DNA from: Deltaproteobacteria bacterium
GTDB taxonomy: Bacteria > Desulfobacterota > BSN033 > UBA1163
NCBI GenBank assembly: GCA_037441725.1
Contig: JBBIRT010000002.1
Coordinates: 2,111 to 55,560, forward strand
Length of the DNA stretch: 53,450 nucleotides
Direction of reading: 5' to 3'
This document shows positions 1-53,450 of the stretch, piece after piece; position 1 is the first letter of the stretch, and every line of letters begins with the position of its first letter. Made by a program: the position numbers and the translations under genes. A model generated the notes under the pieces. That model searched no databases and was not told where the DNA came from. It saw nothing but the letters and a program-made list of their open reading frames with translations.

Positions 1-1589
1 ATTCAAATATATGTTCCTTGTGGATTCTCGATGAAAAATATCAAAAGTTGAAATTAAAGGCGACTCAGAGCATTAGCGAAGAATATCTGAAGGAAAGAAG
101 TCTATCTTTGGGGGAGGGAGTGGTGGGACATGTGGCCCTTTATAATCAGCCCATGGCCATTCACAATGTGCTTGAAGAACCCCTCTATAAAGAAAAAGAA
201 CTGGCCAAAAAAGAAGGCTTGGTTTCTATGCTTAGTGTCCCAATGTGTATTAAAGACAAAGTCATTGGGGTAATCAACTGTTATACTTCTTATCCTCATC
301 TCTTTTCGAGAACAGAAGAGGAGATCCTCACCACTGTAGCCAACCAGGCAGCTATCTGTATTGAAAATTCAGGACTGATGGAGACCCTCGATATCAATGA
401 GATCCTTCGATTGGTGTTGGAAGGGGTAACAAAGAATGCTGGCTTTGACCGTGCCCGTCTCTACCTCGTTAACGAAAAGAAAAATCTCCTTGAATGCAAG
501 ATGGCTGTTGGAGTGGATGAGGAGTGGATTAGGGGAATCACTCTCCCTTTAGATCCTGAAGATAGTGCCGTCGCTCGATCCGTTCTGGAGAAACAACCCT
601 TTATTATCCCTGATACCAGTAAAGACCCAAGGGTGAACCCCCTATTAAGGGAAAGGCTGAATCTCCATTCACTGGTGGTGATCCCACTTCTTGCAAAGGA
701 AAGGGCCCTGGGAGCAATTGCAGCAGATTTCATCGATTCAAATAAAATGATCACCCATGAAGCCCTTGAATCGGTAATGGTTTTGGCCCAACAGGCAGGT
801 CTTGCCATCCACAATGCTTTCATGTACCAGGAACTTAAAAACTTTAGTCAGCAAATGGAAGAAAAGATCCAAAAGACTACCATAGATCTCAAAAAAACAG
901 AAGCCCAGTTGATCCGATCTGAAAAGTTGGCTGCTTTGGGGCAATTGGCTGCTGGGATCGCTCATGAGATCCGAAATCCATTAACGAGCATCAACATCCT
1001 AATCCATTCCTTGATGGAAAATCTTCCTTCAGAGATTTCCTATCGAGAGGATCTCAAAGTGATCGAAGAAGAAATCAATCGGATCAATGAAATTGTGGGA
1101 CAGTTTCTTCAGTTTGCTAAGCCCACACCTCCTCTCTTGGAAAAAGCAGATCTCATCTCCCTCATTGAAGAAACCCTTCAGTTGCTTCGCCCACAAATCG
1201 AAAGACAATGGATTAGGGTTGAAAAAGAGTTTCATCCCCTGCCCTCTATGTTCATGGATCGGGAACAGATGAAACAGGTTATTCTCAACCTCTTATTAAA
1301 TGCCATTCAGGCTATGCCCGAAGGTGGGAATTTGCTATTAAAAGGAGCTCTCTCAGCGGATCACGAATGGATCTTCTTTTCTATCCAGGATTCTGGAGTC
1401 GGTATTCCTGAGGAAAATATAGATAAACTCTTCGATCCCTTTTTCTCCACAAAGGAAGGAGGAATTGGCCTTGGTCTTTCCATCGCACATCGGATTATCG
1501 ATCAACACCAAGGAAAGATCGAGGTGAAGAGCAAACCTGGAAAAGGAACCCTTTTTATGGTCTGGTTACCGATTCATCATGAGCGTTGA
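1..1589 (+). CDS. Sensor histidine kinase with tandem GAF domains (5' end cut by window edge)
   Basis: Reading frame is open from nt 3 and the translation begins mid-GAF (GEGVVGHVALYNQP). A second GAF follows, then a HisKA H-box (AAGIAHEIRNPL) and HATPase_c boxes (LLLNAIQA, DSGVGIP, GIGLGLSI). Confidence 0.9.
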   Translation, partial: SNICSLWILDEKYQKLKLKATQSISEEYLKERSLSLGEGVVGHVALYNQPMAIHNVLEEPLYKEKELAKKEGLVSMLSVPMCIKDKVIGVINCYTSYPHLFSRTEEEILTTVANQAAICIENSGLMETLDINEILRLVLEGVTKNAGFDRARLYLVNEKKNLLECKMAVGVDEEWIRGITLPLDPEDSAVARSVLEKQPFIIPDTSKDPRVNPLLRERLNLHSLVVIPLLAKERALGAIAADFIDSNKMITHEALESVMVLAQQAGLAIHNAFMYQELKNFSQQMEEKIQKTTIDLKKTEAQLIRSEKLAALGQLAAGIAHEIRNPLTSINILIHSLMENLPSEISYREDLKVIEEEINRINEIVGQFLQFAKPTPPLLEKADLISLIEETLQLLRPQIERQWIRVEKEFHPLPSMFMDREQMKQVILNLLLNAIQAMPEGGNLLLKGALSADHEWIFFSIQDSGVGIPEENIDKLFDPFFSTKEGGIGLGLSIAHRIIDQHQGKIEVKSKPGKGTLFMVWLPIHHER

Positions 1590-1651
1590 ATTTTGAACGA
1601 TAAACAATGGACGATCCCTTTTTTAATTCTCTAAGGAAATGGTAGAAGAAC

Positions 1652-3085
1652 ATGCCAACCATCTTAATTGTAGATGATGACAAGTCGATTCGATATTCCC
1701 TGAAGCGGATGTTAGAGGGGGACTATTCGATTCTTACGGCTCAGAGTGGAGAGGAGGCATTGGTTCAGTTTAGGGAGGGGGCTCCTGATCTGGTTCTGAT
1801 GGACATCAAGATGCCTGGTCGGGATGGGATGGAGGTGTTGAAGGAGATCAAATCGATAGATCCCAAATCATTGGTCATTCTCATGACGGCCTATGGGACG
1901 ACCGAGACAGCCATTGAGGCCATGAAGTATGGGGCTTTTGACTATATCCTCAAGCCTTTTCCTATTCCTCAGATGAGGCGGTTAGTAGAGAGGGCTTTGA
2001 CGTTGAGGAGATTGATGAAGGGGGGAGTCACTTATGCTCCATTGGCCGATGGGGAGGGAGAGGAGGAGCGAATTGTGGGCTCTTCCTCCAAGATGCAGGA
2101 GATCTATAAGATGATTGGTCAGATTGCTCCCAGTGAGGTGACGGTTTTGCTTCGGGGAGAGAGTGGGACGGGAAAGGAGTTAATGGCTCGGGCGATCTAT
2201 CATCACAGTCTTCGTTCGAACCAGCCCTTTTTGCCGGTCAACTGTGCGGCCATTCCGGATACGCTTCTTGAGAGTGAGCTGTTTGGACATGAGAAGGGAG
2301 CCTTTACCGGGGCCGTTTCTCGTCGGATTGGGAAACTGGAGCAGTGTCAGGGGGGGACGATCTTTTTGGATGAGATTGGAGACATGTCCCTTTCCACTCA
2401 GGCCAAGCTATTGAGGGTACTTCAGGAGAAGACCTTTGAGCGGTTGGGGGGGATGGAGACGATCAAGGTGGATATTCGTTTTATCGTGGCCACCAACAAG
2501 GATCTGGAGGAGGCCATTTTGAAGGGGAGATTTCGAGAGGATCTCTATTATCGGCTCAATGTGGTCTCCTTGATGATTCCTCCTTTACGGGAGAGGAGGG
2601 AGGATATTCCTCAGTTGGTCACTTATTTTTTGAAGAGGTTTAATCGGGAATTGAGGAAGGGGGTGGTGGGGGTCACCCCTTCAGCGATGGACAAGATGAT
2701 GGCTTATGGGTGGCCGGGGAATGTGCGGCAGTTGGAGAACGTATTGAAGAGGGCGATGGTATTATGTCAGGGGGAATGGATTTTGGAGGATCAACTGTTT
2801 CTTGAGGGGGGACGAGAGAAGGAGGAGGTAGAAAGTGAGTTGAGTAAGAAAACGATTGAGGATCTTCTGGATATGCTTTTTGGTGAGCTCTCCAAGGTCC
2901 AGACTTCTCAGGATCTGGATATGATCTCCATTCTGGAACGAGGACTCATTCTCCGTGCCCTTCAAAAAACCAAAGGAAACCAACTCAAGGCTGCCTCTCT
3001 CCTTGGAATCCATCGGAGTACCCTTCGGGGCAAAATGGAAAAATATAATATTAAGAAAGAGGTATTGGTTTCAGAAGAAGAATAA
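1652..3085 (+). CDS. Sigma-54-dependent response regulator (NtrC family: REC + AAA+ + Fis-type HTH)
   Basis: Receiver Asp context (LVLMDIKMPG), Walker A GESGTGKE, sigma-54 contact motif GHEKGAFTGA, C-terminal HTH (AASLLGIHRSTLRGKM). ATG preceded by AAGGAAATGG. Confidence 0.93.
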   Translation: MPTILIVDDDKSIRYSLKRMLEGDYSILTAQSGEEALVQFREGAPDLVLMDIKMPGRDGMEVLKEIKSIDPKSLVILMTAYGTTETAIEAMKYGAFDYILKPFPIPQMRRLVERALTLRRLMKGGVTYAPLADGEGEEERIVGSSSKMQEIYKMIGQIAPSEVTVLLRGESGTGKELMARAIYHHSLRSNQPFLPVNCAAIPDTLLESELFGHEKGAFTGAVSRRIGKLEQCQGGTIFLDEIGDMSLSTQAKLLRVLQEKTFERLGGMETIKVDIRFIVATNKDLEEAILKGRFREDLYYRLNVVSLMIPPLRERREDIPQLVTYFLKRFNRELRKGVVGVTPSAMDKMMAYGWPGNVRQLENVLKRAMVLCQGEWILEDQLFLEGGREKEEVESELSKKTIEDLLDMLFGELSKVQTSQDLDMISILERGLILRALQKTKGNQLKAASLLGIHRSTLRGKMEKYNIKKEVLVSEEE

Positions 3086-3090
3086 CCATT

Positions 3091-3119
3091 GCGGATTGCG
3101 GAATTCGGATTTCGGGATT
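3091..3119. repeat. Tandem ~7-nt array GCGGATT/GCGGAAT/TCGGATT/TCGGGATT (4 units, each containing GGA)
   Basis: Read directly: gcggattgcggaattcggatttcgggatt, in the spacer between the response regulator stop and nadE. Confidence 0.8.
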
Positions 3120-3158
3120 AAAATAGTGAGCTTTAGAGGTTAATCATTTTAACTCCAC

Positions 3159-3193
3159 GCCATGCGCCATGCTTTATGCGCTTTGCGACTTTA
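3159..3193. repeat. Tandem 7-nt array CGCCATG CGCCATG CTTTATG CGCTTTG CGACTTT
   Basis: Read directly. 7-nt periodicity over 5 units, ending 12 nt before the nadE start. Confidence 0.75.
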
Positions 3194-3204
3194 AGGGGTA
3201 AAGT

Positions 3205-4938
3205 ATGCGAACCCTGAGAATCGGTCTCTGTCAGATTAACACTACCGTTGGCGATATCGAAGGAAACACAAGAAAGATTCTGGACTATATCAAAAAGGGA
3301 AAGAGGATGGGAGCGGATCTTGTTGTCTTTCCAGAGATGGCTGTCACGGGGTATCCCCCTGAAGATCTTCTGCTTATGCCTAAATTTATTGAAGCCAATT
3401 TGAAAGCGATGCAAACCATCGCCCGAGCTACCTCCTCGATGACTGCAGTCGTGGGATTTGTAAATAAGGAAGGAGATATTTTTAACTCTGCTGCCCTCCT
3501 TCACCATGGGCAGATGGTTGATGTCTATTCCAAAACCTTTCTCCCCAACTATGGGGTTTTTGATGAGGATCGATATTTCCAAGTGGGTAAGGAAAATTTC
3601 ATCTTCAACCTTAAATCGACTCCCATTGGATTGAGCATCTGTGAGGATCTATGGTATCCAGGAGATCCCATCCGAACACAAACTTTATATGGAGGAGCAG
3701 AGCTCATTATCAATATCTCATCCTCCCCCTATCAAGTGGGGAAATCTGCCTCTCGCGAAAAGATGATCTCGACCAGGGCCTCAGATAATGTGGCCATCAT
3801 TGCTTACTGCAATCTTGTGGGGGGCCAGGATGAGTTGGTTTTTGACGGAGGAAGTCTGATCTATGATCAAAGAGGGGAATTAATGGCTCGAGGTAAACAA
3901 TTTGAAGAAGATCTGGTTCTGGTAGATCTGGATATGGAAGCCGTCTTTCGGATGCGACTCCACGATCCCCGAATCCGCAGAGAAAGGTTGGGAGATGAGG
4001 AAAAAAGGGTGAGGAAAATTGATCTCTTATATGAAAATCGACCTAAAAGGAAACCCCCTCTCCCCAAGAGAGAGATCCAAGTTTTGGATCGCCTTTCTGA
4101 AATTTACTCTGCTCTGGTCCTGGGGACTCGGGACTATATTCGAAAGAATGGATTCCATACAGTCCTGGTTGGATTGAGTGGAGGAATCGATTCTGCCCTA
4201 ACAGCATCCATAGCGGTAGACGCCCTCGGAAAGATGGGGGTCGTTGGGGTAGCCATGCCTTCGCCTTATTCCTCTAAAGAATCCCTCAGGGACGCAGAGC
4301 TTCTGGCTAAAAATCTTGATATCCGATTTCTCACCATCCCAATCACCGAGATATTTCAAGCCTATCTCAAAACCCTCTCTCCTTCATTTAAAGGTCGGAA
4401 ACCCGACGTCACGGAAGAGAATATTCAGGCCCGCATTCGGGGAAACATCTTGATGGCCCTCTCCAATAAATTTGGATGGCTCGTCCTGACGACAGGAAAT
4501 AAGAGCGAAATGAGTGTGGGATATTGTACCCTCTATGGGGATATGGCAGGCGGATTTGCAGTTTTAAAGGATGTCCCTAAAACCCTCGTCTATGAATTGG
4601 CGGAATATAAAAATCGAAGAGAAGGAAAAACGATCATCCCAGAAAGCATCTTTACAAAAGCCCCTTCAGCAGAATTGAGGCCAAACCAAAAGGATGAAGA
4701 TTCACTTCCCCCCTACCCTATTCTCGATCCCATCCTTCAAGCCTATGTGGAAGAGGATAAAGGGGTTGAAGAAATCGCAAAGATGGGGTTTAAGGAACGT
4801 ATGGTTAAAGAAGTCATCCAAATGGTCGATCGAAATGAGTATAAACGGAGACAGAGTCCACCTGGGGTGAAAATTACCCACCGAGCCCTCGGAAAAGATC
4901 GAAGACTCCCTTTGACCAACAAATTTACCTCATTATAA
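3205..4938 (+). CDS. nadE: Glutamine-dependent NAD+ synthetase (CN-hydrolase domain + NAD synthetase domain)
   Basis: 577 aa. N-terminal nitrilase-type domain (FPEMAVTGY, SICEDLWYP) and C-terminal PP-loop (GLSGGIDSAL). RBS AAGGGG before the ATG. Confidence 0.93.
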   Translation: MRTLRIGLCQINTTVGDIEGNTRKILDYIKKGKRMGADLVVFPEMAVTGYPPEDLLLMPKFIEANLKAMQTIARATSSMTAVVGFVNKEGDIFNSAALLHHGQMVDVYSKTFLPNYGVFDEDRYFQVGKENFIFNLKSTPIGLSICEDLWYPGDPIRTQTLYGGAELIINISSSPYQVGKSASREKMISTRASDNVAIIAYCNLVGGQDELVFDGGSLIYDQRGELMARGKQFEEDLVLVDLDMEAVFRMRLHDPRIRRERLGDEEKRVRKIDLLYENRPKRKPPLPKREIQVLDRLSEIYSALVLGTRDYIRKNGFHTVLVGLSGGIDSALTASIAVDALGKMGVVGVAMPSPYSSKESLRDAELLAKNLDIRFLTIPITEIFQAYLKTLSPSFKGRKPDVTEENIQARIRGNILMALSNKFGWLVLTTGNKSEMSVGYCTLYGDMAGGFAVLKDVPKTLVYELAEYKNRREGKTIIPESIFTKAPSAELRPNQKDEDSLPPYPILDPILQAYVEEDKGVEEIAKMGFKERMVKEVIQMVDRNEYKRRQSPPGVKITHRALGKDRRLPLTNKFTSL

Positions 4939-5093
4939 GTATAAAAGTAAAAAGCATTTACTCACCGTTGCCAGTGATGGATACAGTAAGAAATGGAATC
5001 AGCGAGGGCATAAAGCCGTCCGAAGACATGAGTTGCTGTCAACTAAGGTCACACCTAACATCCAATGGGTTGGATGATTGGAATCGATCAACG

Positions 5094-6677
5094 CTAAAAA
5101 GAAGGAGGATTAGGTTCGGTTTTAAACCCACTCTCTTCAATGATAAATTGATCATCACCAGGATCAGGTTTAAATTCCAACAGAAGTTTTTTAGCTTCCT
5201 CTATATAGGAACCTTCTCTCATCCGAATCTCTCCATGGGGGACAACGACGATTGCGGATTCTCCTTTTACAGGGCACCTCTGCTCACAAAAACCACACCC
5301 ATTACACTTTGAAGCAATGACAAATGGACGTCGATATCCTTCGACAGGTCTGAAAACAATTGCATTATATGGACAAATTTCATCGCAGATCAGACAGGGC
5401 TTATTTTCTGCCCAGACCAGGCACATCTCCTTTCGCAGGATGGCGGTCCCAACCTTTGCATGGGTCTTTTCCTCAAGGGACAAAGATCGGATGGCCTGGG
5501 TTGGACAGACCTTTCCGCAAACATTGCAGTTCTGATCACAGGGAGCCAAACGAAGATCCATTCTGGGAGTCCACAATCCTGAAAAACCTGATTCCCAGAG
5601 AGAGGGTTGAAGTGTATTGGTTAAACAAGATTTCATGCACTCTCCACATCGGATGCAGGTTCGCAAGAATTCAGTCTCAGGGATGGCACCTGGAGGGCGG
5701 ATGAGCTGATGTTTCCCTTGTTTTAGACTAAAGGGGGTCTTCATGGCCAGAAACCCTACCCCGAATCCCCCTGCTAAGGCATAGAGGAATCCCCTGCGGG
5801 ATAAATCCAACTTAGAATATTCTCCGCCAATAGATAGAGAGGCACGAAAAGTAATTGCATGCTGCGGACAAACCTTCGCGCAGGTTCTACACTGAATGCA
5901 TTCGGGAAGGTGAATATTTTTAGGGTCCTCCTCGATTGCTCCCATGGGACAGGTCCTCTGACAAATCAGACATTCGTTGCACGATTCACTGACTCGCCTT
6001 TTGAAAAGTCCGATGGGAGAGAAAAGGCTAAGAAGGGCTCCGAGAGGGCAGAGATATCGGCACCAGAACCTTTGGGCAAAATGGTTGACGGCGATGATCC
6101 CTCCAAAGATGAGTAGGGTGAGGGCCGTCATATAATAAACAGGCTGGAAATAATGAAGGTAAGAAAGGCCCGTCCATCTTAGGGTCTGAAACAAAGGTCT
6201 TAAAAAATCCAGAAGAAGATTCATCAGGGTAATGGCGAGGGGATAAATGAAGAAAGTATAGAATCGTGTGAGAAGAGCAAGTGGGTCCATCAGAAAGGCC
6301 AGAGAGAGACCGGTGATTCCAGCAACGATAAAAATGATGAGTAAGATGTATTTTATTCTTCGAAGGCTTGCCTCATCCTTTAAACTCTTCCGATTTTTAT
6401 TTTTAAAGAATAAGGGGTCTAAAAGGTCAATGGCTCCCCCCATAGGGCAGACATAGGCGCAAAAAAAGCGACCAATGGCCAGCGTCACCCCAATGGTGAT
6501 AAGAGCTAAGAACACCCGACCAATCACCTTTCTTGCCGCAAAAACCGCATTTAACCCCAATAAGGGATCAAGCCGTAAATAAATATCTGCAGGAAGCCAA
6601 TCAGGTAATTTGTAAGTTGCAAAGATAAACAAGACTGAAAAAAAAAGGAGGGAAAGGAGCTGAAGGATGCGCCTCAT
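5094..6677 (-). CDS. Membrane-bound polyferredoxin (NapH/MauN-like TM region plus several 4Fe-4S motifs)
   Basis: Hydrophobic N-terminal half with CAYVCPMGG and CRYLCPLG motifs. C-terminal half has CxxCxxCxxxCP motifs (CLICQRTCP, CIQCRTCAKVCP, CIRCGECMKSC, CNVCGKVCP, CLICDEICP, CNGCGFCEQRCP). Its start overlaps the upstream stop as ATGA. Confidence 0.8.
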   Translation of the reverse strand: MRRILQLLSLLFFSVLFIFATYKLPDWLPADIYLRLDPLLGLNAVFAARKVIGRVFLALITIGVTLAIGRFFCAYVCPMGGAIDLLDPLFFKNKNRKSLKDEASLRRIKYILLIIFIVAGITGLSLAFLMDPLALLTRFYTFFIYPLAITLMNLLLDFLRPLFQTLRWTGLSYLHYFQPVYYMTALTLLIFGGIIAVNHFAQRFWCRYLCPLGALLSLFSPIGLFKRRVSESCNECLICQRTCPMGAIEEDPKNIHLPECIQCRTCAKVCPQHAITFRASLSIGGEYSKLDLSRRGFLYALAGGFGVGFLAMKTPFSLKQGKHQLIRPPGAIPETEFLRTCIRCGECMKSCLTNTLQPSLWESGFSGLWTPRMDLRLAPCDQNCNVCGKVCPTQAIRSLSLEEKTHAKVGTAILRKEMCLVWAENKPCLICDEICPYNAIVFRPVEGYRRPFVIASKCNGCGFCEQRCPVKGESAIVVVPHGEIRMREGSYIEEAKKLLLEFKPDPGDDQFIIEESGFKTEPNPPSF

Positions 6678-7600
6678 ACCGTTCCTTTGTAGATCTTAAG
6701 CTGATCGATATCAATCTTTCCAAGTCCCCTTTGGTGGGCCAAAAGCAAATGTTCAATCTCACGGCCTTTAAAATTTCTTCCGTACCAGGGAACAATACCG
6801 ACTCCAAACGTATCGACAGCCACAGGATCTATACCGGCAATGATAAGATGGGGTTTTTTCACCTCTCCAGGTCCTCCGGGGCCACCTGAGACCAATGCAC
6901 GGGTAGCATCAAGAAGGGTGAGCTGAGGCTTAATCACGGTAGCCAGATCCACAATGGCATGATGAATATTATGGTGAGAATGAAAAACCCCTCGGTCCCA
7001 GATAATACCCATGAGTCCTTTTAAGCCCAAACTGATTCCAGTGGTCGAATGAGATTTGGCGACAGGAAGATTAATGAACACCTGGCTGTCTAAAACCTCT
7101 TTCATGACCTCAACCTTCCCTAAAACTTTTCCTTTAGGGATCTTTATCTCCTGGTAAAACTTCTTTTCTTGAAGGGCAAGGACATGGACTCCTGAAAGAT
7201 TTTTACATGCCTCCCGGATCCCTGTTCGTTCGAGACACAATTCTGGCTGATGGAGGGTATGATCCAGGACCAATACCTGCTTGGCTCCTGCCTCCATACA
7301 GAGTTGAGCCACTGTCGCTACCACCAAGGGATGGGTAGTCGCCCCGAAATCAGGGGTTCTTGAAAAGGACATATTCGGCTTTAATACAACCTGATCTCCT
7401 TTCTTAACAAAATAGGAGATTCCTCCTAAGACCTCTAAAGCTCTTCGGGTAGCTGATACAGGTTCGCCTGAAATCACGGCCAGGTCATACTCCTCCTTTT
7501 GATTAGAAAAAGAAGGATGCCCCACCAGGCTCAATGCAATCCCTGCAGTGGTCGTTTTAAGAAATTGACGCCTTGAAATCCTCTTTTCTCCACTAATCAT
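6674..7600 (-). CDS. Tat-signal DUF362-family protein
   Basis: N-terminal twin-arginine motif ISRRQFLKTTTAGIALSL. The rest resembles DUF362 proteins (recognised from memory only). 4-nt ATGA overlap with the downstream polyferredoxin gene. Confidence 0.7.
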   Translation of the reverse strand: MISGEKRISRRQFLKTTTAGIALSLVGHPSFSNQKEEYDLAVISGEPVSATRRALEVLGGISYFVKKGDQVVLKPNMSFSRTPDFGATTHPLVVATVAQLCMEAGAKQVLVLDHTLHQPELCLERTGIREACKNLSGVHVLALQEKKFYQEIKIPKGKVLGKVEVMKEVLDSQVFINLPVAKSHSTTGISLGLKGLMGIIWDRGVFHSHHNIHHAIVDLATVIKPQLTLLDATRALVSGGPGGPGEVKKPHLIIAGIDPVAVDTFGVGIVPWYGRNFKGREIEHLLLAHQRGLGKIDIDQLKIYKGTV

Positions 7601-7866
7601 AAAAGTTTTGAATCCTCCCCTTAATAAAATATTCTTTTCAATTATAACACGGATTTCATAGGATGCCCCTGTTTATAAAAGGAAGGAGTGATTTTCTCCT
7701 GGTCGTTCCAAAAGGATATTCCATGTCTATTATTTAGCAACGTGCCCTGAATTCGCCAAATGACTTCTTTTCAGAAATAAAATGTGCGAAAGATTATTTC
7801 ATTTGGTTATAACTCAACCCCTTAAAAATACTTATTTAAATGCGAAGACCTCTCTCCCTTAACAAT

Positions 7867-7882
7867 TGGAACAAGGATTGCT
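7867..7882 (+). promoter_or_regulatory. Sigma-54 (-24/-12) promoter TGGAACAAGGATTGCT
   Basis: GG and GC elements at the canonical 12-nt register (consensus TGGCACG-N4-TTGCW). The core AAGGATTGCTC is identical to the promoter at 13060. Lies 25 nt upstream of the NifA-like ORF. Confidence 0.6.
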
Positions 7883-7906
7883 CATAACAACTTCAATTTT
7901 CTCAGG

Positions 7907-9538
7907 TTGGAAGGAATTTATCAGTTGAAAAGAGATGCCCTTAATACCCACCTTCACCAAAGGAGAGGCCCCTCTCCTCCTTCCTCCCAAGAAAAATTGC
8001 TCTTCACATTAGAGAGAAAGCTTAAGGAGCTGACCGTTCTTTATAAAATTAGTCAGCGATTAGGATCTGGACAAAACTGTGAGGAAGTCCTTCCCGAAAT
8101 TCTAAGGATCTTCCATTCACACTTGGGGATGAATCGGGGGACTATCGCTCTATTAGATTCCTTAACGGGCCAGATAGAGGTTCGTGCGGCTCATGGAATG
8201 ACTGAAGAGGAGGTAAAAAGGGGAAGATATTTAGTCGGGGAGGGAATTACCGGAAAAGTGGTGGAATCGGGCAAACCCATGTTCGTTCCACAAATCGAGA
8301 AAGAGCCTCTATTTTTAAATCGAACACGGTGCAGAGATCATATTAAGAAAAGTAACATCTCTTTCATCTGTGTCCCTATCAAAAATGGCCAGAATATTTT
8401 AGGGGCTTTGAGTGTGGATCGACTTTTCAGTGAGGAAATTGCCTTTGAAGAAGATGTCAGACTCCTTTCCATCGTTGCGTCCATGATTGCCCAAGGGCTC
8501 AAGATTCATCAGATGATTCAGGAGGAAAAAGAGGAACTCTTGAATGAAAATCTCCTTCTGAAAGAGAAATTGAGAGAACGATACAATCCCTATAATATTT
8601 TAGGGAAAAGCAATAAAATGAATGAAGTCTTTCAGATGATTGAACAGATTTCAAATACGGATGTAACCGTCCTCATCCGAGGAGAAAGTGGTACCGGTAA
8701 AGAATTGGTAGCCAATGCTATCCATTTTAATAGCCTGCGATCCCTCCAGCCTTTCATAAAGATCAATTGTGCAGCCCTTCCTGAAAACCTTATTGAAAGC
8801 GAATTATTTGGTCATGAGAAGGCAGCCTTCACCGGAGCAACGGAACAAAGAATAGGAAGATTCGAAAGGGCAAACAGAGGTACACTCTTCCTGGATGAAA
8901 TTGGTACTTTGGATCTTAATGCCCAGGCAAAACTGTTAAGGGTTCTGCAAGAGAAAGAATTTGAAAGAATTGGTGGAAGTCGAACGATCCGTGTGGATGT
9001 CCGCATCATTGCGGCTACCAGTAGGAATTTGGAAAAGTCAATGAAAGAGGGAACTTTCAGGGAGGACCTTTATTACCGTCTAAATGTCTTTCCGATTTTT
9101 ATTTCCCCCTTAAGAGAAAGGAAAACGGATATCCTTCTTCTAACTGACCATTTTGTTGAAAAATTCAATCGGAAACATAAAAAGCACGTTCGAAGGATTT
9201 CAACTCCAGCCATAGACATGCTCATGCAGTATCATTGGCCGGGCAATGTGAGAGAACTTGAAAATGTCATCGAGCGGGCTGTCCTCCTCTGCACGGATCG
9301 AGTCATCCACAGCTATCATCTTCCACCTACCCTTCAGACCGGAGAACGATCCGGCACAGTCCCCTCACTCTCTTTCGAAGAGGCAAGGAAAAATTTAGAA
9401 AAGGAGTTGATCATCGATGCTCTTAAAAACTCTCGAGGAAAGATGGCCGAGGCTGCAAGGCTCTTGAGAACCACGGAAAGGGTCGTTTCTTACAGTGTCC
9501 GGAAACTCGGGATTAACCCAAAGTCTTATCGTTCTTAA
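7907..9538 (+). CDS. Sigma-54-dependent transcriptional activator, NifA-like (GAF + AAA+ + HTH)
   Basis: N-terminal GAF ([14 protein letters not shown]), Walker [20 protein letters not shown]-terminal HTH ([23 protein letters not shown]). No receiver domain. The start (TTG 7907) is uncertain. Confidence 0.9.
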
Positions 9539-9696
9539 TCCCACAAAAGTGTTGTTTCTCTTCTCTTTTCCAACAAATCTGTCGGATTAAAATTGCTGAT
9601 TCCTTCTTTCCCGCTTTTCTTCTCCACTCTTACCTTCAACTGAAACCCGTTTGATTTTAAAGCCTTCGAACCCAACGAGCGTAGAAATAATTTAGC

Positions 9697-9712
9697 TGGC
9701 ACCCTTCTTGAT
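9697..9712 (+). promoter_or_regulatory. Candidate sigma-54 promoter TGGCACCCTTCTTGAT (weak -12)
   Basis: Perfect -24 TGGCAC at correct spacing, but the -12 reads TTGA instead of TTGC. About 57 nt upstream of the porin ATG. Confidence 0.4.
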
Positions 9713-9768
9713 AAAGTCAAAAATTAAATACGAAGTTCGGAAGGATATCCAAAGAGAAAGGGGAAAAG

Positions 9769-10920
9769 ATGGAAAAGAGAATATTGGGGTTGAGTTTGTT
9801 TGTTTCAATAATGTTTGTATTTGTAATTCATGTAGGCGGTGAAGAGGTAAACCCTGCGGCAAAACCTGCCTCAAGTCCAGATGAAATAAAGAGGATTCTG
9901 GAGGAGATAAGAAATTACCTGGGATTAAACATCTATCTTCAGGGAGGGTATACATTTAACCTTAGAAACCCTGACTCTAAGACAAACGAACAGAGGATTT
10001 TCGACAAGAAGGCAAATTCTTTCCTCATAGATCTTGCACAGATACAGTTTGCTAAGGATGCACCGGTGGGAGGAGTTGGGTATAAACTAAAAGTTTCAAT
10101 GGGTGAAACAGCAAAGTTCATACACTCGGCCGGTCTTGGGGACCCTAATGACGAGGTGGACCTTACAGAGGCATATGTGGATTATGTTGCACCCCTTGGA
10201 AGTGGTCTCAAGCTGAGATTTGGAAAATTTGCAACTTACCATGGTGCCGAAGTTATAGAAGCAAGGGATCATTTTAACTATTCACGTTCATTTCTCTTTA
10301 ACTATGCAATCCCTTTTACTCACACGGGTTTGATGGTAGGGTATGCATTCTCGAAAGCCTTTAGTGCCAACCTCTATGTGGTCAATGGGTGGGATGCCTT
10401 CCATGACAATAACAAAGGTAAAACTTTTGGAACAAGTTTCGTTTTGATACCCATCGAGCCCTTGTTCATGAACTTAGGGCTCATGTATGGACCCGAACAA
10501 CCTGACAATAGTTCACATCATAGGTTTCTCATTGATTGGGTTGGAATATTTAAGGCAACGAAAAATCTGACCTTCACCATAAATGCCGATTATGCGAATG
10601 AAAAGAAGGATCCACTCAATTTTAGTAGGTCTTCCAGATGGTATGGAATTGCGATTTATGCAAAGTATGATTTTATGGACTGGTTCAGTACTTCTATAAG
10701 GTCAGAATATTTTGTTGATCGAGATGGAGTCAGAACTGGAATTCGACAATCATTAAAAGAAATAACGATCTCACCCGAATTCAAAATTACGGAAAACCTT
10801 ATTGTAAGATCAGAATACAGACATGATTGGTCCAATAAAGAAGCCTTTCATTCCCATCGTAATCCATTAGTAAAGAAGAGCCAAGACACCTTTGCAATAG
10901 GCATGATGTATACATGGTAA
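9769..10920 (+). CDS. Putative outer-membrane beta-barrel porin
   Basis: Signal peptide (MEKRILGLSLFVSIMFVFVIHVGG), alternating hydrophobic beta-strand pattern, Tyr/Gly-rich, C-terminal aromatic beta-signal (IGMMYTW). Sits directly upstream of amt. Confidence 0.6.
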   Translation: MEKRILGLSLFVSIMFVFVIHVGGEEVNPAAKPASSPDEIKRILEEIRNYLGLNIYLQGGYTFNLRNPDSKTNEQRIFDKKANSFLIDLAQIQFAKDAPVGGVGYKLKVSMGETAKFIHSAGLGDPNDEVDLTEAYVDYVAPLGSGLKLRFGKFATYHGAEVIEARDHFNYSRSFLFNYAIPFTHTGLMVGYAFSKAFSANLYVVNGWDAFHDNNKGKTFGTSFVLIPIEPLFMNLGLMYGPEQPDNSSHHRFLIDWVGIFKATKNLTFTINADYANEKKDPLNFSRSSRWYGIAIYAKYDFMDWFSTSIRSEYFVDRDGVRTGIRQSLKEITISPEFKITENLIVRSEYRHDWSNKEAFHSHRNPLVKKSQDTFAIGMMYTW

Positions 10921-11139
10921 CCGGACAGGATCATAACATAATCGGTCATGGCGTAGCGGCAACCTTGAACTATGAAAATATGCTAAGTTTTTGGGTTTAC
11001 GGTTACGAAGCCCGTATCGGTAATGGGGGTGGTGGTCACATGGAATTCTTAAGACAAATGAAGTATCCGAATGATGAAACGGACATCCTGACCACTATCC
11101 CTAAACGAACCCAATTCCTAACTGATAAGGAGGACTGAA

Positions 11140-12492
11140 ATGAAAACAATGAAACCTTTTATATTTATAATCATCTTAGCCATTCTTTTTTTCCCCACCC
11201 TATGCTCTTCACAGGAGAAGTCTGGTCCTGATTTAAAAATCATAGTAGATACGGTCTGGGTTCTGATTACTGCGGCGTTGGTCTTTTTTATGAATTTAGG
11301 ATTTGCTGCGGTAGAATCTGGTCTTTGCCGAGCAAAAAATACCGTAAATATCCTATCGAAAAATGTAATCGTCTTTTGTGCCACCAGCCTTGCCTTCTGG
11401 GCGGTTGGATTTGGCCTTATGTTTGGGGATGGAAACCCCTTCATAGGATTAAAAGGCCTTTTTCTCCTTGGGGTTGATAACAGTCCTGCATCAGGGGATG
11501 CTTATCACGGAATCTTTTCCTCTCTTAACTGGACAGGGATTCCTCTCTTTGCTAAATTCTTTTTTCAACTGGTCTTTGCTGGGACGGCTGCGACAATTGT
11601 CTCGGGGGCGGTTGCAGAGAGAATTAAGTATTTCTCATTTTTTTTCTTTTCCTTCTTGATGGGAGCAATCATCTATCCGATTCCAGGGCATTGGATTTGG
11701 GGAGGGGGATGGTTGTCCCAATTGGGTTTTAAAGACTTTGCAGGTTCAACAGTTGTTCACAGTATTGGTGGATGGTCGGCCCTTGCCGGGGCCTACCTTC
11801 TTGGACCACGAATTGGAAGATATGGATCCGATGGGAGGGTAAACCCCATACCCGGTCATAACCTTAGCCTGGCTACCATTGGAGCCTTTGTCCTATGGCT
11901 AGGATGGTTTGGATTCAATGGCGGAAGCACTATGGCTGCTGATCCTCAATCGATCTCACTTATCATTTTAAACACCAACATGGCGGCAGCTGCTGGTGGA
12001 TTGGCTGCAACCTTCACCTCCTACTTCGCCATAGGTAAACCAGACTTGAGTATGCTCCTTAACGGGCTTCTTGCAGGTCTGGTGGGAATTACGGCCGGCG
12101 CTGATGGAGCAACTGTTTTGGGATCGATCGTGATAGGATTTATTGCTGGCATCTTAGTCGTCTACAGCGTCATCTTTTTCGATCGGGTTAGGATTGATGA
12201 CCCTGTGGGTGCTATTTCTGTCCATCTCGTTAATGGAATATGGGGAACCTTTGCCGTAGGTCTCTTCAATCAGGAAGGGGGTCTTTTATATGGCGGAGGG
12301 CTGAAACAGCTCTTGATCCAGATGGTAGGAATCCTTGCCGTTGCCGTCTTCAGCTTGATCTCCAATTTTATTCTATGGAAAATTGTTCAGGGTGTTATGG
12401 GCTTGAGGGTCTCTGAAGAAGAGGAAGTTCAAGGTCTCGATATTGGCGAACATGGGATGGAAGCCTATCCAGACTTTTCATTAAAAGCCTAA
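11140..12492 (+). CDS. amt: Ammonium transporter (Amt family) with N-terminal signal sequence
   Basis: 450 aa. Typical Amt motifs ([35 protein letters not shown]) and RBS AAGGAGG. Confidence 0.93.
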
Positions 12493-12529
12493 CCCCCTCC
12501 TAACCTCCCCTTAATTGAAGGGGAGATAG

Positions 12530-12901
<372 letters not shown>

Positions 12902-12923
12902 ATTCCAATTCCCACCTTTAATT

Positions 12924-12958
12924 TGTTTGTTTCCAAACAAACTGTTTAAAAACAAACA
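12924..12958. promoter_or_regulatory. Two adjacent TGT-N10-ACA motifs (NifA-type UAS candidates) overlapping an 8-bp perfect palindrome GTTTGTTTccAAACAAAC
   Basis: TGT(12924-26)-N10-ACA(12937-39) and TGT(12943-45)-N10-ACA(12956-58), about 100-135 bp upstream of the sigma-54 promoter at 13060. Confidence 0.35.
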
Positions 12959-13059
12959 GAAAGATCCATTATTTAATCAAATAACCCTCTTTTTATTGGG
13001 TTTCCAACCTCTTAATAATTATAATAAATTATAATTAAATCCATTCTCCTCCCACCAGA

Positions 13060-13075
13060 TGGCATAAGGATTGCT
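13060..13075 (+). promoter_or_regulatory. Sigma-54 (-24/-12) promoter TGGCATAAGGATTGCT
   Basis: Near-consensus GG/GC elements at the canonical register. Predicted +1 is about nt 13086, only 2 nt before the ATG at 13088. Confidence 0.7.
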
Positions 13076-13087
13076 CTTAAATGGGCC

Positions 13088-13807
13088 ATGAAAGTTTTAA
13101 TTCTCAAACACGTAGAAATAGAAGGTCCAGGATTAATAGAAGTCTGTTTGAAAAAAGGAAAGATCCCTTACGAGATCCTTGCACTCAACTCCAGTATTTC
13201 TTTACCAAAACTTGATGCTTTCACTCATCTTGTCATCCTGGGTGGTCCCATGAATGTTTATGAAGAAGACCTCTATCCGTTTCTTAAAAAGGAGGACCTC
13301 TTCATCAAAGAGGCTCTGCAAAGAGGGAAATCGATTTTGGGGATCTGTCTGGGAGCCCAGCTGATCGCCAAAGCACTTGGTGCCAAGGTCTTTCAAGCCC
13401 CTATAAAAGAAATTGGCTGGTATAAGGTTTCTTTGACCCCATCCGGCCTTAAGGATCCCATTTTCACCAATCTTCCACAGAGCTTTATGGTATTTCAGTG
13501 GCATGAGGATACATTTGAAATTCCAAAAGGGGCAATCCTACTGGCTACCTCAACCTCCATCCCTCACCAAGCTTTCCGATATGGAGAACATGCCTATGGC
13601 CTACAATTTCATCTCGAGGTAACCGAAGAGATGATTCATAAATGGATGGAAGTTTATAATGGGGAATTGGATCAGAGTAAAAATCCTCATTCCTCAAAAG
13701 CACAAATCCTGATTGAAACTCAAAAGAATATCAATACCTACACTGGAAGAGGGCTAAAATTCTTAAAAAAATTTTTAAGATCGAGCGATGAACCACTGAC
13801 CCTTTGA
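13088..13807 (+). CDS. Stand-alone class I glutamine amidotransferase (GATase1, GuaA-like)
   Basis: 239 aa. Nucleophile elbow GICLGAQLIA and His-x-Glu (LQFHLEV). No synthase domain attached. Confidence 0.85.
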   Translation: MKVLILKHVEIEGPGLIEVCLKKGKIPYEILALNSSISLPKLDAFTHLVILGGPMNVYEEDLYPFLKKEDLFIKEALQRGKSILGICLGAQLIAKALGAKVFQAPIKEIGWYKVSLTPSGLKDPIFTNLPQSFMVFQWHEDTFEIPKGAILLATSTSIPHQAFRYGEHAYGLQFHLEVTEEMIHKWMEVYNGELDQSKNPHSSKAQILIETQKNINTYTGRGLKFLKKFLRSSDEPLTL

Positions 13808-13839
13808 ATTCTTGTACCTCTTTAATAAGGAGGAGTGAA

Positions 13840-15066
13840 ATGAAGGTAGACACCGGAGATACAGCGTGGATTTTCATCTCATCGGCCTTGGTGATGTTGA
13901 TGACCCCAGGGTTAGCCCTTTTCTATGGAGGGATGGTAAGGTCTAAAAATGTATTAGGAACAATCATGCAAAGCTTTATTGCTCTTGGGGTCATCACCAT
14001 TCAATGGGTTCTTTATGGATATAGTCTGGCTTTCGGCCCTGACATCGGACACGTAATCGGAGGTCTCAATTGGATTGGTCTCAGGGGCGTGGGGCTCGAA
14101 CCTTTCCCTGATTATTCTGCAACCGTACCCCATCAGGCCTTTATGATCTTTCAGATGATGTTTGCGGTAATTACCCCTGCTCTGATCACCGGGGCCATAG
14201 CGGAAAGATTTAAATTTAAAACCTATCTTGTCTTTCTCATCCTATGGGCCACTTTTGTCTACGACCCTCTGGCACACTGGGTCTGGGGAGTTGGGGGTTG
14301 GATCAGAAATCTTGGAGCCCTGGATTTTGCAGGAGGATTGGTTGTCCATGTCAGCTCAGGGGTGGCTGCATTGGCAGCCGCCTTAACGGTGGGAAAGAGG
14401 AAAGGTTATGGAGATGAACCGATGCCCCCCCACAATTTAACCATGACCCTTTTGGGTGCGGCCCTCCTCTGGTTCGGTTGGTTTGGATTTAATGGGGGAA
14501 GTGCAGTGGCCTCGGGTGGTCTTGCAACTAATGCCTTTGTGGTAACACATATCTCTACCGCTTCAGCAGCCCTCTCGTGGATGATGGTTGAATGGGCCTA
14601 TCGCGGGAATCCTACAGTTCTCGGGGCAGCATCAGGGGCAGTGGCTGGATTGGTTGCAATCACTCCTGCCTCAGGTTTTGTAGGACCTGTCTCCGCCATT
14701 CTCATTGGACTTGCTGCAGGTGTAGCCTGTTATTTTGCCATCAACCTAAAGAATAGACTGGGATATGACGATTCCCTCGATGTCGTTGGCGTACACGGAG
14801 TGGGCGGTACCTGGGGAGCACTGGCCACTGGCCTCTTTGCATCTAAGGCAATCAATCCTTCTGGGAATGATGGTCTATTTTTTGGCAATCTATCTCTGGT
14901 CGGAATTCAGGCCCTCAGTGTTATTTCTGCATGGATCTACTCTTTCACGGTCACTCTAATCATTTTAAAGATTCTTGATCTGACCATGGGATTGAGGGTC
15001 AGCGAGGAACATGAAATCAGTGGGCTCGATATTAGCCAGCATGGAGAAGCCGGTTACTCATTTTAA
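13840..15066 (+). CDS. amt: Ammonium transporter (Amt family), second copy
   Basis: ATG 13840 is preceded by AAGGAGG, whereas the ORF-track start 13804 lacks an RBS. Motifs [30 protein letters not shown]. Confidence 0.93.
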   Translation: MKVDTGDTAWIFISSALVMLMTPGLALFYGGMVRSKNVLGTIMQSFIALGVITIQWVLYGYSLAFGPDIGHVIGGLNWIGLRGVGLEPFPDYSATVPHQAFMIFQMMFAVITPALITGAIAERFKFKTYLVFLILWATFVYDPLAHWVWGVGGWIRNLGALDFAGGLVVHVSSGVAALAAALTVGKRKGYGDEPMPPHNLTMTLLGAALLWFGWFGFNGGSAVASGGLATNAFVVTHISTASAALSWMMVEWAYRGNPTVLGAASGAVAGLVAITPASGFVGPVSAILIGLAAGVACYFAINLKNRLGYDDSLDVVGVHGVGGTWGALATGLFASKAINPSGNDGLFFGNLSLVGIQALSVISAWIYSFTVTLIILKILDLTMGLRVSEEHEISGLDISQHGEAGYSF

Positions 15067-15076
15067 TACTACAAAT

Positions 15077-15139
15077 TGTTCATCGTTCATCGGTCATCGT
15101 TCATTGTTCATAGTTCATTGTTCATCGTTCATTGTCCTA
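15077..15139. repeat. Tandem heptanucleotide array (YGTTCAT) x8 plus one degenerate unit
   Basis: tgttcat cgttcat cggtcat cgttcat tgttcat agttcat tgttcat cgttcat tgtccta. It fills the amt-glnK spacer and ends just before the glnK RBS. Confidence 0.9.
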
Positions 15140-15150
15140 TGGGAGGTTAG

Positions 15151-17959
<2,809 letters not shown>

Positions 17960-18233
17960 AGAGAGTCACCTCTTTTAAACTCAGGCATCCCTTAAAAACT
18001 CTGGAATCCTTGTCCAATCCTCTTTCATTTTCACCTCTTAAAATTTTTTGACTTTTTCACCTAAATAAATAATTAGAGTTCTACTTTTGGTTCGATCTCA
18101 CTATCTTAAAGCAATAGGGAGAAGTCATTTAATAACTCCGTAGACAGATTCTATCGGATGGGAAGATGATAAATGGAATGGGTCAGGACATGCTCGACCA
18201 AGCCCAACTCCATAAAAGGTAAGCTGAAGAATA

Positions 18234-18572
18234 TTATCTTAGATATTCTTCAAATAACTCTTTGATCAGTATCTCGTTCTTGTTCTGAACTTTCTGCATC
18301 TCAGCCAATTCGACATTCTCATAAGGCTGTTTCATTCGCTTGTTTCTCAGTCTTGTCATCTCCTCTTCCAGATATTTTAAGGTATCGGAAATGGCCTCTG
18401 ACATCGAAGAGATTGAACCTTTAGCTTTCTTAAAAGTCTCTTTATCTAAATAGGATCGATTGATTAAATGAAAACGCTCAAAAAATTTTTGAAACTTTTC
18501 TATCTCCTTCTGACTCACTTCCTCTTTTAAGATAATCTGTTTCAATCCATCTAATATTTTATTCAATTCCAT
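18234..18572 (-). CDS. Hypothetical alpha-helical/coiled-coil protein
   Basis: ORF with a good RBS (GAGGGAG) before the internal ATG (MELNKILDG). Charged heptad-like composition. No family recognised. Confidence 0.5.
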   Translation of the reverse strand: MELNKILDGLKQIILKEEVSQKEIEKFQKFFERFHLINRSYLDKETFKKAKGSISSMSEAISDTLKYLEEEMTRLRNKRMKQPYENVELAEMQKVQNKNEILIKELFEEYLR

Positions 18573-18785
18573 AAATCTCCCTCTCGTAACAACCCTATTC
18601 ATTATTATTTATCATAAAGACATCTCTCCACTTCTCTGCCCTTTTTTATACACCTTGACGGAAATTCATCATCTATTTTAACCGATTCAATCAATCTAAA
18701 TCCAAGTCTAATTCGACGCAAATAAAATATCAATCAATTTCAATCAGTTATCAAATTAAAAGATTTATGATCCAATTTTCTCATG

Positions 18786-18801
18786 TGGTATGTCATTTGC
18801 T
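18786..18801 (+). promoter_or_regulatory. Sigma-54 (-24/-12) promoter TGGTATGTCATTTGCT
   Basis: GG/GC at the canonical register. Predicted +1 is about 18812, 112 nt upstream of the glnA ATG. Confidence 0.7.
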
Positions 18802-18840
18802 TAATATCATTCATTATACAAAGAAGTATTTAAAGAGGAC

Positions 18841-18881
18841 AAAGGCGTCCCTTTCTTCTTTATAAGGGACGCCTTTTGTTT
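18841..18881 (+). terminator. Intrinsic-terminator-like hairpin inside the glnA leader
   Basis: Perfect 11-bp stem AAAGGCGTCCC / GGGACGCCTTT (GC-rich core), 14-nt loop, followed by TTTTGTTT. Orientation-specific for the + strand. Confidence 0.6.
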
Positions 18882-18923
18882 GGAAAAGAAGAATACTTTT
18901 AAAAAAGGCAAAAGGAGGAAGAG

Positions 18924-20246
18924 ATGGAGAAAGAGACTGTGTTGAAAATGGCAAGGGAAAATAACGTTAAATTTATTCGGCTCTGGTTCACTGACATCCT
19001 GGGGTTTTTAAAAGGGTTTGCAATCACCATTGACGAATTGGAAGGAGCCCTCGAAGAGGGGATGGGATTTGATGGCTCATCCATCCAGGGTTATGCCCGG
19101 ATAGATGAGAGCGACATGATTGCCAAACCCGATCCTAAGACCTTTCAGATCATCCCCTGGAGGCCAAAAGAAAACGCCGTCGCCAGGATGTTTGCAGACA
19201 TCTATGAACCGGATGGAACTCCTTATAAGGGTGATCCCCGATGGGTATTAAAAAGGGCCTTAAATAAGGCCCGAGATCTGGGATATACCTTCTATGTTGG
19301 TCCTGAATTGGAATACTTCTATTTCAAATCAAATGATGGGATTCCTCAAATTCTTGACCGAGGAGGTTATTTTGACCTCACCCCACTTGATGTTGCCACT
19401 GAACTCCGGCGTGAAACCATTTTAACCCTTGAGGCCATGGGGATTCATGTTGAATACAGCCATCATGAAGTGGCTCCCAGCCAACATGAGATTGATCTTA
19501 GATACGAAGAAGCCCTTACCATGGCAGACCACGCCATGACCTATCGTCTCATAGTTAAAGAGATTGCATTACGGCATGGAGTCTATGCGACCTTCATGCC
19601 CAAACCCATCTTTGGACAGAATGGAAGTGGAATGCACACCCATCAATCTCTCTTCAAGGGGGATAAGAATGCCTTTTTCGATCCTAAGGATGAATTTCAT
19701 CTTTCCAAGATAGCCAAATCCTATATTGCGGGTATTTTGAAACATTCAAAGGAGATCACTTCTATTACTTCGCAATGGGTAAATTCCTATAAGAGGCTTG
19801 TGCCGGGTTATGAAGCCCCAGTCTATATCTCCTGGGCAAGAAGAAACCGTTCTGCCCTGGTCCGAGTTCCCATGTATAAACCGGGAAAGGAAAAAGCCAC
19901 TCGGATCGAATTTCGATCACCCGATCCTGCCTGTAATCCATATCTCGCCTTTGCTGTAATGCTTGCAGCAGGATTAAAAGGGATTGAAAAGGGATATGAA
20001 CTTCCTCCACCTGTTGAAGAAGACATCTTTGAGATGTCAGAGGAGGCACGAAAGAGACACGGAATCGAATCCCTTCCCGGAAACCTTCTTGAAGCAATCC
20101 AACTTACAGAAAAAAGTGACTTAGTGCGGGAAACCCTGGGAGATCATATTTTCCAAAAATTTATTGAAAATAAAAAGATGGAATGGGATCAGTACAGGAC
20201 CCATGTCTCTCAATTTGAACTGGAGAAATATCTACCCATTTTATAG
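18924..20246 (+). CDS. glnA: Glutamine synthetase, type I (short, GSI-alpha-like)
   Basis: 440 aa. Motifs FTDILG, GFDGSSI, GPELEYF, SHHEVAPSQHEID, NGSGMHTHQS, RVP...ATRIEFRSPD. RBS AAAGGAGG. Confidence 0.95.
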   Translation: MEKETVLKMARENNVKFIRLWFTDILGFLKGFAITIDELEGALEEGMGFDGSSIQGYARIDESDMIAKPDPKTFQIIPWRPKENAVARMFADIYEPDGTPYKGDPRWVLKRALNKARDLGYTFYVGPELEYFYFKSNDGIPQILDRGGYFDLTPLDVATELRRETILTLEAMGIHVEYSHHEVAPSQHEIDLRYEEALTMADHAMTYRLIVKEIALRHGVYATFMPKPIFGQNGSGMHTHQSLFKGDKNAFFDPKDEFHLSKIAKSYIAGILKHSKEITSITSQWVNSYKRLVPGYEAPVYISWARRNRSALVRVPMYKPGKEKATRIEFRSPDPACNPYLAFAVMLAAGLKGIEKGYELPPPVEEDIFEMSEEARKRHGIESLPGNLLEAIQLTEKSDLVRETLGDHIFQKFIENKKMEWDQYRTHVSQFELEKYLPIL

Positions 20247-20279
20247 GGGGTGAAAGAAAAAGTTTAGGGGTTGATAAGA

Positions 20280-23200
20280 ATGAACCAAAATAGAAATCAT
20301 TTAACCTGGAAAAAATATCTTGAAGATTTTCTACAGCATCATTCTGACTTAAAGGTAATCGAAGATCCTGAGAAACTTGAGTACTATCGTTCTGATCTTA
20401 ATGTGGATCTCCCTCCTCTGATTCGTGATTTAATGTTAAAAAGCCTTCCGGATCTGGTTCTTCAACCCTCCACAGAAGAACACATATTAAAGATCTTTGA
20501 TTTAGCGCGTAAGCATAAAATCCCATTAACGATTCGAGGGGCTGGCACCTGGGGATATGGAGGAGCAGTCCCAACCCAGGGAGGAATTCTGATTGACCTC
20601 AACTTAATGGATAAGATTGAAGTCAATCCCGAAACCCTGGAGCTGACGGTTGGGCCAGGGGCGCGTTTTCATGACATCCACCAACAACTCGAACGATATG
20701 GACTCTCCCTTCTCAGCATGACATCTGGTAAAGGTGGAACGTTCATCGGATGGATCGCTACAGGAGGGATGGGATATGGTACCTTCCATTATGGCCCTGT
20801 AGAAAAACAGTTGATCTCCCTTCGGGTAATTTCTCCGGATGGAAGGATTCGAGAAATCAAATCAGAAGATCCAGAAATCAAATACTTTCTTTCAACAGAA
20901 GGCCAGATGGGTATCATCGTTCAAGCAACGTTAAAAATTGGGAAACAACCCTCCCGATGGTTTCCCTTTCTGCTCCCCTTTGAGACACAAGCCTCTGCCT
21001 ACACCTTGACTCAGAAGCTTTCCCATCATCCTTTCATTAAACCCGATGATCTGATGGTTTATCATAACGAATTGGTACGAATGCTCAAGTCACAATCAAA
21101 CGGAAAGATAACCATCCCTGATAAGAATCTCATGTTAGTTGTCTTTTCAAGAGAGGAAAAGGCCCAAGAATTTAAAACTTATCTGCAAGAAAATTCTATT
21201 CAACCTGCTGATGAAGAATTAGCCCACTATCTTTGGAAAGAACGATTCGTTCCAATGTCCATCAAACCGTTTGGACCATCTCTTTTAGCCGTGGAGGTTC
21301 TTCTCCCTATCGATCAGGTGGCCCCCTATTGTGAAAAGATCAGCGAGTGGGGAAAACGATTAGGCGTAAGCCTTTATCCTTCCTCCCATCTCGTGAGCAA
21401 GGATCAGGTCCTTTTCCTGGCCATGATCACCTCAGACCATCGAAAGACTATCTTCTATATTGATTTGATGCTTATTCCCATGATGGTTCGCCTTGCTGTC
21501 CAATTTTATCGAGGAAAACCCTATGGTCTTGGAATATGGAATACACCCTTTTTGCATGATCTCTATTCAAAGGAAGAGCGAAAGGATCTCATCCAATACA
21601 AAAGAAAGGTAGATCCATTAAAGATCCTGAATCCCGGAAAGTTCTTTCATGTTTCCGGAAGATTAGGTCCCCTTCAAAAAATTCTCTTCCATTCAGATCT
21701 TTTCAACCTTGAACTCGCCTCTACCCAATGGCTTCTTCTTAAACTCTTCTCCATTCTTCCGGAGAAAAAATTTCGGAAGCGCATCCCCATCCCACCACAA
21801 GGATTGGAGAAGATCGCTTATGAGGTCTTTTCTTGCGCTCAATGCGGAAATTGTGTAACTCGATGCCCAGTCTATCGGGCAACGAGGGATGAAACCTTTA
21901 CGGCACGGGGAAAACTTCTCACCATGAAGAGGGCCATAGAAACTCAAAAGATCGAACTTTCAAAAGTCCTTCCTCTTTATTTCTGTCTCCATTGTGGACG
22001 TTGTGATGAAGAGTGTCAGGTCAGCATAAACCATCGCCAGCTTTATAAGGATCTCGAGAAATATCTTTCAGATCGTATCGATTTTCCCATCCGGGAAATC
22101 ACTGACTTCGTCCAGGAGGTAGAAAAAAGTCCTGAATTTTATCGTTTTCTGGATGTCATCCGAACAGGCTTCGATCAAAAGATTCGAGAACAGCGGCAAA
22201 CCTTTTCAAAATACCGTGTTCGTATCGATGAGGAATATTGCCTTCATTGCGGGACCTGTGTGGATGCCTGCATGTATAGTGTTCGCAAACGGAATGATGC
22301 CGATCCACGTCAAGTTATCGTGGTGGATGAATCCCTGTGCCGGGGCTGTGGGGCATGTTTAGAACGTTGCCCCCAGATAGCAGCAGGCCTTCCAGCGACA
22401 TCGGTAGAACTCCATCCTGACTATCTCAGTATGGATCATCCCTATTGGAATAGCGAAGTCATATCACGGATCGACCTTGAGGCCACGACAGGAAAGATCC
22501 CCGTCTCTGGAACAGGTCAGGGAGATCCCCACCGGGGCTCGGGCAACGATGGGATTCGTTTTGGTCATTTTCATATCGTCGGGCCAGCCCAGAATCTTCT
22601 CTATGAGAGTTCTGCCGATGCGATTGCCATTCACCTTGGCCAGCGGCCTAAATATCTCAAGTTCAATGGAGTGGAGATCGAAACTCCCCCACCCCGTCTC
22701 GTCCATCTTAAAACCCCTTTAATCCTTGATATCCTTCCAGGCAATCAAAACGATGAATTATTAGATGCCATGCTGGAGGCAGCCTCCACGATGGGAACTC
22801 GTGTTACCCTCCGTTGGGAAGAGGTGAAACGATTTAGCTCAAAGATTGGAAATCGGTTGAATACCCTTATCCTTCGTCTCACCCTTGAAGACCTCAAAAA
22901 TATATTGGAGGGAAAGGAGAAGGTAAACTTGCTTAAGGATTCTCTTTTCGATTTGATTGAAATTGAATGGGAGGATTCCTTTTTGAATCATTTCAATCAA
23001 TTGAGGAGTCTCTTTTCAGAATCTCAAGTTCTCTGTGCTGTTTTAAAAGTGAAAAAAGAGGATGTCTCCCCTGAACTTCAGCTTTCTTCTGAATTTCAAA
23101 AAAGGTTAGAGTTACTTTCCCAATCCCCTTTTGATGTCCTTTGTCTTTCCTCAGATTACGACTCTGATCAAGGGTATTATCCCACGACTGATGCCGTTCC

Positions 23201-26200
23201 AGCCGTTCACCGCTTCCTGGTCTCAAGGAAAATCAGACATCGCTTTTCAATCCTTGCCTCTGGAGGTATCCGTTCTGCTGCAGATTCCCAGAAAACGATC
23301 CAGAGGGGGGCCAATGGAATCAAGATTGACTGGCCTGTCTTATTGGTGGCTGATTTCATGGCCCTAAAAAAATTCAGGCAGGGAGAAGTCATTATTCCCT
23401 TACATGATCGTTCAACCCTTATTAAAAGGTTGATCAATTTAATACGTGTTTGGAATATCCAGATCATCGAGGTCCTCGGAGCTTCTGGCTTTAAGGATAT
23501 TAAAAAAACGGTGGGTGAAGAAAATCGGCTCCTCATTTTCGACGATTTGGAAGAAAGGGTCTATGACATTTTCAAAAGTTCACCCCGACTCCAAAGAAAT
23601 AAACAATATAACCTGAAACGGATTCAAAGAGAAGGAGAATCCATTGGATGGCGATACAGCCAGTTAAAAGGATTGATTCAATCTGCCAAACACCCCCATC
23701 AATTTTATCACTGTCATCTCAATCCTGCTTGTTACCGGATCTTTGACCGAGATCATGTATGGCCTGCCTCTCTCATCGCTTCAGTGGGACGTATGGCCAG
23801 TGGGGATCGAAAGACCTTATTCCTTAACCAAACCGAGGAGCGTGGAAACTTAGGGGATGGTTTTGATTTCATTCATATTCAATTTCAACAAAATCCAGAT
23901 ACCCTCCCCGACGAGCGATTAGAGGAGGTCTCAACAGGTCTTCAAATCTCCCCTCAATTACGATTGAAAAGTCCTTTTATTGGGGCCGGAATGTCTGTAG
24001 GATCCGTTGGCCCCGGAACCTGGCGGGCTCGGGTACTGGCCACCCGGGCTCTGGGCACTCAAATGGATACCGGTGAAGGTGGGTATCCGACCTTTTTTAT
24101 TCTTGACTCAAAATGGAATCCTTTAGATCTCACTGATCAACAGGTCAATTGGCTAAGCCGTTTTATGGAAGAAAGAAAGCTTATCCCTATTGAATCATTG
24201 ATGAAACGACTTTCTCAAGAAGTTGAACCTACCCCTGAATATCAGACCCTTTTAGAAACCCTGAGGAAGTATCCTCCATCGATGACTGTTCAATATGTTC
24301 CTATTGTCACCCCTGAAGATGAACCTTTTGTCTCTACCCAATTAAAAACAGGACTCTTTGGAGTGACCAAAGAAACCATCCGTAGGGCTCGTCGGGTGGT
24401 GATTGCTTACAGCCAGGGAGCCAAACAGGGGGTAGGAGGACATTTATTGGGGAGGAAGGTCTTTGGCTTGGTCTCTCGGCTAAGGGGTGTGGCAGAAGGA
24501 GTAAGTCTTATCTCTCCATTTCCATTCCACAATTGTTATTCCATTGAAGATGTGAAGGCATTCATCGATGCCGTTCGTATGATCAACCTTAAAGCCACCA
24601 TCTGCATCAAGGTTTCACCCTCCCCTGACATTGAGTTCATTGTCTCAGGCCTTGCTCGTATTGCTAAAGACAATGACATGGTGATCGAGGTCTGGTTGGA
24701 TGGACCGCGTGGGGGGACAGGTGCAGCTCCTGACATCATCAAAGGTCAAATGGGAATGCATATGGAATATGCCATTCCCATCTGCCATGAAAAGTTGCTG
24801 GATGATGGATTAAGGGACTACGTCGTTTTTATGGGAAGTGGTGGGTTTCGAACCTGGGGAGATGTCATCAAGGGAATTGCCCTCGGATTGGATGGAGTCA
24901 TTCTTGGAACAGCCGATCTGGTGGCTATCGGTTGCGTGAGGGACCGAAACTGCGAGTCAGGGTGTCGAAGTGGCATTTCCACCATTGAACCTAAAATGCA
25001 ACTACTCAGAAATGTTGAACTGAATACCCAGCAGATCATTAACTTCCGTGCCCTTTTACAAGCCCAGACGATCCGAGCCCTCGCAGCCCTCGGGATGAAG
25101 GATATTCGAGAACTTCGTGGACGCTACGACTGTATCCAATGGTCTCTCCTCGAAGAGAGGGTTGAAAAGCGTCGTCGTCAGAGGAAGGAGCCATCCTGGG
25201 TTGAACCTGTCCCCAGCCTATCCTTGGAGCCTGCTCCTCCTTCAGATTGCGGGGTGGCGGCCATCGTATCCAATCATTTCATTCCAAGTCATGTCATGGA
25301 CCTGATGTTAGATCGAATGGCTAATCGGGGGATGGATGGGGTAGGAATCTGGAAAGGAGGATGTTACCCTAACCATTTAGAGGATTATGCCATCCATGTA
25401 TTGATTAAAGGCCCCCTCCAGACTCAGATTGAAGAAGAATATCAAAGTAGAGAACCTGATATCGATCCAGAAGAGATTCGACGTCAGGCAAGAAAAACGA
25501 TCCTGGACAGACGCCAACGAATCATGCGGGAGATTCTCAAGCAATATTTCAAAGGCCTTGATTTAAAAGATTTTGACGGCGATCTGGAAAAGAATCGAAT
25601 CCCCTATCGTCGAGATCAAGAAGGATCGGAGCAAGATTACCGAAGCTTTGGAGATAAAGATCCAGGGGATGTGTTTCGATTCTTTGTCCGGGTCAATCAG
25701 GATGAACTGAGTCGCTTCATTGAAAATGAGTTAATAAAAGATTCAATTTGGCCTCCCTGGCAGTTGCGTTATCAAGGTCTGAATCTCCAGAATTATAAAG
25801 AGAATAGAGAATTTCTCCAAGAGGCGGAGGATGAGTATATCTATCGGTTGGCTCGTCGGATCACCTTTGAAAACTATGTAAAGGACCAACAGAAAAAAGC
25901 GGCGGTTCTTTCTTGTGGAAAGAATTCGGGTTGCTGGAAAAGCGATGGCCGCCACCTTCCATGGGAGCTGCCTGATGCCCCTGTCAATATTATCCACCGA
26001 AGGTTGGCTACAGGTTCTGTAGTAGATCAAATGAACGCCCATCCCTTCTCAGAACTTCATACCGCTTTAACCCATAATGGAGAAACCACCAATTATCGGA
26101 CCATGCTCAATCGTGTGTCTCAATTCAACCTAACCCCATTAGCTCAAACCGACACGGCTGTTGCATCTCTCAAACTTCATCTACTCAGCCAGTACCTCCA

Positions 26201-27848
26201 CTATCCTTTTGATGCATTGGTTGAATCCTTTTCTCCCACCACTGGATGGAGCTTGACTCAGCTTCCCTCAGAAATGAGGGAGCGTTTTGAACGTATCCAG
26301 GAGGTAGAATTGGAAAGCGCCCCTGATGGGCCCTATCAATATCTCTGTGGACGTATCGATCCCTATCAAAGAGTAATTGAGCGTCTCGATATTATCGATC
26401 CTTCCTTGCTCAGGCCTAATGTGGCAATGCTCTATGATGATGGGGAAAATTTTGTAAGCATTATCTGCTCTGAGAAACAGGGGAGTGATGCAGGAATGCA
26501 GGAATTATTTCGATTGGGATTGATGAAGAGCACCATCTCCCCACTCATCTTTACCGTTAATCCCGGGATGCTAAGCAGGGTCTTCTATGATGAAAAAGGG
26601 AGGATTACAGGATATGAGGTGTTGGATAAATTCGGTAAGAAAATTGAGATCCCTCATGGAACCTTTCCTCCACAGAAGTCCCTCCCACTTGTGGAGGCTT
26701 CTGAGAGGATTGAATTTGAACCCAGTCCATCCCTCTTTATTAAAGATCGGCTGCCTCGCTGGAGTTTTCTGGAGTTTGAAAAGGCCTTAAAAGAATTATC
26801 GAGTAAGCTTCCTCCATCAAAGGCCATTGAGGAATTGACCTGGATTCATGATCATCTCATTGGCTGGGATACTGGAGACAAAGATAGAGGCGCTCTCATT
26901 CATACCGTAAAAAATGTGATCAACACTTTCTTAGATCATATAAGCCATAAAAAGGAATTTTTCAGGGTGACGATTGGAAAGGCAACCGAATTAAACCCCC
27001 CAGAAGACGGGGAACAGGTGTTAGTGGTCGATGCTCGTGGTTTTCGACCTGAGGGGATAGATCCCTTTAGGGTGCTAAGTCCTTTTCTCGATCATGCCCA
27101 TAAGATGGGTTGGAGGAAATTCATTGTCTACCGGGTAGAGGGTCAGCGAGGGATTGGTATGGGGATCGGTTCTGGCCAGACGAACGACACTCAGATCGAT
27201 GTTTACGGAAGCCCAGGTGAATATTGTGGTGCCTTCAATATGGGAGCCTTGGTACGGGTCCACACCCATTCACAGAACTTCACAGGGATGGTGATGCATT
27301 CAGGAACGTTAGAAATCCACGGAGATGTCGGCAAGGTCACTGGATACTCGGCCAAAGGAGGAACATTCAACATCCTCGGAAATGTTGTTGATCGTGGATG
27401 GGTCTGCGCGGTCAGTGATCCGAGAGGGCCTGGACTGGAGGTCAATATTGTGGGGACCGCTTATGAGCACCTCTGTCAGGCCTTCATGGGAGGTTCAGTA
27501 ATCATGCTGGGACTTTTTTGGGGACCGGATGGAATGCTCCATCGAATGCAGTCTCCCTATAAAGGTGGGAAAATCCTGGCCGGGGCCTCTGCAGGTGAGG
27601 TCATCTTCTATGATCCTGAGAAGAGATTAAACCAAGAGCAATATAAAAGTTGTGTTTCCAATCCCATGAATGGGAAAAAGTGGGGGGAAATTATGAACCG
27701 TCTGATGAATCTTGAAAAGATCTTTAGCCTCGGTTTTTCCAGAAAGAACGACCATCTCACGGTTAGAATGGATGGGGATTTTCAGAATCTCACCCCGGAC
27801 AAATTTCTATGGTTATTACCAAAAGGAGAATTGGAAGGGTACCATTAA
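20280..27848 (+). CDS. Giant multidomain glutamate-synthase-like fusion: FAD-linked oxidase + Fe-S modules + two GltS-type barrels + class II amidotransferase + GXGXG domain
   Basis: Single uninterrupted ORF (ATG 20280, or TTG 20271). Motifs in order: FAD PCMH-type (RGAGTWGYGG), CAQCGNCVTRCP/CLHCGRCDEEC, CLHCGTCVDAC/CRGCGACLERCP, a degenerate barrel (ASGGIRSAADS), then an FMN barrel (GAGMSVGSVG...DTGEGG, QGAKQGVGGHL, DGPRGGTGAAP, GSGGFRTWGDV, GCVRDRNCESGC). These are followed by GATase II (CGVAAIV, RGMDGVGIW, NAHPF, HNGETTNY) and a GXGXG region (GQRGIGMGIGSG ... GSPGEYCGAFNMG ... GDVGKVTGYSAKGG). Confidence 0.85.
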   Translation: MNQNRNHLTWKKYLEDFLQHHSDLKVIEDPEKLEYYRSDLNVDLPPLIRDLMLKSLPDLVLQPSTEEHILKIFDLARKHKIPLTIRGAGTWGYGGAVPTQGGILIDLNLMDKIEVNPETLELTVGPGARFHDIHQQLERYGLSLLSMTSGKGGTFIGWIATGGMGYGTFHYGPVEKQLISLRVISPDGRIREIKSEDPEIKYFLSTEGQMGIIVQATLKIGKQPSRWFPFLLPFETQASAYTLTQKLSHHPFIKPDDLMVYHNELVRMLKSQSNGKITIPDKNLMLVVFSREEKAQEFKTYLQENSIQPADEELAHYLWKERFVPMSIKPFGPSLLAVEVLLPIDQVAPYCEKISEWGKRLGVSLYPSSHLVSKDQVLFLAMITSDHRKTIFYIDLMLIPMMVRLAVQFYRGKPYGLGIWNTPFLHDLYSKEERKDLIQYKRKVDPLKILNPGKFFHVSGRLGPLQKILFHSDLFNLELASTQWLLLKLFSILPEKKFRKRIPIPPQGLEKIAYEVFSCAQCGNCVTRCPVYRATRDETFTARGKLLTMKRAIETQKIELSKVLPLYFCLHCGRCDEECQVSINHRQLYKDLEKYLSDRIDFPIREITDFVQEVEKSPEFYRFLDVIRTGFDQKIREQRQTFSKYRVRIDEEYCLHCGTCVDACMYSVRKRNDADPRQVIVVDESLCRGCGACLERCPQIAAGLPATSVELHPDYLSMDHPYWNSEVISRIDLEATTGKIPVSGTGQGDPHRGSGNDGIRFGHFHIVGPAQNLLYESSADAIAIHLGQRPKYLKFNGVEIETPPPRLVHLKTPLILDILPGNQNDELLDAMLEAASTMGTRVTLRWEEVKRFSSKIGNRLNTLILRLTLEDLKNILEGKEKVNLLKDSLFDLIEIEWEDSFLNHFNQLRSLFSESQVLCAVLKVKKEDVSPELQLSSEFQKRLELLSQSPFDVLCLSSDYDSDQGYYPTTDAVPAVHRFLVSRKIRHRFSILASGGIRSAADSQKTIQRGANGIKIDWPVLLVADFMALKKFRQGEVIIPLHDRSTLIKRLINLIRVWNIQIIEVLGASGFKDIKKTVGEENRLLIFDDLEERVYDIFKSSPRLQRNKQYNLKRIQREGESIGWRYSQLKGLIQSAKHPHQFYHCHLNPACYRIFDRDHVWPASLIASVGRMASGDRKTLFLNQTEERGNLGDGFDFIHIQFQQNPDTLPDERLEEVSTGLQISPQLRLKSPFIGAGMSVGSVGPGTWRARVLATRALGTQMDTGEGGYPTFFILDSKWNPLDLTDQQVNWLSRFMEERKLIPIESLMKRLSQEVEPTPEYQTLLETLRKYPPSMTVQYVPIVTPEDEPFVSTQLKTGLFGVTKETIRRARRVVIAYSQGAKQGVGGHLLGRKVFGLVSRLRGVAEGVSLISPFPFHNCYSIEDVKAFIDAVRMINLKATICIKVSPSPDIEFIVSGLARIAKDNDMVIEVWLDGPRGGTGAAPDIIKGQMGMHMEYAIPICHEKLLDDGLRDYVVFMGSGGFRTWGDVIKGIALGLDGVILGTADLVAIGCVRDRNCESGCRSGISTIEPKMQLLRNVELNTQQIINFRALLQAQTIRALAALGMKDIRELRGRYDCIQWSLLEERVEKRRRQRKEPSWVEPVPSLSLEPAPPSDCGVAAIVSNHFIPSHVMDLMLDRMANRGMDGVGIWKGGCYPNHLEDYAIHVLIKGPLQTQIEEEYQSREPDIDPEEIRRQARKTILDRRQRIMREILKQYFKGLDLKDFDGDLEKNRIPYRRDQEGSEQDYRSFGDKDPGDVFRFFVRVNQDELSRFIENELIKDSIWPPWQLRYQGLNLQNYKENREFLQEAEDEYIYRLARRITFENYVKDQQKKAAVLSCGKNSGCWKSDGRHLPWELPDAPVNIIHRRLATGSVVDQMNAHPFSELHTALTHNGETTNYRTMLNRVSQFNLTPLAQTDTAVASLKLHLLSQYLHYPFDALVESFSPTTGWSLTQLPSEMRERFERIQEVELESAPDGPYQYLCGRIDPYQRVIERLDIIDPSLLRPNVAMLYDDGENFVSIICSEKQGSDAGMQELFRLGLMKSTISPLIFTVNPGMLSRVFYDEKGRITGYEVLDKFGKKIEIPHGTFPPQKSLPLVEASERIEFEPSPSLFIKDRLPRWSFLEFEKALKELSSKLPPSKAIEELTWIHDHLIGWDTGDKDRGALIHTVKNVINTFLDHISHKKEFFRVTIGKATELNPPEDGEQVLVVDARGFRPEGIDPFRVLSPFLDHAHKMGWRKFIVYRVEGQRGIGMGIGSGQTNDTQIDVYGSPGEYCGAFNMGALVRVHTHSQNFTGMVMHSGTLEIHGDVGKVTGYSAKGGTFNILGNVVDRGWVCAVSDPRGPGLEVNIVGTAYEHLCQAFMGGSVIMLGLFWGPDGMLHRMQSPYKGGKILAGASAGEVIFYDPEKRLNQEQYKSCVSNPMNGKKWGEIMNRLMNLEKIFSLGFSRKNDHLTVRMDGDFQNLTPDKFLWLLPKGELEGYH

Positions 27849-27915
27849 TAAAAATGGAGATACAGATCTATTTTGAATTCATATCATCGGGGTTTGCTTT
27901 TCAGTATTTCTCATT

Positions 27916-28036
27916 GGGCAGGGGTGGAATGAGCATCCGTCGTCACCTCCCCGGGGAAAGGAGTTGAGGACATCTCAAGGTCGAAGATGATCCCAAAAGG
28001 CATAGAAGCCTTCTCCCCTGCCCTTTATTATTTTTC
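27916..28036 (+). terminator. Long closed stem (GGGCAGGGG ... CCCCTGCCC) enclosing ~90 nt, followed by a T-rich tract; complex terminator or structured RNA
   Basis: Perfect 9-bp GC-rich closing stem (27916-27924 / 28015-28023) with internal small hairpins, then TTTATTATTTTT. Starts 68 nt after the giant ORF stop. Confidence 0.45.
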
Positions 28037-28201
28037 AAAGTATGAGAGCCTTCCATTATAGTGGAAATTCTGAGAAGGGGGTGGACTTATGAAAGATAAC
28101 CCTTATTTAAAACTCGTTCAACCCCTAAAGAAGAATATTTCCTCTTCAACCATGATCTTAACTTTATAAAAAGGGTTTGCAAGGACCCATCAAAATAATC
28201 C

Positions 28202-28230
28202 TTGAATTTGAGAGAAAGAATTGGTATGAT
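28202..28230 (+). promoter_or_regulatory. Sigma-70-type promoter candidate (TTGAAT-17-TATGAT)
   Basis: -35 TTGAAT at 28202-07, 17-nt spacer, -10 TATGAT at 28225-30. Lies 24 nt upstream of the ABM-domain gene. Confidence 0.4.
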
Positions 28231-28253
28231 TTGAAAAAAAAGGGGGGGTCGAG

Positions 28254-28541
28254 ATGGCAGTAAGGATTATCATCGATCGAAAAGTGAAGAAAGGGAAAGA
28301 GCCAGAATTTTCAAAATTGATTAGAGAATTAAGAACCCTCGCTATCCCCTCAAAAGGATACATTTCTGGAGAAACCCTCCGGGCATTGGACGATCCTCAT
28401 AATTATATTGTCATTACAACCTGGCAAAGTGTGGATGATTGGAAGGCGTGGGAAAAAAATCCCGAAAGGAAGAAGATTCAAACCAAGATTGAAAAATTGA
28501 TGGCTCGACCCACCAAAACAAAAATTTACCTATATGCCTAA
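28254..28541 (+). CDS. Antibiotic-biosynthesis-monooxygenase (ABM) domain protein
   Basis: 95 aa with a ferredoxin-like ABM pattern (GYISGETL...DPHNYIVITTWQSVDDWKAW). Strong RBS GGGGGGG. Confidence 0.75.
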   Translation: MAVRIIIDRKVKKGKEPEFSKLIRELRTLAIPSKGYISGETLRALDDPHNYIVITTWQSVDDWKAWEKNPERKKIQTKIEKLMARPTKTKIYLYA

Positions 28542-28563
28542 ATGGAAACCCTGGGCAAATAAA

Positions 28564-28792
28564 TTGCTGAGAGCTCTGAAAAAGTATCTTAAGCCATAAA
28601 GAATGGAGAGGGGTGATGGAAAAACTTTTGAGCAGATCCCTTCAATCTTAAAGCACAAATTTCGAAACATGATGAAATTGCACTATTTTTACCAGTGGCA
28701 ACGGTGACCCATCAATTAAACGCCTGCATTCAAAAGTTTTGAAATTACCCCTCTCCATTCATTCTCGGAAGTTTTTCAGAGTTCTCTTGCTG
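28564..28792. repeat. Long imperfect hairpin module A (~225 bp) bounded by direct TTGCTG
   Basis: Outer arms GAGAGCTCTGAAAAA (28569-83) / TTTTTCAGAGTTCTC (28772-86). Inner arms GAATGGAGAGGGGT (28601-14) / ACCCCTCTCCATTC (28747-60). Further interior pairing AAAACTTTTGA / TCAAAAGTTTT. Confidence 0.8.
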
Positions 28793-29017
28793 AGAATTCT
28801 GAAAAAGTCCTTAAATGACTGGGGAGGTAGGGTTTCAAACCCTTCGAATGCGGGCTTTAGAATAGAATTTGCTTGGCATCGTTTATGGGAAAAAAAGTAT
28901 TTTCAGGGTTTTCATTTATAGTGCTGAAAGATTAAAGGTATCCGCTCGAAGGCTTTTCCACCCCACCTCCCCAGTCAAAAAATTCTTTTTGAAAACTTTT
29001 TCAGAAATCTCTTGCTG
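28787..29017. repeat. Long imperfect hairpin module B (~225 bp) bounded by direct TTGCTG
   Basis: Outer arms GAGAATTCTGAAAAAGT / ACTTTTTCAGAAATCTC. Inner arms GACTGGGGAGGT (28817-28) / ACCTCCCCAGTC (28965-76). Interior pairing CCTTCGA..GCGG / CCGC.TCGAAGG. Confidence 0.8.
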
Positions 29018-29022
29018 CTCCC

Positions 29023-29051
29023 TTGACAATTTGAAGTGGACGTGCTAATTT
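29023..29051 (+). promoter_or_regulatory. Sigma-70-type promoter (TTGACA-17-TAATTT with TGn extended -10)
   Basis: Consensus -35 TTGACA at 29023-28, 17-nt spacer ending in TGC, -10 TAATTT at 29046-51. About 95 nt upstream of carA. Confidence 0.55.
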
Positions 29052-29091
29052 TAGATCGAATCATATGATCAAACGAGTAAACCAATTCAGG

Positions 29092-29132
29092 GACCCTCGA
29101 TCCTGTTAAAACGGGATCGGGGGTCTTTTTTT
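29092..29132 (+). terminator. Intrinsic terminator/attenuator in the carA leader
   Basis: 12-bp stem GACCCTCGATCC / GGATCGGGGGTC (one G-U), ~8-nt loop, then seven Ts. Ends 14 nt before the carA GTG, and the RBS GGGGG lies after the T-run. Confidence 0.65.
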
Positions 29133-29146
29133 ATGGGGGCAATCTT

Positions 29147-30292
29147 GTGAAATCCTTGCCAAAAGCAATATTGGCACTTGAAGATGGTACAACCTTTGAG
29201 GGGTACTCTTTCGGATTCTCTGGGGAAAAAACAGGAGAGGCCGTTTTCAATACCAGTATGACAGGTTATCAGGAGATTCTCACCGATCCATCTTATAAGG
29301 GTCAGATCGTTATCATGACCTACCCGCTAATTGGTAACTATGGGATCAATCAAGAAGACATAGAATCTCATGACCCGAAAGTGGAAGGATTTATTGTTAA
29401 AGAAAACAGTGCCATCTTCAGCAATTGGCGTGCAGAGCAATCCCTTTCCGAATACTTAGTCCATCATCGCATCATGGGGATTGAGGGAATGGATACCCGC
29501 GCCATCACCAAACATATTCGCCTGGCAGGTGCTATGAAAGCGGTCCTCTCTACAGAAGACCTTAATAAAGATCGGCTGATTGAAAAAGCGAAAAATTCTC
29601 CAGGACTCATTGGGAGGGACCTAGTCAAAGAGGTGACCTGCAAAGAGCCCTATAAATGGACCAGCCCCAATAACCCTCAATTCTTTCCCCCTCCTCCAAT
29701 CTCCTTTGCTCATTCCCATCGATGGAGGGTGGTGGCTCTGGATTATGGGATTAAATATAACATCCTTCGATCTCTCTCTGACTGGAATTGTGAAATCACT
29801 GTTTTGCCTGCCTCTTCCACAGCAGAAACCATTCTCTCTTTTCAACCGGATGGAATTCTACTATCCAATGGGCCAGGAGATCCAGAGGGCGTTTCCTATG
29901 CCATCGAAACCATCCGTCAATTGATTGGAAAAAAGCCAATCTTTGGAATCTGTCTTGGACACCAACTTTTAGGATTAGCGCTTGGAGGAAAAACCTTTAA
30001 GCTGAAATTTGGTCATCGGGGAGCCAATCAACCCGTAAAGGATTTAAAAACAGGAAAGGTGATGATCACTTCCCAGAATCATGGGTTCTGCGTTGATCCA
30101 AATTCCTTAGATCCGTCAGAGGTGGAATGTACTCAGATCAATCTCAACGATCAAACCCTCGAGGGAATGAGGCATAAGCGATTTCCTATTTTTTCTGTGC
30201 AATACCACCCTGAAGCCTCTCCAGGACCTCATGACACCCAATACCTCTTTGGAGAATTTGTGAAAGCAATGGAGATTCATTCCAATGCCTAA
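29147..30292 (+). CDS. carA: Carbamoyl-phosphate synthase small (glutaminase) subunit
   Basis: 381 aa. Motifs [44 protein letters not shown]. Confidence 0.95.
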
Positions 30293-33200
30293 GAGAACAG
30301 ATATTAAAAGGATTCTGATTATCGGGTCGGGCCCCATCATCATCAGCCAAGCCTGCGAATTTGACTATTCCGGGACTCAGGCCTGCAAGGCTTTAAAAGA
30401 GGAAGGCTATGAGGTGATTCTGGTCAACTCCAATCCTGCCACCATCATGACCGATCCAGAAATGTCTGACCGTACCTACATCGAACCCATCACCCCAGAA
30501 ATCTTAGAAAAGATCATTGAACGAGAAAGACCCGATGCCCTTTTGCCTACCCTCGGGGGACAAACCGGCCTCAATGTATCCGTTTCCCTTTATGAATCTG
30601 GAGTGCTCCAGAAATATGGGGTTCAAATGATCGGGGCCAAATATGAAGCCATTAAGAAAGGGGAAGATCGAAATCTCTTTAAAGAATCGATGAAGAAAAT
30701 CGGCCTTGATCTTCCCAGGAGCGGACTGGCTTACTCTTTGAGTGAGGCCCTAACTGTGGCCAAAGAGATAGGTTTCCCCCTTATCATCCGACCCAGCTTT
30801 ACCTTAGGAGGAACTGGAGGTGGGGTGGCCTATAATATCAAAGAGTTCGAAGAGATGGCTGCTCGGGGTCTTGAATGGAGCATGATTGGAGAGATTCTGA
30901 TTGAAGAATCTGTCCTGGGTTGGAAGGAATTTGAGCTCGAAGTGATGAGGGATCTCAAGGATAATGTGGTCATCATCTGCTCCATCGAAAACCTTGATCC
31001 CATGGGTGTCCATACAGGGGATAGTATTACCGTTGCCCCTGCACAAACTCTTACTGATAAAGAGTACCAGAGGATGAGGGATGGGGCCATTCGGGCTATT
31101 CGTGAAATTGGAGTAGAGACAGGAGGATCAAATATCCAGTTTGCCATCCGTCCAGAGGACGGCAGGATGGTAATCATTGAGATGAATCCAAGGGTTTCAC
31201 GATCCTCGGCCCTTGCCTCTAAGGCAACTGGGTTTCCAATCGCTAAGATCGCTGCGAAATTGGCAGTGGGATATACCTTGGATGAGATCCCCAATGACAT
31301 TACGAAAAAGACCCCTGCCAGTTTTGAACCTACGATCGACTACTGTGTGGTGAAGATTCCAAGATTCACATTTGAAAAATTTCCTGGAGCGGATCCTACC
31401 TTAACCGTTTCGATGAAGTCAGTGGGTGAAACCATGGCCATTGGACGAACCTTTAAAGAAGCCCTTCAAAAGGGCCTCCGTTCCCTTGAAATCGGTCGAT
31501 ACGGTTTGGGAGCAGACGGAAAAGATAAATTCCTCTTTCCAAATGGGGTACCGAATGAAACCCAGCGTTCAAACCTGATTGAAGAAGTAAAAAGGAAGCT
31601 TATCACCCCAAATGCAGAAAGAATCTTTTATCTTCGATACGCCATGCATTTGGGAATGAGAGTAGAGGAAATCCATGAATTGACCAAAATCGACCCCTGG
31701 TTTCTCACCAATATCCAAGAGATCATAGATCTTGAAAAAGAGATCTATTCTTATGGAACAAAAGTTAGGGACCTTGAACTCTGGAAAAAGACTGTGACTC
31801 CAGATCATCTGCCAGAACCTCTCTTGCGAAAAGCAAAGGAATATGGCTTTTCTGATTATCAATTGGGTTATCTCCTTGGCTCGGACGAGAATACCATCCG
31901 AAATTGGAGGAAGGAGAAAGGGATCAACCCTACTTATAAACTGGTAGATACCTGTGGAGCAGAATTTGAGGCCTACACCCCCTATTATTACTCCACCTAT
32001 GAAAAAGAAGATGAGTCCAAGGTCTCGTCAAGAAAGAAAATTATGATCTTAGGGGGAGGGCCCAATCGAATTGGCCAGGGGATTGAATTCGATTATTGTT
32101 GCGTTCATGCCTCCTTTGCCCTGAAGGAATTGGGGTACGAAACCATCATGGTCAACTCAAATCCAGAGACGGTTTCCACAGACTACGACACCTCAGATAA
32201 ACTCTATTTTGAACCCTTAACCCTCGAAGACGTTCTCCATATTGTCGATACTGAGAAACCAGATGGCGTGATTGTCCAATTCGGGGGGCAAACACCTCTT
32301 AATTTAGCTGTTCCCTTGGAGAGATCAGGGGTAAAAATTATTGGGACGACCCCTGACAATATCGATCGGGCTGAAGATCGGAAACGGTTCAAGGCCCTTC
32401 TTAAAAAATTGGGTCTGGTTCAGCCCTCCAATGGTACAGCCCTCTCTGTAGAAGAAGGCATAAGGGTTGCTGAAGAGATCGGGTATCCAGTGGTCGTGAG
32501 GCCTTCCTATGTGTTGGGAGGGAGGGTCATGGAAATTGTCTATGATGAAAAGGCTCTCGAAGATTTTGCCAGGCGCGCCGTAGAGGCATCCTCCGAACAT
32601 CCGATCTTGATTGATAAATTTCTTGAGGATGCAATTGAAATTGATGTGGATGCAGTGGCAGATGGAGAAACCTGTATTATTGCAGGGATCATGGAGCATA
32701 TTGAAGAGGCTGGAATCCATTCTGGAGATAGTGCCTGTGTGACCCCACCCTACTCGTTGAGTGACGAGTTGATTGAAGGACTGAAGAAAAATACTTATGC
32801 CTTGGCCAAGGAACTCCATGTCGTTGGCTTGATGAACATCCAATATGCAATTAAAAATGACATTATTTATGTCTTGGAGGTCAATCCCAGGGCCTCCAGA
32901 ACGATCCCTTTTATCAGTAAAGCCACTGGAATCCCATGGGCAAAGGTGGCTGCCAAGGTGATGGTAGGCAAAAAGCTTTTTGAATTGGGAATCAAAGAAG
33001 AGGTCGAAATTCAACATATGGCCGTAAAGGAATCTGTATTTCCTTTTAATCGTTTTTATGGGGTGGACACCGTATTGGGTCCAGAGATGAAATCGACTGG
33101 AGAGGTGATGGGGATTGACAAGGATTTTGGAATGGCCTTTGCCAAATCTCAGATCGGTGCTGGACTCAACATCCCCCTAAAGGGAAGAGTCTTCATTAGC

Positions 33201-33632
33201 GTGATGAATAAGGATAAACGATCGATTGTCTTTGTGGCCAAAAAGATGGTGGATCTTGGCTTTGAAATCGTTGCAACTAAGGGGACAGCTAAGGTATTAA
33301 TGAATAATGGCATCCCTGTTCAAACGGTATTCAAGGTAGGAGAAGGGAGACCCGATATTGTTGATCAGATTAAAAATGGGGAAATTCACCTGGTCATCAA
33401 CACCCCGAGCGGAAAGAAACCTAAAGCTGATGAGGTAGCCATCCGAAGTCAATCGGTAGCCCATAATATCCCTTGTGTGACTACCCTCTCTGGAGCTGAG
33501 GCAGTAGTCAACGCCATTGAATCCCTTAAAAGAGGAATGTCTGTGAAGTCGATTCAAGAATATCACGAAAAAACATTTTCCCTCCTATCTTCCAAGCCCA
33601 ATTCCTCCCCGGCCTTCGCTTTCTTGAGATGA
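30285..33632 (+). CDS. carB: Carbamoyl-phosphate synthase large subunit
   Basis: 1115 aa with duplicated ATP-grasp halves and an MGS-like C-terminal domain. 8-nt overlap with carA. Short non-conserved C-terminal tail. Confidence 0.97.
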
Positions 33633-33718
33633 ATGAAAGAGGATCATTCTTTTTCGATATCCCTCCCTGATCCTTCGGGATAAAGGTGGAGGTCGGTTAT
33701 TGAAAAATAGGCCGTGGC

Positions 33719-34720
33719 ATGGCATATATCTGCAAAATGAATGGTATAAAGAAAAAAGTATTCATTCTGGCTTTATGGATAGGGATAGGACTCCCAATTT
33801 TTGTAAACGCCCAAGAAGTTTTAATCTTTGAATCCCTTCCCATCCGGATGGAATCTGGCGGAGGATGGGTGGCTTTGGAGAGGAATTTCTTTGGAAATGT
33901 GAATATGAATGTGGTTCAGGCCGAGCCAAGGACTTCTCCAATTCAAAGAGTGTTAGAGGCCATCAAGGTTGGAAAAATTGCCTTTGGAGTGGATGCCCCA
34001 GAAAACATCATTCAGGCAAGAGAAAAAGAAGGAATCGATCTGGTTGCAGTCAGCGTTGATTTTCAGACCAGTGGCATGAGGATCGTAAGCTGGGTGCCCA
34101 TCAAGTCAGCCAAGGAGATCAAGGGAAATTTTAGCATATGGATGGGTTATGAGGCCAGGGTAAAATGTGCGGTAGGTAAGGGTTGGGAGAAGCAATTGAC
34201 TTTTCAAAACCAAAGGGATGACCTCCAATCCTGGTTCAATGGATCCCTCCCCTTTGCCTCTGCGATGACCTACCGTGAATTGATATGGATCCAACGGGAA
34301 TTAAAAAAAATGGGTAAAAGGTTTTATACCATCGACTATCAAGATATTGGGATCGATTGGATGGACAATGCCCTGTTTACCACTGAAGAGATAATAAGAA
34401 AATATCCTGAGATCGTTCAGGCTGTGGTGACTGGAAGATACAAGGGGTTTCAATGGTCCCTTGAAAATCCCAGAGAAGCTTTTGAAATTTTAAAAAAGAT
34501 TGATAACCATCTCGAATGGACACAAGAGATGGATGCCGTTAGTCCAATGAGGGCTTTGATGGTCACTCCCGAAACAAGGAAACACGGACTTGGTTATCCC
34601 CTTCCGAAGAAATGGGAAAAAATCGTAAGGGATATGTTCCGGGCAGAGCTTATTAAAAAGATGCCTGAGGCAAAAAAATTTTATACTGAGAAATTTCCAA
34701 GTGGAGTCATTGCCCGATAA
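33719..34720 (+). CDS. Periplasmic solute-binding protein, NMT1/THI5-like (NitT/TauT-type) fold - tentative
   Basis: Signal peptide (MNGIKKKVFILALWIGIGLPIFVNAQE, so ATG 33737 may be the real start). General SBP-like pattern. Family assignment is from memory only. Confidence 0.55.
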   Translation: MAYICKMNGIKKKVFILALWIGIGLPIFVNAQEVLIFESLPIRMESGGGWVALERNFFGNVNMNVVQAEPRTSPIQRVLEAIKVGKIAFGVDAPENIIQAREKEGIDLVAVSVDFQTSGMRIVSWVPIKSAKEIKGNFSIWMGYEARVKCAVGKGWEKQLTFQNQRDDLQSWFNGSLPFASAMTYRELIWIQRELKKMGKRFYTIDYQDIGIDWMDNALFTTEEIIRKYPEIVQAVVTGRYKGFQWSLENPREAFEILKKIDNHLEWTQEMDAVSPMRALMVTPETRKHGLGYPLPKKWEKIVRDMFRAELIKKMPEAKKFYTEKFPSGVIAR

Positions 34721-34730
34721 GGGATAAATG

Positions 34731-34793
34731 GAATAATGGATCGTTGAAATACTGGATTAGAATTCTTTGTCCCAATATTCCATTATTCTTTTT
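34731..34793 (+). terminator. Candidate terminator (GAATAATGG ... CCATTATTC + TTTTTT) with a large loop
   Basis: 9-bp complementary arms 34731-39 / 34779-87 followed by a T6 run. The loop is ~39 nt, so this is weak. Confidence 0.3.
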
Positions 34794-34816
34794 TACTCAA
34801 AGATAGGAGACGTTAA

Positions 34817-35788
34817 ATGCCTGACCGAATCTTTCTTGAAGATGTTGGAACCCTACATAGTGTGAATGCCATCGGAAGTGCAAAGGCATGGGAAGTCCGC
34901 AATCTCCATCATGACCCTACCCTCCCCCCCTTGATTTATGTCATCGAATCCGAAATGGGTCAAAAATTCCTTCTCGGAAGAGAGATCTGTGGCAGGCCAA
35001 AATTTAATATGCTCCGTTACCTTGCCAAATCCTTTATTGAGCTTTTCCTTGAGAAGCTCAATGGGAAAGATTTATCCCAATACCTCATTCTGAGAGGAGC
35101 CTACCCATTCGATCTCCAATATGCCTTTGGATGTGTTCCTCCCTATGACCGCCTCCTTCTCCCTACAGGTTTTATAAAATTACAGAGGGTTCTCAATTCT
35201 GAAGGCACAGACTGGGAAATTCACTCACAAAATCTAATTGGACAGTATCGAGGAGAGGTTTGGTTAATCCCTGACCCTGTCATCGCCTCAGGTTCAACGA
35301 TCTCCTTCTTTCTTCGGAATGGGTTTGCTCATCACCCTCCCAAACAGGTTTATGTGATTACAGCCTGTGGGAGTTTAGAGGGGGTTCGGCGAATCTACCA
35401 GGAATGTTTAAAAAGGCCTATAGAACTTATCCCGGTCTTTTCCCAATGTATCTTTGAGGTTTCAAAAGTGGGAAACCTCCCTGGTCATCCCCTGACGGAT
35501 CTATCCGTTCTGAGCGAAGGCTCTATTACAACTAAGACCTTTTACGAGAAAGCCTTTCAACGTTACCAGGGAAAACGAATGTGTAGTGTCGGGGATGTGG
35601 GTGAGAGCTTGGAAGACCCTGTTCAATATTCCATCCATACCCTCTGGGAGATGCAGGTCTTAGGGATGGATCCCCAAAAAGAGGATTGGAAAGCCTGGAC
35701 CGTGGATGTCCGAGCAAAAAGTTTCCACAAAAAGGTTTCTGATTTTAATCCCCATCTGGCCAGCTATTTTCAGAAGATCTGGGAGTGA
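34817..35788 (+). CDS. Divergent uracil-phosphoribosyltransferase-family (PRTase) protein
   Basis: 323 aa. LILRGAYPF (cf. ILRAG), PRPP loop VWLIPDPVIASGSTISFF (cf. LLDPMLATGGS), SVGDVGESL (cf. PGLGDAGDR). Longer than a canonical Upp. Confidence 0.55.
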   Translation: MPDRIFLEDVGTLHSVNAIGSAKAWEVRNLHHDPTLPPLIYVIESEMGQKFLLGREICGRPKFNMLRYLAKSFIELFLEKLNGKDLSQYLILRGAYPFDLQYAFGCVPPYDRLLLPTGFIKLQRVLNSEGTDWEIHSQNLIGQYRGEVWLIPDPVIASGSTISFFLRNGFAHHPPKQVYVITACGSLEGVRRIYQECLKRPIELIPVFSQCIFEVSKVGNLPGHPLTDLSVLSEGSITTKTFYEKAFQRYQGKRMCSVGDVGESLEDPVQYSIHTLWEMQVLGMDPQKEDWKAWTVDVRAKSFHKKVSDFNPHLASYFQKIWE

Positions 35789-36042
35789 ACACGCTGGTGT
35801 TTCATTTTGAAATAAAGATCTCTGCATGGTTAACCATCCCTCTTTATATAAAATGCTCTCAAGCGAATTCTTAAGGGATCTAACCAGTGTATGGGAGGGA
35901 TGGGCTGGAGCATTAAAAAATCTTAATCTATTTTTAATTTAGAATTAATCTTTTTAACTTATAATTTTTAGCGTTCAAAAGAAGGAAATAATTTTTTATC
36001 ATTGAACGGAAGGGGGGTGAGAATGAATTAGGAGGTCATACC

Positions 36043-37272
36043 ATGTTAAGAGTAGACTCTTCTAAAAGAAGAGAACTTAAAAAGAGAACACCATGTCTTT
36101 TTATGATGGGTATGTCCGTTTTGTCCATACTCATTTCTTCATCAAATACCTTCCCCTCAAATCCCAAACCTCCAATTAAGATCGGAGTCCTTTATCCCCT
36201 GGTAGGTGTGCATGCCTATTTAGGCAAAGCCCAAGTGGAGGGAGTAAAGCTCTATTTTGAGAAGAGAAATTATAGGATAGCTGATCGTAACATCCACTTG
36301 GTCATAGAAGATACTGAAGGCAACCCAATGACAGGCCTGATGAAAACCAAAAAATTAATAGAAAAAGAGAAAGTCCATCTCCTTTTAGGGATTGTGGTCA
36401 GTTCTGTTGCATATGCAGTTCGAGATATCGTTCATATGAGTAAGACACCTTTGCTGATCACTATGGCAAATGCTGCAGGGATGACCAGAGAGAAGAGAAG
36501 TCCTTACATCTTTCGTTCTTATCAAGCAGATGGCATGGCCATGTACTATGCTAGTCAATATATGTATGAAAAAATGGGAAGTAGAAAAGCCGTCTTTTCA
36601 GGCCCTGATTATGCCTATGGACACGAAAATGCCGAGGCCTTTCGAAAAGGTTTTCAGAAATCTGGAGGGGAGGTACTGAAAGAGGTATTTACACCCTTAG
36701 GCACGATAGACTTTGGTCCATACCTCCCTTTGATCTCCCAATTTGAAGGAAAGGCTGATACCTTAGCCTTTGTGTATGGAGGAAGTGATGCAATAAAATT
36801 TGTGAAAGGGCTCGATGAATATAGAGTAAAGGATAAGTTCCAAAGATTGATCAACTTTGGAGCCACAGGTCCGGGAACCCAGCTCAGGGAGGAAGGGAAA
36901 TCGGCCCTTGGTATATATGCTATAGATATGGTCTATCAGAACCTCAATCCCTCTTTAGCCAAAGAATTTCAAGACCGATATGGGTATTATGACTTTAATC
37001 ACCATTGGGGCTATTTAGGTGCCGAGATTATTGCAAGAGCCTTAGACCGGGTAAATGGCAATGTTGAACAGAAGGATAAATTCCTTGAGGGGTTGAGAAG
37101 CCTTCGCTTTGAATCTATCAATGGGCCTTTTGAATTTGATCCAAGAGGTCAAAATGCAATAGTCAACTTCTATATTCTACGTAATGAAAGGGTTGGGGAG
37201 GAAATTGATCAAGTGCTGATTGATGTATTGCCTAAAAAATCAGATCCATGGTGGGATGAACAATCAAACTAA
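36043..37272 (+). CDS. Periplasmic binding protein, LivJ/branched-chain-amino-acid-type (Peripla_BP_6-like)
   Basis: N-terminal hydrophobic anchor/signal, then IKIGVLYPLVGVHAYLGKAQVEGVKLYFEK, typical of the family. Strong RBS AGGAGG. Confidence 0.8.
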   Translation: MLRVDSSKRRELKKRTPCLFMMGMSVLSILISSSNTFPSNPKPPIKIGVLYPLVGVHAYLGKAQVEGVKLYFEKRNYRIADRNIHLVIEDTEGNPMTGLMKTKKLIEKEKVHLLLGIVVSSVAYAVRDIVHMSKTPLLITMANAAGMTREKRSPYIFRSYQADGMAMYYASQYMYEKMGSRKAVFSGPDYAYGHENAEAFRKGFQKSGGEVLKEVFTPLGTIDFGPYLPLISQFEGKADTLAFVYGGSDAIKFVKGLDEYRVKDKFQRLINFGATGPGTQLREEGKSALGIYAIDMVYQNLNPSLAKEFQDRYGYYDFNHHWGYLGAEIIARALDRVNGNVEQKDKFLEGLRSLRFESINGPFEFDPRGQNAIVNFYILRNERVGEEIDQVLIDVLPKKSDPWWDEQSN

Positions 37273-37440
37273 GATTACCTCTATTAGAGTTGGATAGATA
37301 GTAATATGGGCCCGCTCCCTAAATCAAAAAATGGTGGAGCAGCAACCGTGAGTTAAGGACTTGAGGGAGATATTCTTTATGACCATCCTATTTCCATTTC
37401 ATCATTACGGAATTGGTAGCTGTAAAAGCTGGGAAAGACC

Positions 37441-38973
37441 ATGAGGGATAGGATAGAAAAAGGGAAATCTATCTTAATTACAGGGGCAACTGGCTTGGTA
37501 GGAAGCTACCTCACCCTCATAGCGCTGCGAGCCCATTTTCCAGTATGTCTTCTAATCCATAAGAAGGAAGGCCTCCCTGCTTTGAACCGTCTCCAAAAAA
37601 TTCTTAACTTTATTGGCGCCTCCTTAGAGGAATGGAATGAATGGAATAAACACCTGTTTATTTATGAGGGAGATATTACTTTACCCTTGTTCGGTCTTTC
37701 TACAAAAGAATGGAACGAATTGGCAAAGGGGGTTTCAAGAATCTATCATGCCGCTGCTTATATTAACTTTAAAGAAGAACAAAGGTTGAAATCTTTTAGG
37801 GTCAATGTTGAGGGAACCCGACAGGTACTTGCCCTCTTAGAATCATCCGGAGCCCACCTGTTCCATATCAGCACGGCCTATGTGGCTGGTAAAACGGATC
37901 GATGTATGTTTGAACAAGAAATTGAAGAACCCCAATTATGGAGAAATCCCTATGAAGAGACGAAATATCTCTCTGAAAAAGAGGTCGTTTGGGGGTGTAG
38001 AAAAAAAGGGTTGGATTACACCATCTTCCGTCCTTCCATTTTGATCGGTGATACGACCACAGGATGTATCCTTCAATTCAACACGATCTATTCTTTTATG
38101 AAACTCTTTTATCATCAAACCATGAAAAGAGAAGGCCCATCCCCCTTGATTTTAAAGGCCAAACCAGAGGCCACTTTAAATCTGATACCAGTGGATTATG
38201 CAATCAAATCGATGTGGAGAATTTCCTGCAATCCTATATGCAAAGGGAAAATCTTTCATATTACCAATCCCTCCCCTCTGAGATTTAAAGATTTAATTTG
38301 GATTGGAGAAAAAATCTTCGGCAAATCCATCAAGCTCTCTGAAGACCCTTCTTCTTTAATTAAGATAAGGGAAGGGGAGAATGAAAAAGAAACCTCACTT
38401 TACACTCCGTATATGTTTGGAGAACCAACATTTGATTTAAAAAATACTCAAACCCTCCTCCCCGATTACAACTCGGACTTCCCATCTTTAGACGAGGCTT
38501 ATTTTCGAAAAATCATCACTTTTGCAGTAGAACGGAATTGGAAACCCTTTTCTTTGTCTGAAATCCAATCGCTGAGTTTAGAAAAACCAATCGGGGTTCC
38601 AGAAAAATATTTCAAGGAATTTTTATTTAAGAAACTTCATCAACCCCTGCTAAAGAACCTGAAAAACCTAAACGTAATCTTTTCCATTCAAATCAAAGAC
38701 GGCATCCATTCCAAATGGACCCTAGAGATCAAAGATGGAATGCTTGTTTCTATTTCTCAGAATGAAAAAAGAATAGATTGTTATTATACAATGGATGCTA
38801 TCACTTTTGAAAAAGTGGTTAGAGGTCTTTACCCACCTGAAGAAGCCTTCTTTGATGGGCATATAGATATCCAAGGAAACATGGAAAAAGCCCTTTCAAT
38901 GGGTGCAGTCCTTTCTGAATTCTGTAAAACTTATCCTTATCAGGAGAAGATCGTATCGAAGGATATAAAATGA
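37441..38973 (+). CDS. Thioester-reductase-type SDR (NAD_binding_4/'male sterility' domain) fused to a C-terminal SCP2 lipid-binding domain
   Basis: ILITGATGLVGSYL, YHAAAYINF, NVEGTRQVL, STAYVAG, YEETKYLSEKE, FRPSILIGD. C-terminus has an SCP2-like pattern (FFDGHIDIQGNMEKALSMGAVL). Confidence 0.8.
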   Translation: MRDRIEKGKSILITGATGLVGSYLTLIALRAHFPVCLLIHKKEGLPALNRLQKILNFIGASLEEWNEWNKHLFIYEGDITLPLFGLSTKEWNELAKGVSRIYHAAAYINFKEEQRLKSFRVNVEGTRQVLALLESSGAHLFHISTAYVAGKTDRCMFEQEIEEPQLWRNPYEETKYLSEKEVVWGCRKKGLDYTIFRPSILIGDTTTGCILQFNTIYSFMKLFYHQTMKREGPSPLILKAKPEATLNLIPVDYAIKSMWRISCNPICKGKIFHITNPSPLRFKDLIWIGEKIFGKSIKLSEDPSSLIKIREGENEKETSLYTPYMFGEPTFDLKNTQTLLPDYNSDFPSLDEAYFRKIITFAVERNWKPFSLSEIQSLSLEKPIGVPEKYFKEFLFKKLHQPLLKNLKNLNVIFSIQIKDGIHSKWTLEIKDGMLVSISQNEKRIDCYYTMDAITFEKVVRGLYPPEEAFFDGHIDIQGNMEKALSMGAVLSEFCKTYPYQEKIVSKDIK

Positions 38974-39107
38974 ACCATTTCTCTCAGAAACCCTCATCCC
39001 TTCTTAAGGGAAAACCAATGCCACGAACTCCAGGATGATAAATATTTTTCTCTTTTTTCAGTGACATTTGAACCTGTCTATGATTCTAATTTTGGAAAGG
39101 TGTTGTT

Positions 39108-40190
39108 ATGGATAAGAAGGCCTATGAAAAGCGACTAAAATCTATTCTAAGGATTCACTTTGACCCTAATGGGGGCACTCCTTATTGGCTTGAAAAAGCT
39201 AAAGAACTGGGAATCTCCCCTACTGAAGACATCCATGCTCTGGAAGATCTCATCCTCTTCGGACCGATGGATGAAACGGCGATGAAAAACCGCCCAATCG
39301 AAGATTTCGTCCCCCGTTCCTATTGGGCAAAAAAATCGAAATGGGTGATCGCTGAAACCGGTGGTACGATGGGGCATCCCATTATGACGGTCTACGATGA
39401 AGAAGAATTCCGTCAGGCTTTTATTGATCCCTTTGTGACCGTCGCCCGATACCGTAATTTCCCTAAGAAAATGAATTGGCTCTGGATTGGTCCTAACGGC
39501 CCACATATTATCGGAACTGCCGCCATAGCCTGTGCCAGGGCACTCAATTCTCCCAACCCATTTACCGTTGATTTTGATCCTCGTTGGGATAAGAAATTGT
39601 CTCCTGCTTCAATCGGCTTCAGACGTTATTTCAACCACATCTTGGAACAATCCTTACGGATCATAGAGACTCAGAAGGTAGGGATTATCTTCAGCACCCC
39701 CAAGGTCCTATTTGAATTAAAGAAACGGATGTCCGCTAAGGACCGTGAGGCAATCTTAGGTATCCATTTTGGGGGGACGGAACTGAATCGAGAGTTGTTT
39801 CAATCCATTGCGGAAGACTTTCCTAACGCAATTTTCATCTCAGGATATGGAAACACCCTTTTTGGAATGTGCCCAGAGTTTAAGGGAGATCCCCATTCTC
39901 CTCTTGATTACTTCCCTCTTGGTCCTCGTCTGATCTTTTTCGCAGTACCTCTCGATCCTGACATGACTCAAGAGGAAAAACTTAAGAATCCCTGTGCCCC
40001 AGGAGAATGTGGTCAAATCGTGTTCTCGAGACTCGATCAAAGTTTTCTCATCCTCAACTTTTTCGAAAGAGATCAAGGAGAATTAATTTCCCCTCCTGAT
40101 TCTTTTAGAGAATGGGGTATGGGGATCCGAAACCCGCACCCCCTCAGTCCAAGGAGAGGAGGCATCAATGTCAACGAAGCACTTTATTAA
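39108..40190 (+). CDS. Adenylate-forming enzyme-like protein (PaaK / F390-synthetase / LuxE-like)
   Basis: 360 aa. AETGGTMGHPI resembles the (S/T)SGTTGxP adenylation motif, and ISGYGNTLFGM resembles GYGxTE. Assignment is tentative. Confidence 0.45.
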   Translation: MDKKAYEKRLKSILRIHFDPNGGTPYWLEKAKELGISPTEDIHALEDLILFGPMDETAMKNRPIEDFVPRSYWAKKSKWVIAETGGTMGHPIMTVYDEEEFRQAFIDPFVTVARYRNFPKKMNWLWIGPNGPHIIGTAAIACARALNSPNPFTVDFDPRWDKKLSPASIGFRRYFNHILEQSLRIIETQKVGIIFSTPKVLFELKKRMSAKDREAILGIHFGGTELNRELFQSIAEDFPNAIFISGYGNTLFGMCPEFKGDPHSPLDYFPLGPRLIFFAVPLDPDMTQEEKLKNPCAPGECGQIVFSRLDQSFLILNFFERDQGELISPPDSFREWGMGIRNPHPLSPRRGGINVNEALY

Positions 40191-40887
40191 AGTAATTAAT
40201 AAACGTCTCACCTTAGAACAGGTGTGGATTCCCTTCCGTCGGGGCTCCCTCGAAGGGTGGTTATCTTATGATGAAGGATGGACTCTTTGTGATGGAGTGA
40301 TCCTCCTCCCTCCTCATCCCCACTTCGCAGGATCGATGGACAACAATGTGATTAAATCTTTGGCGATCTTTCTAAGTGAAGCAGGATTTTTAACCCTCCG
40401 TTTTAATTATCCAGGAGTTGGAGCAAGCAGCATTGATCTCCCCAAAGGGATCTCATCCCTGGAATATTGGAATACAGTGGAAGAGAAACAGCTTTTTGAA
40501 GAGGCGATTCAGCCTACCTTGGTTGTACTCACCCATCTAAATCAATCTCTTGAATCCAAACTCAAGTCGATCCATCTCCTTGGCTATTCTTTTGGTGCGA
40601 TGGTTGCCCTGAGGGTGGCCGAGAGAGTCAGTTCTATTAGTTCGGTTACAGCCATCTCCTTGCCTTGGATTTCTCGATATCAATATGACTTTTTAAAAAA
40701 CGTTTTTTGTCCAAAACTCTTCATCAATGGGAAAAGGGATTTTACATTTGTTCCAACTGTCTACAATGAGGCTTGGCAATGGGTAACTGAGCCCAAAAAA
40801 ATGAAATCCCTTGATAGCGACCATTTTTTCAGAAAACAGGAAGAGGAGCTTGGAAAGGAGGTTCTATCTTTTCTCCTCAACCTTTAA
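40168..40887 (+). CDS. Alpha/beta-fold hydrolase
   Basis: Nucleophile elbow GYSFGAMVA (GxSxG) and distal DSDHFF His. RBS GGAGAGGAGG. 23-nt overlap with the upstream gene. Confidence 0.7.
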   Translation: MSTKHFIKVINKRLTLEQVWIPFRRGSLEGWLSYDEGWTLCDGVILLPPHPHFAGSMDNNVIKSLAIFLSEAGFLTLRFNYPGVGASSIDLPKGISSLEYWNTVEEKQLFEEAIQPTLVVLTHLNQSLESKLKSIHLLGYSFGAMVALRVAERVSSISSVTAISLPWISRYQYDFLKNVFCPKLFINGKRDFTFVPTVYNEAWQWVTEPKKMKSLDSDHFFRKQEEELGKEVLSFLLNL

Positions 40888-40995
40888 AGGATATGATGAA
40901 GAACAATCCAAAATAAAGGTCATGGATCATCTCCGATCCCTATAACCTTTAGCACCATAATATTTTCTTCTATAAAAGAAATTCGGAGACCCGAT

Positions 40996-41649
40996 ATGAA
41001 AAAAGTAAAGTTCAAAAAGTTCAAATCCACTTTGTGGATAATTCAACTTTTAGAGGTGAGCTTGATCATCTGCATCATTCTCTTTGAGGGACAGTCTAAG
41101 GCAGAAGAAATCAAAGAAGGAAATCGTCTTTTTTTCTTTGATCAAGAGAAGAGCACTCTCTCTTTTTCAGCCACCTCGACATTGCATCCAGTAAAGGGAA
41201 AAGTAACCCGTTTCTTGGGAAAAATTATGTTCTTCCCGATGAATAATCGATCCCCTGGAAATGTGATCCTAAATATTGAGGCATCGAGCCTTGATACAAA
41301 CCATGAGAGTCGGGATAAAAAGGTTAAGGATAATTGCCTTGAAATTAATCGATTTCCATTGATCCAATTTAAATCCATCGAAATCCTCAACAAAGAGGGA
41401 AACTTTTCTCCTGGGCAAAGGGGTTGTGCGGAAGTAATAGGGATCCTTCACCTTCATGGTATTCAAAAGGAAATTTCGTTCCCTGTTGATTACACCTATA
41501 ACAAAACCTCCCTTCATGTGAGCGGAAGAGTAACGATAAAAAGGTCTGATTTTCAAATCCCAGAACCGAAATTCCTATTTCTCCGTGTCAAAGACGAGAT
41601 CGAGATTGAATTTGACATTCATGCCTTTCCTTACTCAAATCCATCATGA
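40996..41649 (+). CDS. YceI-family (polyisoprenoid-binding) periplasmic protein
   Basis: Signal/anchor sequence, then the YceI pattern STLSFSATSTLHPVKGKVTRFLGKIMF ... SRDKKVKDNCLEINRFPLIQFKS. Confidence 0.85.
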   Translation: MKKVKFKKFKSTLWIIQLLEVSLIICIILFEGQSKAEEIKEGNRLFFFDQEKSTLSFSATSTLHPVKGKVTRFLGKIMFFPMNNRSPGNVILNIEASSLDTNHESRDKKVKDNCLEINRFPLIQFKSIEILNKEGNFSPGQRGCAEVIGILHLHGIQKEISFPVDYTYNKTSLHVSGRVTIKRSDFQIPEPKFLFLRVKDEIEIEFDIHAFPYSNPS

Positions 41650-42040
41650 AAAATATTTTAGATGGACGGATCGATATCAATCTCAATGAAATAGTTGATT
41701 TTTCTACCCGGCCTGAATGAATTGTTTTAGAGAACAGGGATTGAATGATCTCCTTTTCTAACGGACTTATTTCCGTTGAGTATCTCAACCATTGTCTTCT
41801 TCTCGTCCATTTCAATTATTCCACCCTAACCCTTTTACCACCTTTTATAGCAATATTCTCGGTTCTTTATCTAAGAATTTTATTTGAATTTAAGCAGTAG
41901 CCTTTGTTCAAACAATCGTTAGCATTATCATATGGACCCTCTTAAAAAAACTAACTCATCCCTGGTTAAGCATTGATTCTTTCTAACAGGGGTAAAGGTT
42001 GCATTCCATTATCCTTTCGACTACCCTTCATATTAAATCA

Positions 42041-42054
42041 TTGACTTAAGTCAA
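42041..42054. promoter_or_regulatory. FNR/FixK/DNR-type box TTGACTTAAGTCAA (TTGA-N6-TCAA)
   Basis: Perfect 14-bp palindrome. Its centre is 29.5 nt upstream of a consensus TATAAT (42077-82), which is class II (-41.5) geometry for the 42147 gene. Confidence 0.6.
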
Positions 42055-42146
42055 AGAAAATCTAAGGGTAATGGGATATAATAAAAATAAATGAATCAAT
42101 GGAGGAAGAATCCTCAAATCAAATGAAAAGGGAGGTTTGAACAACA

Positions 42147-42590
42147 ATGACCCACGAATACGCTGGAAAGTATGCTTTGAAACATCCACCCGGTACAAGG
42201 CCGAATGAAGGGATTGCCAAGGTGGTCAGAGAAAGGTCTTCGGGCGGCGAACTCGCTTGTGGAATGGCTGAAAGGATTGCAAAAGAGCTTAATGTTAGTA
42301 TCTCGGAGGTGGGGCTGACCGCCGATTTACTGGAGATAAAAATCAAAAAATGTCAGCTTGGCCTCTTTGGCTGGGGAAATAAACCAAACCATGGCAAGGA
42401 CATCCATCTGGCCGATTCTGTCCCCTTTGAGATGAAGCGTGCCCTTGATGGAGTTACCGAAAAGGGCAGGGTAACCTGTGCTTCGGTTTGGGCGATTGCT
42501 GATCGTCTTGGCATAGAGCGAAAGGTGGTTTCTACTGCCTGTGAAACTTTAGGATTAAAGATCATAAGGTGCCAGCTCGGTACATTCTAA
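42147..42590 (+). CDS. Hypothetical protein with an internal tandem duplication, each half ending in C-QLG-x-F
   Basis: 147 aa. ACGMAERIAKELNVSISEVGLTADLLEIKIKKCQLGLF aligns with CASVWAIADRLGIERKVVSTACETLGLKIIRCQLGTF. Strong RBS GGGAGG. Confidence 0.7.
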   Translation: MTHEYAGKYALKHPPGTRPNEGIAKVVRERSSGGELACGMAERIAKELNVSISEVGLTADLLEIKIKKCQLGLFGWGNKPNHGKDIHLADSVPFEMKRALDGVTEKGRVTCASVWAIADRLGIERKVVSTACETLGLKIIRCQLGTF

Positions 42591-42661
42591 GCCGAATTTC
42601 TCTGCCCCTATTTAAATTTATCTGTCAGTCGTTCGTATATGACGAGACCTCTGGAAAAAAT

Positions 42662-43705
42662 TTAACGTTTGGGTAACCCAATTGCACTGAGATAGAATAA
42701 TAGCCTTAGTAAAAAATTATTTCTTGAGATTGATTGAGTAATCCAGATCATTCTTCTGACCGTTTTCCTTGAGACCTTCATATCGCCAACTGGCTTATAA
42801 CTTCTTCTCCATATATTCCTTAGGGTAAACATAGCCAATCCAATAGCCCACAGACAGAACTTACGTATCCCTGTCTCTTTTTCAGGGAGAAGGAGTGTAT
42901 AGGTCAGGCCGTTTTTAAGATGTTCATAAGTAATGGCTATGAATTGAGCCACTCCTTTTTTAAATGAATCACAGTCGTATATTTGAGATAGATCTTTTAA
43001 ATAAAATCCACATCTCTCAAAAATATCCCTCGGTAACCAGCAGACCCCACGATCGAAATCCTTCCAAAGATCCTTTAAAATGTTTGTCATCTGCAGACCC
43101 TGACCAAAAGAGACTGCCAGCTTGTTGAGGGTCTCTCTTTTTTGTGCTATCTCCGATGAGTATTCACAAAAAAGATCCGTTAAAAATTCTCCAACAACTC
43201 CAGCTACGTAATAACAGTAATCGTTTAATTCGAATAAGTCCTTAAGGCCTTGATGTTTCTTCCGCAGCTCAAATGCCTCCATCCCTGTACACATCAGCGT
43301 GATGGACCTTTTGAGACCTTCATACTCTCTTGGGTTAAGCTCACGGGTAATACGAATAATCCTTTCGATGTTTTGGATGAGGTTTTTCTCAGGCAAAACA
43401 GTAAGGTTTGAGAGCAGGGGAGCCAACTCGGCTTTAAGAGCTTCAGGGGATGAATGGTCAGAAATGACTTCAACCAATCTGTTGAAGAATTTTCTCTTTT
43501 GATCTATCGTAAATGTATTCTCATCCTCGATCGTATCGGCAATTCTAAATAATAAATAGGCATTTGCGACAACGTTCCGAAGAGTCCCTGGTAACTGAGG
43601 GATGGTAAAGGCGAATGAGCGAGAAACCCCATTAAGTAACTGATGCTGAAAATCAATATCATTGAGTTCTTTATCAGAAGCCAATACCTCTCCCCTAATC
43701 TTCAT
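42662..43705 (-). CDS. Squalene/phytoene synthase family enzyme, eukaryote-type squalene synthase-like
   Basis: First Asp-rich motif YLLFRIADTIEDE (cf. LRALDTVEDD) and second region GQGLQMTNILKDLWKD (cf. LQKTNIIRDYLED). Confidence 0.8.
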   Translation of the reverse strand: MKIRGEVLASDKELNDIDFQHQLLNGVSRSFAFTIPQLPGTLRNVVANAYLLFRIADTIEDENTFTIDQKRKFFNRLVEVISDHSSPEALKAELAPLLSNLTVLPEKNLIQNIERIIRITRELNPREYEGLKRSITLMCTGMEAFELRKKHQGLKDLFELNDYCYYVAGVVGEFLTDLFCEYSSEIAQKRETLNKLAVSFGQGLQMTNILKDLWKDFDRGVCWLPRDIFERCGFYLKDLSQIYDCDSFKKGVAQFIAITYEHLKNGLTYTLLLPEKETGIRKFCLWAIGLAMFTLRNIWRRSYKPVGDMKVSRKTVRRMIWITQSISRNNFLLRLLFYLSAIGLPKR

Positions 43706-43724
43706 CAGTCATCGAGCTAACTTT

Positions 43725-44852
43725 TTATGAAACTTCCTCAGTAGGTTGATAGAGACAGTCAGGCTCTGCAGCAAGGTAATCGCCTGTGACAGCAAATGCA
43801 CGAGCCCTGGAGCCTCCACAGACTTTTCGAAATTCACATCGACCACATTTCCCTTTTAAGGCGTCTGGATTCCGTAAGGCTTTGAAGATTGGAGATTCCT
43901 GATATATCGAAACAATTGAATCCTGAGGGAACCTCCCTGCCTCTATAGGAAGAAAACCACTTGGGAAAATCTGCCCGGTATGGCTGATAAACATACAGCC
44001 ATTCCCATCATTGAGACCAAGGGGACCTCTCTGTATGGGTATAGAGGGGCCCGTTAATTTATTAAATTCTGTTTGGGGATTCCCACCCCTTTGAAGAACA
44101 AATCTCCTGTAATGGGGGGCCTCTGTAGTCTTAATGCTGTAATTCTTTGTCTTCGTATGTTGCCAAAGGAAGCCAAAGATCTCTTCATATTGAGCAGGTT
44201 CAATCCTTTCCTCACTCATCCCTCGACCAATGGGAATGAGAAAGAATACCGACCACAGAGTGATAGGGAAGGAAGAAATAAATTCGGCAATCTCATTAAT
44301 CTGACTAACATTTCGCCTTGAGATAGTGGTATTAATCTGAATCGGAAGACCGATCTGATAAGCACTTTTCACCAAATCTATTGTTTTATCGAAACTTCCA
44401 GAAATTCCACGAATCCCATCGTGGGTCAATGCATCCGCTCCATCCAGTGAAAAAGCAATCCGTTTAAGACCAACCTTTTTAAGCTGTTGAAGGGCTTGGT
44501 CATGAAGGAGAGGGGTTACTGAAGGGGTCATAGCTACCGATAGCCCTGCCTGAGTGGCCCAACGAACAATATCAAAGACATCATCTCTTTTCATTGGGTC
44601 CCCACCGGTCAGGATCAAAGTTGGCTTAAGAGGAAATTGGTTCAGTTGATTAATCAACTCATGACAAAGAGCTCCTTCGATCTCCTCAGGATGGCGATCG
44701 GGTTGGGCTGAGGCCCGGCAGTGCTTGCAAATAAGATCGCAAGCCTGGGTGATCTCCCAAAATACAATAAAAGGACTGTGACGAAAGTCAGATCTATTGT
44801 ATTCTGAAGAGGCCATTGATTTGAGACGCTCATTTGGTTTGGTTCCCTTCAT
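43725..44852 (-). CDS. Radical SAM enzyme with C-terminal SPASM-type auxiliary-cluster domain
   Basis: CDLICKHCRA (CxxxCxxC), GGDPM glycine-rich motif, C-terminal CGRCEFRKVCGGSRARA. RBS AAGGAG. Confidence 0.85.
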   Translation of the reverse strand: MKGTKPNERLKSMASSEYNRSDFRHSPFIVFWEITQACDLICKHCRASAQPDRHPEEIEGALCHELINQLNQFPLKPTLILTGGDPMKRDDVFDIVRWATQAGLSVAMTPSVTPLLHDQALQQLKKVGLKRIAFSLDGADALTHDGIRGISGSFDKTIDLVKSAYQIGLPIQINTTISRRNVSQINEIAEFISSFPITLWSVFFLIPIGRGMSEERIEPAQYEEIFGFLWQHTKTKNYSIKTTEAPHYRRFVLQRGGNPQTEFNKLTGPSIPIQRGPLGLNDGNGCMFISHTGQIFPSGFLPIEAGRFPQDSIVSIYQESPIFKALRNPDALKGKCGRCEFRKVCGGSRARAFAVTGDYLAAEPDCLYQPTEEVS

Positions 44853-44954
44853 GGGAAACGCACTCCTTAACTTCTTTCCTCCTCTTTAAAAACCCATTGA
44901 CCCATTTTAATCATGACTCCCCTCTTATAAAAGATATTATTTTCACGATTAAAT

Positions 44955-44978
44955 TTCCTTGACTTACGTCAAGGAAAT
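44955..44978. promoter_or_regulatory. Extended FNR/FixK/DNR-type box TTTCCTTGAC-TTAC-GTCAAGGAAA
   Basis: Perfect 10-bp arms with core TTGA-N6-TCAA at 44959-72. The centre is 29.5 nt from a minus-strand TATCTT, giving class II geometry for the radical SAM operon. Confidence 0.55.
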
Positions 44979-45064
44979 AATAGGGAATCAAGGCCATCAT
45001 TGATATAAAGATGGACAACCTTTCATTGGAATAAATGATATGATGCCAAAGAAAAAATAAAATT

Positions 45065-45078
45065 TTGATTTAAGTCAA
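45065..45078. promoter_or_regulatory. FNR/FixK/DNR-type box TTGATTTAAGTCAA
   Basis: TTGA-N6-TCAA core. The centre is 29.5 nt upstream of TATGTT (45101-06) on the + strand, giving class II geometry for the RIC-like operon. Confidence 0.55.
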
Positions 45079-45179
45079 GGATATTCCTTTAAAGGTTAGT
45101 TATGTTTAGTATAAAGGGAGGAATAAGTCTTTAGAAAATGATCTATACGCTGATGAGGAGTCATTTCTAAGAGTAGAGG

Positions 45180-46070
45180 GTGATTGGAATGGAACAAAGC
45201 AGGGCGGAAGCTGTTTATTCATTTATAAAAAGATTGAAAAACGATGAATATGAAAGAGGGAGAGAAATGGATCAATATCTCAACACCCCCATTAAGGAGC
45301 TGATTACAAAATTCCCTAAGGTGGGGGAGATCTTGGAGGAATATGAAATTGGTTGTGTCCCTTGTCATGTAGGGTCCTGTCTGCTAAAAGATATTATAGA
45401 AGTTCATAATTTGTCAGAGAAGGAAGAAAAGGAGGTGATGGTTAGGATTTCAAAAATAATCGATCCGGATAAGGTGATTTCTATCCCGGTTGTGGAAAGG
45501 AAGTCCAAGATTAAGTCCAGGGAGATCCACTATTCTCCTCCAATGAGGAAGTTAGTAGACGAACACGCCTTGATTAAAAGATGGATTGCTTTAATTCCAG
45601 AAATTCTTAAGCATTTGGAGGTAGAATTAGAGGGAGGCCTATGGGTGATTTATGATGGCGCTGATTTCATCCGTTCGTATGCAGATCGATTCCACCATGC
45701 CAAAGAAGAGGATATCCTTTTTGAATATTTCGATAGAAACTTGGACATCATCAAAACCATGCTTGAAGATCATGAAAAAGGACGGACTCATGTAAAAGCC
45801 TTGATCGAATCTGCGGATAAGAAGGACATCATGGGTATTTCTCAACACCTTTTAGCCTATCATGATCTTCTCAGCGAACATATCAAGAAAGAGGATGAGA
45901 TTCTTTACCCCTGGATGGATAGAAACCTTTCGATGACTCAAGTGGGTCAGCTTTATTCCAGGTTTAACGAAGTGGACGAGAGAAGTGATATAACTGAGAA
46001 ATACAAGAAATTCATTCTTAATTTAGAAGAAAAATATCAAAGAAAGGAGATAAAAAATGAGAGCATTTGA
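45180..46070 (+). CDS. RIC/YtfE-like protein: CxxC (ScdA_N/DUF1858-type) domain + hemerythrin-like di-iron domain
   Basis: TPIKELITKFPKVGEILEEYEIGCVPCHVGSC, then HHE-type motifs (FHHAKEEDILFEYF, HEKGRTH, HIKKEDEILYPWM). The likely true start is ATG 45267 (RBS GAGGGAG). Confidence 0.75.
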   Translation: MIGMEQSRAEAVYSFIKRLKNDEYERGREMDQYLNTPIKELITKFPKVGEILEEYEIGCVPCHVGSCLLKDIIEVHNLSEKEEKEVMVRISKIIDPDKVISIPVVERKSKIKSREIHYSPPMRKLVDEHALIKRWIALIPEILKHLEVELEGGLWVIYDGADFIRSYADRFHHAKEEDILFEYFDRNLDIIKTMLEDHEKGRTHVKALIESADKKDIMGISQHLLAYHDLLSEHIKKEDEILYPWMDRNLSMTQVGQLYSRFNEVDERSDITEKYKKFILNLEEKYQRKEIKNESI

Positions 46071-46527
46071 AGGTTGCCCAAGTTCAAGAACGATTGATTT
46101 CAGAGAGGAAGGGACCAAAGAAGAAAGCCCCGCCGCAAAGGTGAAATCTGAACTTCGACAATGGCCAATCCAACTTCACTTGATCTCTCCGACAGCTCCT
46201 TATTATCAGGGAACGGATGTATTGTTAACGGCTGACTGTGTAGCCTATGCGATGGGAAGCTTCCATCCAGATTATTTAAAAGGAAAATCGATTGCCATTG
46301 CTTGCCCAAAGCTGGATGAGGGTCAAGAGGTCTATGTGGAAAAAATTAAATCTTGGTTTGGAGAGGCAAAGATCAATACCCTGACGGTATTGACCATGCA
46401 AGTCCCATGCTGCATGGGATTAGTCCATTTGGCCAAAGAAGCCCTGATCAATTCGAAGAGAAAGGTTCCATTGAAGTCCATTGTGGTTAGTCTACAGGGA
46501 GAGATCCTTTCAGAGGAATGGGTATAG
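46057..46527 (+). CDS. Conserved Cys-rich protein (resembles the C-terminal module of ferredoxin-domain proteins seen next to hcp/CODH genes)
   Basis: 156 aa with LRQWPIQLHL, LTADCVAYA, IACPKLDEG, MQVPCCMGL. RBS AAGGAG. 14-nt overlap with the upstream gene. Function unknown. Confidence 0.6.
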   Translation: MRAFEGCPSSRTIDFREEGTKEESPAAKVKSELRQWPIQLHLISPTAPYYQGTDVLLTADCVAYAMGSFHPDYLKGKSIAIACPKLDEGQEVYVEKIKSWFGEAKINTLTVLTMQVPCCMGLVHLAKEALINSKRKVPLKSIVVSLQGEILSEEWV

Positions 46528-46614
46528 AAATCTAATGATTCTTATTAAGTTCTGGTGAATCGTAAGGGAATGGAACAGGGAGGATGAGGGGACCTTAGAA
46601 AGGGAGAATATGGT

Positions 46615-48921
46615 ATGGCTGAACTAAAAGAAATAAACCAGAGATTAGAAGAGATTTATCAGAAGATAAAGGCTGATATTCCATGGGAACCTGTTGGACA
46701 TACCCCGATGCCCGAAACCTCTGATCTCAGGAATTGGGATAGGAGGCTTTTACAAACCTATAAACCCTGGTATGCCCCTTTCTGTGATCTTTGTTGCTTT
46801 TGTACCTACGGAAAATGTGATCTCACTGAGAATAGAAGAGGGGCTTGTGGAATCGATATAGCAACCCAGCAAGGGAGGTGGATGCTTCTCTTCTGTGTCA
46901 TGGGGGCCTCAGCACACACCTCTCATGCTGCCCATATCCTTGACGTACTGATCAAGAAGCATGGACCGGACAAGAGGATTAATTTAGGGAGTTTTGTTGA
47001 TTTAGAAGCGCCTCATATTAGAACCGTTCTGGGATTGAAACCAGAAACCCTCGGTGATTTAAGGATCGCAATTGAATACATCTACAAAGAGATTACCCAC
47101 CTGATCGACTCGACAGCATTCGGTCAGGAGGGAAATCCACTGGATTTTGAATCCAAAGCTCTTCATGCAGGAATGCTTGACCATGTTGGGATGGAAGTAG
47201 CTGACATTGCCCAGATCGTTGGCTTTAACTATCCCACTTCTATTGCGGATACGCCTCTCGTCGATCTCGGATGGGCATCCGTGGATAAGACCAAGCCCAT
47301 TATCTGTTTTGTAGGACATAATCCTGCGACTTCCACCGTTGTGGTCGATTACCTCCAGGAAAATAATCTCTACGACAGGATTGAGCTGTGTGGAATTTGC
47401 TGCACTGCCCTGGAGACCAGCAGATACACATCCAGGATGAGAGTGGTCGGTCCTTTTTCACGTCAGCTTTTCTACATAAGGAGTGGAATTGCAGATGTCA
47501 TTATCACTGATGAACAGTGCATGAGGACGGATATGGTTCAAGAGGCGACAAAGGCTGGCTCTGCCCTCATTGCTACACTCGATAAGGTGATGTATGGCCT
47601 TGAGGATGCAACAGAGAAGGCAACCGATGAAATCCTCAAGGAGATGGTGGAGAAGAAGAAACATTTCGCGATCCTTGATCCCAAAAAGGCTGCTGAGGTA
47701 GCCGTCAAGGTAGCCATCGCCATTGCTCCCCATCGGAGGAAACAATGGATCCTGGACGAGGAGGCACAGGAATTATCAAAAAGATGTAACTTGTGCGGAA
47801 TGTGTGAAACTGCTTGCCCAAATCTCTTTGAGATTGGTCAGGGGATAAGCGAGGTGGCCAAAGGGAACTATGAAGTGATCAAGGATCAATTTAACTATTG
47901 TATTGGTTGTGGAAAATGTGAGGAGGAATGTCCAAGACAGATTCCAATCCTGAAGATCATGCAGGTCGGAGCGAGTAAAGAAACCTATAAGATCAGGGCT
48001 GGCCGTGGCCCAATTATGGATACAGAGATAAGAACAGTTGGAGCCCCAATAACGCTTGGCACCATTCCCGGTGTGGTGGCACTCGTGGGATGTTCAAGCT
48101 ATCCCGATATACGGGACCTTGCTGAAATAGTAGATGAATTTGCAAGAAGAAAATATATCATCTTAGTCTCTGGCTGCACCTCCATGGCGGTTGGGATGTG
48201 GAAGGATGCCGAGGGGAAAACGATCTACGAAAAGTATCCTCCTGTTTTTGATGCTGGAGGCGTTGTGAATGTTGGGGCCTGTGTCGCAAACAGCCACATC
48301 TCTGGAGCGGCTATAAAGATTGCCAATCTATTTGGAACTTTACCCTTAAGAGGAAATTATGAAGTTATTGCAGACTATGTGCTGAATCGAGTCGGGGCAG
48401 TGGGGATCGCTTGGGGGATCTATTCCCAGAAGGCAGAAGCTATCGCATCAGGATTCAATCGATTAGGAGTGCCTGTTATTCTTGGGCCCCATTCCTCTAA
48501 GTATCGACGGCTCTACTTATCAAGGAAAGAGGAGGATGAATGGAAGGTAATGGATGCAAGGAAAAAACAGATCGTTGAAACTGAAGAGCCTTCCCCCGAG
48601 CACCTCGCCTATGTCTGTGAGACAAAGGAAAAGGTCATGGTGATGATTCCGAAGCTCTGTATTCGAAAGAATGACACTCCCCAGGGAAGGGCAATCAAGC
48701 TTAATCATTATATCTCCCTTTATAAGAGATACATGGGAGGAGGTCTCCCCGAAGACCTTCACCTCTATGTTCGGAGGGAGGCAGATATTCCGCTCGTTTA
48801 TAAGAAAGAGGTCAAGGCTTATTTTGCAGAGATAGGCTGGAAACCAAAGGAACCAGTTGGGCTTCCCACTCTTATTGGTACTTATCCAACAAAGGTCCCA
48901 GTAGAATCCGTCATTCATTAA
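46615..48921 (+). CDS. Ni-dependent CO dehydrogenase catalytic subunit, CdhA (archaeal ACDS alpha) type
   Basis: 768 aa. FCDLCCFCTYGKCDL...RGACGID, SKALHAGMLDHVGMEVADIAQ, DKTKPIICFVGHN, CGICCTA, DEQC, inserted 2x[4Fe-4S] (CNLCGMCETACP, CIGCGKCEEECPRQIPIL). Also VSGCTSMAVGMWKD, GACVANSHISGAA, LNRVGAVGIAWG, LGPHSSKYRR. All match my recollection of CdhA. Confidence 0.85.
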   Translation: MAELKEINQRLEEIYQKIKADIPWEPVGHTPMPETSDLRNWDRRLLQTYKPWYAPFCDLCCFCTYGKCDLTENRRGACGIDIATQQGRWMLLFCVMGASAHTSHAAHILDVLIKKHGPDKRINLGSFVDLEAPHIRTVLGLKPETLGDLRIAIEYIYKEITHLIDSTAFGQEGNPLDFESKALHAGMLDHVGMEVADIAQIVGFNYPTSIADTPLVDLGWASVDKTKPIICFVGHNPATSTVVVDYLQENNLYDRIELCGICCTALETSRYTSRMRVVGPFSRQLFYIRSGIADVIITDEQCMRTDMVQEATKAGSALIATLDKVMYGLEDATEKATDEILKEMVEKKKHFAILDPKKAAEVAVKVAIAIAPHRRKQWILDEEAQELSKRCNLCGMCETACPNLFEIGQGISEVAKGNYEVIKDQFNYCIGCGKCEEECPRQIPILKIMQVGASKETYKIRAGRGPIMDTEIRTVGAPITLGTIPGVVALVGCSSYPDIRDLAEIVDEFARRKYIILVSGCTSMAVGMWKDAEGKTIYEKYPPVFDAGGVVNVGACVANSHISGAAIKIANLFGTLPLRGNYEVIADYVLNRVGAVGIAWGIYSQKAEAIASGFNRLGVPVILGPHSSKYRRLYLSRKEEDEWKVMDARKKQIVETEEPSPEHLAYVCETKEKVMVMIPKLCIRKNDTPQGRAIKLNHYISLYKRYMGGGLPEDLHLYVRREADIPLVYKKEVKAYFAEIGWKPKEPVGLPTLIGTYPTKVPVESVIH

Positions 48922-49188
48922 TAAAAGGGGGTCAAAGAAGGAGGGATAGACACCATCCTTATAGATACTTCAATATGTCCATATCAGATAAATAATTATT
49001 GCAAAAGAATAAAGGAAAGATGTAAGCCTTTAAAAGAAGGTTGTGTCCTTTATGGTAAAATGGAGACCCTTGGTTCTAAAGAGGAAATAGAGAAGTGGCA
49101 TATGAAAAAAAATATACGGGGAAGTATGAATAAAAGTCCATTGGAGAAGGGATATTCGTCGCATATGTGCTGAAAGAAAGGGAGTGAG

Positions 49189-49614
49189 ATGAGGGGAGAA
49201 GGACATCAGTTTAATCAATATAGCCAGAAGGTGATTGACCACTTTACAAATCCACGAAATGTTGGGGAGATTGAAGACGCTGATGGGATTGGAGAAGTAG
49301 GAAATCCCGTGTGTGGGGATATGATGCAGCTATTTATTAAGGTCAGGGATGGAAAGATTGCGGATGCAAAATTTAAGACCTTTGGGTGCTGTGCTGCCAT
49401 TGCCACAAGCAGTATGATGACAGAATTGATTAAAGGGAGGACCCTATCCGATCTAAAAGAGATCACCAATAAGGTAGTCACCGAAGCTCTGGATGGTCTA
49501 CCGAAAGTAAAACTTCACTGCTCGGTTTTGGCAGAGGATGCCCTAAAGGCTGCCCTAAAAGATTATTATCAGAAAAAGGGGGAGGAAGAGAATGGAGTAG
49601 AACCTTCTATTTAG
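49189..49614 (+). CDS. iscU: IscU/NifU-N-type Fe-S cluster scaffold
   Basis: 141 aa. NPRNVG, GNPVCGD, FGCCAAIATSS, LHCSVLAEDALKAA. RBS AAGGGAG. Confidence 0.9.
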   Translation: MRGEGHQFNQYSQKVIDHFTNPRNVGEIEDADGIGEVGNPVCGDMMQLFIKVRDGKIADAKFKTFGCCAAIATSSMMTELIKGRTLSDLKEITNKVVTEALDGLPKVKLHCSVLAEDALKAALKDYYQKKGEEENGVEPSI

Positions 49615-50915
49615 AGCCTTTTGGATCTGGGACGTCGAAACCACCATATCCCGATCAGAAAAAATATAACAAATCCTAAAATAATTCCGACGAGGGTTGG
49701 CCAGGAAGGAATTAGGCTTTTCTCCACATTGACCGAGGCAAGAAGATCGATCTCCTTCACTACCTTTCCTTCCTCCTGAATCAGTACTTTTGAAACCACT
49801 TGCCCCTTCTGGATTGGAGCTTCAACAAACTGGGGTAATTGGGGTAAGACAGTTATGGATCCCTCCTTCCCTTTAGCCACGGTCACCCATCCATCCCCTT
49901 CAGCAATCAGCGCAATCTCTCTTAATTTCCCCCTTTTTACTTTGACGGGACCAAAGGTTGAACCCTTTTTAACCGCTTCGATGGTTGAAAAATTTTTAAA
50001 CCCATACTCCAACAGCTTTTGGGTCTCAGGAGCCCTCTTGCTTACCTTATCACAACCCATCACGACGGCAATCAACCTTTGCCCATTTCTTTTGGCTGTA
50101 GCCACCAGATGATAACCTGACTCCTCGACATGGCCGGTCTTTAACCCATCCACGCCAATGTTCTTTTGTAAAAGCGTATTCCGATTCCCCTGACGGATTC
50201 CGTTGTATTCAAACTCAACTGTTGAATGGAAGGTGAGAGCTTCAGGATGGTCCTCAAGATATCGTTTGGCCAATAAAGCCATATCCATGGCCGTGGTATA
50301 TTGACCCTCTGCAGGCATTCCATGAGCATTTCTAAATTGAGTATCCTTCAATCCTAAACCCCTTGCCTTCTCGTTCATCTTTGAAACAAAAACCTCTTCA
50401 GAACCGGATAGATGCTCAGCCAGGGCCACACAGGCATCATTTCCTGAGGCAATGGCCACGCCTTTAATCAGGTCTTCCACCTTCACTCTTTCACCCACTT
50501 TAATAAACATCTTTGATCCTTCCATTCTCCAAGCCTTTTCACTGACAGTAACCATCTCCTCCATTTTAAGCCGGCCATCCCGGATGGCATCAAAGATAAT
50601 GTAAAGAGTCATCACTTTGACAAAACTGGCAGGAGCGATTCTCAAATTCGGATTTTGTTCATAGAGTACCTTACCGGTCAAGGCATCGATTAAAACTGCT
50701 GCTTGAGCATCAAATTGGAGTCCTTCTAAAGTGGCCTGGGAGATTGCAGGTTGTTTTGGGATCTTTGACTTTTCAAGATTTCCTGTCTTCTGTGAAACGG
50801 TTAGGTTCTTCGAGGATTTGACTCTCTTGGAAGAAGCAAGATTTGGAAAGCAAATTAAAAGAACCATCAAGAAGAGAAATAATATCCAATAACTTCTGCG
50901 AGGATGGATCAACAT
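49611..50915 (-). CDS. D-alanyl-D-alanine carboxypeptidase (PBP5/6, peptidase S11) with C-terminal membrane anchor
   Basis: Signal peptide, SxxK (ASFVKVMT), SxN (ASGNDA), KTG (LKTGHV), C-terminal TM helix. Confidence 0.9.
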   Translation of the reverse strand: MLIHPRRSYWILFLFLMVLLICFPNLASSKRVKSSKNLTVSQKTGNLEKSKIPKQPAISQATLEGLQFDAQAAVLIDALTGKVLYEQNPNLRIAPASFVKVMTLYIIFDAIRDGRLKMEEMVTVSEKAWRMEGSKMFIKVGERVKVEDLIKGVAIASGNDACVALAEHLSGSEEVFVSKMNEKARGLGLKDTQFRNAHGMPAEGQYTTAMDMALLAKRYLEDHPEALTFHSTVEFEYNGIRQGNRNTLLQKNIGVDGLKTGHVEESGYHLVATAKRNGQRLIAVVMGCDKVSKRAPETQKLLEYGFKNFSTIEAVKKGSTFGPVKVKRGKLREIALIAEGDGWVTVAKGKEGSITVLPQLPQFVEAPIQKGQVVSKVLIQEEGKVVKEIDLLASVNVEKSLIPSWPTLVGIILGFVIFFLIGIWWFRRPRSKRL

Positions 50916-51228
50916 TTCTTTCCTCCAGATAAAACGATTCAGTTTAAATAAGAGATTTTATTTTTAACAGATTCATCCTCTTTTTTCAAACCCTGTGAAA
51001 GAACTTTTTTTTATTTTCTTAAATTTAGCTGGGTTAATCGAAGAGGTAACTCTCACTTGACAAGGCAATTGGATTGAAAATGCGAGGTCATGAAAAGAAC
51101 TGGAATATCTGAACGGGTCATTCAGGTTGATTCTATGAATTCCCGAGGTCCGACCCAATAGGGGTGAAAAAAAGTTTAAATATTTTAAAGACCAAATAAA
51201 GGGGGAGGAACATTCTAATCGATAAATT

Positions 51229-51510
51229 CTAAGACTTGATCCAAGGGTTTTCTATCCTTTTGGGCCATTCATCTGGAACCCCAACAGCGATCAGACAGAC
51301 AAGATTCTTATTGGATGGAACTTTTAGGATGGCCTCAATCTCCTTTTTGGCAGTCAAAGGAGAAGCGAGCCAGACAGCACCCAATCCCATTTGGTGAAAT
51401 ACGAAAAGCATGGTAGTTACGGCAGCGGCAGTGCTTTGAATAGCAGTGGGTGCAGATCTTTGTCCATCTCCCCCTCCTTTATCTTGAATGGGTTTTGCTA
51501 TCACGATCAT
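51229..51510 (-). pseudogene. Nitroreductase-family C-terminal fragment (N-terminal half missing)
   Basis: The 93 aa match only the C-terminal part of nitroreductases (QSTAAAVTTMLFVFHQMGLGAVWL ... LIAVGVPDE). An in-frame stop lies 4 codons upstream of the ATG, and there is no upstream continuation in any frame. Confidence 0.55.
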
Positions 51511-51660
51511 CCATCTCCATTTTTAACTGAAATGATCAGCTTAAAATCTTTCAATTTCGGTTTAACCCTATTTTATTTTTTTAATAGAAATTAATCTAAT
51601 CATAGCAGGGATGTCAATTAAAATCTACCCCCTTCATAATGCATCACTGAAGTGGGGAAC

Positions 51661-51755
51661 CCTATTAGAATCAGGCAGGAATATCTCTGAAAATTTTATA
51701 AAGCGGAGCACTTCAAAAATTTTCTCCAACATCCCTGCCTGATTTCCCGAATAGG
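51661..51755. repeat. ~95-bp imperfect inverted repeat (CCTATT..ATCAGGCAGG ... CCTGCCTGAT..AATAGG)
   Basis: 10-bp perfect arms 51670-79 / 51734-43, flanking 6-bp arms, and interior GAAAATTTT / AAAATTTTC pairing. Intergenic. Confidence 0.7.
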
Positions 51756-51848
51756 TGAGGCATTACCACCTTTCAATTTATCCTTCTAAAGGATTATGCA
51801 GTTTTATAGGAATTTTCCAGGATTTCTGGTTTTAGATGCATTACTCCA

Positions 51849-52298
51849 TTATAAAGATTTTTCTTCTTCTATGAATGGAATAGCATGTTGGTGAGAATAT
51901 GGACTTTCGTAAAGGATCACTTGTTTGGCCAATTTTTTCTTGGTGTTGATCACAAGAGGGGCTAAAAGATTGGCATAAATCTTCATCGAACTTGCATTTG
52001 AAATATTTACAACGACCAAGGTTTGAATCCCATTGGGGGTATGATTTAATTCTAACTCCGCCGTATCTTCTGGATTGATTCTAATCTCATAGTCCGGTTT
52101 GAAAAAGACAGGATCGATCAAGACAAACGCCAGAGAGGGATGGTCTAAAGATTGGAGCCATAGAAAGGGTGATCCCTTCTTATGCTCTAAAAGAACAAAA
52201 CGTTTATCGTCTGGAAAACCAATCATTCCAGAGGGGATCCAGATGATCTGGTCCTCCTGAACTTCAATCACTCCAAAACGGCTGGTATGGATTTTCAA
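51849..52298 (-). CDS. fliW: Flagellar assembly factor FliW
   Basis: 149 aa. RFGVIEVQEDQIIWIPSGMIGFPDDKRFVLLE ... PFLWLQS ... AFVLIDP pattern. Confidence 0.9.
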   Translation of the reverse strand: MKIHTSRFGVIEVQEDQIIWIPSGMIGFPDDKRFVLLEHKKGSPFLWLQSLDHPSLAFVLIDPVFFKPDYEIRINPEDTAELELNHTPNGIQTLVVVNISNASSMKIYANLLAPLVINTKKKLAKQVILYESPYSHQHAIPFIEEEKSL

Positions 52299-52302
52299 TC
52301 CT

Positions 52303-52533
52303 TTAATTCACCTCCTTCTTCTCAATCAATCGATCTAAAGAGGCCAGTTCAATCTGAGCGGCCGCTCGATTCTCCTTCATAATTTTATGGTAGACCTCTT
52401 CCCGATAGATGGCAGTTTCAGTTGGGGCCTCAATTCCTAAACGGACCTGTTTTCCTTTAATGTCGATGACATGGATCCTTATCGATCCTCCAATGGTAAT
52501 ATTCTCACCAATCTTTCTTGTTAAGATCAACAT
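52303..52533 (-). CDS. csrA: Carbon storage regulator CsrA (FliW-partnered type)
   Basis: MLILTRKIGENITIG ... VRLGIEAP ... IYREEVY. ATG 52533 is preceded by GGGAGGG (the ORF-track start 52551 is less likely). Confidence 0.92.
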   Translation of the reverse strand: MLILTRKIGENITIGGSIRIHVIDIKGKQVRLGIEAPTETAIYREEVYHKIMKENRAAAQIELASLDRLIEKKEVN

Positions 52534-52564
52534 TTTCACCCTCCCTGGCAAAAATGTCCTAAAA

Positions 52565-53450
52565 TTAACGTAAATAATTGAGGATACTCAACTCAGTAAT
52601 TTTAGCTGCTGAGGCTAAAGCAGCCTGGTAGGCCAATTCCTTCTCCTTCAGCTCCACAATCACCTCCGAATAATCTGCATCCTCCACCTGAGAGAGTCTT
52701 TCTGTGAGATTCAAACTCAATTGGTTTAATACTGTTTTTTTCCAATCGATACGATTTCCCCTTGATCCCACATCAGCCATCTGATTATTAAAATAATCCA
52801 TCGCTCCTTCTAACGCATCCAATTGTTGCCGAATCGTTTCTCTATCATTTGTCTCTAATGCCCTTTTAAGAACCCCAAGAATATCAAAGAGCCCTGAATC
52901 AATAAAAACATTTTGTCCATTCCTGCCTATGGGGAGGAACTCATCCCTTCCAATTTGAATTTGAAAGTCATGGGTGTCTCCATTATACTGGGCTGTTTCA
53001 ATCCCTCCAGAGGTGATCTTGGTAAACGGAGTGGTTTGCGTGCGGTATCCTGCAAAGATATAAGAACCCCCTAATTCTGTATTTCCTAAGGCAATTGTTT
53101 GATCTAACAGATGCCCCACCGCTGTTGCCGCATAGGCTCGGGTTTCACTGGTCTGGGTATCGCTAGCCATCTGAACGGTGATCTCTTTGGCTTGATAGAT
53201 GATTTCAACCACCTGGGAGAGGATGGATTCACTCAGTTGAAGCCATGACTCACCAGTCTCTATGTTTTTATTATATCGCTCAATTTGGGAAAGGGTCTTT
53301 TTAAGACTTAAGGCATCTATTAAAACGATTGGATCATCAGAGGGTCGGTTCATCGTTTTCCCTGAGGCCAGCTTCTCATTCAATTTTTTTAAATTCCCAG
53401 AAAGCCTCATGATCCCTTGTTGAATATCGAGATAGATAGATCGAGTGGCA
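52565..53450 (-). CDS. flgL: Flagellar hook-associated protein 3 (FlgL), 5' end beyond window
   Basis: Flagellin-family N- and C-terminal helices (LASGKTMNRPSDDP ... LSILNYLR). The frame stays open to nt 53450. Confidence 0.8.
   Translation of the reverse strand, partial: ATRSIYLDIQQGIMRLSGNLKKLNEKLASGKTMNRPSDDPIVLIDALSLKKTLSQIERYNKNIETGESWLQLSESILSQVVEIIYQAKEITVQMASDTQTSETRAYAATAVGHLLDQTIALGNTELGGSYIFAGYRTQTTPFTKITSGGIETAQYNGDTHDFQIQIGRDEFLPIGRNGQNVFIDSGLFDILGVLKRALETNDRETIRQQLDALEGAMDYFNNQMADVGSRGNRIDWKKTVLNQLSLNLTERLSQVEDADYSEVIVELKEKELAYQAALASAAKITELSILNYLR

What the first reader, a model, noticed from the sequence alone, without database searches (positions are those of the whole stretch)
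18786..18923. glnA leader contains a strong intrinsic terminator: attenuator or sigma-54-dependent small RNA
From the predicted +1 (~18812) the transcript meets an 11-bp perfect hairpin plus UUUUGUUU at 18841-18881, 43 nt before the glnA ATG. There is no room for a second promoter after it. So either glnA transcription needs regulated read-through (riboswitch or protein antitermination), or a ~70-nt sigma-54-dependent sRNA is made here. A-rich segments AAAGAAG (18819) and AAAGAAGAA (18885) are both complementary to the loop UUCUUCUUU, which allows alternative structures. I do not recognise it as the known glutamine riboswitch.
Basis: partly seen in the sequence, partly recalled or inferred. 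Interest (0 to 1): 0.6.

Follow-up and report, generated by a model that had tools for sequence, protein, structure and literature searches.

The report
ANTAR antitermination switch before glnA
The terminator in front of the glutamine synthetase gene is real and belongs to a known kind of RNA switch: transcription stops there unless an ANTAR-family RNA-binding protein holds two small hairpins open, so this is a well-conserved but ordinary new example of nitrogen control.

Summary
A sigma-54 -24/-12 element (18786-18801) is followed by a 13-bp terminator hairpin plus U-tract (18841-18884), 43 nt before the glnA ATG, with no promoter after it.

- P1 is ATAC[AAAGAA]GTAT (18816-18829).
- P2 is GGAC[AAAGGC]GTCC (18837-18850).
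- Both have six-base loops with A at position 1 and G at position 4, and they lie 7 nt apart.
- The loop and 3' arm of P2 are the 5' arm of the terminator.

This is the defining layout of an ANTAR-protein target (EutV, NasR, NasT/NalA, GnfR).

Promoter, P1, P2 and terminator are conserved before glnA in about 13 related Syntrophaceae-like sequences. P1 covaries across 27 homologous leaders. Covariance models find only this site in the window. The same P2 type sits before nitrate, nitrite, glutamate-synthase and ammonium genes, often beside ANTAR genes.

The likely regulator is a highly conserved GAF-ANTAR protein. It lies next to identical leader types in relatives and is present, at matching depth, in the metagenome holding this window.

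It is a new member of a known kind.

The parts
18786..18801 (+). sigma-54 -24/-12 promoter TGGTATGTCATTTGCT (GG at 18787-88, GC at 18799-800). The predicted +1 is about 18811-18813.
   Evidence: The equivalent TGGCA(T/C)-N5-T(T/C)GCT is conserved 14-15 nt (20 in one) upstream of P1 in 10/10 related leaders. It aligns to the promoter part of the Rfam P11 and narK models. Promoter activity itself is inferred.
18816..18829 (+). P1 mini-hairpin: ATAC / GTAT stem with hexaloop AAAGAA (A1, G4)
   Evidence: The ATAC-N6-GTAT hairpin is conserved in relatives. Across 27 leaders, 5 of 6 P1 pairs change on both sides and 96% of cells are paired.
18830..18836 (+). 7-nt linker between P1 and P2
   Evidence: This lies within the 5-12 nt range of the E. 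faecalis eut leaders (PMC3369931).
18837..18850 (+). P2 mini-hairpin: GGAC / GTCC stem with hexaloop AAAGGC (A1, G4). [quoted passage not shown]
   Evidence: The core GACAAAGGCGTC is identical in 7 related glnA leaders. It matches the GGACAAAGGCGUCC consensus of Rfam P11/NalA and narK RNA.
18841..18884 (+). Intrinsic terminator: 13-bp stem (18841-18853 with 18864-18876), 10-nt loop and U-tract UUUUGUUU. Its 5' arm is the loop and 3' arm of P2.
   Evidence: -21.7 kcal/mol, against -5.7 for P1+P2. All 10 related leaders have terminators of -16 to -27 kcal/mol with the same base and different, compensating upper stems.
18885..18923 (+). Rest of the leader, with Shine-Dalgarno GGAGG at 18914-18918. 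No promoter is found here.
   Evidence: In relative L005 only about 26 nt separate the U-tract from the ATG.
18924..20246 (+). glnA (glutamine synthetase type I), the first regulated gene
   Evidence: Pfam Gln-synt_C and Gln-synt_N
20271..27848 (+). Giant 2525-aa glutamate-synthase-like fusion (FAD_binding_4, Fer4, Glu_synthase, GXGXG, GATase). It starts 25 nt after glnA, so it is presumably in the same transcript.
   Evidence: The same glnA-giant gene pair follows the leader in relatives. Co-transcription is inferred.
18234..18602 (-). orf122: a conserved small all-helical protein of unknown family, divergently transcribed from the glnA leader (conserved ATG at 18572). Whether it belongs to the switch is unknown.
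   Evidence: no family. (confident model, no fold match). It is adjacent to the leader in 9/9 and 3/3 relatives.
1652..3085 (+). NtrC-type response regulator (REC - sigma-54 AAA+ - HTH) next to a GAF histidine kinase (3-1589). It is a candidate activator of the glnA sigma-54 promoter.
   Evidence: Pfam. The assignment to this promoter is inferred.
7907..9538 (+). NifA-like GAF - sigma-54 AAA+ - HTH activator, an alternative candidate activator
   Evidence: Pfam. The assignment to this promoter is inferred.

Best explanation
The glnA leader is an ANTAR-type transcription attenuator placed behind a sigma-54 promoter.

Proposed mechanism:
- RNA polymerase with sigma-54 starts at about 18812 when an enhancer-binding protein (NtrC-like or NifA-like, both encoded in the window) is active. 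This step is inferred.
- By default the nascent RNA folds into the strong terminator (18841-18884). Transcription ends there and releases a ~70-nt RNA.
- When an ANTAR-domain protein is active, its dimer binds the two hexaloops of P1 (18816-18829) and P2 (18837-18850).
- P2 uses the 5' arm of the terminator, so the terminator cannot form. Polymerase then reads through into glnA and the giant glutamate-synthase-like gene.

The GS-GOGAT operon therefore needs two keys: initiation (sigma-54 plus activator) and elongation (ANTAR).

The most likely ANTAR protein is the highly conserved 234-aa GAF-ANTAR one-component regulator of this lineage. Its GAF domain resembles those of PtsP (EI-Ntr) and NifA, so it may read glutamine or 2-oxoglutarate. 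I put the regulator's identity at about 0.65. The ligand is speculative.

What is shown: the sequence anatomy, its conservation and covariation, and its linkage to ANTAR genes. What is inferred: promoter use, termination, protein binding and the signal.
For: Anatomy:
- The leader meets every RNA criterion of Ramesh et al. 2012 (PMC3369931): two mini-hairpins, hexaloops AAAGAA and AAAGGC with A1/G4, a 7-nt linker, and a terminator overlapping P2.
- The terminator is -21.7 kcal/mol against -5.7 for P1+P2, so the default state is OFF and a protein is needed. The same holds in relatives.

Comparison with curated families:
- Rfam's best sub-threshold hits are P11 (the NasT-bound NalA leader, PMC11387622) and narK RNA. 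Both align exactly at the sigma-54 promoter and at GGACAAAGGCGUCC plus the terminator.

Conservation:
- Promoter, P1, P2 and terminator are conserved before glnA in L001-L004, L006, L007, L009, L107 and L173.
- They are also present in L206-L208, which were chosen through the neighbouring orf122 and not through the RNA.
- Upper terminator stems differ but stay paired.

P1 as a real partner of P2:
- Of 120 metagenome sites with P2 plus terminator, 47 have an upstream hexaloop hairpin of at least 4 bp with A1/G4. Control windows give 7 and shuffles give 5.6.
- On 27 leaders, 5/6 P1 pairs covary, and 0/500 shuffles reach the observed score.

Covariance models:
- R1 finds only 18814-18850 in the window (37 bits). 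R2, built without the glnA clade, gives 27.6 bits (E 3e-5); the next hit scores 9.2 bits.

Regulon and ANTAR genes:
- Downstream genes of dual-hairpin sites are NrtA-like (11), NirB-type (7), Glu_synthase (7), Amt (2), MFS (2), GS and GDH. This agrees with the published ANTAR nitrogen regulons.
- 35 of the 120 RNA-selected loci carry an ANTAR ORF in their flanks.
- 10/10 of those checked are confirmed by Pfam: 6 GAF-ANTAR, 2 NIT-ANTAR, 1 REC-ANTAR and 1 other.

Links to the GAF-ANTAR family:
- L142 has a GAF-ANTAR gene, 88% identical to P0018, immediately upstream of tandem ATAC-N6-GTAT / GACAAAGGCGTC leaders.
- L204 carries both the gene and such leaders on one contig.
- MAG L.E.D.62 has the glnA leader (L009, GlnA 97% identical to the window's) and a GAF-ANTAR gene (L051).
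- In metagenome X1 the window's contig has depth 27, and the 1265-nt contig encoding GAF-ANTAR P0018 has depth 24.
- The GAF domain scores best against PtsP and NifA models.
Against: - There are no transcript data of any kind. Only DNA metagenome runs hold the sequence.
- No ANTAR gene lies in the 53-kb window.
The link to the GAF-ANTAR protein rests on relatives and on matching depth in a metagenome.
- P1 is only 4 bp (-0.7 kcal/mol).
- Loose dual-hexaloop patterns are common by chance, with about 30 in the window.
- The metagenome pattern was derived from the window's own P2, so P2 conservation in that set is circular, and part of the R2 score is too.
- In related glnA-type leaders the first loop has G rather than A at position 1 in about a third of cases, and it lacks G4 in two.
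- The Rfam hits are far below gathering thresholds (24.1 against 70; 22.7 against 43.2).
Confidence: 0.85

Rival explanations
1. The main product is a free-standing ~70-nt sigma-54-dependent small RNA that acts in trans, for instance by titrating the ANTAR protein as EutX/Rli55 does. On this reading, glnA expression from this promoter is incidental.
For: A terminated ~66-72-nt RNA is the predicted default product. The homologous Pseudomonas leader was first catalogued as sRNA P11 and accumulates in cells (PMC11387622).
Against: There is no other promoter for glnA. In relative L005 only about 26 nt separate the terminator from the ATG. The element always sits directly before glnA or other nitrogen genes, on the same strand. 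Nothing beyond the ANTAR hairpins and the terminator base is conserved in the leader. A trans role could exist in addition to the cis role, but it cannot replace it.
Confidence: 0.06
2. The leader is a riboswitch: the RNA itself binds glutamine, 2-oxoglutarate or another metabolite and switches between terminator and antiterminator.
For: Alternative pairings exist in this sequence. The nascent RNA up to 18863 folds into an extended P2 hairpin of -12.5 kcal/mol.
Against: Only about 29 nt precede the terminator, which is too little for an aptamer. No Rfam riboswitch, the glutamine riboswitch included, matches even at E<=10. The conserved parts are just two 14-nt hairpins. The extended pairing and the loop complementarity are not conserved. 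P1/P2 are not the minimum-energy fold in several relatives, so they need a protein.
Confidence: 0.02
3. The switch is ANTAR-type, but the regulator is not the GAF-ANTAR protein. It would be another ANTAR architecture, such as a GnfR/NasT-like response regulator under an N-responsive kinase.
For: The same P2 type is found beside NIT-ANTAR and REC-ANTAR genes in other lineages. Geobacter uses the REC-ANTAR protein GnfR behind sigma-54 promoters (PMC2995071). The genome could not be searched for further ANTAR genes.
Against: In this lineage the only ANTAR genes seen next to ATAC-N6-GTAT / GACAAAGGCGTC leaders are GAF-ANTAR (L142, L204). The closest MAG and the source metagenome both hold that protein.
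Confidence: 0.25
4. The hairpin is an unregulated or leftover terminator, for example a bidirectional terminator or a constitutive partial attenuator. The two hexaloop hairpins would be there by chance.
For: Loose dual-hexaloop patterns occur about 30 times in the window by chance. P1 is weak.
Against: The upstream gene is divergent, so no gene ends here. The full composite motif is expected 0.15 times per window. It is conserved with the promoter at fixed spacing in about 13 relatives. P1 covaries. The motif is linked to ANTAR genes.
Confidence: 0.03

Closest known systems
NasS/NasT with the NalA leader (Rfam P11, RF00625) of nirBD in Pseudomonas
   Same: Both have an NtrC/sigma-54 promoter followed by two hexaloop hairpins with A1/G4. 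The second hairpin (GGACAAAGGCGUCC) overlaps an intrinsic terminator, and the terminated leader is a ~75-nt RNA. The window aligns to the P11 model at exactly these modules (PMC10783516, PMC11387622).
   Different: The target here is glnA plus a GOGAT-like gene, not nitrate/nitrite reductase. The likely regulator is a one-component GAF-ANTAR protein, not REC-like NasT held by the nitrate sensor NasS. The P11 score (24.1 bits) is far below the gathering score of 70, so this is not a member of that Rfam family.
GnfK/GnfR antitermination of nif, glnK and amtB leaders in Geobacter sulfurreducens (PMC2995071)
   Same: This is also a deltaproteobacterial-type nitrogen regulon. RpoN promoters activated by a master two-component system are followed by leader terminators that an ANTAR protein overrides, giving two-layer control.
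   Different: GnfR is a phosphorylated response regulator, and its site was described as CAGGCAANGGCGCC. glnA was not among the listed targets. No GnfK/GnfR pair was seen here.
EutV/EutW and the eutP, eutG, eutS and eutA leaders of Enterococcus faecalis (PMC3369931, PMC8934654)
   Same: This is the reference system that defines the dual-hexaloop P1-P2 motif, the A1/G4 requirement, the linker length and the P2-terminator overlap. All of these features are present here.
   Different: That system controls ethanolamine genes in Firmicutes from sigma-70 promoters, through a REC-ANTAR regulator.
NasR and the nasF leader of Klebsiella oxytoca
   Same: An NtrC/sigma-54 promoter is combined with an ANTAR antiterminator acting on a hexaloop hairpin before a leader terminator. 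NIT-ANTAR genes were found beside the same P2 type in two metagenome loci.
   Different: NasR senses nitrate through a NIT domain and controls nitrate assimilation, not glnA.

Membership tests
ANTAR-target dual-hexaloop antiterminator RNA (Ramesh et al. 2012) | Two adjacent small stem-loops (P1, P2) upstream of or at the terminator | tested here: met
   P1 is at 18816-18829 and P2 at 18837-18850, each with 4 bp.
ANTAR-target dual-hexaloop antiterminator RNA (Ramesh et al. 2012) | Hexanucleotide loops with A at position 1 and G at position 4 in both hairpins | tested here: met
   The loops are AAAGAA and AAAGGC. In related glnA-type leaders G4 is kept in about 14/16 first loops, and position 1 is A or G.
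ANTAR-target dual-hexaloop antiterminator RNA (Ramesh et al. 2012) | Short linker between the hairpins (5-12 nt in the eut leaders) | tested here: met
   The linker is 7 nt. It is 5-9 nt in most relatives and 15 in L003. L002 and L007 have an extra module.
ANTAR-target dual-hexaloop antiterminator RNA (Ramesh et al. 2012) | Intrinsic terminator whose 5' arm overlaps P2, so the two folds exclude each other | tested here: met
   The terminator 5' arm at 18841-18853 contains the P2 loop and 3' arm. The energies are -21.7 against -5.7 kcal/mol.
ANTAR-target dual-hexaloop antiterminator RNA (Ramesh et al. 2012) | Conservation and covariation of the hairpins in homologous leaders | tested here: met
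   P1 has 5/6 pairs with changes on both sides. P2 is invariant, which is partly due to the search pattern.
ANTAR-target dual-hexaloop antiterminator RNA (Ramesh et al. 2012) | An ANTAR-domain protein (PF03861) encoded by the same genome | tested here: inconclusive
   There is none in the window. Indirect evidence: GAF-ANTAR is present in the closest MAG, on contigs with the same leader type, and in the source metagenome at depth 24 against 27.
ANTAR-target dual-hexaloop antiterminator RNA (Ramesh et al. 2012) | Protein binding to the loops and protein-dependent read-through | not testable with these tools
   This needs EMSA, in vitro transcription or reporters. No RNA runs exist.
Rfam RF00625 (P11 / NalA) | Score at or above the family's gathering threshold (70 bits) | tested here: not met
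   The score is 24.1 bits, E 0.0032. Only the promoter, P2 and terminator modules align.
Rfam RF03032 (narK RNA) | Score at or above the gathering threshold (43.2 bits) | tested here: not met
   The score is 22.7 bits, E 0.046.
Glutamine riboswitch (glnA RNA motif) or any Rfam riboswitch | Match to the covariance model | tested here: not met
   No riboswitch family is among the 17 matches at E<=10 for 18500-19100.
Sigma-54-dependent promoter | GG and GC elements 10 nt apart within TGGCAC-N5-TTGCW, at a fixed place before the transcript | tested here: met
   TGGTATGTCATTTGCT is found in the window. It is conserved in 10/10 relatives, 14-15 nt (20 in one) before P1. Promoter activity was not tested.
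Leader-peptide attenuator | Short ORF with a start codon and RBS in the leader, overlapping the alternative hairpins | tested here: not met
   There is no ATG or GTG between 18812 and 18880 on the + strand.

The most novel reading that the evidence does not exclude
The 234-aa GAF-ANTAR protein of this lineage may be a direct one-component sensor of glutamine and/or 2-oxoglutarate, acting through its PtsP/NifA-like GAF domain. It would gate elongation into a sigma-54-initiated GS-GOGAT operon. Nitrogen status would then be read twice, at initiation and at elongation, by unrelated sensors. The always-adjacent orphan gene orf122 could be a further, unknown component of this control.
Probability: 0.3. 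Interest if true: 0.5.

Novelty: new member of a known kind. Interest (0 to 1): 0.3.

Why it matters
This result turns an unexplained terminator before glnA into a named, testable mechanism. It also adds a deltaproteobacterial-type (Syntrophaceae-like, hot-spring and subsurface) lineage in which the central ammonium-assimilation operon, GS plus a giant GOGAT-like enzyme, needs both a sigma-54 activator and an ANTAR antiterminator.

ANTAR control of nitrogen genes, glutamine synthetase included, has been published since 2010-2012, so the mechanism itself is not new. Three things remain open and useful:
- No GAF-ANTAR protein has been characterised.
- Its ligand is unknown.
- Here it can be paired with a compact, well-defined RNA target for biochemical work.

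The conserved orphan orf122 next to the operon is a separate small lead.

Tried and rejected
- **Riboswitch.** No Rfam match at E<=10, and the leader is too short.
In this sequence it gives an extended P2 hairpin in the nascent RNA. The terminator loops and P1 loops of relatives are unrelated, so it is not a conserved feature.
- **Leader peptide.** The leader has no start codon.
- **Terminator of an upstream gene.** The upstream ORF is divergent.
- **Second promoter after the terminator.** None was found, and in L005 there is no room for one.
- **Further ANTAR targets in the window (amt, glnK, glnD, carAB and others).**
  - The P2 12-mer with up to 2 mismatches gives only a coding-region chance hit.
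  - Models R1 and R2 give nothing else below E 0.38.
  - A weak AT-rich composite hit at 28858-28908 is not supported by the models.
- **ANTAR protein in the window.** None was found.
- **orf122 as a hidden ANTAR protein.** It has no Pfam or NCBIfam hit and no structural match.
- **GAF-ANTAR gene context as evidence.** In L202-L204 it sits near purH/purD, not always near nitrogen genes, so gene context alone is not diagnostic.
- **Weak 57-nt match of the window's own 21.4-kb metagenome contig to the L051 GAF region.** It maps to a non-GAF part of the window and was treated as spurious.
- **RNA evidence.** Only DNA metagenome runs hold the sequence.

Full report
**What is in the sequence**

The window reads TGGTATGTCATTTGCT at 18786-18801, with GG and GC 10 nt apart. 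This is one of only three matches in the window to TGG-N8-TTGCW. All three lie directly upstream of nitrogen genes on the + strand.

From a predicted start near 18812, the transcript reaches a hairpin formed by AAAGGCGTCCCTT (18841-18853) and AAGGGACGCCTTT (18864-18876). A U-rich run follows to 18884, and the glnA ATG is at 18924. The hairpin has an energy of -21.7 kcal/mol. The whole leader folds far better than shuffled versions, with z = -4.5.

No sigma-70-like promoter is found between the terminator and the ATG. The upstream ORF (18234-18602) is on the other strand, so this is not the end of another gene.

Two mini-hairpins lie between the start site and the terminator:
- P1 is ATAC[AAAGAA]GTAT, at 18816-18829.
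- P2 is GGAC[AAAGGC]GTCC, at 18837-18850.

Both have six-base loops with A at position 1 and G at position 4, and they are 7 nt apart. The loop and 3' arm of P2 are the first ten bases of the terminator's 5' arm, so P2 and the terminator exclude each other.

This is the layout that Ramesh et al. defined as the recognition element of ANTAR antiterminator proteins (PMC3369931). It has since been confirmed for NasT and NalA (PMC10783516).

P1 plus P2 are worth only -5.7 kcal/mol. The RNA alone will therefore terminate, and a protein is needed to hold P1 and P2.

**Comparison with curated families**

A permissive Rfam scan gives no riboswitch. Its best two informative hits are P11 (RF00625) and narK RNA (RF03032). 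Both are far below their thresholds. Both align precisely at the sigma-54 promoter, at GGACAAAGGCGUCC and at the terminator.

P11 is the NalA leader of Pseudomonas nirBD. It is transcribed from an NtrC-dependent promoter, bound by the ANTAR protein NasT, and accumulates as a small RNA when terminated (PMC11387622). The window's leader is thus not a member of those Rfam families, but it is built from the same modules.

**Relatives**

GlnA relatives were fetched from species-representative genomes. The closest ones are Syntrophaceae / Thermodesulfobacteriota MAGs with 88-97% GlnA identity.

L001-L004, L006, L007 and L009, together with metagenome loci L107 and L173, keep four features in the same order:
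- a TGGCA(T/C)-N5-T(T/C)GCT promoter;
- a P1 of the form ATAC-N6-GTAT, 14-15 nt after the -12 GC (20 nt in L004);
- the identical P2 core GACAAAGGCGTC;
- a terminator of -16 to -27 kcal/mol.

The upper terminator stems differ in sequence but stay paired.

L002 and L007 carry an extra P2-like hairpin module. L008 has a diverged version.

Among the 80 GlnA loci from many phyla, the motif occurs before glnA only in this clade.

Three further long contigs were chosen only through homologues of the neighbouring orf122. All three have the same leader between orf122 and glnA.

In several relatives P1 and P2 are not the minimum-energy fold of the nascent RNA. This argues for a protein-held structure and against a self-sufficient RNA switch.

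**Is P1 real?**

A metagenome scan for P2 plus the terminator base returned 120 non-redundant sites. Of these, 47 have a hexaloop hairpin of at least 4 bp with A1/G4 within 50 nt upstream. Control windows give 7, and shuffles give a mean of 5.6 with a maximum of 10.

An alignment of 27 such leaders shows the shared signature C-AAnGnn-G in both hairpins. Five of six P1 pairs change on both sides, and 95.5% of cells are paired. No shuffle out of 500 and no slid register comes close. The P1 hairpins were selected for pairing, so the weight lies on the variety of pair types, not on the percentage paired.

Covariance model R1 finds a single site in the 53-kb window, at 18814-18850 with 37 bits. Model R2 was built without any glnA-clade sequence. 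It still finds that site alone, at 27.6 bits (E 3e-5), and the next hit scores 9.2 bits.

One caveat applies. The seeds were collected with the window's own P2 sequence, so only the P1 part of the R2 score is independent.

**Regulon and regulators**

The first genes downstream of the dual-hairpin sites are all nitrogen assimilation genes, as published for ANTAR regulons:

| Downstream gene type | Count |
|---|---|
| NrtA-like binding proteins | 11 |
| NirB-type reductases | 7 |
| Glu_synthase proteins | 7 |
| Ammonium transporters | 2 |
| MFS transporters | 2 |
| Glutamine synthetase | 1 |
| Glutamate dehydrogenase | 1 |

35 of the 120 RNA-selected loci carry an ANTAR-like ORF in their short flanks. 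That is 22 of the 42 loci with a detected P1. All ten that were checked are confirmed by Pfam:
- six GAF-ANTAR;
- two NIT-ANTAR (NasR type);
- one REC-ANTAR (NasT type);
- one other.

**Which regulator acts here?**

The window encodes no ANTAR protein. The indirect evidence points to one family, a 234-aa GAF-ANTAR protein that is 85-90% identical across hundreds of metagenome sequences:
- It lies in MAG L.E.D.62, which also holds the closest glnA leader (L009 and L051).
- In L142 it lies immediately upstream of tandem leaders with the same ATAC-N6-GTAT and GACAAAGGCGTC hairpins.
- In L204 it shares a contig with two such leaders before a Glu_synthase gene.
- In hot-spring metagenome X1 the contig that is 99% identical to the window has depth 27, and a 1265-nt contig encoding this protein (P0018) has depth 24. 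The identity of that contig was checked through the loose-end sequences.

The GAF domain scores best against the PtsP (EI-Ntr) and NifA models. Both of those GAF domains are linked to glutamine or 2-oxoglutarate sensing; that link rests on my own knowledge and was not tested here. The ligand is therefore a hypothesis.

**Mechanism proposed**

Initiation at the sigma-54 promoter would depend on the NtrC-like (1652-3085) or NifA-like (7907-9538) activator. Elongation past 18884 would depend on the ANTAR protein. The regulated unit is glnA plus the 2525-aa glutamate-synthase-like fusion, which starts 25 nt after glnA.

The same two-layer logic is established in three systems:
- Pseudomonas: NtrC plus NasT.
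- Klebsiella: NtrC plus NasR.
- Geobacter: GnfL/M plus GnfK/R (PMC2995071).

**Verdict**

This is a real, conserved regulatory element and a new member of a known kind. ANTAR targets before glutamine synthetase genes were already reported in 2012. Earlier notes of this scan describe many GAF-ANTAR/glnA pairs in other phyla. Those notes were read after my own reading was formed, and they agree with it.

What is specific here is the combination of four things:
- a sigma-54 promoter;
- a GS-giant-GOGAT operon;
- a regulator encoded elsewhere in the genome;
- the constant neighbour orf122.

The main gaps are the absence of transcript data and of a whole-genome ANTAR census.

Noticed in passing
window 18234-18602 (- strand): orf122 is a ~112-aa all-helical protein with no Pfam or NCBIfam family and no PDB fold match. 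It has more than 1000 'hypothetical' homologues. It lies divergently next to the leader-glnA-giant GltS operon in every relative examined (9/9 and 3/3), while the gene on its other side varies. Its function is unknown.
   Followed up: partly
L204 16189-16300; L142 2148-2260 (- strand); L002 3369-3486; L007 5050-5166: Relatives carry tandem or triple ANTAR modules. In L204 and L142, two complete P1-P2-terminator units stand in series before a ~520-560-aa Glu_synthase-domain gene, behind a sigma-70-like promoter. In L002 and L007, an extra P2-like hairpin sits inside the glnA leader.
   Followed up: partly
metagenome loci such as L090, L097, L119, L160, L177: Many hits, mostly low-GC and Firmicutes-like, have a TTGACA / TATAAT promoter followed within about 10 nt by GACAAAGGCGTC plus a terminator, with no detectable P1. 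A few of these loci (L160, L177) have ANTAR ORFs in their flanks. This may be a single-hairpin variant or a P1 that my criteria missed.
   Followed up: no
window 18813-18842 (- strand): The reverse complement of the P1-P2 region scores as a sigma-70-like promoter (TTGTCC-18 nt-TATAAT, 10/12) pointing toward orf122. The -10 part is not conserved in relatives, so it is probably accidental.
   Followed up: partly
window 18822-18831 with 18891-18900: In the full-length leader, the minimum-energy fold pairs the 3' half of P1 with a segment downstream of the terminator in a 10-bp helix. The post-terminator region is highly variable in relatives, so this is likely specific to this sequence or accidental.
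   Followed up: partly
window 18835: A related population in metagenome X3 carries G18835A. This is the only difference within the leader among 7 in 800 nt. It turns a G-U into an A-U in the possible extension of P2.
   Followed up: no
window 28858-28908: A weak, AT-rich match to the composite dual-hexaloop-plus-terminator descriptor lies in the spacer before carA. The covariance models do not support it. A separate first-stage note describes a different terminator leader at 29023-29146.
   Followed up: partly
window 20271-27848: A 2525-aa single-chain fusion directly follows glnA and is conserved in relatives. It combines an FAD-binding oxidase domain, Fe-S clusters, the Glu_synthase FMN domain, GXGXG and an amidotransferase-like region. 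This is an unusual GOGAT architecture.
   Followed up: no
L051 5992-7323: The closest MAG has a second glnA paralogue (71% identical). It has a sigma-70-like promoter and no ANTAR leader, and it is divergent from the GAF-ANTAR gene.
   Followed up: partly

What the first reader, a model, noticed from the sequence alone, without database searches (positions are those of the whole stretch)
20280..27848. ~2,520-aa single-chain, domain-permuted glutamate synthase fused to a GlcD/GlcF-like FAD/Fe-S oxidase
Directly after glnA, with no terminator, lies one ORF that fuses several modules in this order. (1) An FAD-linked PCMH-type oxidase (~20450-21650). (2) A GlcF-like double CxxCxxCxxxC module (~21834-22025). 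(3) A 2x[4Fe-4S] ferredoxin (~22239-22376). (4) A degenerate GltS-type barrel. (5) A complete GltS FMN barrel with substrate/FMN motifs and a C-x5-C-x3-C cluster motif (~23900-25140). (6) A class II amidotransferase (~25248-26450). (7) The GXGXG beta-helix domain (~27010-27600). Canonical GltB runs GATase-central-FMN-GXGXG and receives electrons from GltD or ferredoxin. Archaeal enzymes split these domains into separate proteins. Here no GltD-like NAD(P)H module is present, and the only candidate electron-input module is a 2-hydroxyacid-oxidase-type flavoenzyme. One speculative possibility follows from that. GlcD-family enzymes include D-2-hydroxyglutarate and D-lactate dehydrogenases, so the protein could couple oxidation of a 2-hydroxyacid (even 2-hydroxyglutarate to 2-oxoglutarate) directly to reductive glutamate synthesis. 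I am not aware of a described enzyme with this architecture.
Basis: partly seen in the sequence, partly recalled or inferred. Interest (0 to 1): 0.85.

Follow-up and report, generated by a model that had tools for sequence, protein, structure and literature searches.

The report
Giant fused glutamate synthase, unknown donor
One 2,522-residue gene next to glutamine synthetase fuses a whole four-gene glutamate synthase operon, and its electron-input part is a lactate-dehydrogenase-like flavoprotein instead of the usual NAD(P)H or ferredoxin module, so it likely represents an uncharacterised class of this central nitrogen-assimilation enzyme.

Summary
ORF 20280-27848 (2,522 aa) is intact, and every domain call is supported by profile, fold or motif evidence.

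It is not a chimera. More than 200 protein clusters and 108 loci in species-representative genomes carry the same full-length architecture. They come from Syntrophaceae-like MAGs and from Calditrichota, KSB1, Vulcanimicrobiota, Krumholzibacteria and Gemmatimonadota MAGs.

The decisive result is that six loci in other uncultured bacteria and one archaeon encode the same modules as three or four adjacent genes in the same order. Those genes are FAD/Fe-S, ferredoxin plus central-like barrel, FMN barrel, and amidotransferase plus GXGXG. The "permutation" is therefore a fused operon.

The amidotransferase catalytic set and all Fe-S cysteines are invariant across phyla. Cys1657 follows a hypervariable linker, so self-cleavage into about 188 and 99 kDa chains is likely. 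This is inferred, not shown.

The FAD module has the D-lactate dehydrogenase fold. It lacks that family's His-His-Glu metal site, with PYGxGxWN in place of EHGxG. The 2-hydroxyacid donor idea is therefore unsupported, and the donor remains unknown.

Verdict: a probable glutamate synthase of a new, widespread, uncharacterised variant.

The parts
18924..20246 (+). glnA (glutamine synthetase, 440 aa). It lies immediately upstream and is probably co-transcribed.
   Evidence: Gln-synt_C at E 6e-133. A 33-nt spacer separates it from the next gene, with no terminator-like site. glnA sits immediately upstream of the fusion gene in 32 of the 36 clade-S loci that had context hits.
20280..27848 (+). Fusion ORF of 2,522 aa, 287 kDa as a precursor.
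   Evidence: Full-length homologues appear.
20412..21659 (+). VAO/PCMH-type flavoprotein module (FAD-binding domain plus cap domain, aa ~45-460). It is the proposed electron entry point.
   Evidence: Pfam hits. PDB profile match to LctD at 6e-30. Foldseek match to mLDHD and LctD at TMt 0.71-0.78. The signature W319, R322, P325, Y415, W420 is conserved in most fused and split homologues compared.
21825..22028 (+). GlcF-N-terminal-like domain with 2 x CxxCxxCxxxC, implying two [4Fe-4S] clusters. No CCG domains follow it.
   Evidence: Fer4_8 and Fer4_17 hits. All eight Cys are invariant in 103 clade-S members and across phyla.
22218..22376 (+). Ferredoxin-like 2x[4Fe-4S] domain.
   Evidence: Fer4_10 and Fer4_7 hits. 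All eight Cys are invariant.
22377..23813 (+). Central-like module. It contains a very conserved segment (aa 720-800, GKIPVSGTGQGD...FGHFHIVGPAQN) and a degenerate (beta/alpha) barrel (aa ~800-1110) that keeps an SGGIR...D..K...RGA motif.
   Evidence: Weak Pfam hits. A collinear weak match to the GltS central domain residues 580-678 of 7mfm_G. Paralogy to the FMN barrel and homology to gene 2 of the split operons. The AF2 model shows alternating strand and helix at aa 784-1009 with pLDDT 60-85.
23814..25142 (+). GltS FMN/2-oxoglutarate (synthase) barrel.
   Evidence: Pfam Glu_synthase at E 5e-76. PDB GltS large chains at E 1e-37. The motifs QGAK, GGTGA and SPFPFHNCYSIED are aligned.
24933..24965 (+). 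C1552-x5-C1558-x3-C1562, the three-Cys cluster motif. It aligns with the GltS [3Fe-4S] ligands.
   Evidence: Alignment to 7mfm, 2vdc and 1ea0. The three Cys are invariant across phyla, and no fourth invariant Cys lies nearby.
25164..25247 (+). Hypervariable linker before the amidotransferase. It is the proposed cleaved junction.
   Evidence: Its length and sequence vary among 103 close homologues, and it is followed by the invariant P[SA]D-CGVAAIVSN. It is disordered in the AF2 model. It corresponds to the gene 3 / gene 4 boundary of the split operons.
25248..26579 (+). Class II (Ntn) glutamine amidotransferase domain. It starts at Cys1657 and carries large insertions.
   Evidence: Foldseek hits to GltS, GlmS, AsnS and PurF. 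The profile aligns to GlmS residues 68-128. C1657, R1908, N1933, G1934 and D1958 are invariant across phyla.
27009..27689 (+). GXGXG beta-helix domain (GltS C-terminal domain / FwdC-like).
   Evidence: Pfam GXGXG hit. FwdC at 3e-8. Foldseek hits to FwdC and FhcC. Strands fill model residues 640-875.
28254..28541 (+). 95-aa ABM-domain ORF. It is conserved directly downstream in the Syntrophaceae-like clade, and its role is unknown.
   Evidence: Pfam ABM at E 8e-13. It is present at 76-92% identity in 26 clade-S loci between the fusion gene and carA.

Best explanation
The ORF encodes a glutamine:2-oxoglutarate amidotransferase (GOGAT) of a modular type. It arose by fusing a conserved operon of three or four genes into one gene.

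Shown here:
- The domain identities, the invariant catalytic and cofactor ligands, and collinearity with the split operons.
- The nitrogen-assimilation setting: amtB-glnK-amtB-glnD-glnA-[this gene]-carAB.

Inferred electron path:
- Two electrons enter at the N-terminal VAO-type FAD from a donor that is not identified.
- They pass through four [4Fe-4S] clusters, two in the GlcF-like domain and two in the ferredoxin-like domain, to the three-Cys cluster and the FMN of the synthase barrel.
- This is the same wiring logic as GltD-GltB or dihydropyrimidine dehydrogenase, with a different entry flavoprotein.

Inferred chemistry:
- Glutamine is hydrolysed at the Ntn amidotransferase.
- The ammonia is channelled to the FMN site, where 2-iminoglutarate is reduced to glutamate.
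- The GXGXG helix is structural.

Inferred processing:
- Ntn amidotransferases need the free alpha-amino group of Cys1.
- The precursor is therefore most likely cleaved between Asp1656 and Cys1657.
- This would give a ~188-kDa electron-transfer/synthase chain and a ~99-kDa amidotransferase/GXGXG chain that stay associated.
For: - Domain calls.
- Conservation: all 16 Fe-S Cys, C1552/C1558/C1562, C1657, R1908, N1933-G1934 and D1958 are invariant between clades that share only 31-45% identity.
- Catalytic set: the last four residues align to GlmS Arg73, Asn98-Gly99 and Asp123 (residue roles from the GlmS literature, my own knowledge).
- Split operons: six loci have the order FAD/Fe-S, then Fd plus central-like barrel, then FMN barrel, then GATase plus GXGXG. 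They come from a Chloroflexota MAG (L079), Aminicenantia, a Thermoplasmatota archaeon and three unnamed assemblies, one of them a 4.6-Mb contig.
- Collinearity: their products map to aa 19-624, 647-1103, 1136-1632 and 1657-2495. The alignment starts exactly at Cys1657 in 4 of 6 cases.
- Dedicated subunit: the FAD/Fe-S gene sat in such an operon in every split case examined.
- Cleavage: a hypervariable linker precedes an invariant CGVAA. The split amidotransferase subunits carry 8-44-aa leaders before G-G-CGV, as canonical GltB carries a propeptide (own knowledge). In the AF2 model Cys1657 opens the first beta strand and the preceding 16 residues are disordered.
- Context: a nitrogen locus, and glnA-fusion-ABM-carAB synteny in the clade.
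- Self-sufficiency: no GltD is in the window. The distant-clade genes have unrelated neighbours, which argues that the protein needs no adjacent partner.
Against: - There are no experimental data for any member, and all carriers are uncultured MAGs.
- NCBIfam equivalog cutoffs for GltB (143 against 1047 bits) and GlcD (77 against 568) are missed by far.
- The cluster motif spacing differs from canonical GltS (C-x5-C-x3-C against C-x5-C-x4-C).
- The amidotransferase has about 250 residues between Cys1 and the Arg. AF2 gives pLDDT below 50 to its most conserved core, model residues 269-356.
- The N-terminal model is poor overall (pLDDT 61, pTM 0.44). No inter-cluster distances or tunnels could be assessed.
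- Cleavage at Cys1657 is pure inference.
- glnA adjacency holds only in the Syntrophaceae-like clade.
- I could not test whether these genomes also carry gltBD or gdhA.
Confidence: 0.7

Rival explanations
1. The FAD module is a D-2-hydroxyacid dehydrogenase acting on D-lactate, glycolate or D-2-hydroxyglutarate. Oxidation of that acid directly drives glutamate synthesis.
For: - The closest solved relatives by sequence and fold are LctD, mouse LDHD, a D-lactate dehydrogenase, D2HGDH and RPA1076.
- The W-x-x-R motif aligns with the W-x-x-R of LctD and LDHD. Its Arg binds the substrate carboxylate in that family (own knowledge).
- The D-lactate/pyruvate couple (about -190 mV, own knowledge) would be thermodynamically sufficient.
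Against: - The family's metal-binding and catalytic His-x6-His and Glu-His are not kept. HxGDGNxH aligns to SSHLVSKDQVL, and GEHGIG aligns to GKPYGLG.
- None of the 147 nearest representatives scanned has either motif.
- His370 is not conserved in the wider GltS-associated group.
- The cap domain has no significant sequence match to any solved structure.
- The GlcD equivalog score is 77 against a cutoff of 568.
- No lactate, glycolate or hydroxyglutarate transport or metabolism genes recur near the gene.
Confidence: 0.2
2. The physiological reductant is a protein such as reduced ferredoxin, or an NfnAB/GltD-like or ETF partner. It docks on the Fe-S domains or on the FAD domain. The VAO-type module would then be a docking, structural or regulatory relic rather than a substrate dehydrogenase.
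For: - Archaeal-type GltS FMN subunits with only an N-terminal 2x[4Fe-4S] domain exist (own knowledge).
- Geobacter GSU1235-1239 pairs a glutamate synthase-related protein with separate Fe-S and pyridine-nucleotide oxidoreductase genes (PMC2725144).
- In the Thermoplasmatota split locus, an NfnA-like and GltD-like gene pair lies directly downstream.
- LctD, the best match, works in complex with EtfAB (name of PDB entry 7qh2).
- The canonical active-site residues are lost.
Against: - The cap domain keeps its own strongly conserved signature across phyla and in the split subunits: W319, R322, P325, Y415, W420. This argues for a maintained active site.
- The FAD-binding motifs are intact.
- The partner genes are absent from the window and from five of six split loci and all fused loci examined.
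Confidence: 0.15
3. The protein is not a glutamate synthase. The GltS-like barrel, amidotransferase and GXGXG modules would aminate or reduce a different 2-oxo or imine substrate, or work in a catabolic direction.
For: - The family is far below the GltB equivalog cutoff.
- It has an extra barrel with a flavin-phosphate-like motif, large insertions and altered cluster spacing.
- The distant clade has no nitrogen-gene neighbours.
- Other giant "glutamate synthase-related" proteins of unknown role exist (P0198-P0201).
Against: - The FMN-barrel substrate and FMN motifs align residue for residue with GltS.
- The best PDB and Pfam matches are GltS only.
- The complete glutaminase catalytic set is present.
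- The tight glnA-gene synteny sits inside an amtB/glnK/glnD/carAB locus.
Confidence: 0.08
4. The long ORF is an assembly chimera or a read-through artefact.
For: None found. A few homologous loci are broken (L056, L059, L067).
Against: - An identical-architecture ORF occurs in more than 200 protein clusters from independent projects, and in 108 loci in species-representative genomes, including multi-megabase contigs.
- 46 of the 76 fetched loci hold an uninterrupted ORF longer than 2,400 aa.
- L067 is broken by a frameshift inside the conserved FMN domain, not at a domain border. L056 and L059 are fragmented into several frames with no N runs.
Confidence: 0.01

Closest known systems
Bacterial NADPH-glutamate synthase GltB/GltD and ferredoxin-glutamate synthase (PDB 1ea0, 2vdc, 6s6s, 7mfm, 1ofd, 1llw)
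   Same: - An Ntn class II amidotransferase.
- A central-type barrel followed by an FMN barrel with the same substrate and FMN motifs.
- A three-Cys cluster site.
- A GXGXG beta-helix.
- In the NADPH enzyme, a flavin to Fe-S to [3Fe-4S] to FMN electron wire.

   Different: - The amidotransferase lies after the FMN barrel rather than at the N-terminus.
- The entry module is a VAO-type FAD protein plus four [4Fe-4S] clusters, not GltD or free ferredoxin.
- The cluster spacing is C-x5-C-x3-C.
- The amidotransferase and the FMN barrel carry large insertions.
- The score is 143 bits against the 1047-bit GltB cutoff.
Split, multi-gene ("archaeal-type") glutamate synthases: Geobacter GSU1235-1239 (PMC2725144), Sphaerochaeta/clostridial SpiBuddy_0108-0113 (PMC3372971), and the putative F420-dependent GltS of methanogens (PMC3448663)
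   Same: - GltS domains occur as separate modules.
- A 2x[4Fe-4S] domain lies ahead of a barrel.
- Electron-input subunits are interchangeable.
- Direct split homologues of the present protein exist with the same order.
   Different: - Those systems use pyridine-nucleotide-disulfide oxidoreductase or FrhB/FpoF-type input subunits. This family uses a GlcD/LDHD-fold FAD protein.
- Here all modules are fused in one gene.
- None of those papers describes this input module.
GlcD/LDHD/LctD/D2HGDH D-2-hydroxyacid dehydrogenases, and GlcD-GlcF fusions such as YdiJ
   Same: - The two-domain VAO/PCMH fold with FAD_binding_4.
- The W-x-x-R motif.
- A following 2 x CxxCxxCxxxC Fe-S domain, as in GlcF and YdiJ.

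   Different: - There is no His-His-Glu metal site: PYGxGxWN replaces EHGxG.
- There are no CCG (HdrB/GlcF C-terminal) domains.
- Electrons are predicted to go to an internal FMN enzyme, not to quinone or ETF.
- The score is far below the family cutoffs.
Dihydropyrimidine dehydrogenase (own knowledge)
   Same: The design principle is the same: an entry flavin is linked through four [4Fe-4S] clusters to an FMN (beta/alpha) barrel that reduces the substrate.
   Different: The entry domain family is different (GltD-like NADPH/FAD), and there is no amidotransferase or GXGXG domain. This resemblance was not tested here beyond the domain logic.

Membership tests
Glutamate synthase (GOGAT) | FMN-binding (beta/alpha)8 synthase domain with 2-oxoglutarate and FMN motifs | tested here: met
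   Pfam PF01645 at E 5e-76. PDB GltS chains at E 1e-37, with QGAK, SPxPxHxxYSIED and GGTGA motifs aligned.
Glutamate synthase (GOGAT) | Class II (Ntn) amidotransferase with Cys1, Arg, Asn-Gly and Asp | tested here: met
   Foldseek hits to GltS, GlmS, AsnS and PurF. The profile aligns to GlmS 68-128. C1657, R1908, N1933, G1934 and D1958 are invariant across phyla.
Glutamate synthase (GOGAT) | The nucleophile Cys is the mature N-terminal residue | not testable with these tools
   Cys1657 is internal in the gene. A hypervariable linker precedes it, and the split homologues carry leaders before the same Cys, which suggests processing. Protein chemistry is needed.
Glutamate synthase (GOGAT) | Three-Cys [3Fe-4S] site after the FMN barrel | tested here: met
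   C1552, C1558 and C1562 align with the GltS ligands and are invariant. The spacing is x5/x3 instead of x5/x4.
Glutamate synthase (GOGAT) | GXGXG beta-helix C-terminal domain | tested here: met
   PF01493 at 33.5-36.7 bits against a cutoff of 32.5. FwdC at 3e-8. Foldseek hits to FwdC and FhcC.
Glutamate synthase (GOGAT) | Central domain between the amidotransferase and the FMN domain; canonical order GATase-central-FMN-GXGXG | tested here: not met
   A central-like barrel is present, but the order is central-FMN-GATase-GXGXG.
Glutamate synthase (GOGAT) | Reductant NAD(P)H via GltD, or reduced ferredoxin | tested here: not met
   There is no GltD, Pyr_redox or Fer4_20 domain in the ORF or the window. 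Use of free ferredoxin cannot be excluded.
Glutamate synthase (GOGAT) | NCBIfam equivalog score for GltB | tested here: not met
   NF008730 scores 143.4 bits against a cutoff of 1047.
GlcD/LDHD-type D-2-hydroxyacid dehydrogenases | FAD_binding_4 domain and VAO-type cap-domain fold | tested here: met
   PF01565 at E 3e-32. Foldseek matches to mLDHD, LctD and D-LDH over 430-500 columns, TMt 0.71-0.78.
GlcD/LDHD-type D-2-hydroxyacid dehydrogenases | His-x6-His and Glu(-His) metal-binding and catalytic residues (HxGDGNxH, EHGxG) | tested here: not met
   The aligned positions read SSHLVSKDQVL and GKPYGLG. Neither motif occurs in the 147 nearest representatives scanned.
GlcD/LDHD-type D-2-hydroxyacid dehydrogenases | NCBIfam equivalog score for GlcD or YdiJ | tested here: not met
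   TIGR00387 scores 77 against 568, and NF049975 scores 30 against 1350.
GlcF/HdrD-type Fe-S subunits | N-terminal 2 x CxxCxxCxxxC plus C-terminal CCG domains | tested here: not met
   The Fer4_8 part is present. There is no CCG (PF02754) hit in the ORF, although relatives of 860-1030 aa match HdrB/GlpC/TfrB-type models that contain CCG domains and carry PF02754.
Split modular (archaeal-type) GltS operons with a FAD/Fe-S first gene (defined here) | Collinear homology to the four gene products FAD/Fe-S, Fd plus central-like barrel, FMN barrel, and GATase plus GXGXG | tested here: met
   BLASTP of 6 operons against the ORF gives aa 19-624, 647-1103, 1136-1632 and 1657-2495.

The most novel reading that the evidence does not exclude
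This family would be a new class of glutamate synthase. Its reducing power would come neither from NAD(P)H nor from ferredoxin, but from direct oxidation of a small organic substrate at a previously uncharacterised subfamily of VAO-type flavoproteins carrying the PYGxGxWN signature.

The giant precursor would mature by self-cleavage at an internal Ntn cysteine 1,656 residues from its N-terminus. It could be the GOGAT of many uncultured anaerobic lineages. The extra central-like barrel might bind a second flavin.
Probability: 0.3. Interest if true: 0.85.

Novelty: new variant of a known kind. Interest (0 to 1): 0.7.

Why it matters
GOGAT is one of the two entry points of inorganic nitrogen into biomass. 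Its known classes are defined by their reductant: NADPH, NADH or ferredoxin, with F420 proposed.

This family attaches a different, dedicated entry flavoprotein. That attachment is conserved from a Thermoplasmatota archaeon and a Chloroflexota MAG (split form) to Syntrophaceae-like, Calditrichota and KSB1 bacteria (fused form).

If the donor is a metabolite rather than a pyridine nucleotide, nitrogen assimilation in many sediment and groundwater anaerobes would be wired directly to a specific carbon or redox pool. Metabolic reconstructions that currently list "FAD-binding protein" would then miss their GOGAT.

The fused and split pairs also give a clean natural experiment on operon-to-polyprotein fusion. 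They also raise the question of how an internal Ntn nucleophile is matured.

Tried and rejected
- **Assembly chimera:** rejected by recurrence.
- **Natural split at the linker in L067:** rejected. It is a frameshift inside the FMN domain. L056 and L059 are also fragmented ORFs.
- **Canonical metal triad in the cap domain:** looked for and not found.
- **A fourth invariant Cys for a [4Fe-4S] cluster in the FMN domain:** none across clades.
- **GltD, ETF, Nfn or lactate genes near the gene:** none in the window or at the fused loci. One locus, L083, has an Nfn/GltD-like pair.
- **Rfam scan of the window:** no RNA family found.
- **Sigma-54 consensus scan:** hits lie upstream of several nitrogen genes, but there are no more than chance overall.
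- **N-terminal AF2 model:** too poor in the Fe-S and aa 700-780 regions to judge domain packing.
- **Foldseek of that model:** dominated by the FAD module, so it gave no test of the central-like barrel.
- **Origin of the window:** an exact look-up of the window protein found no record or organism name.
- **Literature:** six searches found no paper on this architecture. The library omits most subscription journals, so this is absence in that library only.


Full report
**1. Observation**

The window holds one uninterrupted ORF on the + strand, from 20271 (TTG) or 20280 (ATG) to 27848. It is 2,522 aa from the ATG. It begins 33 nt after the stop of a 440-aa glutamine synthetase (Gln-synt_C E 6e-133). 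A purine-rich stretch precedes the ATG, and no terminator-like hairpin lies between the two genes.

Pfam on the whole protein and on six overlapping segments gives the following:
- FAD_binding_4, aa 57-193 (E 3e-32).
- FAD-oxidase_C, aa 231-454 (E 1.5e-3).
- Fer4_8/Fer4_17, aa 516-583.
- A Fer4 dicluster, aa 647-699.
- A weak Glu_synthase hit at aa 967-1020 (E 5e-5) and a weak Glu_syn_central hit (E 0.086).
- Glu_synthase, aa 1179-1606 (E 5e-76).
- GATase_6, aa 1895-1961 (E 1e-6).
- GXGXG, aa 2301-2459 (above the Pfam cutoff).

Its start of the amidotransferase, nt 25248, is the codon of Cys1657.

**2. Not an artefact, and not rare**

A search of 5.8 billion clustered proteins returned more than 120 full-length clusters of 2,500-2,570 aa at 64-83% identity. 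Where they are named at all, they are called "FAD-binding protein [Syntrophaceae bacterium]" or [quoted passage not shown].

A scan of one genome per GTDB species found 108 loci.
- One clade (here "S") comes from Syntrophaceae-like and "Deltaproteobacteria" MAGs, at 63-86% identity.
- A second clade ("D") comes from Calditrichota, KSB1, Zhuqueibacterota, Vulcanimicrobiota, Krumholzibacteriia and Gemmatimonadota MAGs. It is 31-45% identical over residues ~20-2521.

Clade D members are single ORFs of 2,830-2,990 aa with the same Pfam architecture. Still more distant giant versions exist, such as P0255 at 3,016 aa. Every carrier is an uncultured MAG.

Three loci have broken ORFs. L067 is broken by a frameshift inside the conserved FMN domain, not at a domain border. 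L056 and L059 are fragmented into several frames.

**3. The genomic setting**

The window is a nitrogen-assimilation locus. In order it carries:
- an NtrB/NtrC-like pair (18-3085);
- a glutamine-dependent NAD synthetase (3205-4938);
- a GAF/sigma-54 activator (7907-9538);
- a porin (9769-10920);
- amtB (11140-12492), glnK (12563-12901), a class I amidotransferase (13088-13807) and a second amtB (13804-15066);
- glnD (15371-17959) and glnA (18924-20246);
- the fusion gene, then a 95-aa ABM-domain ORF (28254-28541);
- carA and carB.

In clade S the order glnA, fusion, ABM, carAB is nearly universal. In clade D the neighbours are unrelated, apart from one NtrB/NtrC-like pair.

No GltD- or GltB-like gene occurs anywhere else in the window.

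**4. The decisive comparison: split operons**

A profile of residues 1-720 was searched against 1.84 billion representatives. Apart from the fusions, the nearest relatives fall into two groups:
- proteins of about 610-750 aa (FAD module plus Fer4_8);
- proteins of about 1,150-1,350 aa (FAD, Fe-S, ferredoxin domain and a Glu_synthase-type barrel).

I examined six of their loci, and all six are operons with the same order.

| Locus | Source | Gene products (aa), in order |
|---|---|---|
| L079 | Chloroflexota MAG | 1176 (FAD-Fe-S-Fd-barrel), 537 (FMN barrel), 909 (GATase plus GXGXG) |
| L080/L081 | unnamed ENA/NCBI assembly | 1248, 542, 901 |
| L082 | 4.6-Mb contig | 659, 561, 531, 844 |
| L083 | Thermoplasmatota archaeon | 675, 463, 502, 877 |
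| L084 | Aminicenantia | 663, 392, 485, 831 |
| L085 | JGI metagenome | 648, 463, 415, 854 |

BLASTP of these products against the window protein maps them collinearly:
- gene 1 to aa 19-624;
- gene 2 to aa 647-1103;
- gene 3 to aa 1136-1632;
- gene 4 to aa 1657-2495, with the alignment starting exactly at Cys1657 in four of six cases.

Three conclusions follow.
- The window gene is a fusion of this operon. The "permuted" order relative to GltB is simply the operon's gene order.
- The FAD/Fe-S protein is a dedicated component of this kind of glutamate synthase in both bacteria and archaea.
- The "degenerate barrel" is a real module, namely gene 2. It is paralogous to the FMN barrel (aa 968-1104 against 1492-1614). 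It also aligns weakly but collinearly with the GltS central domain (residues 580-678 of 7mfm_G).

This barrel keeps an SGGIR...D..K...RGA motif that is invariant across clades. Whether it binds a second flavin cannot be decided here.

**5. Catalytic competence of the GOGAT half**

The FMN barrel aligns with the GltS large chains (E 1e-37). The QGAK-G-GG, SPxPxHxxYSIED and GGTGA motifs and the three cluster cysteines are in register.

C1552, C1558 and C1562 are invariant across clades. No fourth invariant Cys is nearby. This fits a [3Fe-4S] site, although the spacing is x5/x3 rather than x5/x4.

For the amidotransferase, the AF2 model of aa 1641-2522 has pLDDT 74.8 and pTM 0.77. Its best Foldseek hits are:
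- the GltS alpha subunits, GlmS, asparagine synthetase and PurF, which are all Ntn class II amidotransferases;
- FwdC and FhcC for the beta-helix.

A cross-clade profile aligns aa ~1905-1965 to GlmS residues 68-128. On that alignment R1908, N1933-G1934 and D1958 correspond to GlmS Arg73, Asn98-Gly99 and Asp123. The roles of those residues are from the GlmS literature (my own knowledge). Together with C1657 they are invariant between clades that share only 31-45% identity.

One caveat applies. AF2 gives low confidence to exactly this conserved core (model residues 269-356).

**6. The internal nucleophile**

Ntn amidotransferases use the free alpha-amino group of Cys1, and canonical GltB and PurF are made with propeptides that are removed (established knowledge). 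Four observations bear on Cys1657 here:
- It follows a linker that is hypervariable in length and sequence even among close relatives. The linker is followed by the invariant P-[SA]-D-CGVAAIVSN.
- The linker is disordered, and Cys1657 opens the first strand in the model.
- The position coincides with the gene 3 / gene 4 boundary of the split operons.
- The stand-alone amidotransferase subunits themselves carry 8-44-residue leaders before G-G-CGV[IL]G.

I therefore infer self-cleavage of the 287-kDa precursor into chains of 188.5 and 98.8 kDa (masses). This step is inferred, not shown.

**7. The electron-input half**

The N-terminal module has the complete two-domain fold of D-lactate dehydrogenases. 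Foldseek hits are mouse LDHD at E 6e-23, LctD of the Ldh-EtfAB complex, an isopod D-LDH, RPA1076 and AGPS, with TMt 0.6-0.78.

By sequence, only the FAD-binding domain matches solved structures significantly. In the cap domain:
- the family's HxGDGNxH and EHGxG metal-binding and catalytic motifs align to SSHLVSKDQVL and GKPYGLG;
- none of the 147 nearest representatives scanned has either motif, and many share PYGxGxWN;
- the signature W319-x-x-R322-x-x-P325 ... P-Y415-x-x-G-x-W420 is kept in most fused and split GltS-associated subunits compared, while His370 is not.

The conserved W-x-x-R aligns with the motif in LctD and LDHD, whose Arg binds the substrate carboxylate in that family (own knowledge). 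A carboxylic-acid substrate therefore remains possible. Even so, this is a distinct, uncharacterised subfamily, and homology does not identify the donor. NCBIfam scores are far below the GlcD and YdiJ cutoffs.

Downstream lie two CxxCxxCxxxC pairs of the GlcF-N-terminal type, without CCG domains. A ferredoxin-like dicluster domain follows. All 16 Cys are invariant.

The simplest reading is a wire from FAD, through four [4Fe-4S] clusters and the three-Cys cluster, to FMN. This is analogous to GltD-GltB and to dihydropyrimidine dehydrogenase. No inter-cofactor distances could be tested, because the N-terminal model is poor in these regions (pLDDT 61).

**8. Comparison with what is known**

The protein works like a glutamate synthase and contains all GltS catalytic modules. 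It fails the canonical definition on domain order, reductant module and equivalog score.

Its kin are the modular or split ("archaeal-type") systems:
- Geobacter GSU1235-1239, with a pyridine-nucleotide-disulfide oxidoreductase and an Fe-S protein (PMC2725144);
- the multi-gene clostridial-type cluster in Sphaerochaeta (PMC3372971);
- the putative F420-dependent enzymes of methanogens (PMC3448663).

These set the precedent that the electron-input subunit of this enzyme is exchangeable. None of them uses a VAO-type flavoprotein. Six full-text searches found no description of this input module or of the giant fusion. The searchable library omits most subscription journals.

**9. Verdict**

The best-supported interpretation is a GOGAT of a new variant. 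It is widespread in uncultured anaerobes, and here it is fused from an operon and placed behind glnA.

It loses its main support, because two of the three defining metal-site positions of those dehydrogenases are substituted.

My confidence in the separate claims is:

| Claim | Confidence |
|---|---|
| It is a GOGAT | ~0.8 |
| The FAD module is the electron entry | ~0.65 |
| Cleavage occurs at Cys1657 | ~0.6 |
| The donor is a small organic acid | ~0.3 |

Novelty: a new variant of a known kind. Interest: 0.7.

Noticed in passing
window 28254-28541 (+): A 95-aa ABM-domain (antibiotic biosynthesis monooxygenase-like) ORF is conserved at 76-92% identity directly downstream of the fusion gene in 26 Syntrophaceae-like loci. 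It always lies between the fusion gene and carA. Its role is unknown, and it may belong to the same transcription unit.
   Followed up: partly
window 29089-29128 (+): A very strong terminator-like hairpin (18 pairs, then a T-run) sits just upstream of carA. It is the first such site after glnA and the fusion gene. It suggests that the glnA-fusion-(ABM) unit ends here.
   Followed up: no
window 7867-7882, 9697-9712, 13060-13075, 18786-18801 (+): Sigma-54-type -24/-12 matches (TGGCAC-N5-TTGCW, 1-2 mismatches) lie just upstream of the GAF/sigma-54 activator, the porin, the class I amidotransferase-amtB pair and glnA. The total number of hits in the window is no more than chance (15 against 15.6 expected), so only their positions are suggestive.
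   Followed up: partly
window 13088-13807 (+): A 239-aa class I glutamine amidotransferase sits between glnK and the second amtB, and its end overlaps the amtB start (13804). The same arrangement is seen in L008 and L011. Its function in this locus is unknown.
   Followed up: no
window 18-4938 (+): A GAF-histidine kinase, an NtrC-like sigma-54 activator and a glutamine-dependent NAD synthetase (CN_hydrolase plus NAD_synthase) open the window. The whole first 34 kb therefore looks like one nitrogen-regulated region.
   Followed up: no
window 5094-7600 (-): A DUF362 protein is followed by a 527-aa polyferredoxin-like protein with several Fer4 domains and Fer4_5. The pair lies on the opposite strand, within the nitrogen locus.
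   Followed up: no
window 46615-48921 (+): A 768-aa Prismane/CO-dehydrogenase-family protein carries an inserted Fer4_8 dicluster domain (aa 389-443).
   Followed up: no
L083 8150-10425: In the Thermoplasmatota archaeon, an NfnA-like gene (NAD_binding_1/DHODB_Fe-S_bind) and a GltD/NfnB-like gene (Fer4_20 plus Pyr_redox_2) lie directly downstream of the split FAD/Fe-S-GltS operon. This is the only examined locus with a pyridine-nucleotide-linked candidate partner.
   Followed up: no
proteins P0198-P0201: A different family of giant "glutamate synthase-related" proteins (2,138-2,201 aa) has only a Glu_synthase Pfam hit, for example from Candidatus Eisenbacteria. They share about 24% identity with the FMN region. 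Their architecture was not examined.
   Followed up: no
proteins P0241, P0265, P0273 and similar: The PYGxGxWN signature that replaces EHGxG also occurs in many stand-alone ~480-aa GlcD-like flavoproteins and in ~860-1030-aa FAD/Fe-S/CCG fusions. This points to a large VAO subfamily with no solved or characterised member among the PDB matches.
   Followed up: partly
L056, L059, L067: Homologous genes are broken into several frames in two MFD-series MAGs with contig_-style names (L056, L059) and one Illumina MAG (L067). In L067 the break is a frameshift inside the FMN domain. These are likely sequencing errors or pseudogenes.
   Followed up: yes

What the first reader, a model, noticed from the sequence alone, without database searches (positions are those of the whole stretch)
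25140..25275. Ntn-type catalytic cysteine buried ~1,657 residues inside the polypeptide
Class II amidotransferases (PurF, GltB, GlmS, AsnB) require the catalytic Cys to be the free N-terminal residue. Known GltB and PurF propeptides are only about 11-42 aa. Here the motif ...EPAPPSD-CGVAAIVSN (Cys codon 25248-25250) follows a basic/Pro-rich linker (EKRRRQRKEPSWVEPVPSLSLEPAPPSD). No ATG/GTG/TTG immediately precedes the Cys codon and there is no RBS, so internal initiation is unlikely. Either the giant protein self-cleaves at D|C into ~185-kDa and ~95-kDa chains, or the glutaminase works without a free alpha-amine or is inactive. Each outcome would be unusual.
Basis: partly seen in the sequence, partly recalled or inferred. 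Interest (0 to 1): 0.7.

Follow-up and report, generated by a model that had tools for sequence, protein, structure and literature searches.

The report
Buried catalytic cysteine in giant glutamate synthase
A 2,525-residue glutamate-synthase-like fusion protein carries a glutamine-splitting domain whose catalytic cysteine normally has to be the first residue of a chain but here lies about 1,660 residues in, so the protein most likely cuts itself in two at a strictly conserved site, which has not been described for this enzyme class.

Summary
One intact ORF (20271-27848, +) encodes FAD_binding_4/Fe-S, two Glu_synthase barrels, then a class II (Ntn) glutamine amidotransferase (GAT) domain and a GXGXG beta-helix. 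Cys1660 (codon 25248-25250; residue 1657 from the ATG) aligns with Cys1 of E. coli GltB. It opens the first beta-strand of a predicted fold that matches only GltS, GlmS, PurF and AsnS. The glutamine-site residues (R1911, T1914, N1936, G1937, D1961) are invariant across relatives.

The gene follows glnA in an amtB-glnK-glnD-glnA-X-carAB cluster, so it is probably the organism's GOGAT.

The same internal arrangement occurs as uninterrupted 2,500-2,950-aa ORFs in Syntrophia-like Thermodesulfobacteriota, Calditrichota/KSB1 and a third lineage. Thousands of unfused relatives (about 880 aa) never start Met-Cys; they carry a leader of roughly 30-50 aa. In each clade P3-P1 before the Cys is invariant (PSD, Q-S/T-N, EGG) while the rest of the linker varies in sequence and length. 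No conserved internal start codon exists.

Best reading: the giant protein arose by fusion of an operon whose GAT subunit already depended on propeptide removal, and it self-cleaves at D1659|C1660 into chains of about 188 and 99 kDa. Cleavage itself is inferred, not shown. This is a new variant of a known kind.

The parts
20271..27848 (+). Giant ORF of 2,525 aa from the TTG (ATG at 20280 gives 2,522 aa). Glutamate-synthase-like fusion protein.
   Evidence: Full-length orthologous single ORFs occur in L002 (2,531 aa), L003 (2,565 aa), L006 (2,535 aa) and P0192 (2,526 aa).
20448..20858 (+). FAD_binding_4 domain (GlcD-like), residues 60-196. Part of the N-terminal electron-input module.
   Evidence: Pfam PF01565, 108.5 bits. 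A weak FAD-oxidase_C match follows it.
21825..22376 (+). Fe-S cluster motifs: GlcF-like Fer4_8/17 (residues 519-586) and a 2x[4Fe-4S] ferredoxin domain (residues 650-702).
   Evidence: Pfam.
22248..23552 (+). First, divergent Glu_synthase-like domain (residues ~660-1094). Counterpart of the separate 470-aa Glu_synthase protein in unfused operons.
   Evidence: blastp against the L001 470-aa protein, E 3e-30. Weak PF01645 match.
23814..25097 (+). Glu_synthase FMN/synthase domain (residues 1182-1609).
   Evidence: PF01645, 256.7 bits. 44% identical to the L001 Fer4+Glu_synthase subunit.
25143..25247 (+). Linker, i.e. the predicted propeptide end of the N-terminal chain (residues 1625-1659). It has a conserved LEERV plus basic run, then a variable Pro-rich stretch, then the invariant P-S-D.
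   Evidence: pLDDT 30-45 in the model. Length is 31-49 aa in the clade and the sequence is hypervariable.
25239..25247 (+). P3-P1 of the predicted scissile site: Pro1657-Ser1658-Asp1659.
   Evidence: Invariant in 22/22 distinct clade A junctions, while P4 and positions upstream vary.
25248..25250 (+). Cys1660, the predicted N-terminal nucleophile of the glutaminase domain.
   Evidence: Invariant in 188 distinct junctions. Aligned with GltB Cys1. First residue of strand 1 in the model.
25248..26627 (+). Class II (Ntn) glutamine amidotransferase core, residues 1660-~2119. An insertion of about 220 aa lies between the NRG motif (1685-1687) and HRRLATG (1909-1915).
   Evidence: Pfam GATase_6, PDB sequence match to GlmS, Foldseek, alignment A1.
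26001..26153 (+). Glutamine-site residues R1911, T1914, N1936, G1937 and D1961, equivalent to GlmS R73, T76, N98, G99 and D123.
   Evidence: Alignment to 1xff_A. Invariant columns R288, T291, N313, G314 and D338 of A1. Coordinates.
26727..26939 (+). Helical connector between the GAT domain and the beta-helix (residues ~2153-2223).
   Evidence: AF2 secondary structure, H528-598.
26958..27821 (+). GXGXG beta-helix domain (residues ~2230-2517).
   Evidence: PF01493, 33.5 bits. FwdC/FmdC matches. Model strands 605-892.
18924..20246 (+). glnA (glutamine synthetase), ending 25 nt upstream of the giant ORF. It supplies the glutamine substrate.
   Evidence: Pfam Gln-synt_C/N. The glnA-giant adjacency is conserved in L002, L003 and L006.

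Best explanation
The 287-kDa polypeptide is a precursor. Its C-terminal third is a class II (Ntn) glutaminase domain followed by a GXGXG beta-helix. This part is homologous to a free-standing subunit that other bacteria and archaea make with an N-terminal propeptide of roughly 30-50 residues.

In this lineage the genes of a three-gene glutamate-synthase-like operon, plus a GlcD/GlcF-like FAD/Fe-S module, fused into one ORF. The old propeptide became the interdomain linker.

After folding, the thiol of Cys1660 attacks the Asp1659-Cys1660 peptide bond (N-to-S acyl shift followed by hydrolysis), as in other Ntn enzymes. The P3-P1 residues Pro-Ser-Asp help to set up the scissile bond. This frees the alpha-amino group of Cys1660, which the glutaminase needs as its general base.

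The products are chains of about 188 kDa (FAD/Fe-S plus two Glu_synthase barrels) and about 99 kDa (GAT-GXGXG). They stay associated and work like the subunits of the unfused enzyme: glutamine from the adjacent GS is hydrolysed at Cys1660, and the ammonia passes to the FMN/2-oxoglutarate site.

Shown here: the domain identity, the position of the Cys, its conservation and that of the junction, the colinearity with the operon, and the nitrogen-assimilation context. Inferred: the cleavage itself, that it is autocatalytic, that the two chains remain associated, and the GOGAT reaction.
For: 1. The ORF is intact, and the same internal arrangement is found as single ORFs in independent genomes: clade A at 2,531-2,565 aa, clade B (Calditrichota/KSB1) at 2,810-2,953 aa, and clade D (P0206, P0260).

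2. It is an Ntn class II GAT. Cys1660 aligns with GltB Cys1. The residues equivalent to GlmS R73/T76/N98/G99/D123 are invariant. In the AF2 model the first strand starts at the Cys and the linker is disordered. Every Foldseek hit with E <= 0.001 is GltS, GlmS, PurF or ASNS.

3. More than 50 unfused relatives in GTDB genomes, and more than 7,600 in the protein collection, never begin Met-Cys. They carry a leader ending in an invariant EGG|C. The family therefore already depends on propeptide removal.

4. P3-P1 is invariant within each clade (PSD 22/22, Q-S/T-N 22/22, EGG 142/142), while P4 and upstream positions and the linker length vary. This is the pattern expected of a processing site.

5. 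E. coli GltB has the site ERDN|CGFG, which resembles clade B's GQ(S/T)N|CGVA.

6. No conserved in-frame start codon precedes the Cys. Seven loci have none within 30 codons.

7. The giant protein is colinear with the L001 operon Glu_synthase(470)-Fer4/Glu_synthase(516)-GAT/GXGXG(885).

8. The nitrogen context amtB-glnK-glnD-glnA-X-carAB is conserved in orthologous loci. A working glutamine-dependent enzyme is therefore expected.

9. The review PMC9140057 states that in MEROPS family C44 the Cys is preceded by a few residues that are removed autocatalytically.
Against: No protein-level data exist, so cleavage is inferred by analogy only.

AF2 gives no confident geometry for the scissile bond. 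It also has low confidence (pLDDT 35-52) around the HNGE/TDT loops.

The Pfam GATase_6 score is only marginal: 26.3 bits in the whole protein and 28.6 bits for the domain alone, against a cut-off of 27.

No class II GAT is known, to my knowledge or in the held literature, to release more than about 100 residues upstream. Whether a 188-kDa folded N-terminal chain is compatible with formation of the strained precursor conformation is unknown.

The invariance of P3-P1 could also reflect packing of these residues against the GAT domain in an uncleaved protein.
Confidence: 0.6

Rival explanations
1. The chain is cut at or next to D1659|C1660, but by a separate cellular protease or aminopeptidase rather than by the Cys itself.
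For: The invariance of P3-P1 would equally fit a protease recognition site. Autocatalysis has not been rigorously demonstrated for all GltB propeptides (my own knowledge).
Against: The P3-P1 motif differs completely between clades (PSD, QSN/QTN, EGG, xDA) across very distant phyla including archaea. A shared dedicated protease is therefore unlikely. Autoprocessing is the family norm (PMC9140057). No peptidase gene was seen among the neighbours examined.
Confidence: 0.12
2. The polypeptide stays intact and the glutaminase is inactive or vestigial. The enzyme would use free ammonia, and the GAT domain would serve only as scaffold or regulator.
For: Two ammonium transporters are encoded nearby. 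Some GAT-like subunits of related systems, such as N-methylglutamate synthase, do not need glutamine hydrolysis (my own knowledge).
Against: The Cys and all glutamine-binding and oxyanion residues are invariant down to 30% identity across at least four clades. This would not be expected of a dead site. The gene directly follows glnA in four loci, which is the GS-GOGAT arrangement.
Confidence: 0.1
3. The polypeptide stays intact and the glutaminase is active with a peptide-bonded Cys, using another group as general base.
For: Nothing direct. The evidence does not exclude it, because cleavage is unproven. The invariant P1 Asp/Asn could in principle supply a base.
Against: In characterised class II GATs, N-terminal extensions or tags abolish glutamine-dependent activity (my own knowledge of GlmS/GFAT, AsnB and PurF). 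Clade C has Gly and clade D has Ala at P1, so no common substitute base exists.
Confidence: 0.08
4. The GAT-GXGXG part is translated separately from an internal start site in the linker.
For: An in-frame TTG lies 8 codons before the Cys (25224). Several orthologues have Met at -6. An SD-like AGGAAGGAG lies at 25182-25190.
Against: No SD precedes the TTG, and the SD-like element has no in-frame start at a usable distance. Seven clade A/B loci have no ATG/GTG/TTG within 30 codons of the Cys. Even if it were used, a leader would still have to be removed.
Confidence: 0.03

Closest known systems
Glutamate synthase large subunit GltB / Fd-GltS (E. coli, Azospirillum, Synechocystis, B. subtilis GltA)
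   Same: The same four kinds of module are present: a class II GAT with Cys1, an FMN Glu_synthase barrel and a GXGXG beta-helix. The precursor has residues before the Cys that are removed; E. coli has MLYDKSLERDN|CGFG. The P1 Asn matches clade B. It is also linked to GS in nitrogen assimilation.
   Different: In GltB the GAT comes first and the propeptide is about 11-42 aa. Here the order is FMN then GAT then GXGXG, and about 1,656 folded residues precede the Cys. The NCBIfam GltB equivalog scores 143 bits against a cut-off of 1047. The GAT domain carries an insertion of about 220 aa. The electron-input module is GlcD/GlcF-like rather than GltD or ferredoxin.
Unfused three-gene relatives (clade C; e.g. 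L001: Glu_synthase 470 aa, Fer4+Glu_synthase 516 aa, GAT-GXGXG 885 aa). They resemble the archaeal-type split glutamate synthases (COG0067/0069/0070).
   Same: Colinear and homologous to residues 660-2498 of the giant protein. The GAT insertion is the same. The Cys is always preceded by a leader with an invariant P3-P1.
   Different: These are separate polypeptides. The leader is only about 30-50 aa and ends in EGG rather than PSD. No FAD_binding_4 module was seen in the L001 operon.
B. subtilis PurF (glutamine PRPP amidotransferase)
   Same: A class II Ntn GAT whose active Cys is exposed by removal of a propeptide (my own knowledge; PMC9140057). It is a Foldseek match (1ao0_A).
   Different: The propeptide is 11 residues, and the partner domain is C-terminal.
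Ntn hydrolases that self-cleave internally into two chains (gamma-glutamyltranspeptidase, glycosylasparaginase, penicillin G acylase, acid ceramidase)
   Same: The nucleophile lies inside the precursor. Autoproteolysis yields an N-terminal chain and a C-terminal chain that begins with the nucleophile, and the two stay associated. Glycosylasparaginase also has Asp at P1 (my own knowledge).
   Different: These belong to other Ntn families, are not amidotransferases, and do not channel ammonia. Their N-terminal chain is part of the same fold, whereas here it would be a 188-kDa multi-domain redox module.

Membership tests
Class II (PurF-type, Ntn; MEROPS C44) glutamine amidotransferase | Four-layer alpha-beta-beta-alpha Ntn fold | tested here: met
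   AF2 model with pTM 0.81. All Foldseek PDB hits with E <= 0.001 are GltS, GlmS/GFAT, PurF or ASNS, with probability up to 1.00.
Class II (PurF-type, Ntn; MEROPS C44) glutamine amidotransferase | Catalytic Cys at the start of the first beta-strand, homologous to Cys1 | tested here: met
   Cys1660 aligns with E. coli GltB Cys1 (hhalign E 2e-4 to 9e-4). Strand E36-46 of the model begins right after Cys35. Invariant in 188 junctions.
Class II (PurF-type, Ntn; MEROPS C44) glutamine amidotransferase | Glutamine-binding and oxyanion residues (GlmS R73, T76, N98, G99, D123) | tested here: met
   R1911, T1914, N1936, G1937 and D1961 are aligned to 1xff_A and are invariant in alignment A1.
Class II (PurF-type, Ntn; MEROPS C44) glutamine amidotransferase | Cys is the N-terminal residue of the mature chain (free alpha-amine) | not testable with these tools
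   In the gene it is residue 1660 of one ORF. Protein chemistry is needed.
Class II (PurF-type, Ntn; MEROPS C44) glutamine amidotransferase | Curated profile score above threshold | tested here: inconclusive
   GATase_6 scores 26.3 bits (cut-off 27) in the whole protein and 28.6 bits when the domain is scanned alone. The match covers only the HRR...TDT core.
Glutamate synthase (GOGAT), GltB type | FMN/synthase domain (PF01645) and GXGXG domain (PF01493) | tested here: met
   256.7 bits against 20.4, and 33.5 bits against 32.5.
Glutamate synthase (GOGAT), GltB type | Canonical domain order GAT-central-FMN-GXGXG with GAT at the N-terminus | tested here: not met
   The order is FAD/Fe-S, Glu_synthase-like, FMN, GAT, GXGXG.
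Glutamate synthase (GOGAT), GltB type | NCBIfam equivalog score (NF008730) | tested here: not met
   143.3 bits against a cut-off of 1047.
Glutamate synthase (GOGAT), GltB type | Glutamine + 2-oxoglutarate + 2 e- gives 2 glutamate | not testable with these tools
   Context only: the gene lies directly downstream of glnA in an amtB-glnK-glnD-glnA-X-carAB cluster, and this is conserved in L002, L003, L004 and L006.
Internally autoprocessed two-chain Ntn hydrolases (works-like comparison) | Nucleophile internal in the precursor, with conserved residues flanking the scissile bond | tested here: met
Internally autoprocessed two-chain Ntn hydrolases (works-like comparison) | Demonstrated autoproteolysis into two associated chains | not testable with these tools

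The most novel reading that the evidence does not exclude
The polypeptide is not cleaved, and the class II glutaminase is nevertheless active with a peptide-bonded internal cysteine, using some other general base. That would overturn the rule that Ntn amidotransferases need a free N-terminal alpha-amine.
Probability: 0.08. Interest if true: 0.9.

Novelty: new variant of a known kind. Interest (0 to 1): 0.62.

Why it matters
Class II amidotransferases are the textbook case of a domain that must sit at the N-terminus, and every characterised fusion puts the partner domain behind it. This family has at least three lineages of 2,500-3,000-residue proteins in Thermodesulfobacteriota, Calditrichota/KSB1 and others. 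It shows that the constraint can be escaped when the domain already carries a self-removing propeptide.

If cleavage is confirmed, it would be the first amidotransferase matured like gamma-glutamyltranspeptidase or penicillin acylase, with a polyprotein-like precursor yielding a two-chain enzyme. It would also give a defined, transplantable D|C or N|C self-cleavage junction.

The finding also flags an undescribed type of probable glutamate synthase with a built-in GlcD/GlcF-like electron-input module. This protein sits at the centre of nitrogen assimilation in abundant anaerobes and is currently annotated as 'hypothetical', 'glycolate dehydrogenase subunit' or 'glutamate synthase-related'.

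Tried and rejected
- **Assembly chimera or frameshift artefact: rejected.** Independent full-length single ORFs exist in at least 3 clade A and at least 9 clade B genomes, plus P0192. The shorter 'proteins' in the database are contig-end fragments or frameshifted calls. For example, P0005 ends in out-of-frame sequence, and L011 and L004 break inside the FMN domain rather than at the junction.
- **Natural gene split exactly at the junction in clades A/B:** looked for, none found.
- **Internal initiation: rejected**.
- **'Not really an Ntn GAT': rejected**.
- **Literature:** nine full-text searches found no description of an internal class II GAT cysteine or of this fusion. Absence from that library is not proof of absence.
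- **hhalign of the whole GAT region against E. coli GltB** aligned only the C-terminal half, because of the ~220-aa insertion. The N-terminal part had to be aligned separately, and its statistics are modest.
- **A second AF2 job on FMN plus GAT** was considered and not run. The tool returns no coordinates or PAE, so the interdomain geometry could not have been assessed.
- **Homology between the clade C leader and the clade A/B linker** (fusion by loss of a stop codon) is suggested only weakly by alignment A1. I treat it as inference.
Full report
**Observation**

The window holds one uninterrupted ORF at 20271-27848 on the + strand. It is 2,525 codons from a TTG, or 2,522 from the ATG at 20280, which has an AGGGG Shine-Dalgarno sequence in front. 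That Cys is residue 1660 from the TTG and 1657 from the ATG.

**Domain content**

| Domain | Residues | Score |
|---|---|---|
| FAD_binding_4 | 60-196 | 108.5 bits |
| GlcF-like Fe-S motif | 519-586 | |
| 2x[4Fe-4S] ferredoxin domain | 650-702 | |
| Glu_synthase FMN domain | 1182-1609 | 256.7 bits |
| GATase_6 (weak) | 1898-1964 | 26.3 bits in the whole protein, 28.6 bits for the domain alone; cut-off 27 |
| GXGXG | 2304-2462 | 33.5 bits |

These are Pfam results. Residues about 660-1094 form a second, divergent Glu_synthase-like domain.

**Is the domain really of the Ntn class, and is this Cys the nucleophile?**

Yes, on four independent lines of evidence.

1. A sequence search of the PDB aligns residues 1905-1966 with E. 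coli GlmS residues 67-128. This places R1911, T1914, N1936-G1937 and D1961 on GlmS R73, T76, N98-G99 and D123.
2. In a 14-sequence alignment that reaches down to 29% identity, the Cys, the NRG motif and all of these residues are invariant.
3. A profile of the N-terminal part aligns PSD|CG...NRG with RDN|CG...HRG of E. coli GltB. The E-values are 2e-4 to 9e-4, which is modest, but the register is right. The C-terminal half aligns with E 5e-6.
4. An AlphaFold2 model of residues 1626-2525 has mean pLDDT 75.7 and pTM 0.81. The 34 residues before the Cys have pLDDT 30-45. The first beta-strand starts directly at the Cys.

Foldseek against the PDB returns only class II amidotransferases with E <= 0.001: B. 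subtilis and Synechocystis GltS, GlmS/GFAT, PurF and ASNS. FwdC-type beta-helices follow for the GXGXG part.

One caveat on the model: its confidence is low (pLDDT 35-52) around the HNGE/TDT loops.

**Context**

The neighbours run in this order: a sigma-54 activator, a porin, amtB, glnK (P-II), a small class I GATase, amtB, glnK, glnD, glnA, the giant ORF (25 nt after glnA), then carA and carB. The order P-II/glnA, giant ORF, carAB is conserved in the orthologous loci L002, L003, L004 and L006. The protein is therefore very probably the GOGAT partner of GS, and a functional glutamine site is expected.

**Relatives**

A word-indexed search found only fragments of close relatives. These are contig ends or frameshifted gene calls. 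A scan of one genome per GTDB species, analysed, shows three groups.

| Clade | Taxa | Form | Position of Cys | Junction |
|---|---|---|---|---|
| A | Syntrophaceae, Syntrophorhabdus, other Thermodesulfobacteriota | Single ORFs of 2,531-2,565 aa | 1665-1699 | PSD\|CGVAAIVSN |
| B | Calditrichota, KSB1 and similar; about 40% identity | Single ORFs of 2,810-2,953 aa with the same architecture | ~1935-1993 | GQ(S/T)N\|CGVAA |
| C | Many phyla including Bathyarchaeia; about 30% identity; more than 7,600 proteins | Stand-alone GAT-GXGXG protein of about 880 aa | Follows a leader of roughly 30-50 aa | EEGG\|CGV(T/V)GF |

No clade C sequence begins Met-Cys.

An exhaustive HMMER search of 1.84 billion cluster representatives found only 171 relatives at E <= 1e-3. 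Among them:

- a 2,526-aa clade A protein (P0192);
- a third internal-Cys lineage: P0206 with Cys1896 and P0260 with Cys1991, both with the junction xDA|CGVVSF and the same domain order;
- one 3,152-aa protein (P0204) with the opposite order, GAT(Cys79)-GXGXG-FAD-Glu_synthase. This shows that the modules have been shuffled more than once.

**The junction**

Across 188 distinct junction strings, P3-P1 is invariant within each clade: PSD in 22/22, Q-S/T-N in 22/22 (one has V for Q), and EGG in 142/142. Positions P4 and upstream are variable. A fragment not counted in that set, P0069, reads PAD|C.

The linker from the last conserved Trp of the FMN domain to the Cys is 31-49 aa in clade A and 34-48 aa in clade B. 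It has a conserved LEERV-plus-basic start and a hypervariable middle rich in indels.

No in-frame start codon is conserved. Seven clade A/B loci have none within 30 codons of the Cys. The window's TTG at 25224 (position -8) lacks a Shine-Dalgarno sequence. The apparent 'splits' in L011 and L004 are frameshifts inside the FMN domain, not at the junction.

**Origin**

The giant protein is colinear with the clade C operon of locus L001.

| L001 gene | Matches giant-protein residues |
|---|---|
| Glu_synthase (470 aa) | 660-1094 |
| Fer4+Glu_synthase (516 aa) | 1161-1620 |
| GAT-GXGXG (885 aa; its leader starts 20 nt after the previous stop) | 1798-2498 |

The simplest history is a fusion of these genes plus a GlcD/GlcF-like module, with the leader of the GAT subunit becoming the interdomain linker. 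Because this GAT lineage already exposed its Cys by removing a propeptide rather than by methionine removal, adding anything upstream cost nothing. This step is inference.

**Mechanism proposed**

As in other Ntn enzymes, the folded precursor cleaves the D1659-C1660 bond through attack by the Cys thiol. This frees the alpha-amine that the glutaminase needs. The review PMC9140057 states that in MEROPS family C44 the Cys is preceded by a few residues that are removed autocatalytically.

E. coli GltB, as annotated in MG1655, has the 11-residue leader MLYDKSLERDN|CGFG. A P1 Asn, as in clade B, therefore has a direct precedent. A P1 Asp has one in glycosylasparaginase (my own knowledge, not tested here).

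Cleavage would give chains of 188.5 and 98.8 kDa, which presumably stay together like the subunits of the unfused enzyme. I put about 0.6 on autocatalytic cleavage and about 0.7 on cleavage by any route.

The rivals are:

- a trans-acting protease;
- an uncleaved protein with a dead glutaminase, which is hard to square with the invariant catalytic residues;
- an uncleaved but active glutaminase, which would contradict what is known of GlmS/GFAT, AsnB and PurF;
- internal initiation.

**Comparison with what is known**

The protein works like a GltS whose domains are permuted and extended. It is not a member of the GltB equivalog: it scores 143 bits against a cut-off of 1047, and the domain order differs.

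The GAT domain meets every sequence and fold criterion of class II GATs that could be tested. The defining free N-terminus cannot be tested in silico.

The maturation mode proposed is that of gamma-glutamyltranspeptidase, glycosylasparaginase, penicillin acylase or acid ceramidase. To my knowledge, and in nine full-text searches, it has not been described for an amidotransferase. Databases label these proteins 'hypothetical', 'glycolate dehydrogenase FAD-linked subunit' or 'glutamate synthase-related'.

**Verdict**

The most likely of its three outcomes is self-cleavage. This is a new variant of a known kind, with interest of about 0.6: surprising to specialists in amidotransferases and glutamate synthase, readily testable, but mechanistically anticipated by the wider Ntn superfamily and so far supported only by sequence inference.

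Noticed in passing
window 20271-22400 (residues 1-710 of the giant ORF): The N-terminal module is GlcD-like (FAD_binding_4, weak FAD-oxidase_C) followed by GlcF-like and ferredoxin-type Fe-S motifs. It stands where GltD or ferredoxin would normally deliver electrons. This suggests an undescribed electron donor for a GOGAT, for example a 2-hydroxy acid such as D-lactate, glycolate or D-2-hydroxyglutarate. The donor was not investigated.
   Followed up: partly
window 25341-25988 (residues ~1691-1906): An insertion of about 220 aa lies inside the GAT domain, between the NRG and HRRLATG motifs. Its own conserved motifs (DPGDVFRFFVRV, AEDEYIY) are shared by all clades. The insertion is longer in clades B and D and in P0204. 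It is mostly helical in the model, and its function is unknown.
   Followed up: partly
P0204 (3,152 aa; ENA metagenome contig of 60.7 kb): This protein has the same modules in the opposite order: GAT (Cys79 after a 78-aa leader ending TEGG), GXGXG, FAD_binding_4/FAD-oxidase_C, Glu_synthase. The set of modules has therefore been fused independently in both orders.
   Followed up: partly
L001 4384-12658 (clade C locus, ENA contig of 1.14 Mb): The unfused Glu_synthase/Glu_synthase/GAT-GXGXG operon lies directly downstream of FlpD-, DUF5981- and MTHFR-family genes, and a GS-like gene is nearby. This hints at a link with methylene-THF reductase or heterodisulfide-reductase-type electron transfer.
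   Followed up: no
window 13088-13807: A small stand-alone class I glutamine amidotransferase (239 aa) is wedged between the two amtB-glnK pairs. Its stop overlaps the start of the second amtB. Its partner and function are unknown.
   Followed up: no
window 25182-25203: An SD-like AGGAAGGAG lies inside the linker coding sequence (it encodes RKE). Ten nt downstream is an out-of-frame TTG that opens only a short (~34-codon) ORF. It is probably fortuitous.
   Followed up: yes
P0005, P0009, P0011, P0021, P0035 (ENA contigs of 30-143 kb); L004, L011: Many database entries for this gene are broken by frameshifts even on long contigs. The full-length architecture is therefore under-represented and mis-annotated in protein collections.
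   Followed up: partly
window 7907-9538: A GAF-domain sigma-54 activator (NtrC/NifA-like) lies upstream of the porin-amtB-glnK cluster. It suggests sigma-54 control of the whole nitrogen-assimilation region. No promoter scan was done.
   Followed up: no

Follow-up and report, generated by a model that had tools for sequence, protein, structure and literature searches.

Boxes and genes in the window

The window analyzed here, a stretch of 53,450 nucleotides of deltaproteobacterial DNA, carries three palindromes of the form TTGAY-N4-RTCAA, which start at 42041, 44959 and 45065 and bear out a preliminary description that had reported three TTGA-N6-TCAA boxes. Box 1 (TTGACTTAAGTCAA, 42041-42054) is a perfect 14-bp palindrome, box 2 has the core TTGACTTACGTCAA (44959-44972), and box 3 reads TTGATTTAAGTCAA (45065-45078), each being an exact match. 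The core of box 2 is enclosed within a 24-bp palindrome, TTTCCTTGAC-TTAC-GTCAAGGAAA (44954-44977); this extended symmetry had been noticed earlier, with a start at 44955 that has to be moved one base upstream. The pattern TTGAYNNNNRTCAA has exactly three matches in the window against 0.57 expected from shuffles, a number reached by 2 of 100 shuffles. Likewise, a PWM trained on relatives only assigns 30.9, 24.8 and 25.1 bits to boxes 1, 2 and 3, respectively, and 9.0 to the runner-up within the window, and it ranks box 1 first genome-wide. In their contexts (atcaTTGAC..GTCAAagaa, ttccTTGAC..GTCAAggaa and aattTTGAT..GTCAAggat for boxes 1, 2 and 3), the boxes show the HcpR palindrome wyTTGACnnnnGTCAArw upstream of their targets.

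The target of box 1 is the gene of a 147-aa tandem-Cys protein (42147..42590, + strand) that has no family match, and whose orthologues lie inside box-driven operons in two related genomes, G003 (79% identical) and G023 (76%). Box 2 precedes an operon on the - strand, the first gene of which encodes an AhbD/NirJ-like radical SAM/SPASM protein (43725..44852; TIGR04053, 448 bits, cut-off 395); the G003 orthologue (79%) also has a box directly upstream. Located 19 nt 3' of this gene is one of the squalene/phytoene-synthase family (42662..43705, - strand; SQS_PSY, 2.9e-47), which is presumably cotranscribed with it, and whose orthologue in G023 (55%; locus L057) has a perfect box of its own directly upstream.

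The first gene after box 3 encodes a RIC/YtfE-like di-iron protein with a hemerythrin domain (45180..46070, + strand) and an N-terminus that weakly matches DUF1858, or 'hybrid cluster protein-associated redox disulfide'. It is followed in the same operon by the gene of a 156-aa Cys-rich protein (46057..46527, + strand), and this order recurs in G064 and G049, where RIC-like orthologues (60-63%) precede the 156-aa gene and the box lies further upstream. The 156-aa protein has no match in Pfam or NCBIfam, and its domain is present in 47 of the 55 genomes of the bacterial family, making it the most widespread regulon member in this family; a box scoring above 18 bits was found at 27 of 30 loci with the domain (29 from other family genomes plus the window's own). 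Next comes a paralogue of the CdhA-type Ni-CO-dehydrogenase of the Prismane family (46615..48921, + strand; TIGR00314, 1027 bits, cut-off 781), which occupies the place that hcp has in other HcpR regulons. Its orthologue in G003 (87%) is also part of a box-driven operon, and a second CdhA copy in this genome (contig C17) has no box. Finally, an IscU/NifU_N scaffold gene (49189..49614, + strand) may form the end of the box 3 operon; it is preceded by a gap of 267 nt containing neither a box nor a called + strand terminator, and the IscU gene of G003 (86%) sits in another box-driven operon. Among the genes that had been placed under the boxes from the outset, cotranscription of IscU across the 267-nt gap is possible but unproven.

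Promoter geometry and distribution of the boxes

Each box is accompanied by a -10-like hexamer, namely TATAAT (42077-42082, + strand), TATCTT (44936-44931, - strand) and TATGTT (45101-45106, + strand), the start of which, when recomputed, lies exactly 29.5 nt from the center of boxes 1, 2 and 3, respectively, as first described. Transcription would accordingly be predicted to start at about 42089, 44924 and 45113. A sigma-70 -35/-10 pair was called at none of the three box promoters, and the expected -35 position reads Aagaaa (box 1), Aggaaa (box 2) and Aggata (box 3). An operator near -41.5 relative to the predicted start, a poor or absent -35 and a fixed -10, which together define a class II promoter, are thus found at all three boxes.

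The -41.5 geometry proposed for them gains support from the family at large, across which the 29.5-nt spacing between box center and -10 hexamer forms a sharp peak. In relatives (51 unique sites, read in both directions), a TAnnnT hexamer starts 29.5 nt from the center in 24 cases, compared with about 3 at a background offset; in distant genomes (79 unique sites, likewise read in both directions), it does so in 48 cases, against a background with a mean of 2.8 and a maximum of 11. Within this genome, 4 of 7 sites show the exact fit, all three window boxes among them; the remaining three either miss the exact spacing or do not fit the TAnnnT form, which we count against the HcpR reading developed below.

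These seven sites emerged from the genome-wide scan with the relatives-trained PWM, which found them at 24.8-30.9 bits, all intergenic and three of them inside the window, followed after a gap by an eighth site at 18.0 bits and by lower-ranked sites that mostly fall inside coding sequence. The four sites outside the window precede norCB, a ygbA-like gene, the gene of a small membrane protein and an HD-domain gene. NorB is a true cNOR (3o0r_B, E = 2.9e-125) whose partner is a NorC-like cytochrome c, and the ygbA-like product scores 94.5 bits (cut-off 88) against the 'nitrous oxide-stimulated promoter' YgbA family. The targets are functionally coherent in that they include norCB, the YgbA-like protein, the RIC-like hemerythrin protein, IscU and the Prismane-family CdhA. 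Canonical hcp, by which HcpR regulons are defined, is absent from the 93%-complete assembly, which likewise counts against an HcpR assignment; the assembly contains only two Prismane genes, both CdhA-type; it is one of these, the window's, that is controlled by a box instead.

Could the palindromes be chance occurrences, or a non-regulatory repeat? The preliminary description had named a random frequency genome-wide without promoter association as an outcome that would speak against the motif, and the loose pattern TTGAYN4RTCAA is indeed not enriched, with 48 occurrences in the genome against 40.9 +/- 6.4 expected from third-order Markov simulations. However, when no more than one mismatch is allowed, TTGACTTAAGTCAA shows an enrichment of about 19-fold genome-wide (8 observed, 0.42 +/- 0.76 expected from such simulations), the top sites are all intergenic, and sites are kept upstream of orthologues across genera, with the -10 spacing fixed. 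A chance origin therefore has next to no probability, being effectively refuted by the PWM ranking, the spacing in distant genomes and the enrichment of the 14-mer.

With regard to conservation, 20 of 21 related genomes have the box, with 63 sites against 15 in a reversed control. It precedes orthologues of the four targets outside the window, namely the HD protein in 7 genomes, norCB and the ygbA-like gene in 5 each, and the membrane protein in 4. Reshuffled operons with the box upstream occur in G003 and G023 and contain the genes for the 156-aa protein, CdhA, the tandem-Cys protein, the radical SAM protein, the squalene-synthase-like protein and IscU. Boxes are thus kept upstream of orthologues in many related genera, while the operon order varies. 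The relatives of the organism are Syntrophaceae/Thermodesulfobacteriota MAGs and strict anaerobes.

A candidate regulator encoded outside the window

In agreement with the earlier observation that the window, on contig C2, encodes no CRP/FNR-family regulator, the genome has only two HTH_Crp_2 matches, and these CRP/FNR paralogues lie on contigs C12 and C27. The candidate regulator is the 229-aa protein of this genome (G000) encoded at C27:7110-7799. It has CRP/FNR architecture, combining a cNMP-like sensor domain with an HTH_Crp_2 DNA-binding domain (PF13545, 67 bits at C27:7134-7352), is matched along its full length by the FtrB, Fnr and CRP models, and aligns over residues 5-220 with DNR, its best solved-structure match (3dkw, E = 4.5e-29). 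Its recognition helix, ISETLSR, follows an E--SR pattern; E, S and R are kept by all 81 homologues, and the residue before the helix E is P in 73 and S in 8 of them. The protein therefore carries the HcpR helix signature, in which R180 of CRP is replaced by Ser or Pro and E181 and R185 are kept, a change that Rodionov et al. tied to the TTGAC motif (PMC545781, PMC1274295).

The loci of its homologues (n = 80) contain 82 boxes in 595 kb, against 0 in a reversed control. In the tally of box-adjacent genes at these loci, 48 entries are the regulator gene itself, which implies a box at the promoter of many of the homologues themselves. In addition, hcp lies within 4 kb at 36 of the 80 loci and an frdX-like gene at 19, and one or the other is found beside the regulator homologue at 42. 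In G003, the orthologue (66% identical) is flanked by norCB and the ygbA-like gene, and the locus has three boxes. Since the C27 gene has no box of its own here and adjoins no target, its assignment rests on the homologues and on one relative, G003. No hcp was found near the regulator in this genome or in the six closest relatives (68-74% identity).

Alternatively, the sites may be real and the factor may act as a repressor that occludes the -35 and is released by NO, or the C12 paralogue may be the one that binds them. CRP/FNR proteins can repress, and activation is not universal among proteins named HcpR, given that HcpR2 of D. desulfuricans was proposed and modeled as an NO-labile repressor (PMC5701242). 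Moreover, the helix of the C12 paralogue (TETSIR) also keeps E and R, which counts against the C27 assignment, and none of the sites in this genome is linked to the C27 regulator. Yet promoters that have no -35 hexamer should be weak without an activator, and a spacing fixed to the base pair, as in about 60% of the 79 distant sites, is needed for contact between activator and polymerase and not for occlusion. Furthermore, HcpR2 is an Fe-S protein, whereas the C27 clade has no conserved Cys; as for C12, it has no box nearby and is set apart from the hcp-linked clade by a branch of 10 substitutions. We thus regard both variants of this alternative as unlikely.

The absence of Fe-S cysteines also bears on what the regulator might sense. 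Palindromes resembling TTGAT-N4-ATCAA at -41.5 are the classical class II arrangement of FNR, and the E--SR helix is that of E. coli FNR, so that the boxes could be read as FNR sites of an oxygen-sensing anaerobic regulon. However, neither CRP/FNR paralogue has an N- or C-terminal Cys cluster; the only Cys of the C27 protein, C9, is not conserved, several of its homologues contain no Cys, and the clade has no conserved Cys at all. In addition, the targets are NO-linked, and an anaerobiosis switch would make little sense in an organism whose relatives are strict anaerobes. FNR control is therefore hardly credible, and of the 'small anaerobic/NO-type regulon' initially proposed, the small NO-type regulon is supported, whereas the label 'anaerobic' is not, because the regulator lacks an Fe-S Cys cluster.

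DNR of Pseudomonas aeruginosa is an NO- and heme-dependent CRP/FNR activator of nir, nor and nos. A DNR/NnrR-type regulon, in which an NO-sensing DNR orthologue coordinates the nir-nor-nos genes of denitrifying respiration, would agree with DNR being the best solved-structure match of the C27 regulator, and with norCB belonging to the regulon. At the positions of H139 and H187 of DNR, presumably its heme-ligand histidines, the C27 protein has Arg and Lys in the 3dkw alignment, with Leu as the clade consensus at H187, so that neither histidine is conserved. Nor does the gene content fit well: norCB is in the regulon, but a search of the genome for Cytochrom_D1 (NirS, cd1 nitrite reductase) and for NrfA found neither, and the remaining targets are genes of detoxification and Fe-S repair rather than respiration. 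In the tree, DNR falls on a 5.6-substitution branch outside the clade of hcp-linked homologues. As regards the sites, those of DNR are FNR-like, TTGAT-N4-ATCAA (PMC1274295), and the boxes had at first been likened to them; the half-site here, TTGAC with C/T flanks rather than CTTGAT, fits the published HcpR motif better, and that assignment has to be refined. Control by a DNR orthologue is thus very unlikely.

Finally, the presence of CdhA in the regulon raises the question of whether the regulator senses CO in the manner of CooA, the heme-containing CRP/FNR protein that activates CODH operons (PMC545781). In both G000 and G003, CdhA is under box control, and heme sensors often bind both gases. 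Nevertheless, these are the only two of the genomes examined in which CdhA is box-linked, the regulon's conserved core (norCB, the ygbA-like gene and the hcp/frdX genes of homologues) is entirely NO-linked, and the CooA site, TGTCGGCnnGCCGACA (PMC545781), is unrelated to the TTGAC-N4-GTCAA boxes and is not what is found at these operators. Sensing of CO is therefore highly improbable.

Collectively, the scan, the conservation, the spacing and the C27 paralogue support the original idea of CRP/FNR-family sites that define a small NO-type regulon, controlled by a protein from outside the window. We put at roughly 0.8 the probability that the boxes are class II operators of a dimeric HcpR-type CRP/FNR activator, the C27 protein, with NO or nitrosative stress as the most likely signal, for which the NO-linked gene content is indirect support. 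The sites, their spacing and conservation and the tie between this regulator family and the motif are shown, whereas the TSS positions, the effector and activation as opposed to repression are inferred. The C27-encoded regulator, of the FNR-like-motif branch of HcpR known from deltaproteobacteria other than Desulfovibrio, would bind the three boxes as a dimer, each box being centered about 41.5 bp upstream of the predicted TSS and standing in for the missing -35 of a -10-only promoter, so that the bound regulator would recruit RNA polymerase as at other class II promoters. Sensing would proceed without an Fe-S cluster and probably through heme, by analogy with other HcpR and DNR proteins. The window boxes would then switch on the tandem-Cys gene, the radical SAM and squalene-synthase-like pair, and the RIC-like/156-aa/CdhA operon, possibly including IscU, whereas the other four sites would switch on norCB and the ygbA-like, small membrane protein and HD-domain genes.

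Meaning and comparison with known systems

In its mechanism, this would be an ordinary NO-stress regulator of a known kind; it is the genes switched on that are unusual. A tentative proposal, which we think may well turn out otherwise, is that the HcpR regulon of this uncultured Syntrophaceae-like family was rebuilt around proteins with no assigned function (the 156-aa protein, the tandem-Cys protein and the pair of TIGR04053 and squalene-synthase-like proteins), with a CdhA paralogue of the acetyl-CoA-synthase type replacing the hybrid cluster protein in at least two genera. If so, a Ni-CODH-type enzyme would have been recruited to nitrosative-stress defense, either as an NO/hydroxylamine reductase or for CO handling, and the regulon genes would represent an undescribed module of NO defense or of Fe-S/cofactor repair.

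The E. coli NsrR regulon (hmp, ytfE, ygbA and hcp-hcr) bears a striking resemblance to the present one in its RIC/YtfE-like, YgbA-like, Prismane-family and NO-removing proteins. Its regulator, however, is unrelated, an Rrf2-family Fe-S repressor that acts by repression rather than class II activation, and the NsrR motif, gATGyAT-N5-ATrCATc (PMC1274295), is unlike the boxes here. DNR shares more features, being the closest solved structure by sequence, free of a Cys cluster, and associated with an FNR-like box and nor genes as targets, but it differs in its identity of about 30%, in its unconserved H139 and H187, in its consensus (CTTGATnnnnATCAAG, FNR-like TTGAT-N4-ATCAA; PMC1274295), in the lack of nir here, as judged by a search for NirS, and in its position outside the hcp-linked clade.

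HcpR of Porphyromonas gingivalis, a heme-based NO sensor that activates hcp (PMC12750200), is likewise a Cys-less CRP/FNR sensor that responds to nitrosative stress by activating a Prismane-family enzyme. Its heme ligand, Met68, lies in the flap of the sensing domain (PMC12750200); in its own sensing domain, the C27 clade has an invariant His71 and an invariant Met124. Nevertheless, the P. gingivalis protein belongs to a distant branch and is a weak sequence relative, and its own regulon consists of hcp only. Rodionov et al. report another type of DNA motif upstream of hcp in that organism and give GTAACnnnnGTTAC for their HcpR2 branch (PMC1274295).

Judging from motif and protein sequence, the closest known system, rather than DNR or FNR, is HcpR in its FNR-like-motif form ('HcpR1'), described for Geobacter, Desulfuromonas, Desulfotalea and two cyanobacteria (PMC545781, PMC1274295). 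Its motif, wyTTGACnnnnGTCAArw or atTTGAccnnggTCAAat (PMC1274295, PMC545781), is the same as here, as is the helix signature (R180 to Ser/Pro, with E and R kept), and the distance from site to start codon, 80-126 nt in the published sets, is 99-114 nt here. Positive control was predicted for HcpR1 from sites at or overlapping the -35, and its published targets include norB (in Synechocystis), frdX-like ferredoxins and cytochromes c (PMC545781, PMC1274295). Unlike in those systems, hcp is lacking here and a CdhA-type paralogue takes its place, the regulator gene, itself without a box, lies apart from its targets, and there is strong constraint on the central 4 bp, which read TTAA or ATAA. To the known HcpR1 theme, the present regulon adds the radical-SAM/SPASM, squalene-synthase-like, tandem-Cys and 156-aa Cys-rich proteins.

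Boxes and promoters in the window

The preliminary description had claimed three boxes in the window, and TTGAYNNNNRTCAA indeed has three exact matches in the 53-kb stretch, at 42041, 44959 and 45065, where shuffled sequences would yield 0.57. The palindrome around box 2 is borne out as a 24-bp element enclosing the box (44954-44977), although it starts one base before the 44955 originally assigned. A matrix scan of the whole window detected no further site above 9 bits. Each box is accompanied by a -10-like hexamer, namely TATAAT (42077-82, + strand) for box 1, TATCTT (44936-31, - strand) for box 2 and TATGTT (45101-06, + strand) for box 3, and recomputation from the sequence with a script confirms a distance of exactly 29.5 nt between hexamer start and box centre in all three cases, as had been proposed. 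If transcription starts 7 nt past the hexamer, the box centre would lie at -41.5. A -35 hexamer is missing from all three promoters (the bases at the expected position are Aagaaa, Aggaaa and Aggata), according to a sigma-70 promoter and terminator scan whose counts stood at chance level and which was used solely for this absence.

The same spacing recurs far beyond the window. Among 51 unique sites of related genomes, analyzed in both directions, 24 TAnnnT hexamers start exactly 29.5 nt from the centre against a background of ~3 per offset, and in a distant set of 79 unique sites from 80 loci this number rises to 48 (background mean 2.8, maximum 11). These peaks support the class II (-41.5) reading and indicate that this arrangement is a conserved property of the operator type and the regulator branch. 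Within the window's own genome, 4 of 7 sites fit the spacing exactly; in the other 3, the distance differs by 1-3 nt or the hexamer is imperfect. From centre to centre (44965 to 45072), boxes 2 and 3 lie 106 bp apart, i.e., ~10 helical turns; this phasing is probably incidental, since it is not shared by the paired boxes of the related genomes G003 (spaced 76 and 132 bp) and G023 (252 bp).

Box 1 precedes the gene of the 147-aa tandem-Cys protein (42147-42590), which has no family match, and downstream of box 2 come a TIGR04053 radical-SAM/SPASM gene and, after 19 nt, one of the squalene/phytoene-synthase family. Box 3 serves a RIC/YtfE-like hemerythrin protein, a 156-aa Cys-rich protein of unassigned family (46057-46527, + strand) and a 768-aa CdhA-type Ni-CO-dehydrogenase (46615-48921, + strand; TIGR00314, 1027 bits, cut-off 781). 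The next gene, IscU, lies past a 267-nt gap in which the matrix and terminator scans found neither a box nor a called terminator, so it is a putative co-transcribed member of the box 3 unit. The RIC-like protein has no close orthologues among 40 relatives; these occur in genomes G049 and G064 only. Additionally, an 86-aa protein of G003 (locus L053, G003:C55, 7422-7679), ending in CQLxCF, corresponds to one repeat unit of the tandem-Cys protein, and its N-terminal EAVYEFIKRL resembles the N-terminal EAVYSFIKRL of the RIC-like protein encoded in the window (45180-45300). These small proteins of the regulon may have a module in common.

The regulon in the genome and its relatives

A genome-wide motif scan had been suggested as a check, and its outcome depends on how the motif is written. 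In the assembly (G000; 3.27 Mb, 234 contigs, 43.7% GC, 93% complete; window at C2:2111-55560), the loose TTGAYN4RTCAA occurs at random frequency (48 sites vs 40.9 +/- 6.4 expected from third-order Markov simulations), whereas the promoter-associated sites conform to a stricter form, TTGAC-TTAA-GTCAA flanked by C/T-rich sequence, which alone is enriched (8 sites with at most one mismatch vs 0.42 +/- 0.76 expected). When scored with a position matrix derived exclusively from other genomes' sites, the seven top-scoring sites (24.8-30.9 bits) are all intergenic and three of them are the window boxes; the next-best site scores 18.0 bits, and lower-ranked sites fall mostly within coding sequence.

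The sites outside the window lie upstream of genes for a NorC-like cytochrome c and NorB, the latter a bona fide cNOR (3o0r_B, E = 2.9e-125), of a 'nitrous oxide-stimulated promoter' YgbA-family gene, of an HD-domain protein gene and, at C27:1967, of a 135-aa membrane protein gene. This last box is ~400 nt 5' of its gene (gap region C27:1573-1966), and the equivalent gap in G003 is filled by a 67-aa Cys-rich ORF; the transcription unit may therefore begin with a small ORF that is not annotated. Neither NirS nor NrfA was found in the genome, and together with the target set this makes the regulon look like one of NO detoxification and Fe-S repair rather than denitrification. The initial proposal of a small NO-type regulon is in agreement with these seven sites, whose targets include norCB, the ygbA-like gene and the RIC-like gene.

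The box (at most one mismatch) is present in 20 of 21 related genomes, with 63 sites against 15 in a reversed control. It is found upstream of orthologues of the HD protein in G003, G007, G009, G011, G012, G013 and G017, of norCB in G001, G003, G005, G008 and G010, of the ygbA-like gene in G001, G003, G005, G016 and G019, and of the membrane protein gene in G001, G003, G005 and G010. The window's genes are themselves rearranged: in G003, an operon with two boxes encodes a NifU-like small protein, the 86-aa protein, the 156-aa protein (81%), CdhA (87%) and the tandem-Cys protein (79%), and two more boxes lie between the radical-SAM gene (79%) and a hemerythrin/DsrE-like/IscU (86%)/NifS-like operon. 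In G023, one box precedes genes for small proteins, the 156-aa protein and the tandem-Cys protein, and another precedes a squalene-synthase-like gene (55%). Sites that are kept while the operons are reshuffled mark a true regulon. The tandem-Cys gene has no box directly 5' of it in any of the 16 related genomes with an orthologue, occupies an internal position in box-driven operons of G003 and G023, and showed no box in more distant classes. Regulon content differs widely from lineage to lineage; in distant Thermodesulfobacteriota (L086, 2562-3785, and L129/L143), the same box also lies 5' of a flavodiiron-protein-like gene and of a ResB-like cytochrome c biogenesis gene.

The candidate regulator

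No more than two HTH_Crp_2 genes, on contigs C12 and C27, were recovered by a profile search of the genome, which supplies the CRP/FNR paralogues whose identification had been proposed. The C27 protein (229 aa) has a single, non-conserved Cys and the helix ISETLSR. Its best solved-structure match is DNR (3dkw, E = 4.5e-29), and the boxes might accordingly be read as a DNR regulon; however, the DNR motif CTTGATnnnnATCAAG and its nir/nor/nos targets fit the boxes and the regulon less well, and DNR H139 and H187, presumably the haem-ligand histidines, align to Arg and Lys of the C27 protein. FNR is ruled out by the lack of a Cys cluster, and CooA by its different operator.

An HcpR-type assignment is favored by the homologues. 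A scan of 185,579 species genomes yielded 80 loci, which hold 82 boxes in 595 kb against none in a reversed control and thereby link regulator family and motif. A box is present at 53 of these loci, and the regulator gene itself accounts for 48 entries in the tally of box-adjacent genes; full-length hcp (Prismane, 586 bits) occurs at 36/80 and a frdX-like NIR_SIR/ferredoxin gene at 19/80. The six closest homologues (68-74% identity) belong to Syntrophaceae/Thermodesulfobacteriota MAGs, which indicates where the organism belongs. Across 81 homologues, E190, S193 and R194 are invariant, the residue before E is Pro (73) or Ser (8), His71 (100%) and Met124 (99%) are kept, and no Cys is. HcpR is the CRP/FNR regulator of hcp and frdX, and in Desulfuromonas, Desulfotalea, Geobacter and two cyanobacteria its counterpart of CRP Arg180 is Ser or Pro, with the motif turning FNR-like (wyTTGACnnnnGTCAArw) and preceding hcp, frdX, cytochromes c and, in Synechocystis, norB; positive control was predicted for these sites (Rodionov et al.; PMC545781, PMC1274295). 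In a tree that shows nesting rather than a rigorous subfamily test, given its single distant outgroup and long DNR branch, the C27 protein nests among hcp-linked regulators, with DNR and the C12 paralogue on very long branches. The original reading as a CRP/FNR-family operator is supported, with its 'FNR/FixK/DNR-type' label narrowed to 'HcpR-type'.

In G003, the gene of a 66% orthologue of the C27 protein has norCB on one side and the ygbA-like gene on the other, and three boxes occur at this locus. In G000, no site lies 5' of the C27 regulator, the C12 paralogue or the cdhA copy on contig C17 (best <= 2.3 bits). Because the C27 regulator gene lacks its own box and is unlinked to any predicted site, the proposal that its product, rather than the C12 protein, would bind the boxes rests on the homologues and on G003. 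The gene adjoins a 2-hydroxyacyl-CoA-dehydratase-like trio (C27:3935-7079; two large subunits and a BadF/BcrA-type activator ATPase) and no NO-related gene; the regulators of the closest relatives (68-74% identity) are likewise without a neighbouring hcp. Binding would activate transcription, as suggested by promoters that lack a -35 and keep their spacing exact to the base pair. The signal would be NO, given the norCB, ygbA-like and RIC-like targets and the hcp of homologues, and because P. gingivalis HcpR has been shown to sense NO through haem (PMC12750200); His71 and Met124 are, speculatively, candidate haem ligands.

Cargo of the regulon and comparison with HcpR systems

The 156-aa domain is found in 47 of 55 genomes of the bacterial family, where it is the most widespread box-regulon member, and a box above 18 bits accompanies it at 27 of the 30 loci fetched, a set that includes the window. 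It has no match in Pfam or NCBIfam and exists in two forms, one short and the other ~265 aa long, the latter carrying a 2x[4Fe-4S] ferredoxin domain at its N-terminus; C7, C61, H70, C83, C118 and C119 are invariant. Its AlphaFold2 model, of moderate confidence (mean pLDDT 65, pTM 0.62), has an alpha/beta Rossmann-like core, for which Foldseek returned nothing from the PDB with E <= 0.001 or TM > 0.4. The two Prismane-family genes of G000 are both CdhA-type, and only the window copy, not that at C17:~12131-13849, has an HcpR-type box upstream. The 93%-complete assembly contains no canonical hcp, which holds CdhA's position in homologous regulons of other Thermodesulfobacteriota. Of the loci checked, only those of G000 and G003 have CdhA after the 156-aa gene.

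Collectively, this evidence supports the boxes as HcpR-type operators with a textbook regulatory mechanism. The unusual part is the cargo: CdhA in Hcp's place, the 156-aa domain, the tandem-Cys protein and the radical-SAM/squalene-synthase-like pair. Co-regulation with norCB, the ygbA-like gene and the RIC-like gene places these four components, including the extra CdhA, in the nitrosative-stress response, and the boxes thus offer a clean regulatory handle on otherwise unannotatable genes of an uncultured anaerobe. The FNR-like motif predicted for HcpR by comparative genomics in 2004/2005 is hereby extended to Syntrophales-type lineages, together with statistical evidence that class II geometry is conserved in this branch (48 of 79 sites, same offset). 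HcpR2 of D. desulfuricans, modelled as a repressor, is an Fe-S protein (PMC5701242), whereas the C27 clade has no conserved Cys. Although the defining hcp is absent from G000, where the box-controlled Prismane-family gene is of the CdhA type, every sequence-level feature of the FNR-like-motif branch of HcpR is found there.

What the first reader, a model, noticed from the sequence alone, without database searches (positions are those of the whole stretch)
45180..49614. Orphan CdhA-type Ni-CO dehydrogenase embedded in an hcp-like, nitrosative-stress-type operon
The 768-aa protein has the hallmarks of the archaeal ACDS alpha subunit: the N-terminal CDLCCFCTYGKCDL cluster motif, an inserted 2x[4Fe-4S] domain, and C-cluster-region motifs GHN, GICCTA, DEQC, SGC, GACVANSH. 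None of its usual partners (epsilon subunit CdhB, ACS, corrinoid proteins, CooC/CooF) is nearby. Its operon partners are instead those typical of hybrid-cluster-protein loci. These are a RIC/YtfE-like CxxC-plus-hemerythrin protein, a small Cys-rich protein of a family I associate with hcp/CODH neighbourhoods, and an IscU scaffold, all behind an FNR/DNR-type box. HCP and CODH are homologous. This context suggests the CdhA-like enzyme may act in NO/hydroxylamine or oxidative-stress chemistry, or be a stress-repaired stand-alone CODH, rather than in acetyl-CoA metabolism.
Basis: partly seen in the sequence, partly recalled or inferred. Interest (0 to 1): 0.75.

Follow-up and report, generated by a model that had tools for sequence, protein, structure and literature searches.

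The report
Stress-operon copy of CO dehydrogenase
An extra, intact copy of the nickel CO-dehydrogenase subunit that normally works inside the acetyl-CoA synthase machine has been moved, in one group of uncultured anaerobic bacteria, into a nitric-oxide-stress-type operon, in the position where other microbes carry the related hybrid cluster protein, so it probably has a job outside normal acetyl-CoA metabolism.

Summary
Window 45180-49614 encodes four + strand genes:
- a hemerythrin protein with an N-terminal Cys-rich domain
- a 156-aa AF_0155-family Cys protein
- a 768-aa CdhA (TIGR00314, 1027 bits; every cluster ligand kept)
- an IscU scaffold

No cdhB/C/D/E or cooC lies anywhere in the 53 kb. 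Three HcpR-type boxes (TTGAYN4RTCAA) are the only ones in the window, and all sit in this locus.

This CdhA belongs to a small monophyletic paralog clade (10 distinct sequences). The clade is nested inside Syntrophaceae-type CdhA genes, which sit in complete CODH/ACS operons. One related MAG carries both a full operon and the orphan copy.

The conserved core is the hemerythrin + AF_0155 pair. The slot just downstream of that pair holds CdhA in this lineage and a genuine HCP in others; in one locus a CooS follows two genes further on.

The orphans are under strong purifying selection. They carry clade-specific replacements next to C-cluster cysteines and around the Phe that gates the CO channel toward ACS.

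My best reading is a stress-induced CO dehydrogenase that works without ACS. A spare alpha subunit for the ACDS complex remains a serious rival. HCP-like chemistry is possible but unsupported. I class it as a new variant of a known kind.

The parts
42041..42054 (.). HcpR-type palindromic box 3 (TTGACTTAAGTCAA), 93 bp upstream of the 147-aa ORF
   Evidence: one of only 3 matches to TTGAYNNNNRTCAA in the window. Motif as in PMC1274295.
42147..42590 (+). 147-aa protein of unknown family: tandem duplication of the 'p85' domain that accompanies NifU and AF_0155 in related loci. Probable member of the same regulon.
   Evidence: tblastn similarity (about 33%) to the p85 / p85x2 proteins of L116, L110, L152, L100 and L103. 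No Pfam or NCBIfam hit. Box upstream.
42662..43705 (-). Squalene/phytoene-synthase-family gene. It is a synteny anchor that flanks the module in the window, L005, L089 and L095. A functional link is not shown.
   Evidence: PF00494, 162 bits; conserved divergent neighbour.
43725..44852 (-). Radical SAM/SPASM protein (TIGR04053 family, AhbD/NirJ-like), transcribed divergently from the box-bearing intergenic region
   Evidence: 448 bits, cutoff 395. A 79%-identical homolog lies inside the operon region in L012.
44959..44972 (.). HcpR-type box 1 (TTGACTTACGTCAA), 107 bp upstream of the radical-SAM start
   Evidence: Equivalent paired boxes precede the operon in L005, L012, L089, L094, L104, L111, L112, L118, L121 and L124.
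45065..45078 (.). HcpR-type box 2 (TTGATTTAAGTCAA), about 110 bp upstream of the first operon gene
45180..46070 (+). Di-iron hemerythrin-domain protein with an N-terminal Cys-rich (GCVPCHVGSC) DUF1858-like domain. It has RIC-like architecture but is not a RIC family member. It is the conserved partner of AF_0155.
   Evidence: (invariant C56, C59, C64 and H/E ligands). It lies immediately upstream of AF_0155 in 44 of 54 loci.
46057..46527 (+). AF_0155-family (PF27217) small alpha/beta protein with invariant C7, C61, C83, C118 (C119 nearly invariant) and H70. Presumed metal or Fe-S protein.
   Evidence: 4792 relatives; the top 120 are 74-85% identical; AF2 pLDDT 66.6; no PDB fold match.
46615..48921 (+). 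CdhA paralog (clade A Ni-CODH, all B/C/D/E/F cluster ligands kept) without an epsilon subunit or ACS
49189..49614 (+). IscU/NifU-type Fe-S scaffold. It follows cdhA after a 267-bp gap with no convincing terminator.
   Evidence: (TIGR03419, 202 bits). An IscU 86-88% identical sits in the CdhA-bearing block of L005, L012, L102 and L105.

Best explanation
The locus is a stress operon controlled by an HcpR-type regulator (CRP/FNR family, without the FNR cysteines).

Its ancient, widely distributed core is a translationally coupled pair: a hemerythrin di-iron protein and the Cys-rich AF_0155 protein. Fe-S and sulfur-trafficking genes usually accompany the pair: IscU here, and NifU, NifS, TusA and DsrE in relatives.

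In one Syntrophaceae-like lineage, a duplicate of the ACDS alpha-subunit gene was inserted directly downstream of AF_0155. In other lineages a hybrid cluster protein gene occupies that slot.

The duplicate keeps a complete Ni-Fe-S C-cluster and all electron-transfer clusters, and it is strongly constrained. It has lost its epsilon and ACS neighbours. It has acquired fixed second-shell changes beside C-cluster cysteines and around the Phe that gates the CO channel at the ACS docking face.

I infer that it works as an ACS-independent CO/CO2 oxidoreductase made under NO or oxidative stress. It would scavenge CO and feed low-potential electrons, through its E/F clusters and possibly AF_0155, to repair and detoxification reactions. 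The co-expressed Fe-S machinery would build and rebuild its five clusters.

Shown: gene identities, conserved synteny, conserved boxes, paralogy, selection, and the substitution pattern.
Inferred: the NO signal, independence from ACS, the direction of catalysis, and the electron route.
For: - **Identity and intact ligands:**
- **No partners in 53 kb:**
- **Monophyletic orphan clade:** 10 distinct sequences, nested in operon-type Syntrophaceae CdhA, with longer branches.
- **Coexistence with a full operon:** the same MAG carries both, on contigs of similar coverage (4.0x and 4.4x).
- **Purifying selection:** dN/dS is 0.02-0.04 among orphans, and synonymous sites are saturated against operon copies, so there is no sign of gene conversion.
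- **Slot equivalence:** the gene immediately after AF_0155 is CdhA in 8 of 36 loci with enough downstream sequence, and HCP in 3 (plus L172). In one further locus a CooS follows two genes downstream.
- **Boxes:** the 3 boxes in the window all lie in this locus. They are conserved in relatives and match the HcpR motif. The neighbouring regulator in L005 and L111 lacks the FNR cysteines and has an S-E-T-L/F-S-R recognition helix, as described for that HcpR branch.
- **Clade-specific replacements at positions otherwise 96-100% conserved in 186 operon-type sequences:** I303M (+1 of Cys302), N495S (+2 of Cys493), V517L (-4 of Cys521), S555A/P (-1 of the Ni-ligand Cys556), and I572L/A574G/A575T flanking Phe573. 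By the alignment, Phe573 is MetCODH Phe601, the CO-alcove and channel choke residue at the ACS interface (PMC11474084).
- **Precedents:** cooS is induced by NO in D. desulfuricans (PMC5701242). CODH-IV is an O2-tolerant isoform within the same organism (cited in PMC13056359).
Against: - Of 320 positions that are at least 98% conserved in operon-type CdhA, 293 are unchanged in every orphan. This includes 47 of 49 in the C-terminal extension that contacts ACS. So the surfaces for epsilon and ACS may still work.
- No Ni-insertion gene (cooC) is in the operon.
- The source of CO under stress is unexplained.
- The signal (NO versus O2) is inferred from motif and neighbours only.
- The window holds no regulator gene.
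- The rest of this genome could not be retrieved.
Confidence: 0.42

Rival explanations
1. It is a spare or alternative alpha subunit. Under nitrosative or oxidative stress the cell makes a tuned CdhA isoform, together with Fe-S assembly proteins. This isoform assembles with CdhB, CdhC, CdhD and CdhE from the canonical operon, so that damaged CODH is replaced and the Wood-Ljungdahl pathway keeps running.
For: - It is 85-88% identical and the same length as operon copies, with all ligands kept.
- Of 320 near-invariant positions, 293 are retained, including nearly all of the ACS-contacting C-terminal extension and Arg473 (MetCODH Arg500).
- A full operon supplying epsilon, ACS, CFeSP and CooC exists in the one related MAG where both loci are visible.
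- The operon has no cooC or cdhB of its own.
- In L103 versus L005, cdhA comes and goes as one block with the Fe-S and sulfur-trafficking genes.
Against: - Three fixed changes flank the Phe that forms the CO alcove against the A-cluster.
- cdhA always sits just after AF_0155, in the slot that holds HCP in other lineages.
- The C-terminal extension is somewhat more variable in orphans than in operon copies (25.8% against 16.4% variable positions).
- No epsilon gene travels with it, although other stand-alone loci (L072, L021) do keep cdhB.
Confidence: 0.28
2. It is a functional replacement for HCP. The Ni-CODH scaffold is used here to reduce NO, hydroxylamine or N2O, with AF_0155 as electron donor.
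For: - It occupies the same operon slot as HCP, behind the same partner pair.
- The boxes and neighbours are of HcpR-regulon type.
- CODH C-cluster variants gain hydroxylamine reductase activity (Heo 2002 and Inoue 2013, as cited in PMC6344411).
- There are second-shell changes right next to the Ni-binding Cys.
Against: - All first-shell Ni-C-cluster ligands and the Lys/His acid-base residues are kept.
- No change toward the Glu ligands of the hybrid cluster is seen (ligand equivalences are from my own knowledge of the HCP and CODH structures).
- A CooS with its own CooC occurs near an AF_0155 domain in L127, which points to ordinary CODH chemistry in such modules.
Confidence: 0.12
3. It is a sensor or regulator rather than a metabolic enzyme, as proposed for the lone CdhA3 of Methanosarcina acetivorans (a CO sensor that tunes expression of the ACDS isoforms).
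For: There is a precedent for a lone clade A cdhA without cdhB (Matschiavelli 2012, as summarised in PMC4652020, and PMC13056359). A canonical operon coexists in the same MAG.
Against: - Constraint is very strong on the whole 768-aa protein, including the E/F clusters.
- It is co-transcribed with repair and assembly genes, not with regulators.
- No DNA- or RNA-binding partner is present in the operon.
Confidence: 0.08
4. The juxtaposition is accidental: a duplicated cdhA landed next to unrelated stress genes and is not functionally tied to them.
For: The arrangement is confined to one lineage. Operon content around cdhA varies: IscU only in the window, p149 only in L089, and a 7-gene block in L005.
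Against: The AF_0155-cdhA adjacency is kept across three subclades whose synonymous sites are saturated. The intergenic gaps are short, the upstream boxes are conserved, and an independent HCP occupies the same slot in other lineages.
Confidence: 0.05

Closest known systems
Bacterial 'archaeal-type' CODH/ACS operon CdhA (Syntrophaceae / Thermodesulfobacteriota and Dehalococcoidia; ACDS alpha subunit, Ni-CODH clade A, group A-1)
   Same: 85-88% identical to the nearest operon copies and the same 768-aa length. All B, C, D, E and F cluster ligands are kept. TIGR00314 scores above its cutoff, and the protein is 60%-range similar to solved ACDS alpha subunits.
   Different: - No cdhB, cdhC, cdhD, cdhE or cooC neighbours.
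- It sits after hemerythrin + AF_0155 and behind HcpR-type boxes.
- It has fixed substitutions next to C-cluster cysteines and around the channel-gating Phe573.
HcpR regulon: hcp with frdX/hcr, plus RIC (YtfE/DnrN), for nitrosative-stress defence
   Same: - The same operator consensus (wyTTGACnnnnGTCAArw).
- Hemerythrin- and ferredoxin-like members.
- A Cys-less CRP/FNR regulator nearby in relatives.
- HCP itself follows the same hemerythrin + AF_0155 pair in L137, L132, L122 and L172.
   Different: The catalytic gene here is a Ni-CODH (CdhA), not an HCP. The hemerythrin protein fails the RIC family thresholds. No hcp and no regulator gene lie in the window.
Carboxydothermus hydrogenoformans CODH-IV (stress-linked, O2-tolerant monofunctional CODH), and the NO-induced cooS of Desulfovibrio desulfuricans
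   Same: Each is a Ni-CODH isoform tied to stress rather than to carbon fixation, in an organism that has other CODHs (PMC13056359; PMC5701242).
   Different: Those are CooS-type enzymes (clades E/F) without E/F clusters, and they have different partners (for example rubrerythrin; my own knowledge). Here the enzyme is a clade A CdhA with hemerythrin, AF_0155 and IscU partners.
Methanosarcina acetivorans CdhA3 (lone CdhA isoform)
   Same: A clade A cdhA without cdhB or ACS genes, in a genome that also has complete cdh operons.
   Different: - It is archaeal.
- It was proposed as a CO sensor or regulator.
- No link to a stress operon, hemerythrin or AF_0155 has been reported.
- Its relationship to this clade was not tested here.

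Membership tests
CdhA / ACDS alpha subunit (TIGR00314; Ni-CODH clade A) | Full-length match to the curated family model above its cutoff | tested here: met
   1027.2 bits against a cutoff of 781.3, covering residues 2-746.
CdhA / ACDS alpha subunit (TIGR00314; Ni-CODH clade A) | C-cluster ligands (His, 5 Cys) and acid/base Lys/His; B/D-cluster Cys motif; two CX2CX2CX3CP motifs for the E/F clusters | tested here: met
   H235, C263, C302, C493, C521, C556, K606, H101/H104, C57-C78, and the ferredoxin insert at 389-443. All align with 8riu/9c0q.
CdhA / ACDS alpha subunit (TIGR00314; Ni-CODH clade A) | Encoded with the epsilon subunit (cdhB) and the ACS/CFeSP genes | tested here: not met
   no tblastn hit to CdhB, CdhC, CdhD, CdhE or CooC anywhere in the window. 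75 of the 80 genome loci show cdhB after cdhA; of the other five, three contigs end first (L025, L029, L074), one has cdhB about 3 kb further on (L043), and one is the orphan-type L012.
CdhA / ACDS alpha subunit (TIGR00314; Ni-CODH clade A) | Physical membership of the ACDS complex; CO/CO2 activity | not testable with these tools
   Needs protein biochemistry.
Hybrid cluster protein (TIGR01703 / NF003658) | Match to the HCP family model | tested here: not met
   no HCP model is among the best 25 families listed for this protein (11 further weaker hits were not shown). A real HCP from L137 scores 823 bits.
Hybrid cluster protein (TIGR01703 / NF003658) | Glu ligands of the hybrid cluster | tested here: not met
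   Cys is kept at positions 263 and 556, where HCP has Glu (the equivalence is from my own knowledge).
RIC / YtfE / ScdA / DnrN (TIGR03652, NF008221) | Match above the family cutoff | tested here: not met
   24.3 bits (cutoff 254) and 17.7 bits (cutoff 204.7).
RIC / YtfE / ScdA / DnrN (TIGR03652, NF008221) | C-terminal di-iron hemerythrin-like domain | tested here: met
   PF01814, 41.8 bits (cutoff 25.3). Invariant His/Glu columns in the family alignment. YtfE is the only solved relative found by profile search, with E 7e-4 over one helix pair.
RIC / YtfE / ScdA / DnrN (TIGR03652, NF008221) | N-terminal ScdA_N-type domain and overall YtfE fold | tested here: inconclusive
   DUF1858 scores 19.9 bits (cutoff 32.2) and TIGR03980 scores 22.5 bits (cutoff 44.95). 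The AF2 model (pLDDT 82) has 3CAX, not YtfE, as its best Foldseek match, at E 0.028.
IscU / NifU-type scaffold (TIGR03419) | Match above cutoff | tested here: met
   202 bits (cutoff 187.9). PF01592 scores 166.7 bits.
AF_0155 family (PF27217) | Family assignment | tested here: met
   the 100%-identical P0121 and all 120 listed relatives carry the precomputed PF27217 label. The local Pfam copy has no such model.
HcpR regulon (Rodionov et al. 2005) | Operator wyTTGACnnnnGTCAArw upstream of the genes | tested here: met
   3 sites in the window, all in this locus. They are conserved in relatives.
HcpR regulon (Rodionov et al. 2005) | Cognate Cys-less CRP/FNR regulator with Ser/Pro and Glu at the two specificity positions | tested here: inconclusive
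   No such gene lies in the window. In L005 and L111 a neighbouring regulator has one N-terminal Cys only, and the recognition helices SETLSR / CETFSR.
HcpR regulon (Rodionov et al. 2005) | Induction by nitrite or NO | not testable with these tools
   Needs expression data.
Lone CdhA of the M. acetivorans CdhA3 type | Orthology with CdhA3 | not tested
The orphan clade is nested in bacterial Syntrophaceae CdhA, so an independent origin is likely.

The most novel reading that the evidence does not exclude
[quoted passage not shown] On this reading, a natural Ni-Fe-S C-cluster enzyme reduces NO, hydroxylamine or N2O during nitrosative stress. AF_0155 would be a dedicated redox partner shared by HCP, CooS and CdhA enzymes.
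Probability: 0.12. Interest if true: 0.85.

Novelty: new variant of a known kind. Interest (0 to 1): 0.6.

Why it matters
Clade A Ni-CODHs are regarded as almost exclusively Wood-Ljungdahl enzymes. A 2026 survey found C1-pathway genes in 93% of their operons, and found that clade A, unlike the other clades, does not co-occur with HCP (PMC13056359).

Here a clade A enzyme has been duplicated and recruited into an HcpR-type stress regulon, in the same slot that HCP fills elsewhere. It differs from its operon parent by only a handful of fixed substitutions, and these cluster around the active site and the CO-channel gate.

That makes a natural, minimal-difference pair for several questions:
- What makes a CODH tolerant to NO or O2?
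- What couples or uncouples CODH from ACS?
- Do CODH and HCP, which are homologous, overlap in physiological role?

It also points to the very widespread, cross-domain hemerythrin + AF_0155 pair as an uncharacterised stress module that partners with prismane-superfamily enzymes.

Tried and rejected
- **AF_0155 as a divergent epsilon subunit (CdhB):** hhalign probability 0.2%. Rejected.
- **AF_0155 fold assignment:** the AF2 model has pLDDT 66.6, and the best PDB match has E 0.0097 and TM 0.29-0.41 (KaiC, beta-carbonic anhydrase). There is no usable match. A PDB sequence-profile search also found nothing.
- **The hemerythrin protein as a true RIC:** family cutoffs are not met, and Foldseek does not return YtfE.
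- **Gene conversion between the orphan and operon copies of one MAG:** they are 85.4% identical at the amino-acid level and dS is saturated. No sign of it.
- **Retrieving the window's own contig or genome to look for a canonical cdh operon:** the exact-sequence look-ups failed, and cluster records carry no accession or organism name.
- **Terminator or promoter between cdhA and iscU:** the consensus scans are at background level.
- **Mapping the alpha-epsilon interface:** the Gong 2008 paper is not held, and no coordinates or multimer prediction were available.
- **Heme-copper oxidase in L005 as NorB:** it shows only weak ccoN-like similarity, so I do not call it an NO reductase.
- **Relaxation of the ACS-contacting C-terminal extension:** only a weak trend, contradicted by the retention of its invariant positions.
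Full report
**1. What is in the window**

Window 45180-49614 carries four + strand ORFs at exactly the reported coordinates.

| Coordinates | Size | Identity | Evidence |
|---|---|---|---|
| 45180-46070 | 296 aa | Hemerythrin-domain protein with N-terminal Cys-rich segment | PF01814 41.8 bits (cutoff 25.3) |
| 46057-46527 | 156 aa | AF_0155 family (PF27217) | 100% identical to P0121 |
| 46615-48921 | 768 aa | CdhA | TIGR00314 1027 bits (cutoff 781) |
| 49189-49614 | 141 aa | IscU/NifU scaffold | TIGR03419 202 bits (cutoff 187.9) |

- The likelier start of the first gene is the ATG at 45189.
- Its N-terminal segment (GCVPCHVGSC) gives only sub-threshold hits to DUF1858 and to TIGR03980, the 'hybrid cluster protein-associated redox disulfide domain'. 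It is far below the RIC/YtfE cutoffs (24 bits against 254).
- The second gene overlaps the first by 14 nt. My local Pfam copy has no AF_0155 model.
- CdhA also scores 211 bits on Pfam Prismane and has a 2x[4Fe-4S] insert.
- CdhA aligns over its whole length with solved ACDS alpha subunits (8riu_A 795 bits; 9c0q, 3cf4). All the quoted motifs are conserved.
- tblastn with CdhB, CdhC, CdhD, two CdhE-like proteins and CooC taken from related operons finds nothing anywhere in the 53 kb.
- The remaining large ORFs encode ammonium transporters, GlnD-like and GlnA proteins, carbamoyl-phosphate synthase, sigma-54 activators, a D-Ala-D-Ala carboxypeptidase and similar functions.

**2. Regulatory boxes**

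- The pattern TTGAYNNNNRTCAA occurs only three times in the window, against 0.57 expected by chance.
- All three lie in this locus. Two (44959 and 45065) sit in the intergenic region between a divergent radical-SAM gene and the operon.
- The third (42041) sits ahead of a 147-aa ORF of unknown family.
- The same box, mostly TTGACTTAAGTCAA and usually in two copies, precedes the orthologous operons in many related contigs.
- It matches the motif wyTTGACnnnnGTCAArw derived for HcpR in non-Desulfovibrio deltaproteobacteria. That regulon comprises hcp, frdX, hemerythrin- and ferredoxin-like genes, dnrN and norB (PMC1274295).
- In relatives L005 and L111, a CRP/FNR-family gene lies nearby. It lacks the FNR cysteine cluster, and its recognition helix has Ser or Cys followed by Glu, as described for that HcpR branch.
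- In L005, further boxes precede an HD-domain gene, a heme-copper-oxidase/cytochrome c cluster and a YgbA_NO gene.

**3. Where this CdhA comes from**

- Its relatives are extremely conserved: 76-91% identity among the best 120 clusters, nearly all exactly 768 aa.
- A scan of species-representative genomes returned 80 loci from Syntrophaceae / Thermodesulfobacteriota and Dehalococcoidia MAGs.
- In 75 of the 80, cdhA is followed by cdhB. Most of these show the full CdhE-CdhE-CdhA-CdhB-CdhC-CdhD...CooC order.
- Of the other five, three contigs end before cdhB, one (L043) has cdhB about 3 kb downstream, and one (L012) is of the orphan type.
- The orphan arrangement appears in the window, in P0001's contigs (L005-L008) and in L012. 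It also appears in metagenome contigs L089/L097, L099, L100-L102, L105, L108 and L114, whose CdhA is 90-93% identical to the window's.
- The 10 distinct orphan sequences form one clade, nested within the Syntrophaceae operon-type clade and on longer branches.
- MAG JBBIOI01 has both a complete operon (L009) and an orphan locus (L012), on contigs of similar coverage. The two CdhA proteins are 85.4% identical.
- So the gene is a lineage-specific paralog. At least in that relative, the canonical gene set has its own alpha subunit.

**4. The conserved core is not CdhA**

- AF_0155 has 4792 relatives, and the best 120 are still 74-85% identical. They include one from the bathyarchaeon Ca. Hecatella orcuttiae.
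- Among 80 distinct loci, the hemerythrin protein lies immediately upstream of AF_0155 in 44 of the 54 with enough upstream sequence.
- Frequent companions are a NifU C-terminal-type protein, DUF2249, a second hemerythrin, DsrE, TusA, NifS, an HD/Zn-ribbon protein and a CRP-family regulator.
- The gene immediately after AF_0155 is CdhA in 8 of the 36 loci with enough downstream sequence.
- It is a genuine HCP in 3 (L137, L132, L122; NF003658 823 bits). L172 has an HCP after a small ferredoxin gene.
- In L127, a ferredoxin-fused AF_0155 domain is followed by HD, CooC and a CooS (TIGR01702 666 bits).
- This sample is biased toward close relatives of the window's protein. Even so, it shows that an AF_0155 domain recurs close to three branches of the prismane superfamily.
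- L103 is colinear with L005 at 86-96% nucleotide identity. It lacks exactly the 5.4-kb CdhA-DUF2249-hemerythrin-DsrE-TusA-IscU-NifS block. So cdhA and the Fe-S genes behave as one accessory unit.

**5. Is the paralog functional, and is it different?**

- dN/dS among orphans is 0.02-0.04, with no indels.
- Of 320 positions that are at least 98% conserved in 186 operon-type sequences, 293 are unchanged in all orphans.
- The clade-diagnostic changes are few but pointed:

| Change | Location |
|---|---|
| A93F | near the His101/His104 helix |
| M297I, I303M | around Cys302 |
| N495S | +2 of Cys493 |
| V517L | -4 of Cys521 |
| S555A/P | -1 of the Ni-ligand Cys556 |
| I572L, A574G, A575T | flanking Phe573 |

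- Using the alignment to 9c0q, Phe573 corresponds to MetCODH Phe601. With Leu504 and Val507, that residue forms the CO alcove over the ACS A-cluster and the choke point that closes the CO channel when ACS is absent (PMC11474084).
- Arg473 (MetCODH Arg500) and the helix alphaA positions are unchanged.
- Fixed differences are most frequent in Rossmann fold 2 (7 of 15), which is otherwise among the least variable domains.

**6. Interpretation**

- What cannot be decided from sequence is the chemistry.
- I favour an ACS-independent CO/CO2 enzyme made under stress (0.42). The reasons are the slot it shares with HCP, the lack of an epsilon subunit, the remodelling at the channel gate and second shell, and the precedents of NO-induced cooS and stress-linked CODH-IV.
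- A spare alpha subunit for the ACDS complex is a strong rival (0.28), because nearly all invariant surface positions survive and a canonical operon coexists in one relative.
- HCP-like N-oxide reduction (0.12) is the most novel reading. It is not excluded, but no ligand change supports it.
- A CdhA3-like sensor role (0.08) and chance juxtaposition (0.05) are less likely.

**7. Limits**

- The rest of this genome could not be retrieved.
- No coordinates or multimer predictions were available to test the epsilon and ACS interfaces.
- The fold of AF_0155 has no solved match. It is not a divergent CdhB.
- The hemerythrin protein resembles YtfE only weakly.

Noticed in passing
window 42041-42590: A 147-aa ORF with no Pfam or NCBIfam hit is a tandem duplication of a small 'p85' domain (Cys ... 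CQLGxF motif). That domain sits between NifU and AF_0155, or right after AF_0155, in many related loci. The ORF has its own HcpR-type box 93 bp upstream. It looks like an uncharacterised member of the same regulon.
   Followed up: partly
L072 (6072-8963) and L021 (7361-10282): This is a second kind of stand-alone clade A locus. CdhA-CdhB has no ACS genes and is preceded by a PAS/sigma-54 activator, a NUBPL-type ParA ATPase and two Nitro_FeMo-Co (NifX-like) proteins. L072 is in the same MAG (CAZXMB01) as the full operon L015.
   Followed up: partly
L103 8507-8533 versus L005 9970-15368: A related contig from the same sample is colinear with L005 but lacks exactly the 5.4-kb CdhA-DUF2249-hemerythrin-DsrE-TusA-IscU-NifS block. 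AF_0155 abuts the 149-aa membrane protein instead. The block is an accessory indel in the population.
   Followed up: yes
L127 52-4386: A 287-aa protein fuses a 2x[4Fe-4S] ferredoxin domain to an AF_0155 domain. It is followed by an HD/Zn-ribbon protein, a CooC-like ATPase and a CooS-type CODH (TIGR01702, 666 bits). This is an independent AF_0155-CODH association.
   Followed up: partly
L091-L093 6198-7468 (Ca. Hecatella orcuttiae, Bathyarchaeota): The hemerythrin + AF_0155 pair occurs in an archaeon, with AF_0155 78% identical to the bacterial protein. There it lies beside a RACo-like corrinoid activase, a URO-D-family protein and DUF2114. The identity level suggests cross-domain transfer of a very constrained module.
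   Followed up: no
window 43725-44852 (- strand); L012 about 12796-13900 (- strand): A TIGR04053-family radical SAM/SPASM protein (nearest named relatives are heme b synthase AhbD and NirJ) shares the box-bearing intergenic region in the window. A 79%-identical homolog lies within the operon region of L012.
   Followed up: no
L005 15889-22307: Next to the operon lie a multiheme cytochrome, DUF364, a divergent heme-copper-oxidase subunit I (only weak ccoN similarity), a c-type cytochrome, an HD protein, the CRP-family regulator and a YgbA_NO gene. Further HcpR-type boxes sit at about 20146, 20374 and 22156. Whether the oxidase reduces NO or O2 is open.
   Followed up: partly
window 1-40000: The upstream 40 kb is a nitrogen-assimilation neighbourhood. 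It holds two ammonium transporters, a GlnD-like protein, glutamine synthetase, an unexamined 2525-aa ORF (20271-27848), carbamoyl-phosphate synthase, GAF histidine kinase and sigma-54 activators. It holds no one-carbon pathway genes.
   Followed up: partly
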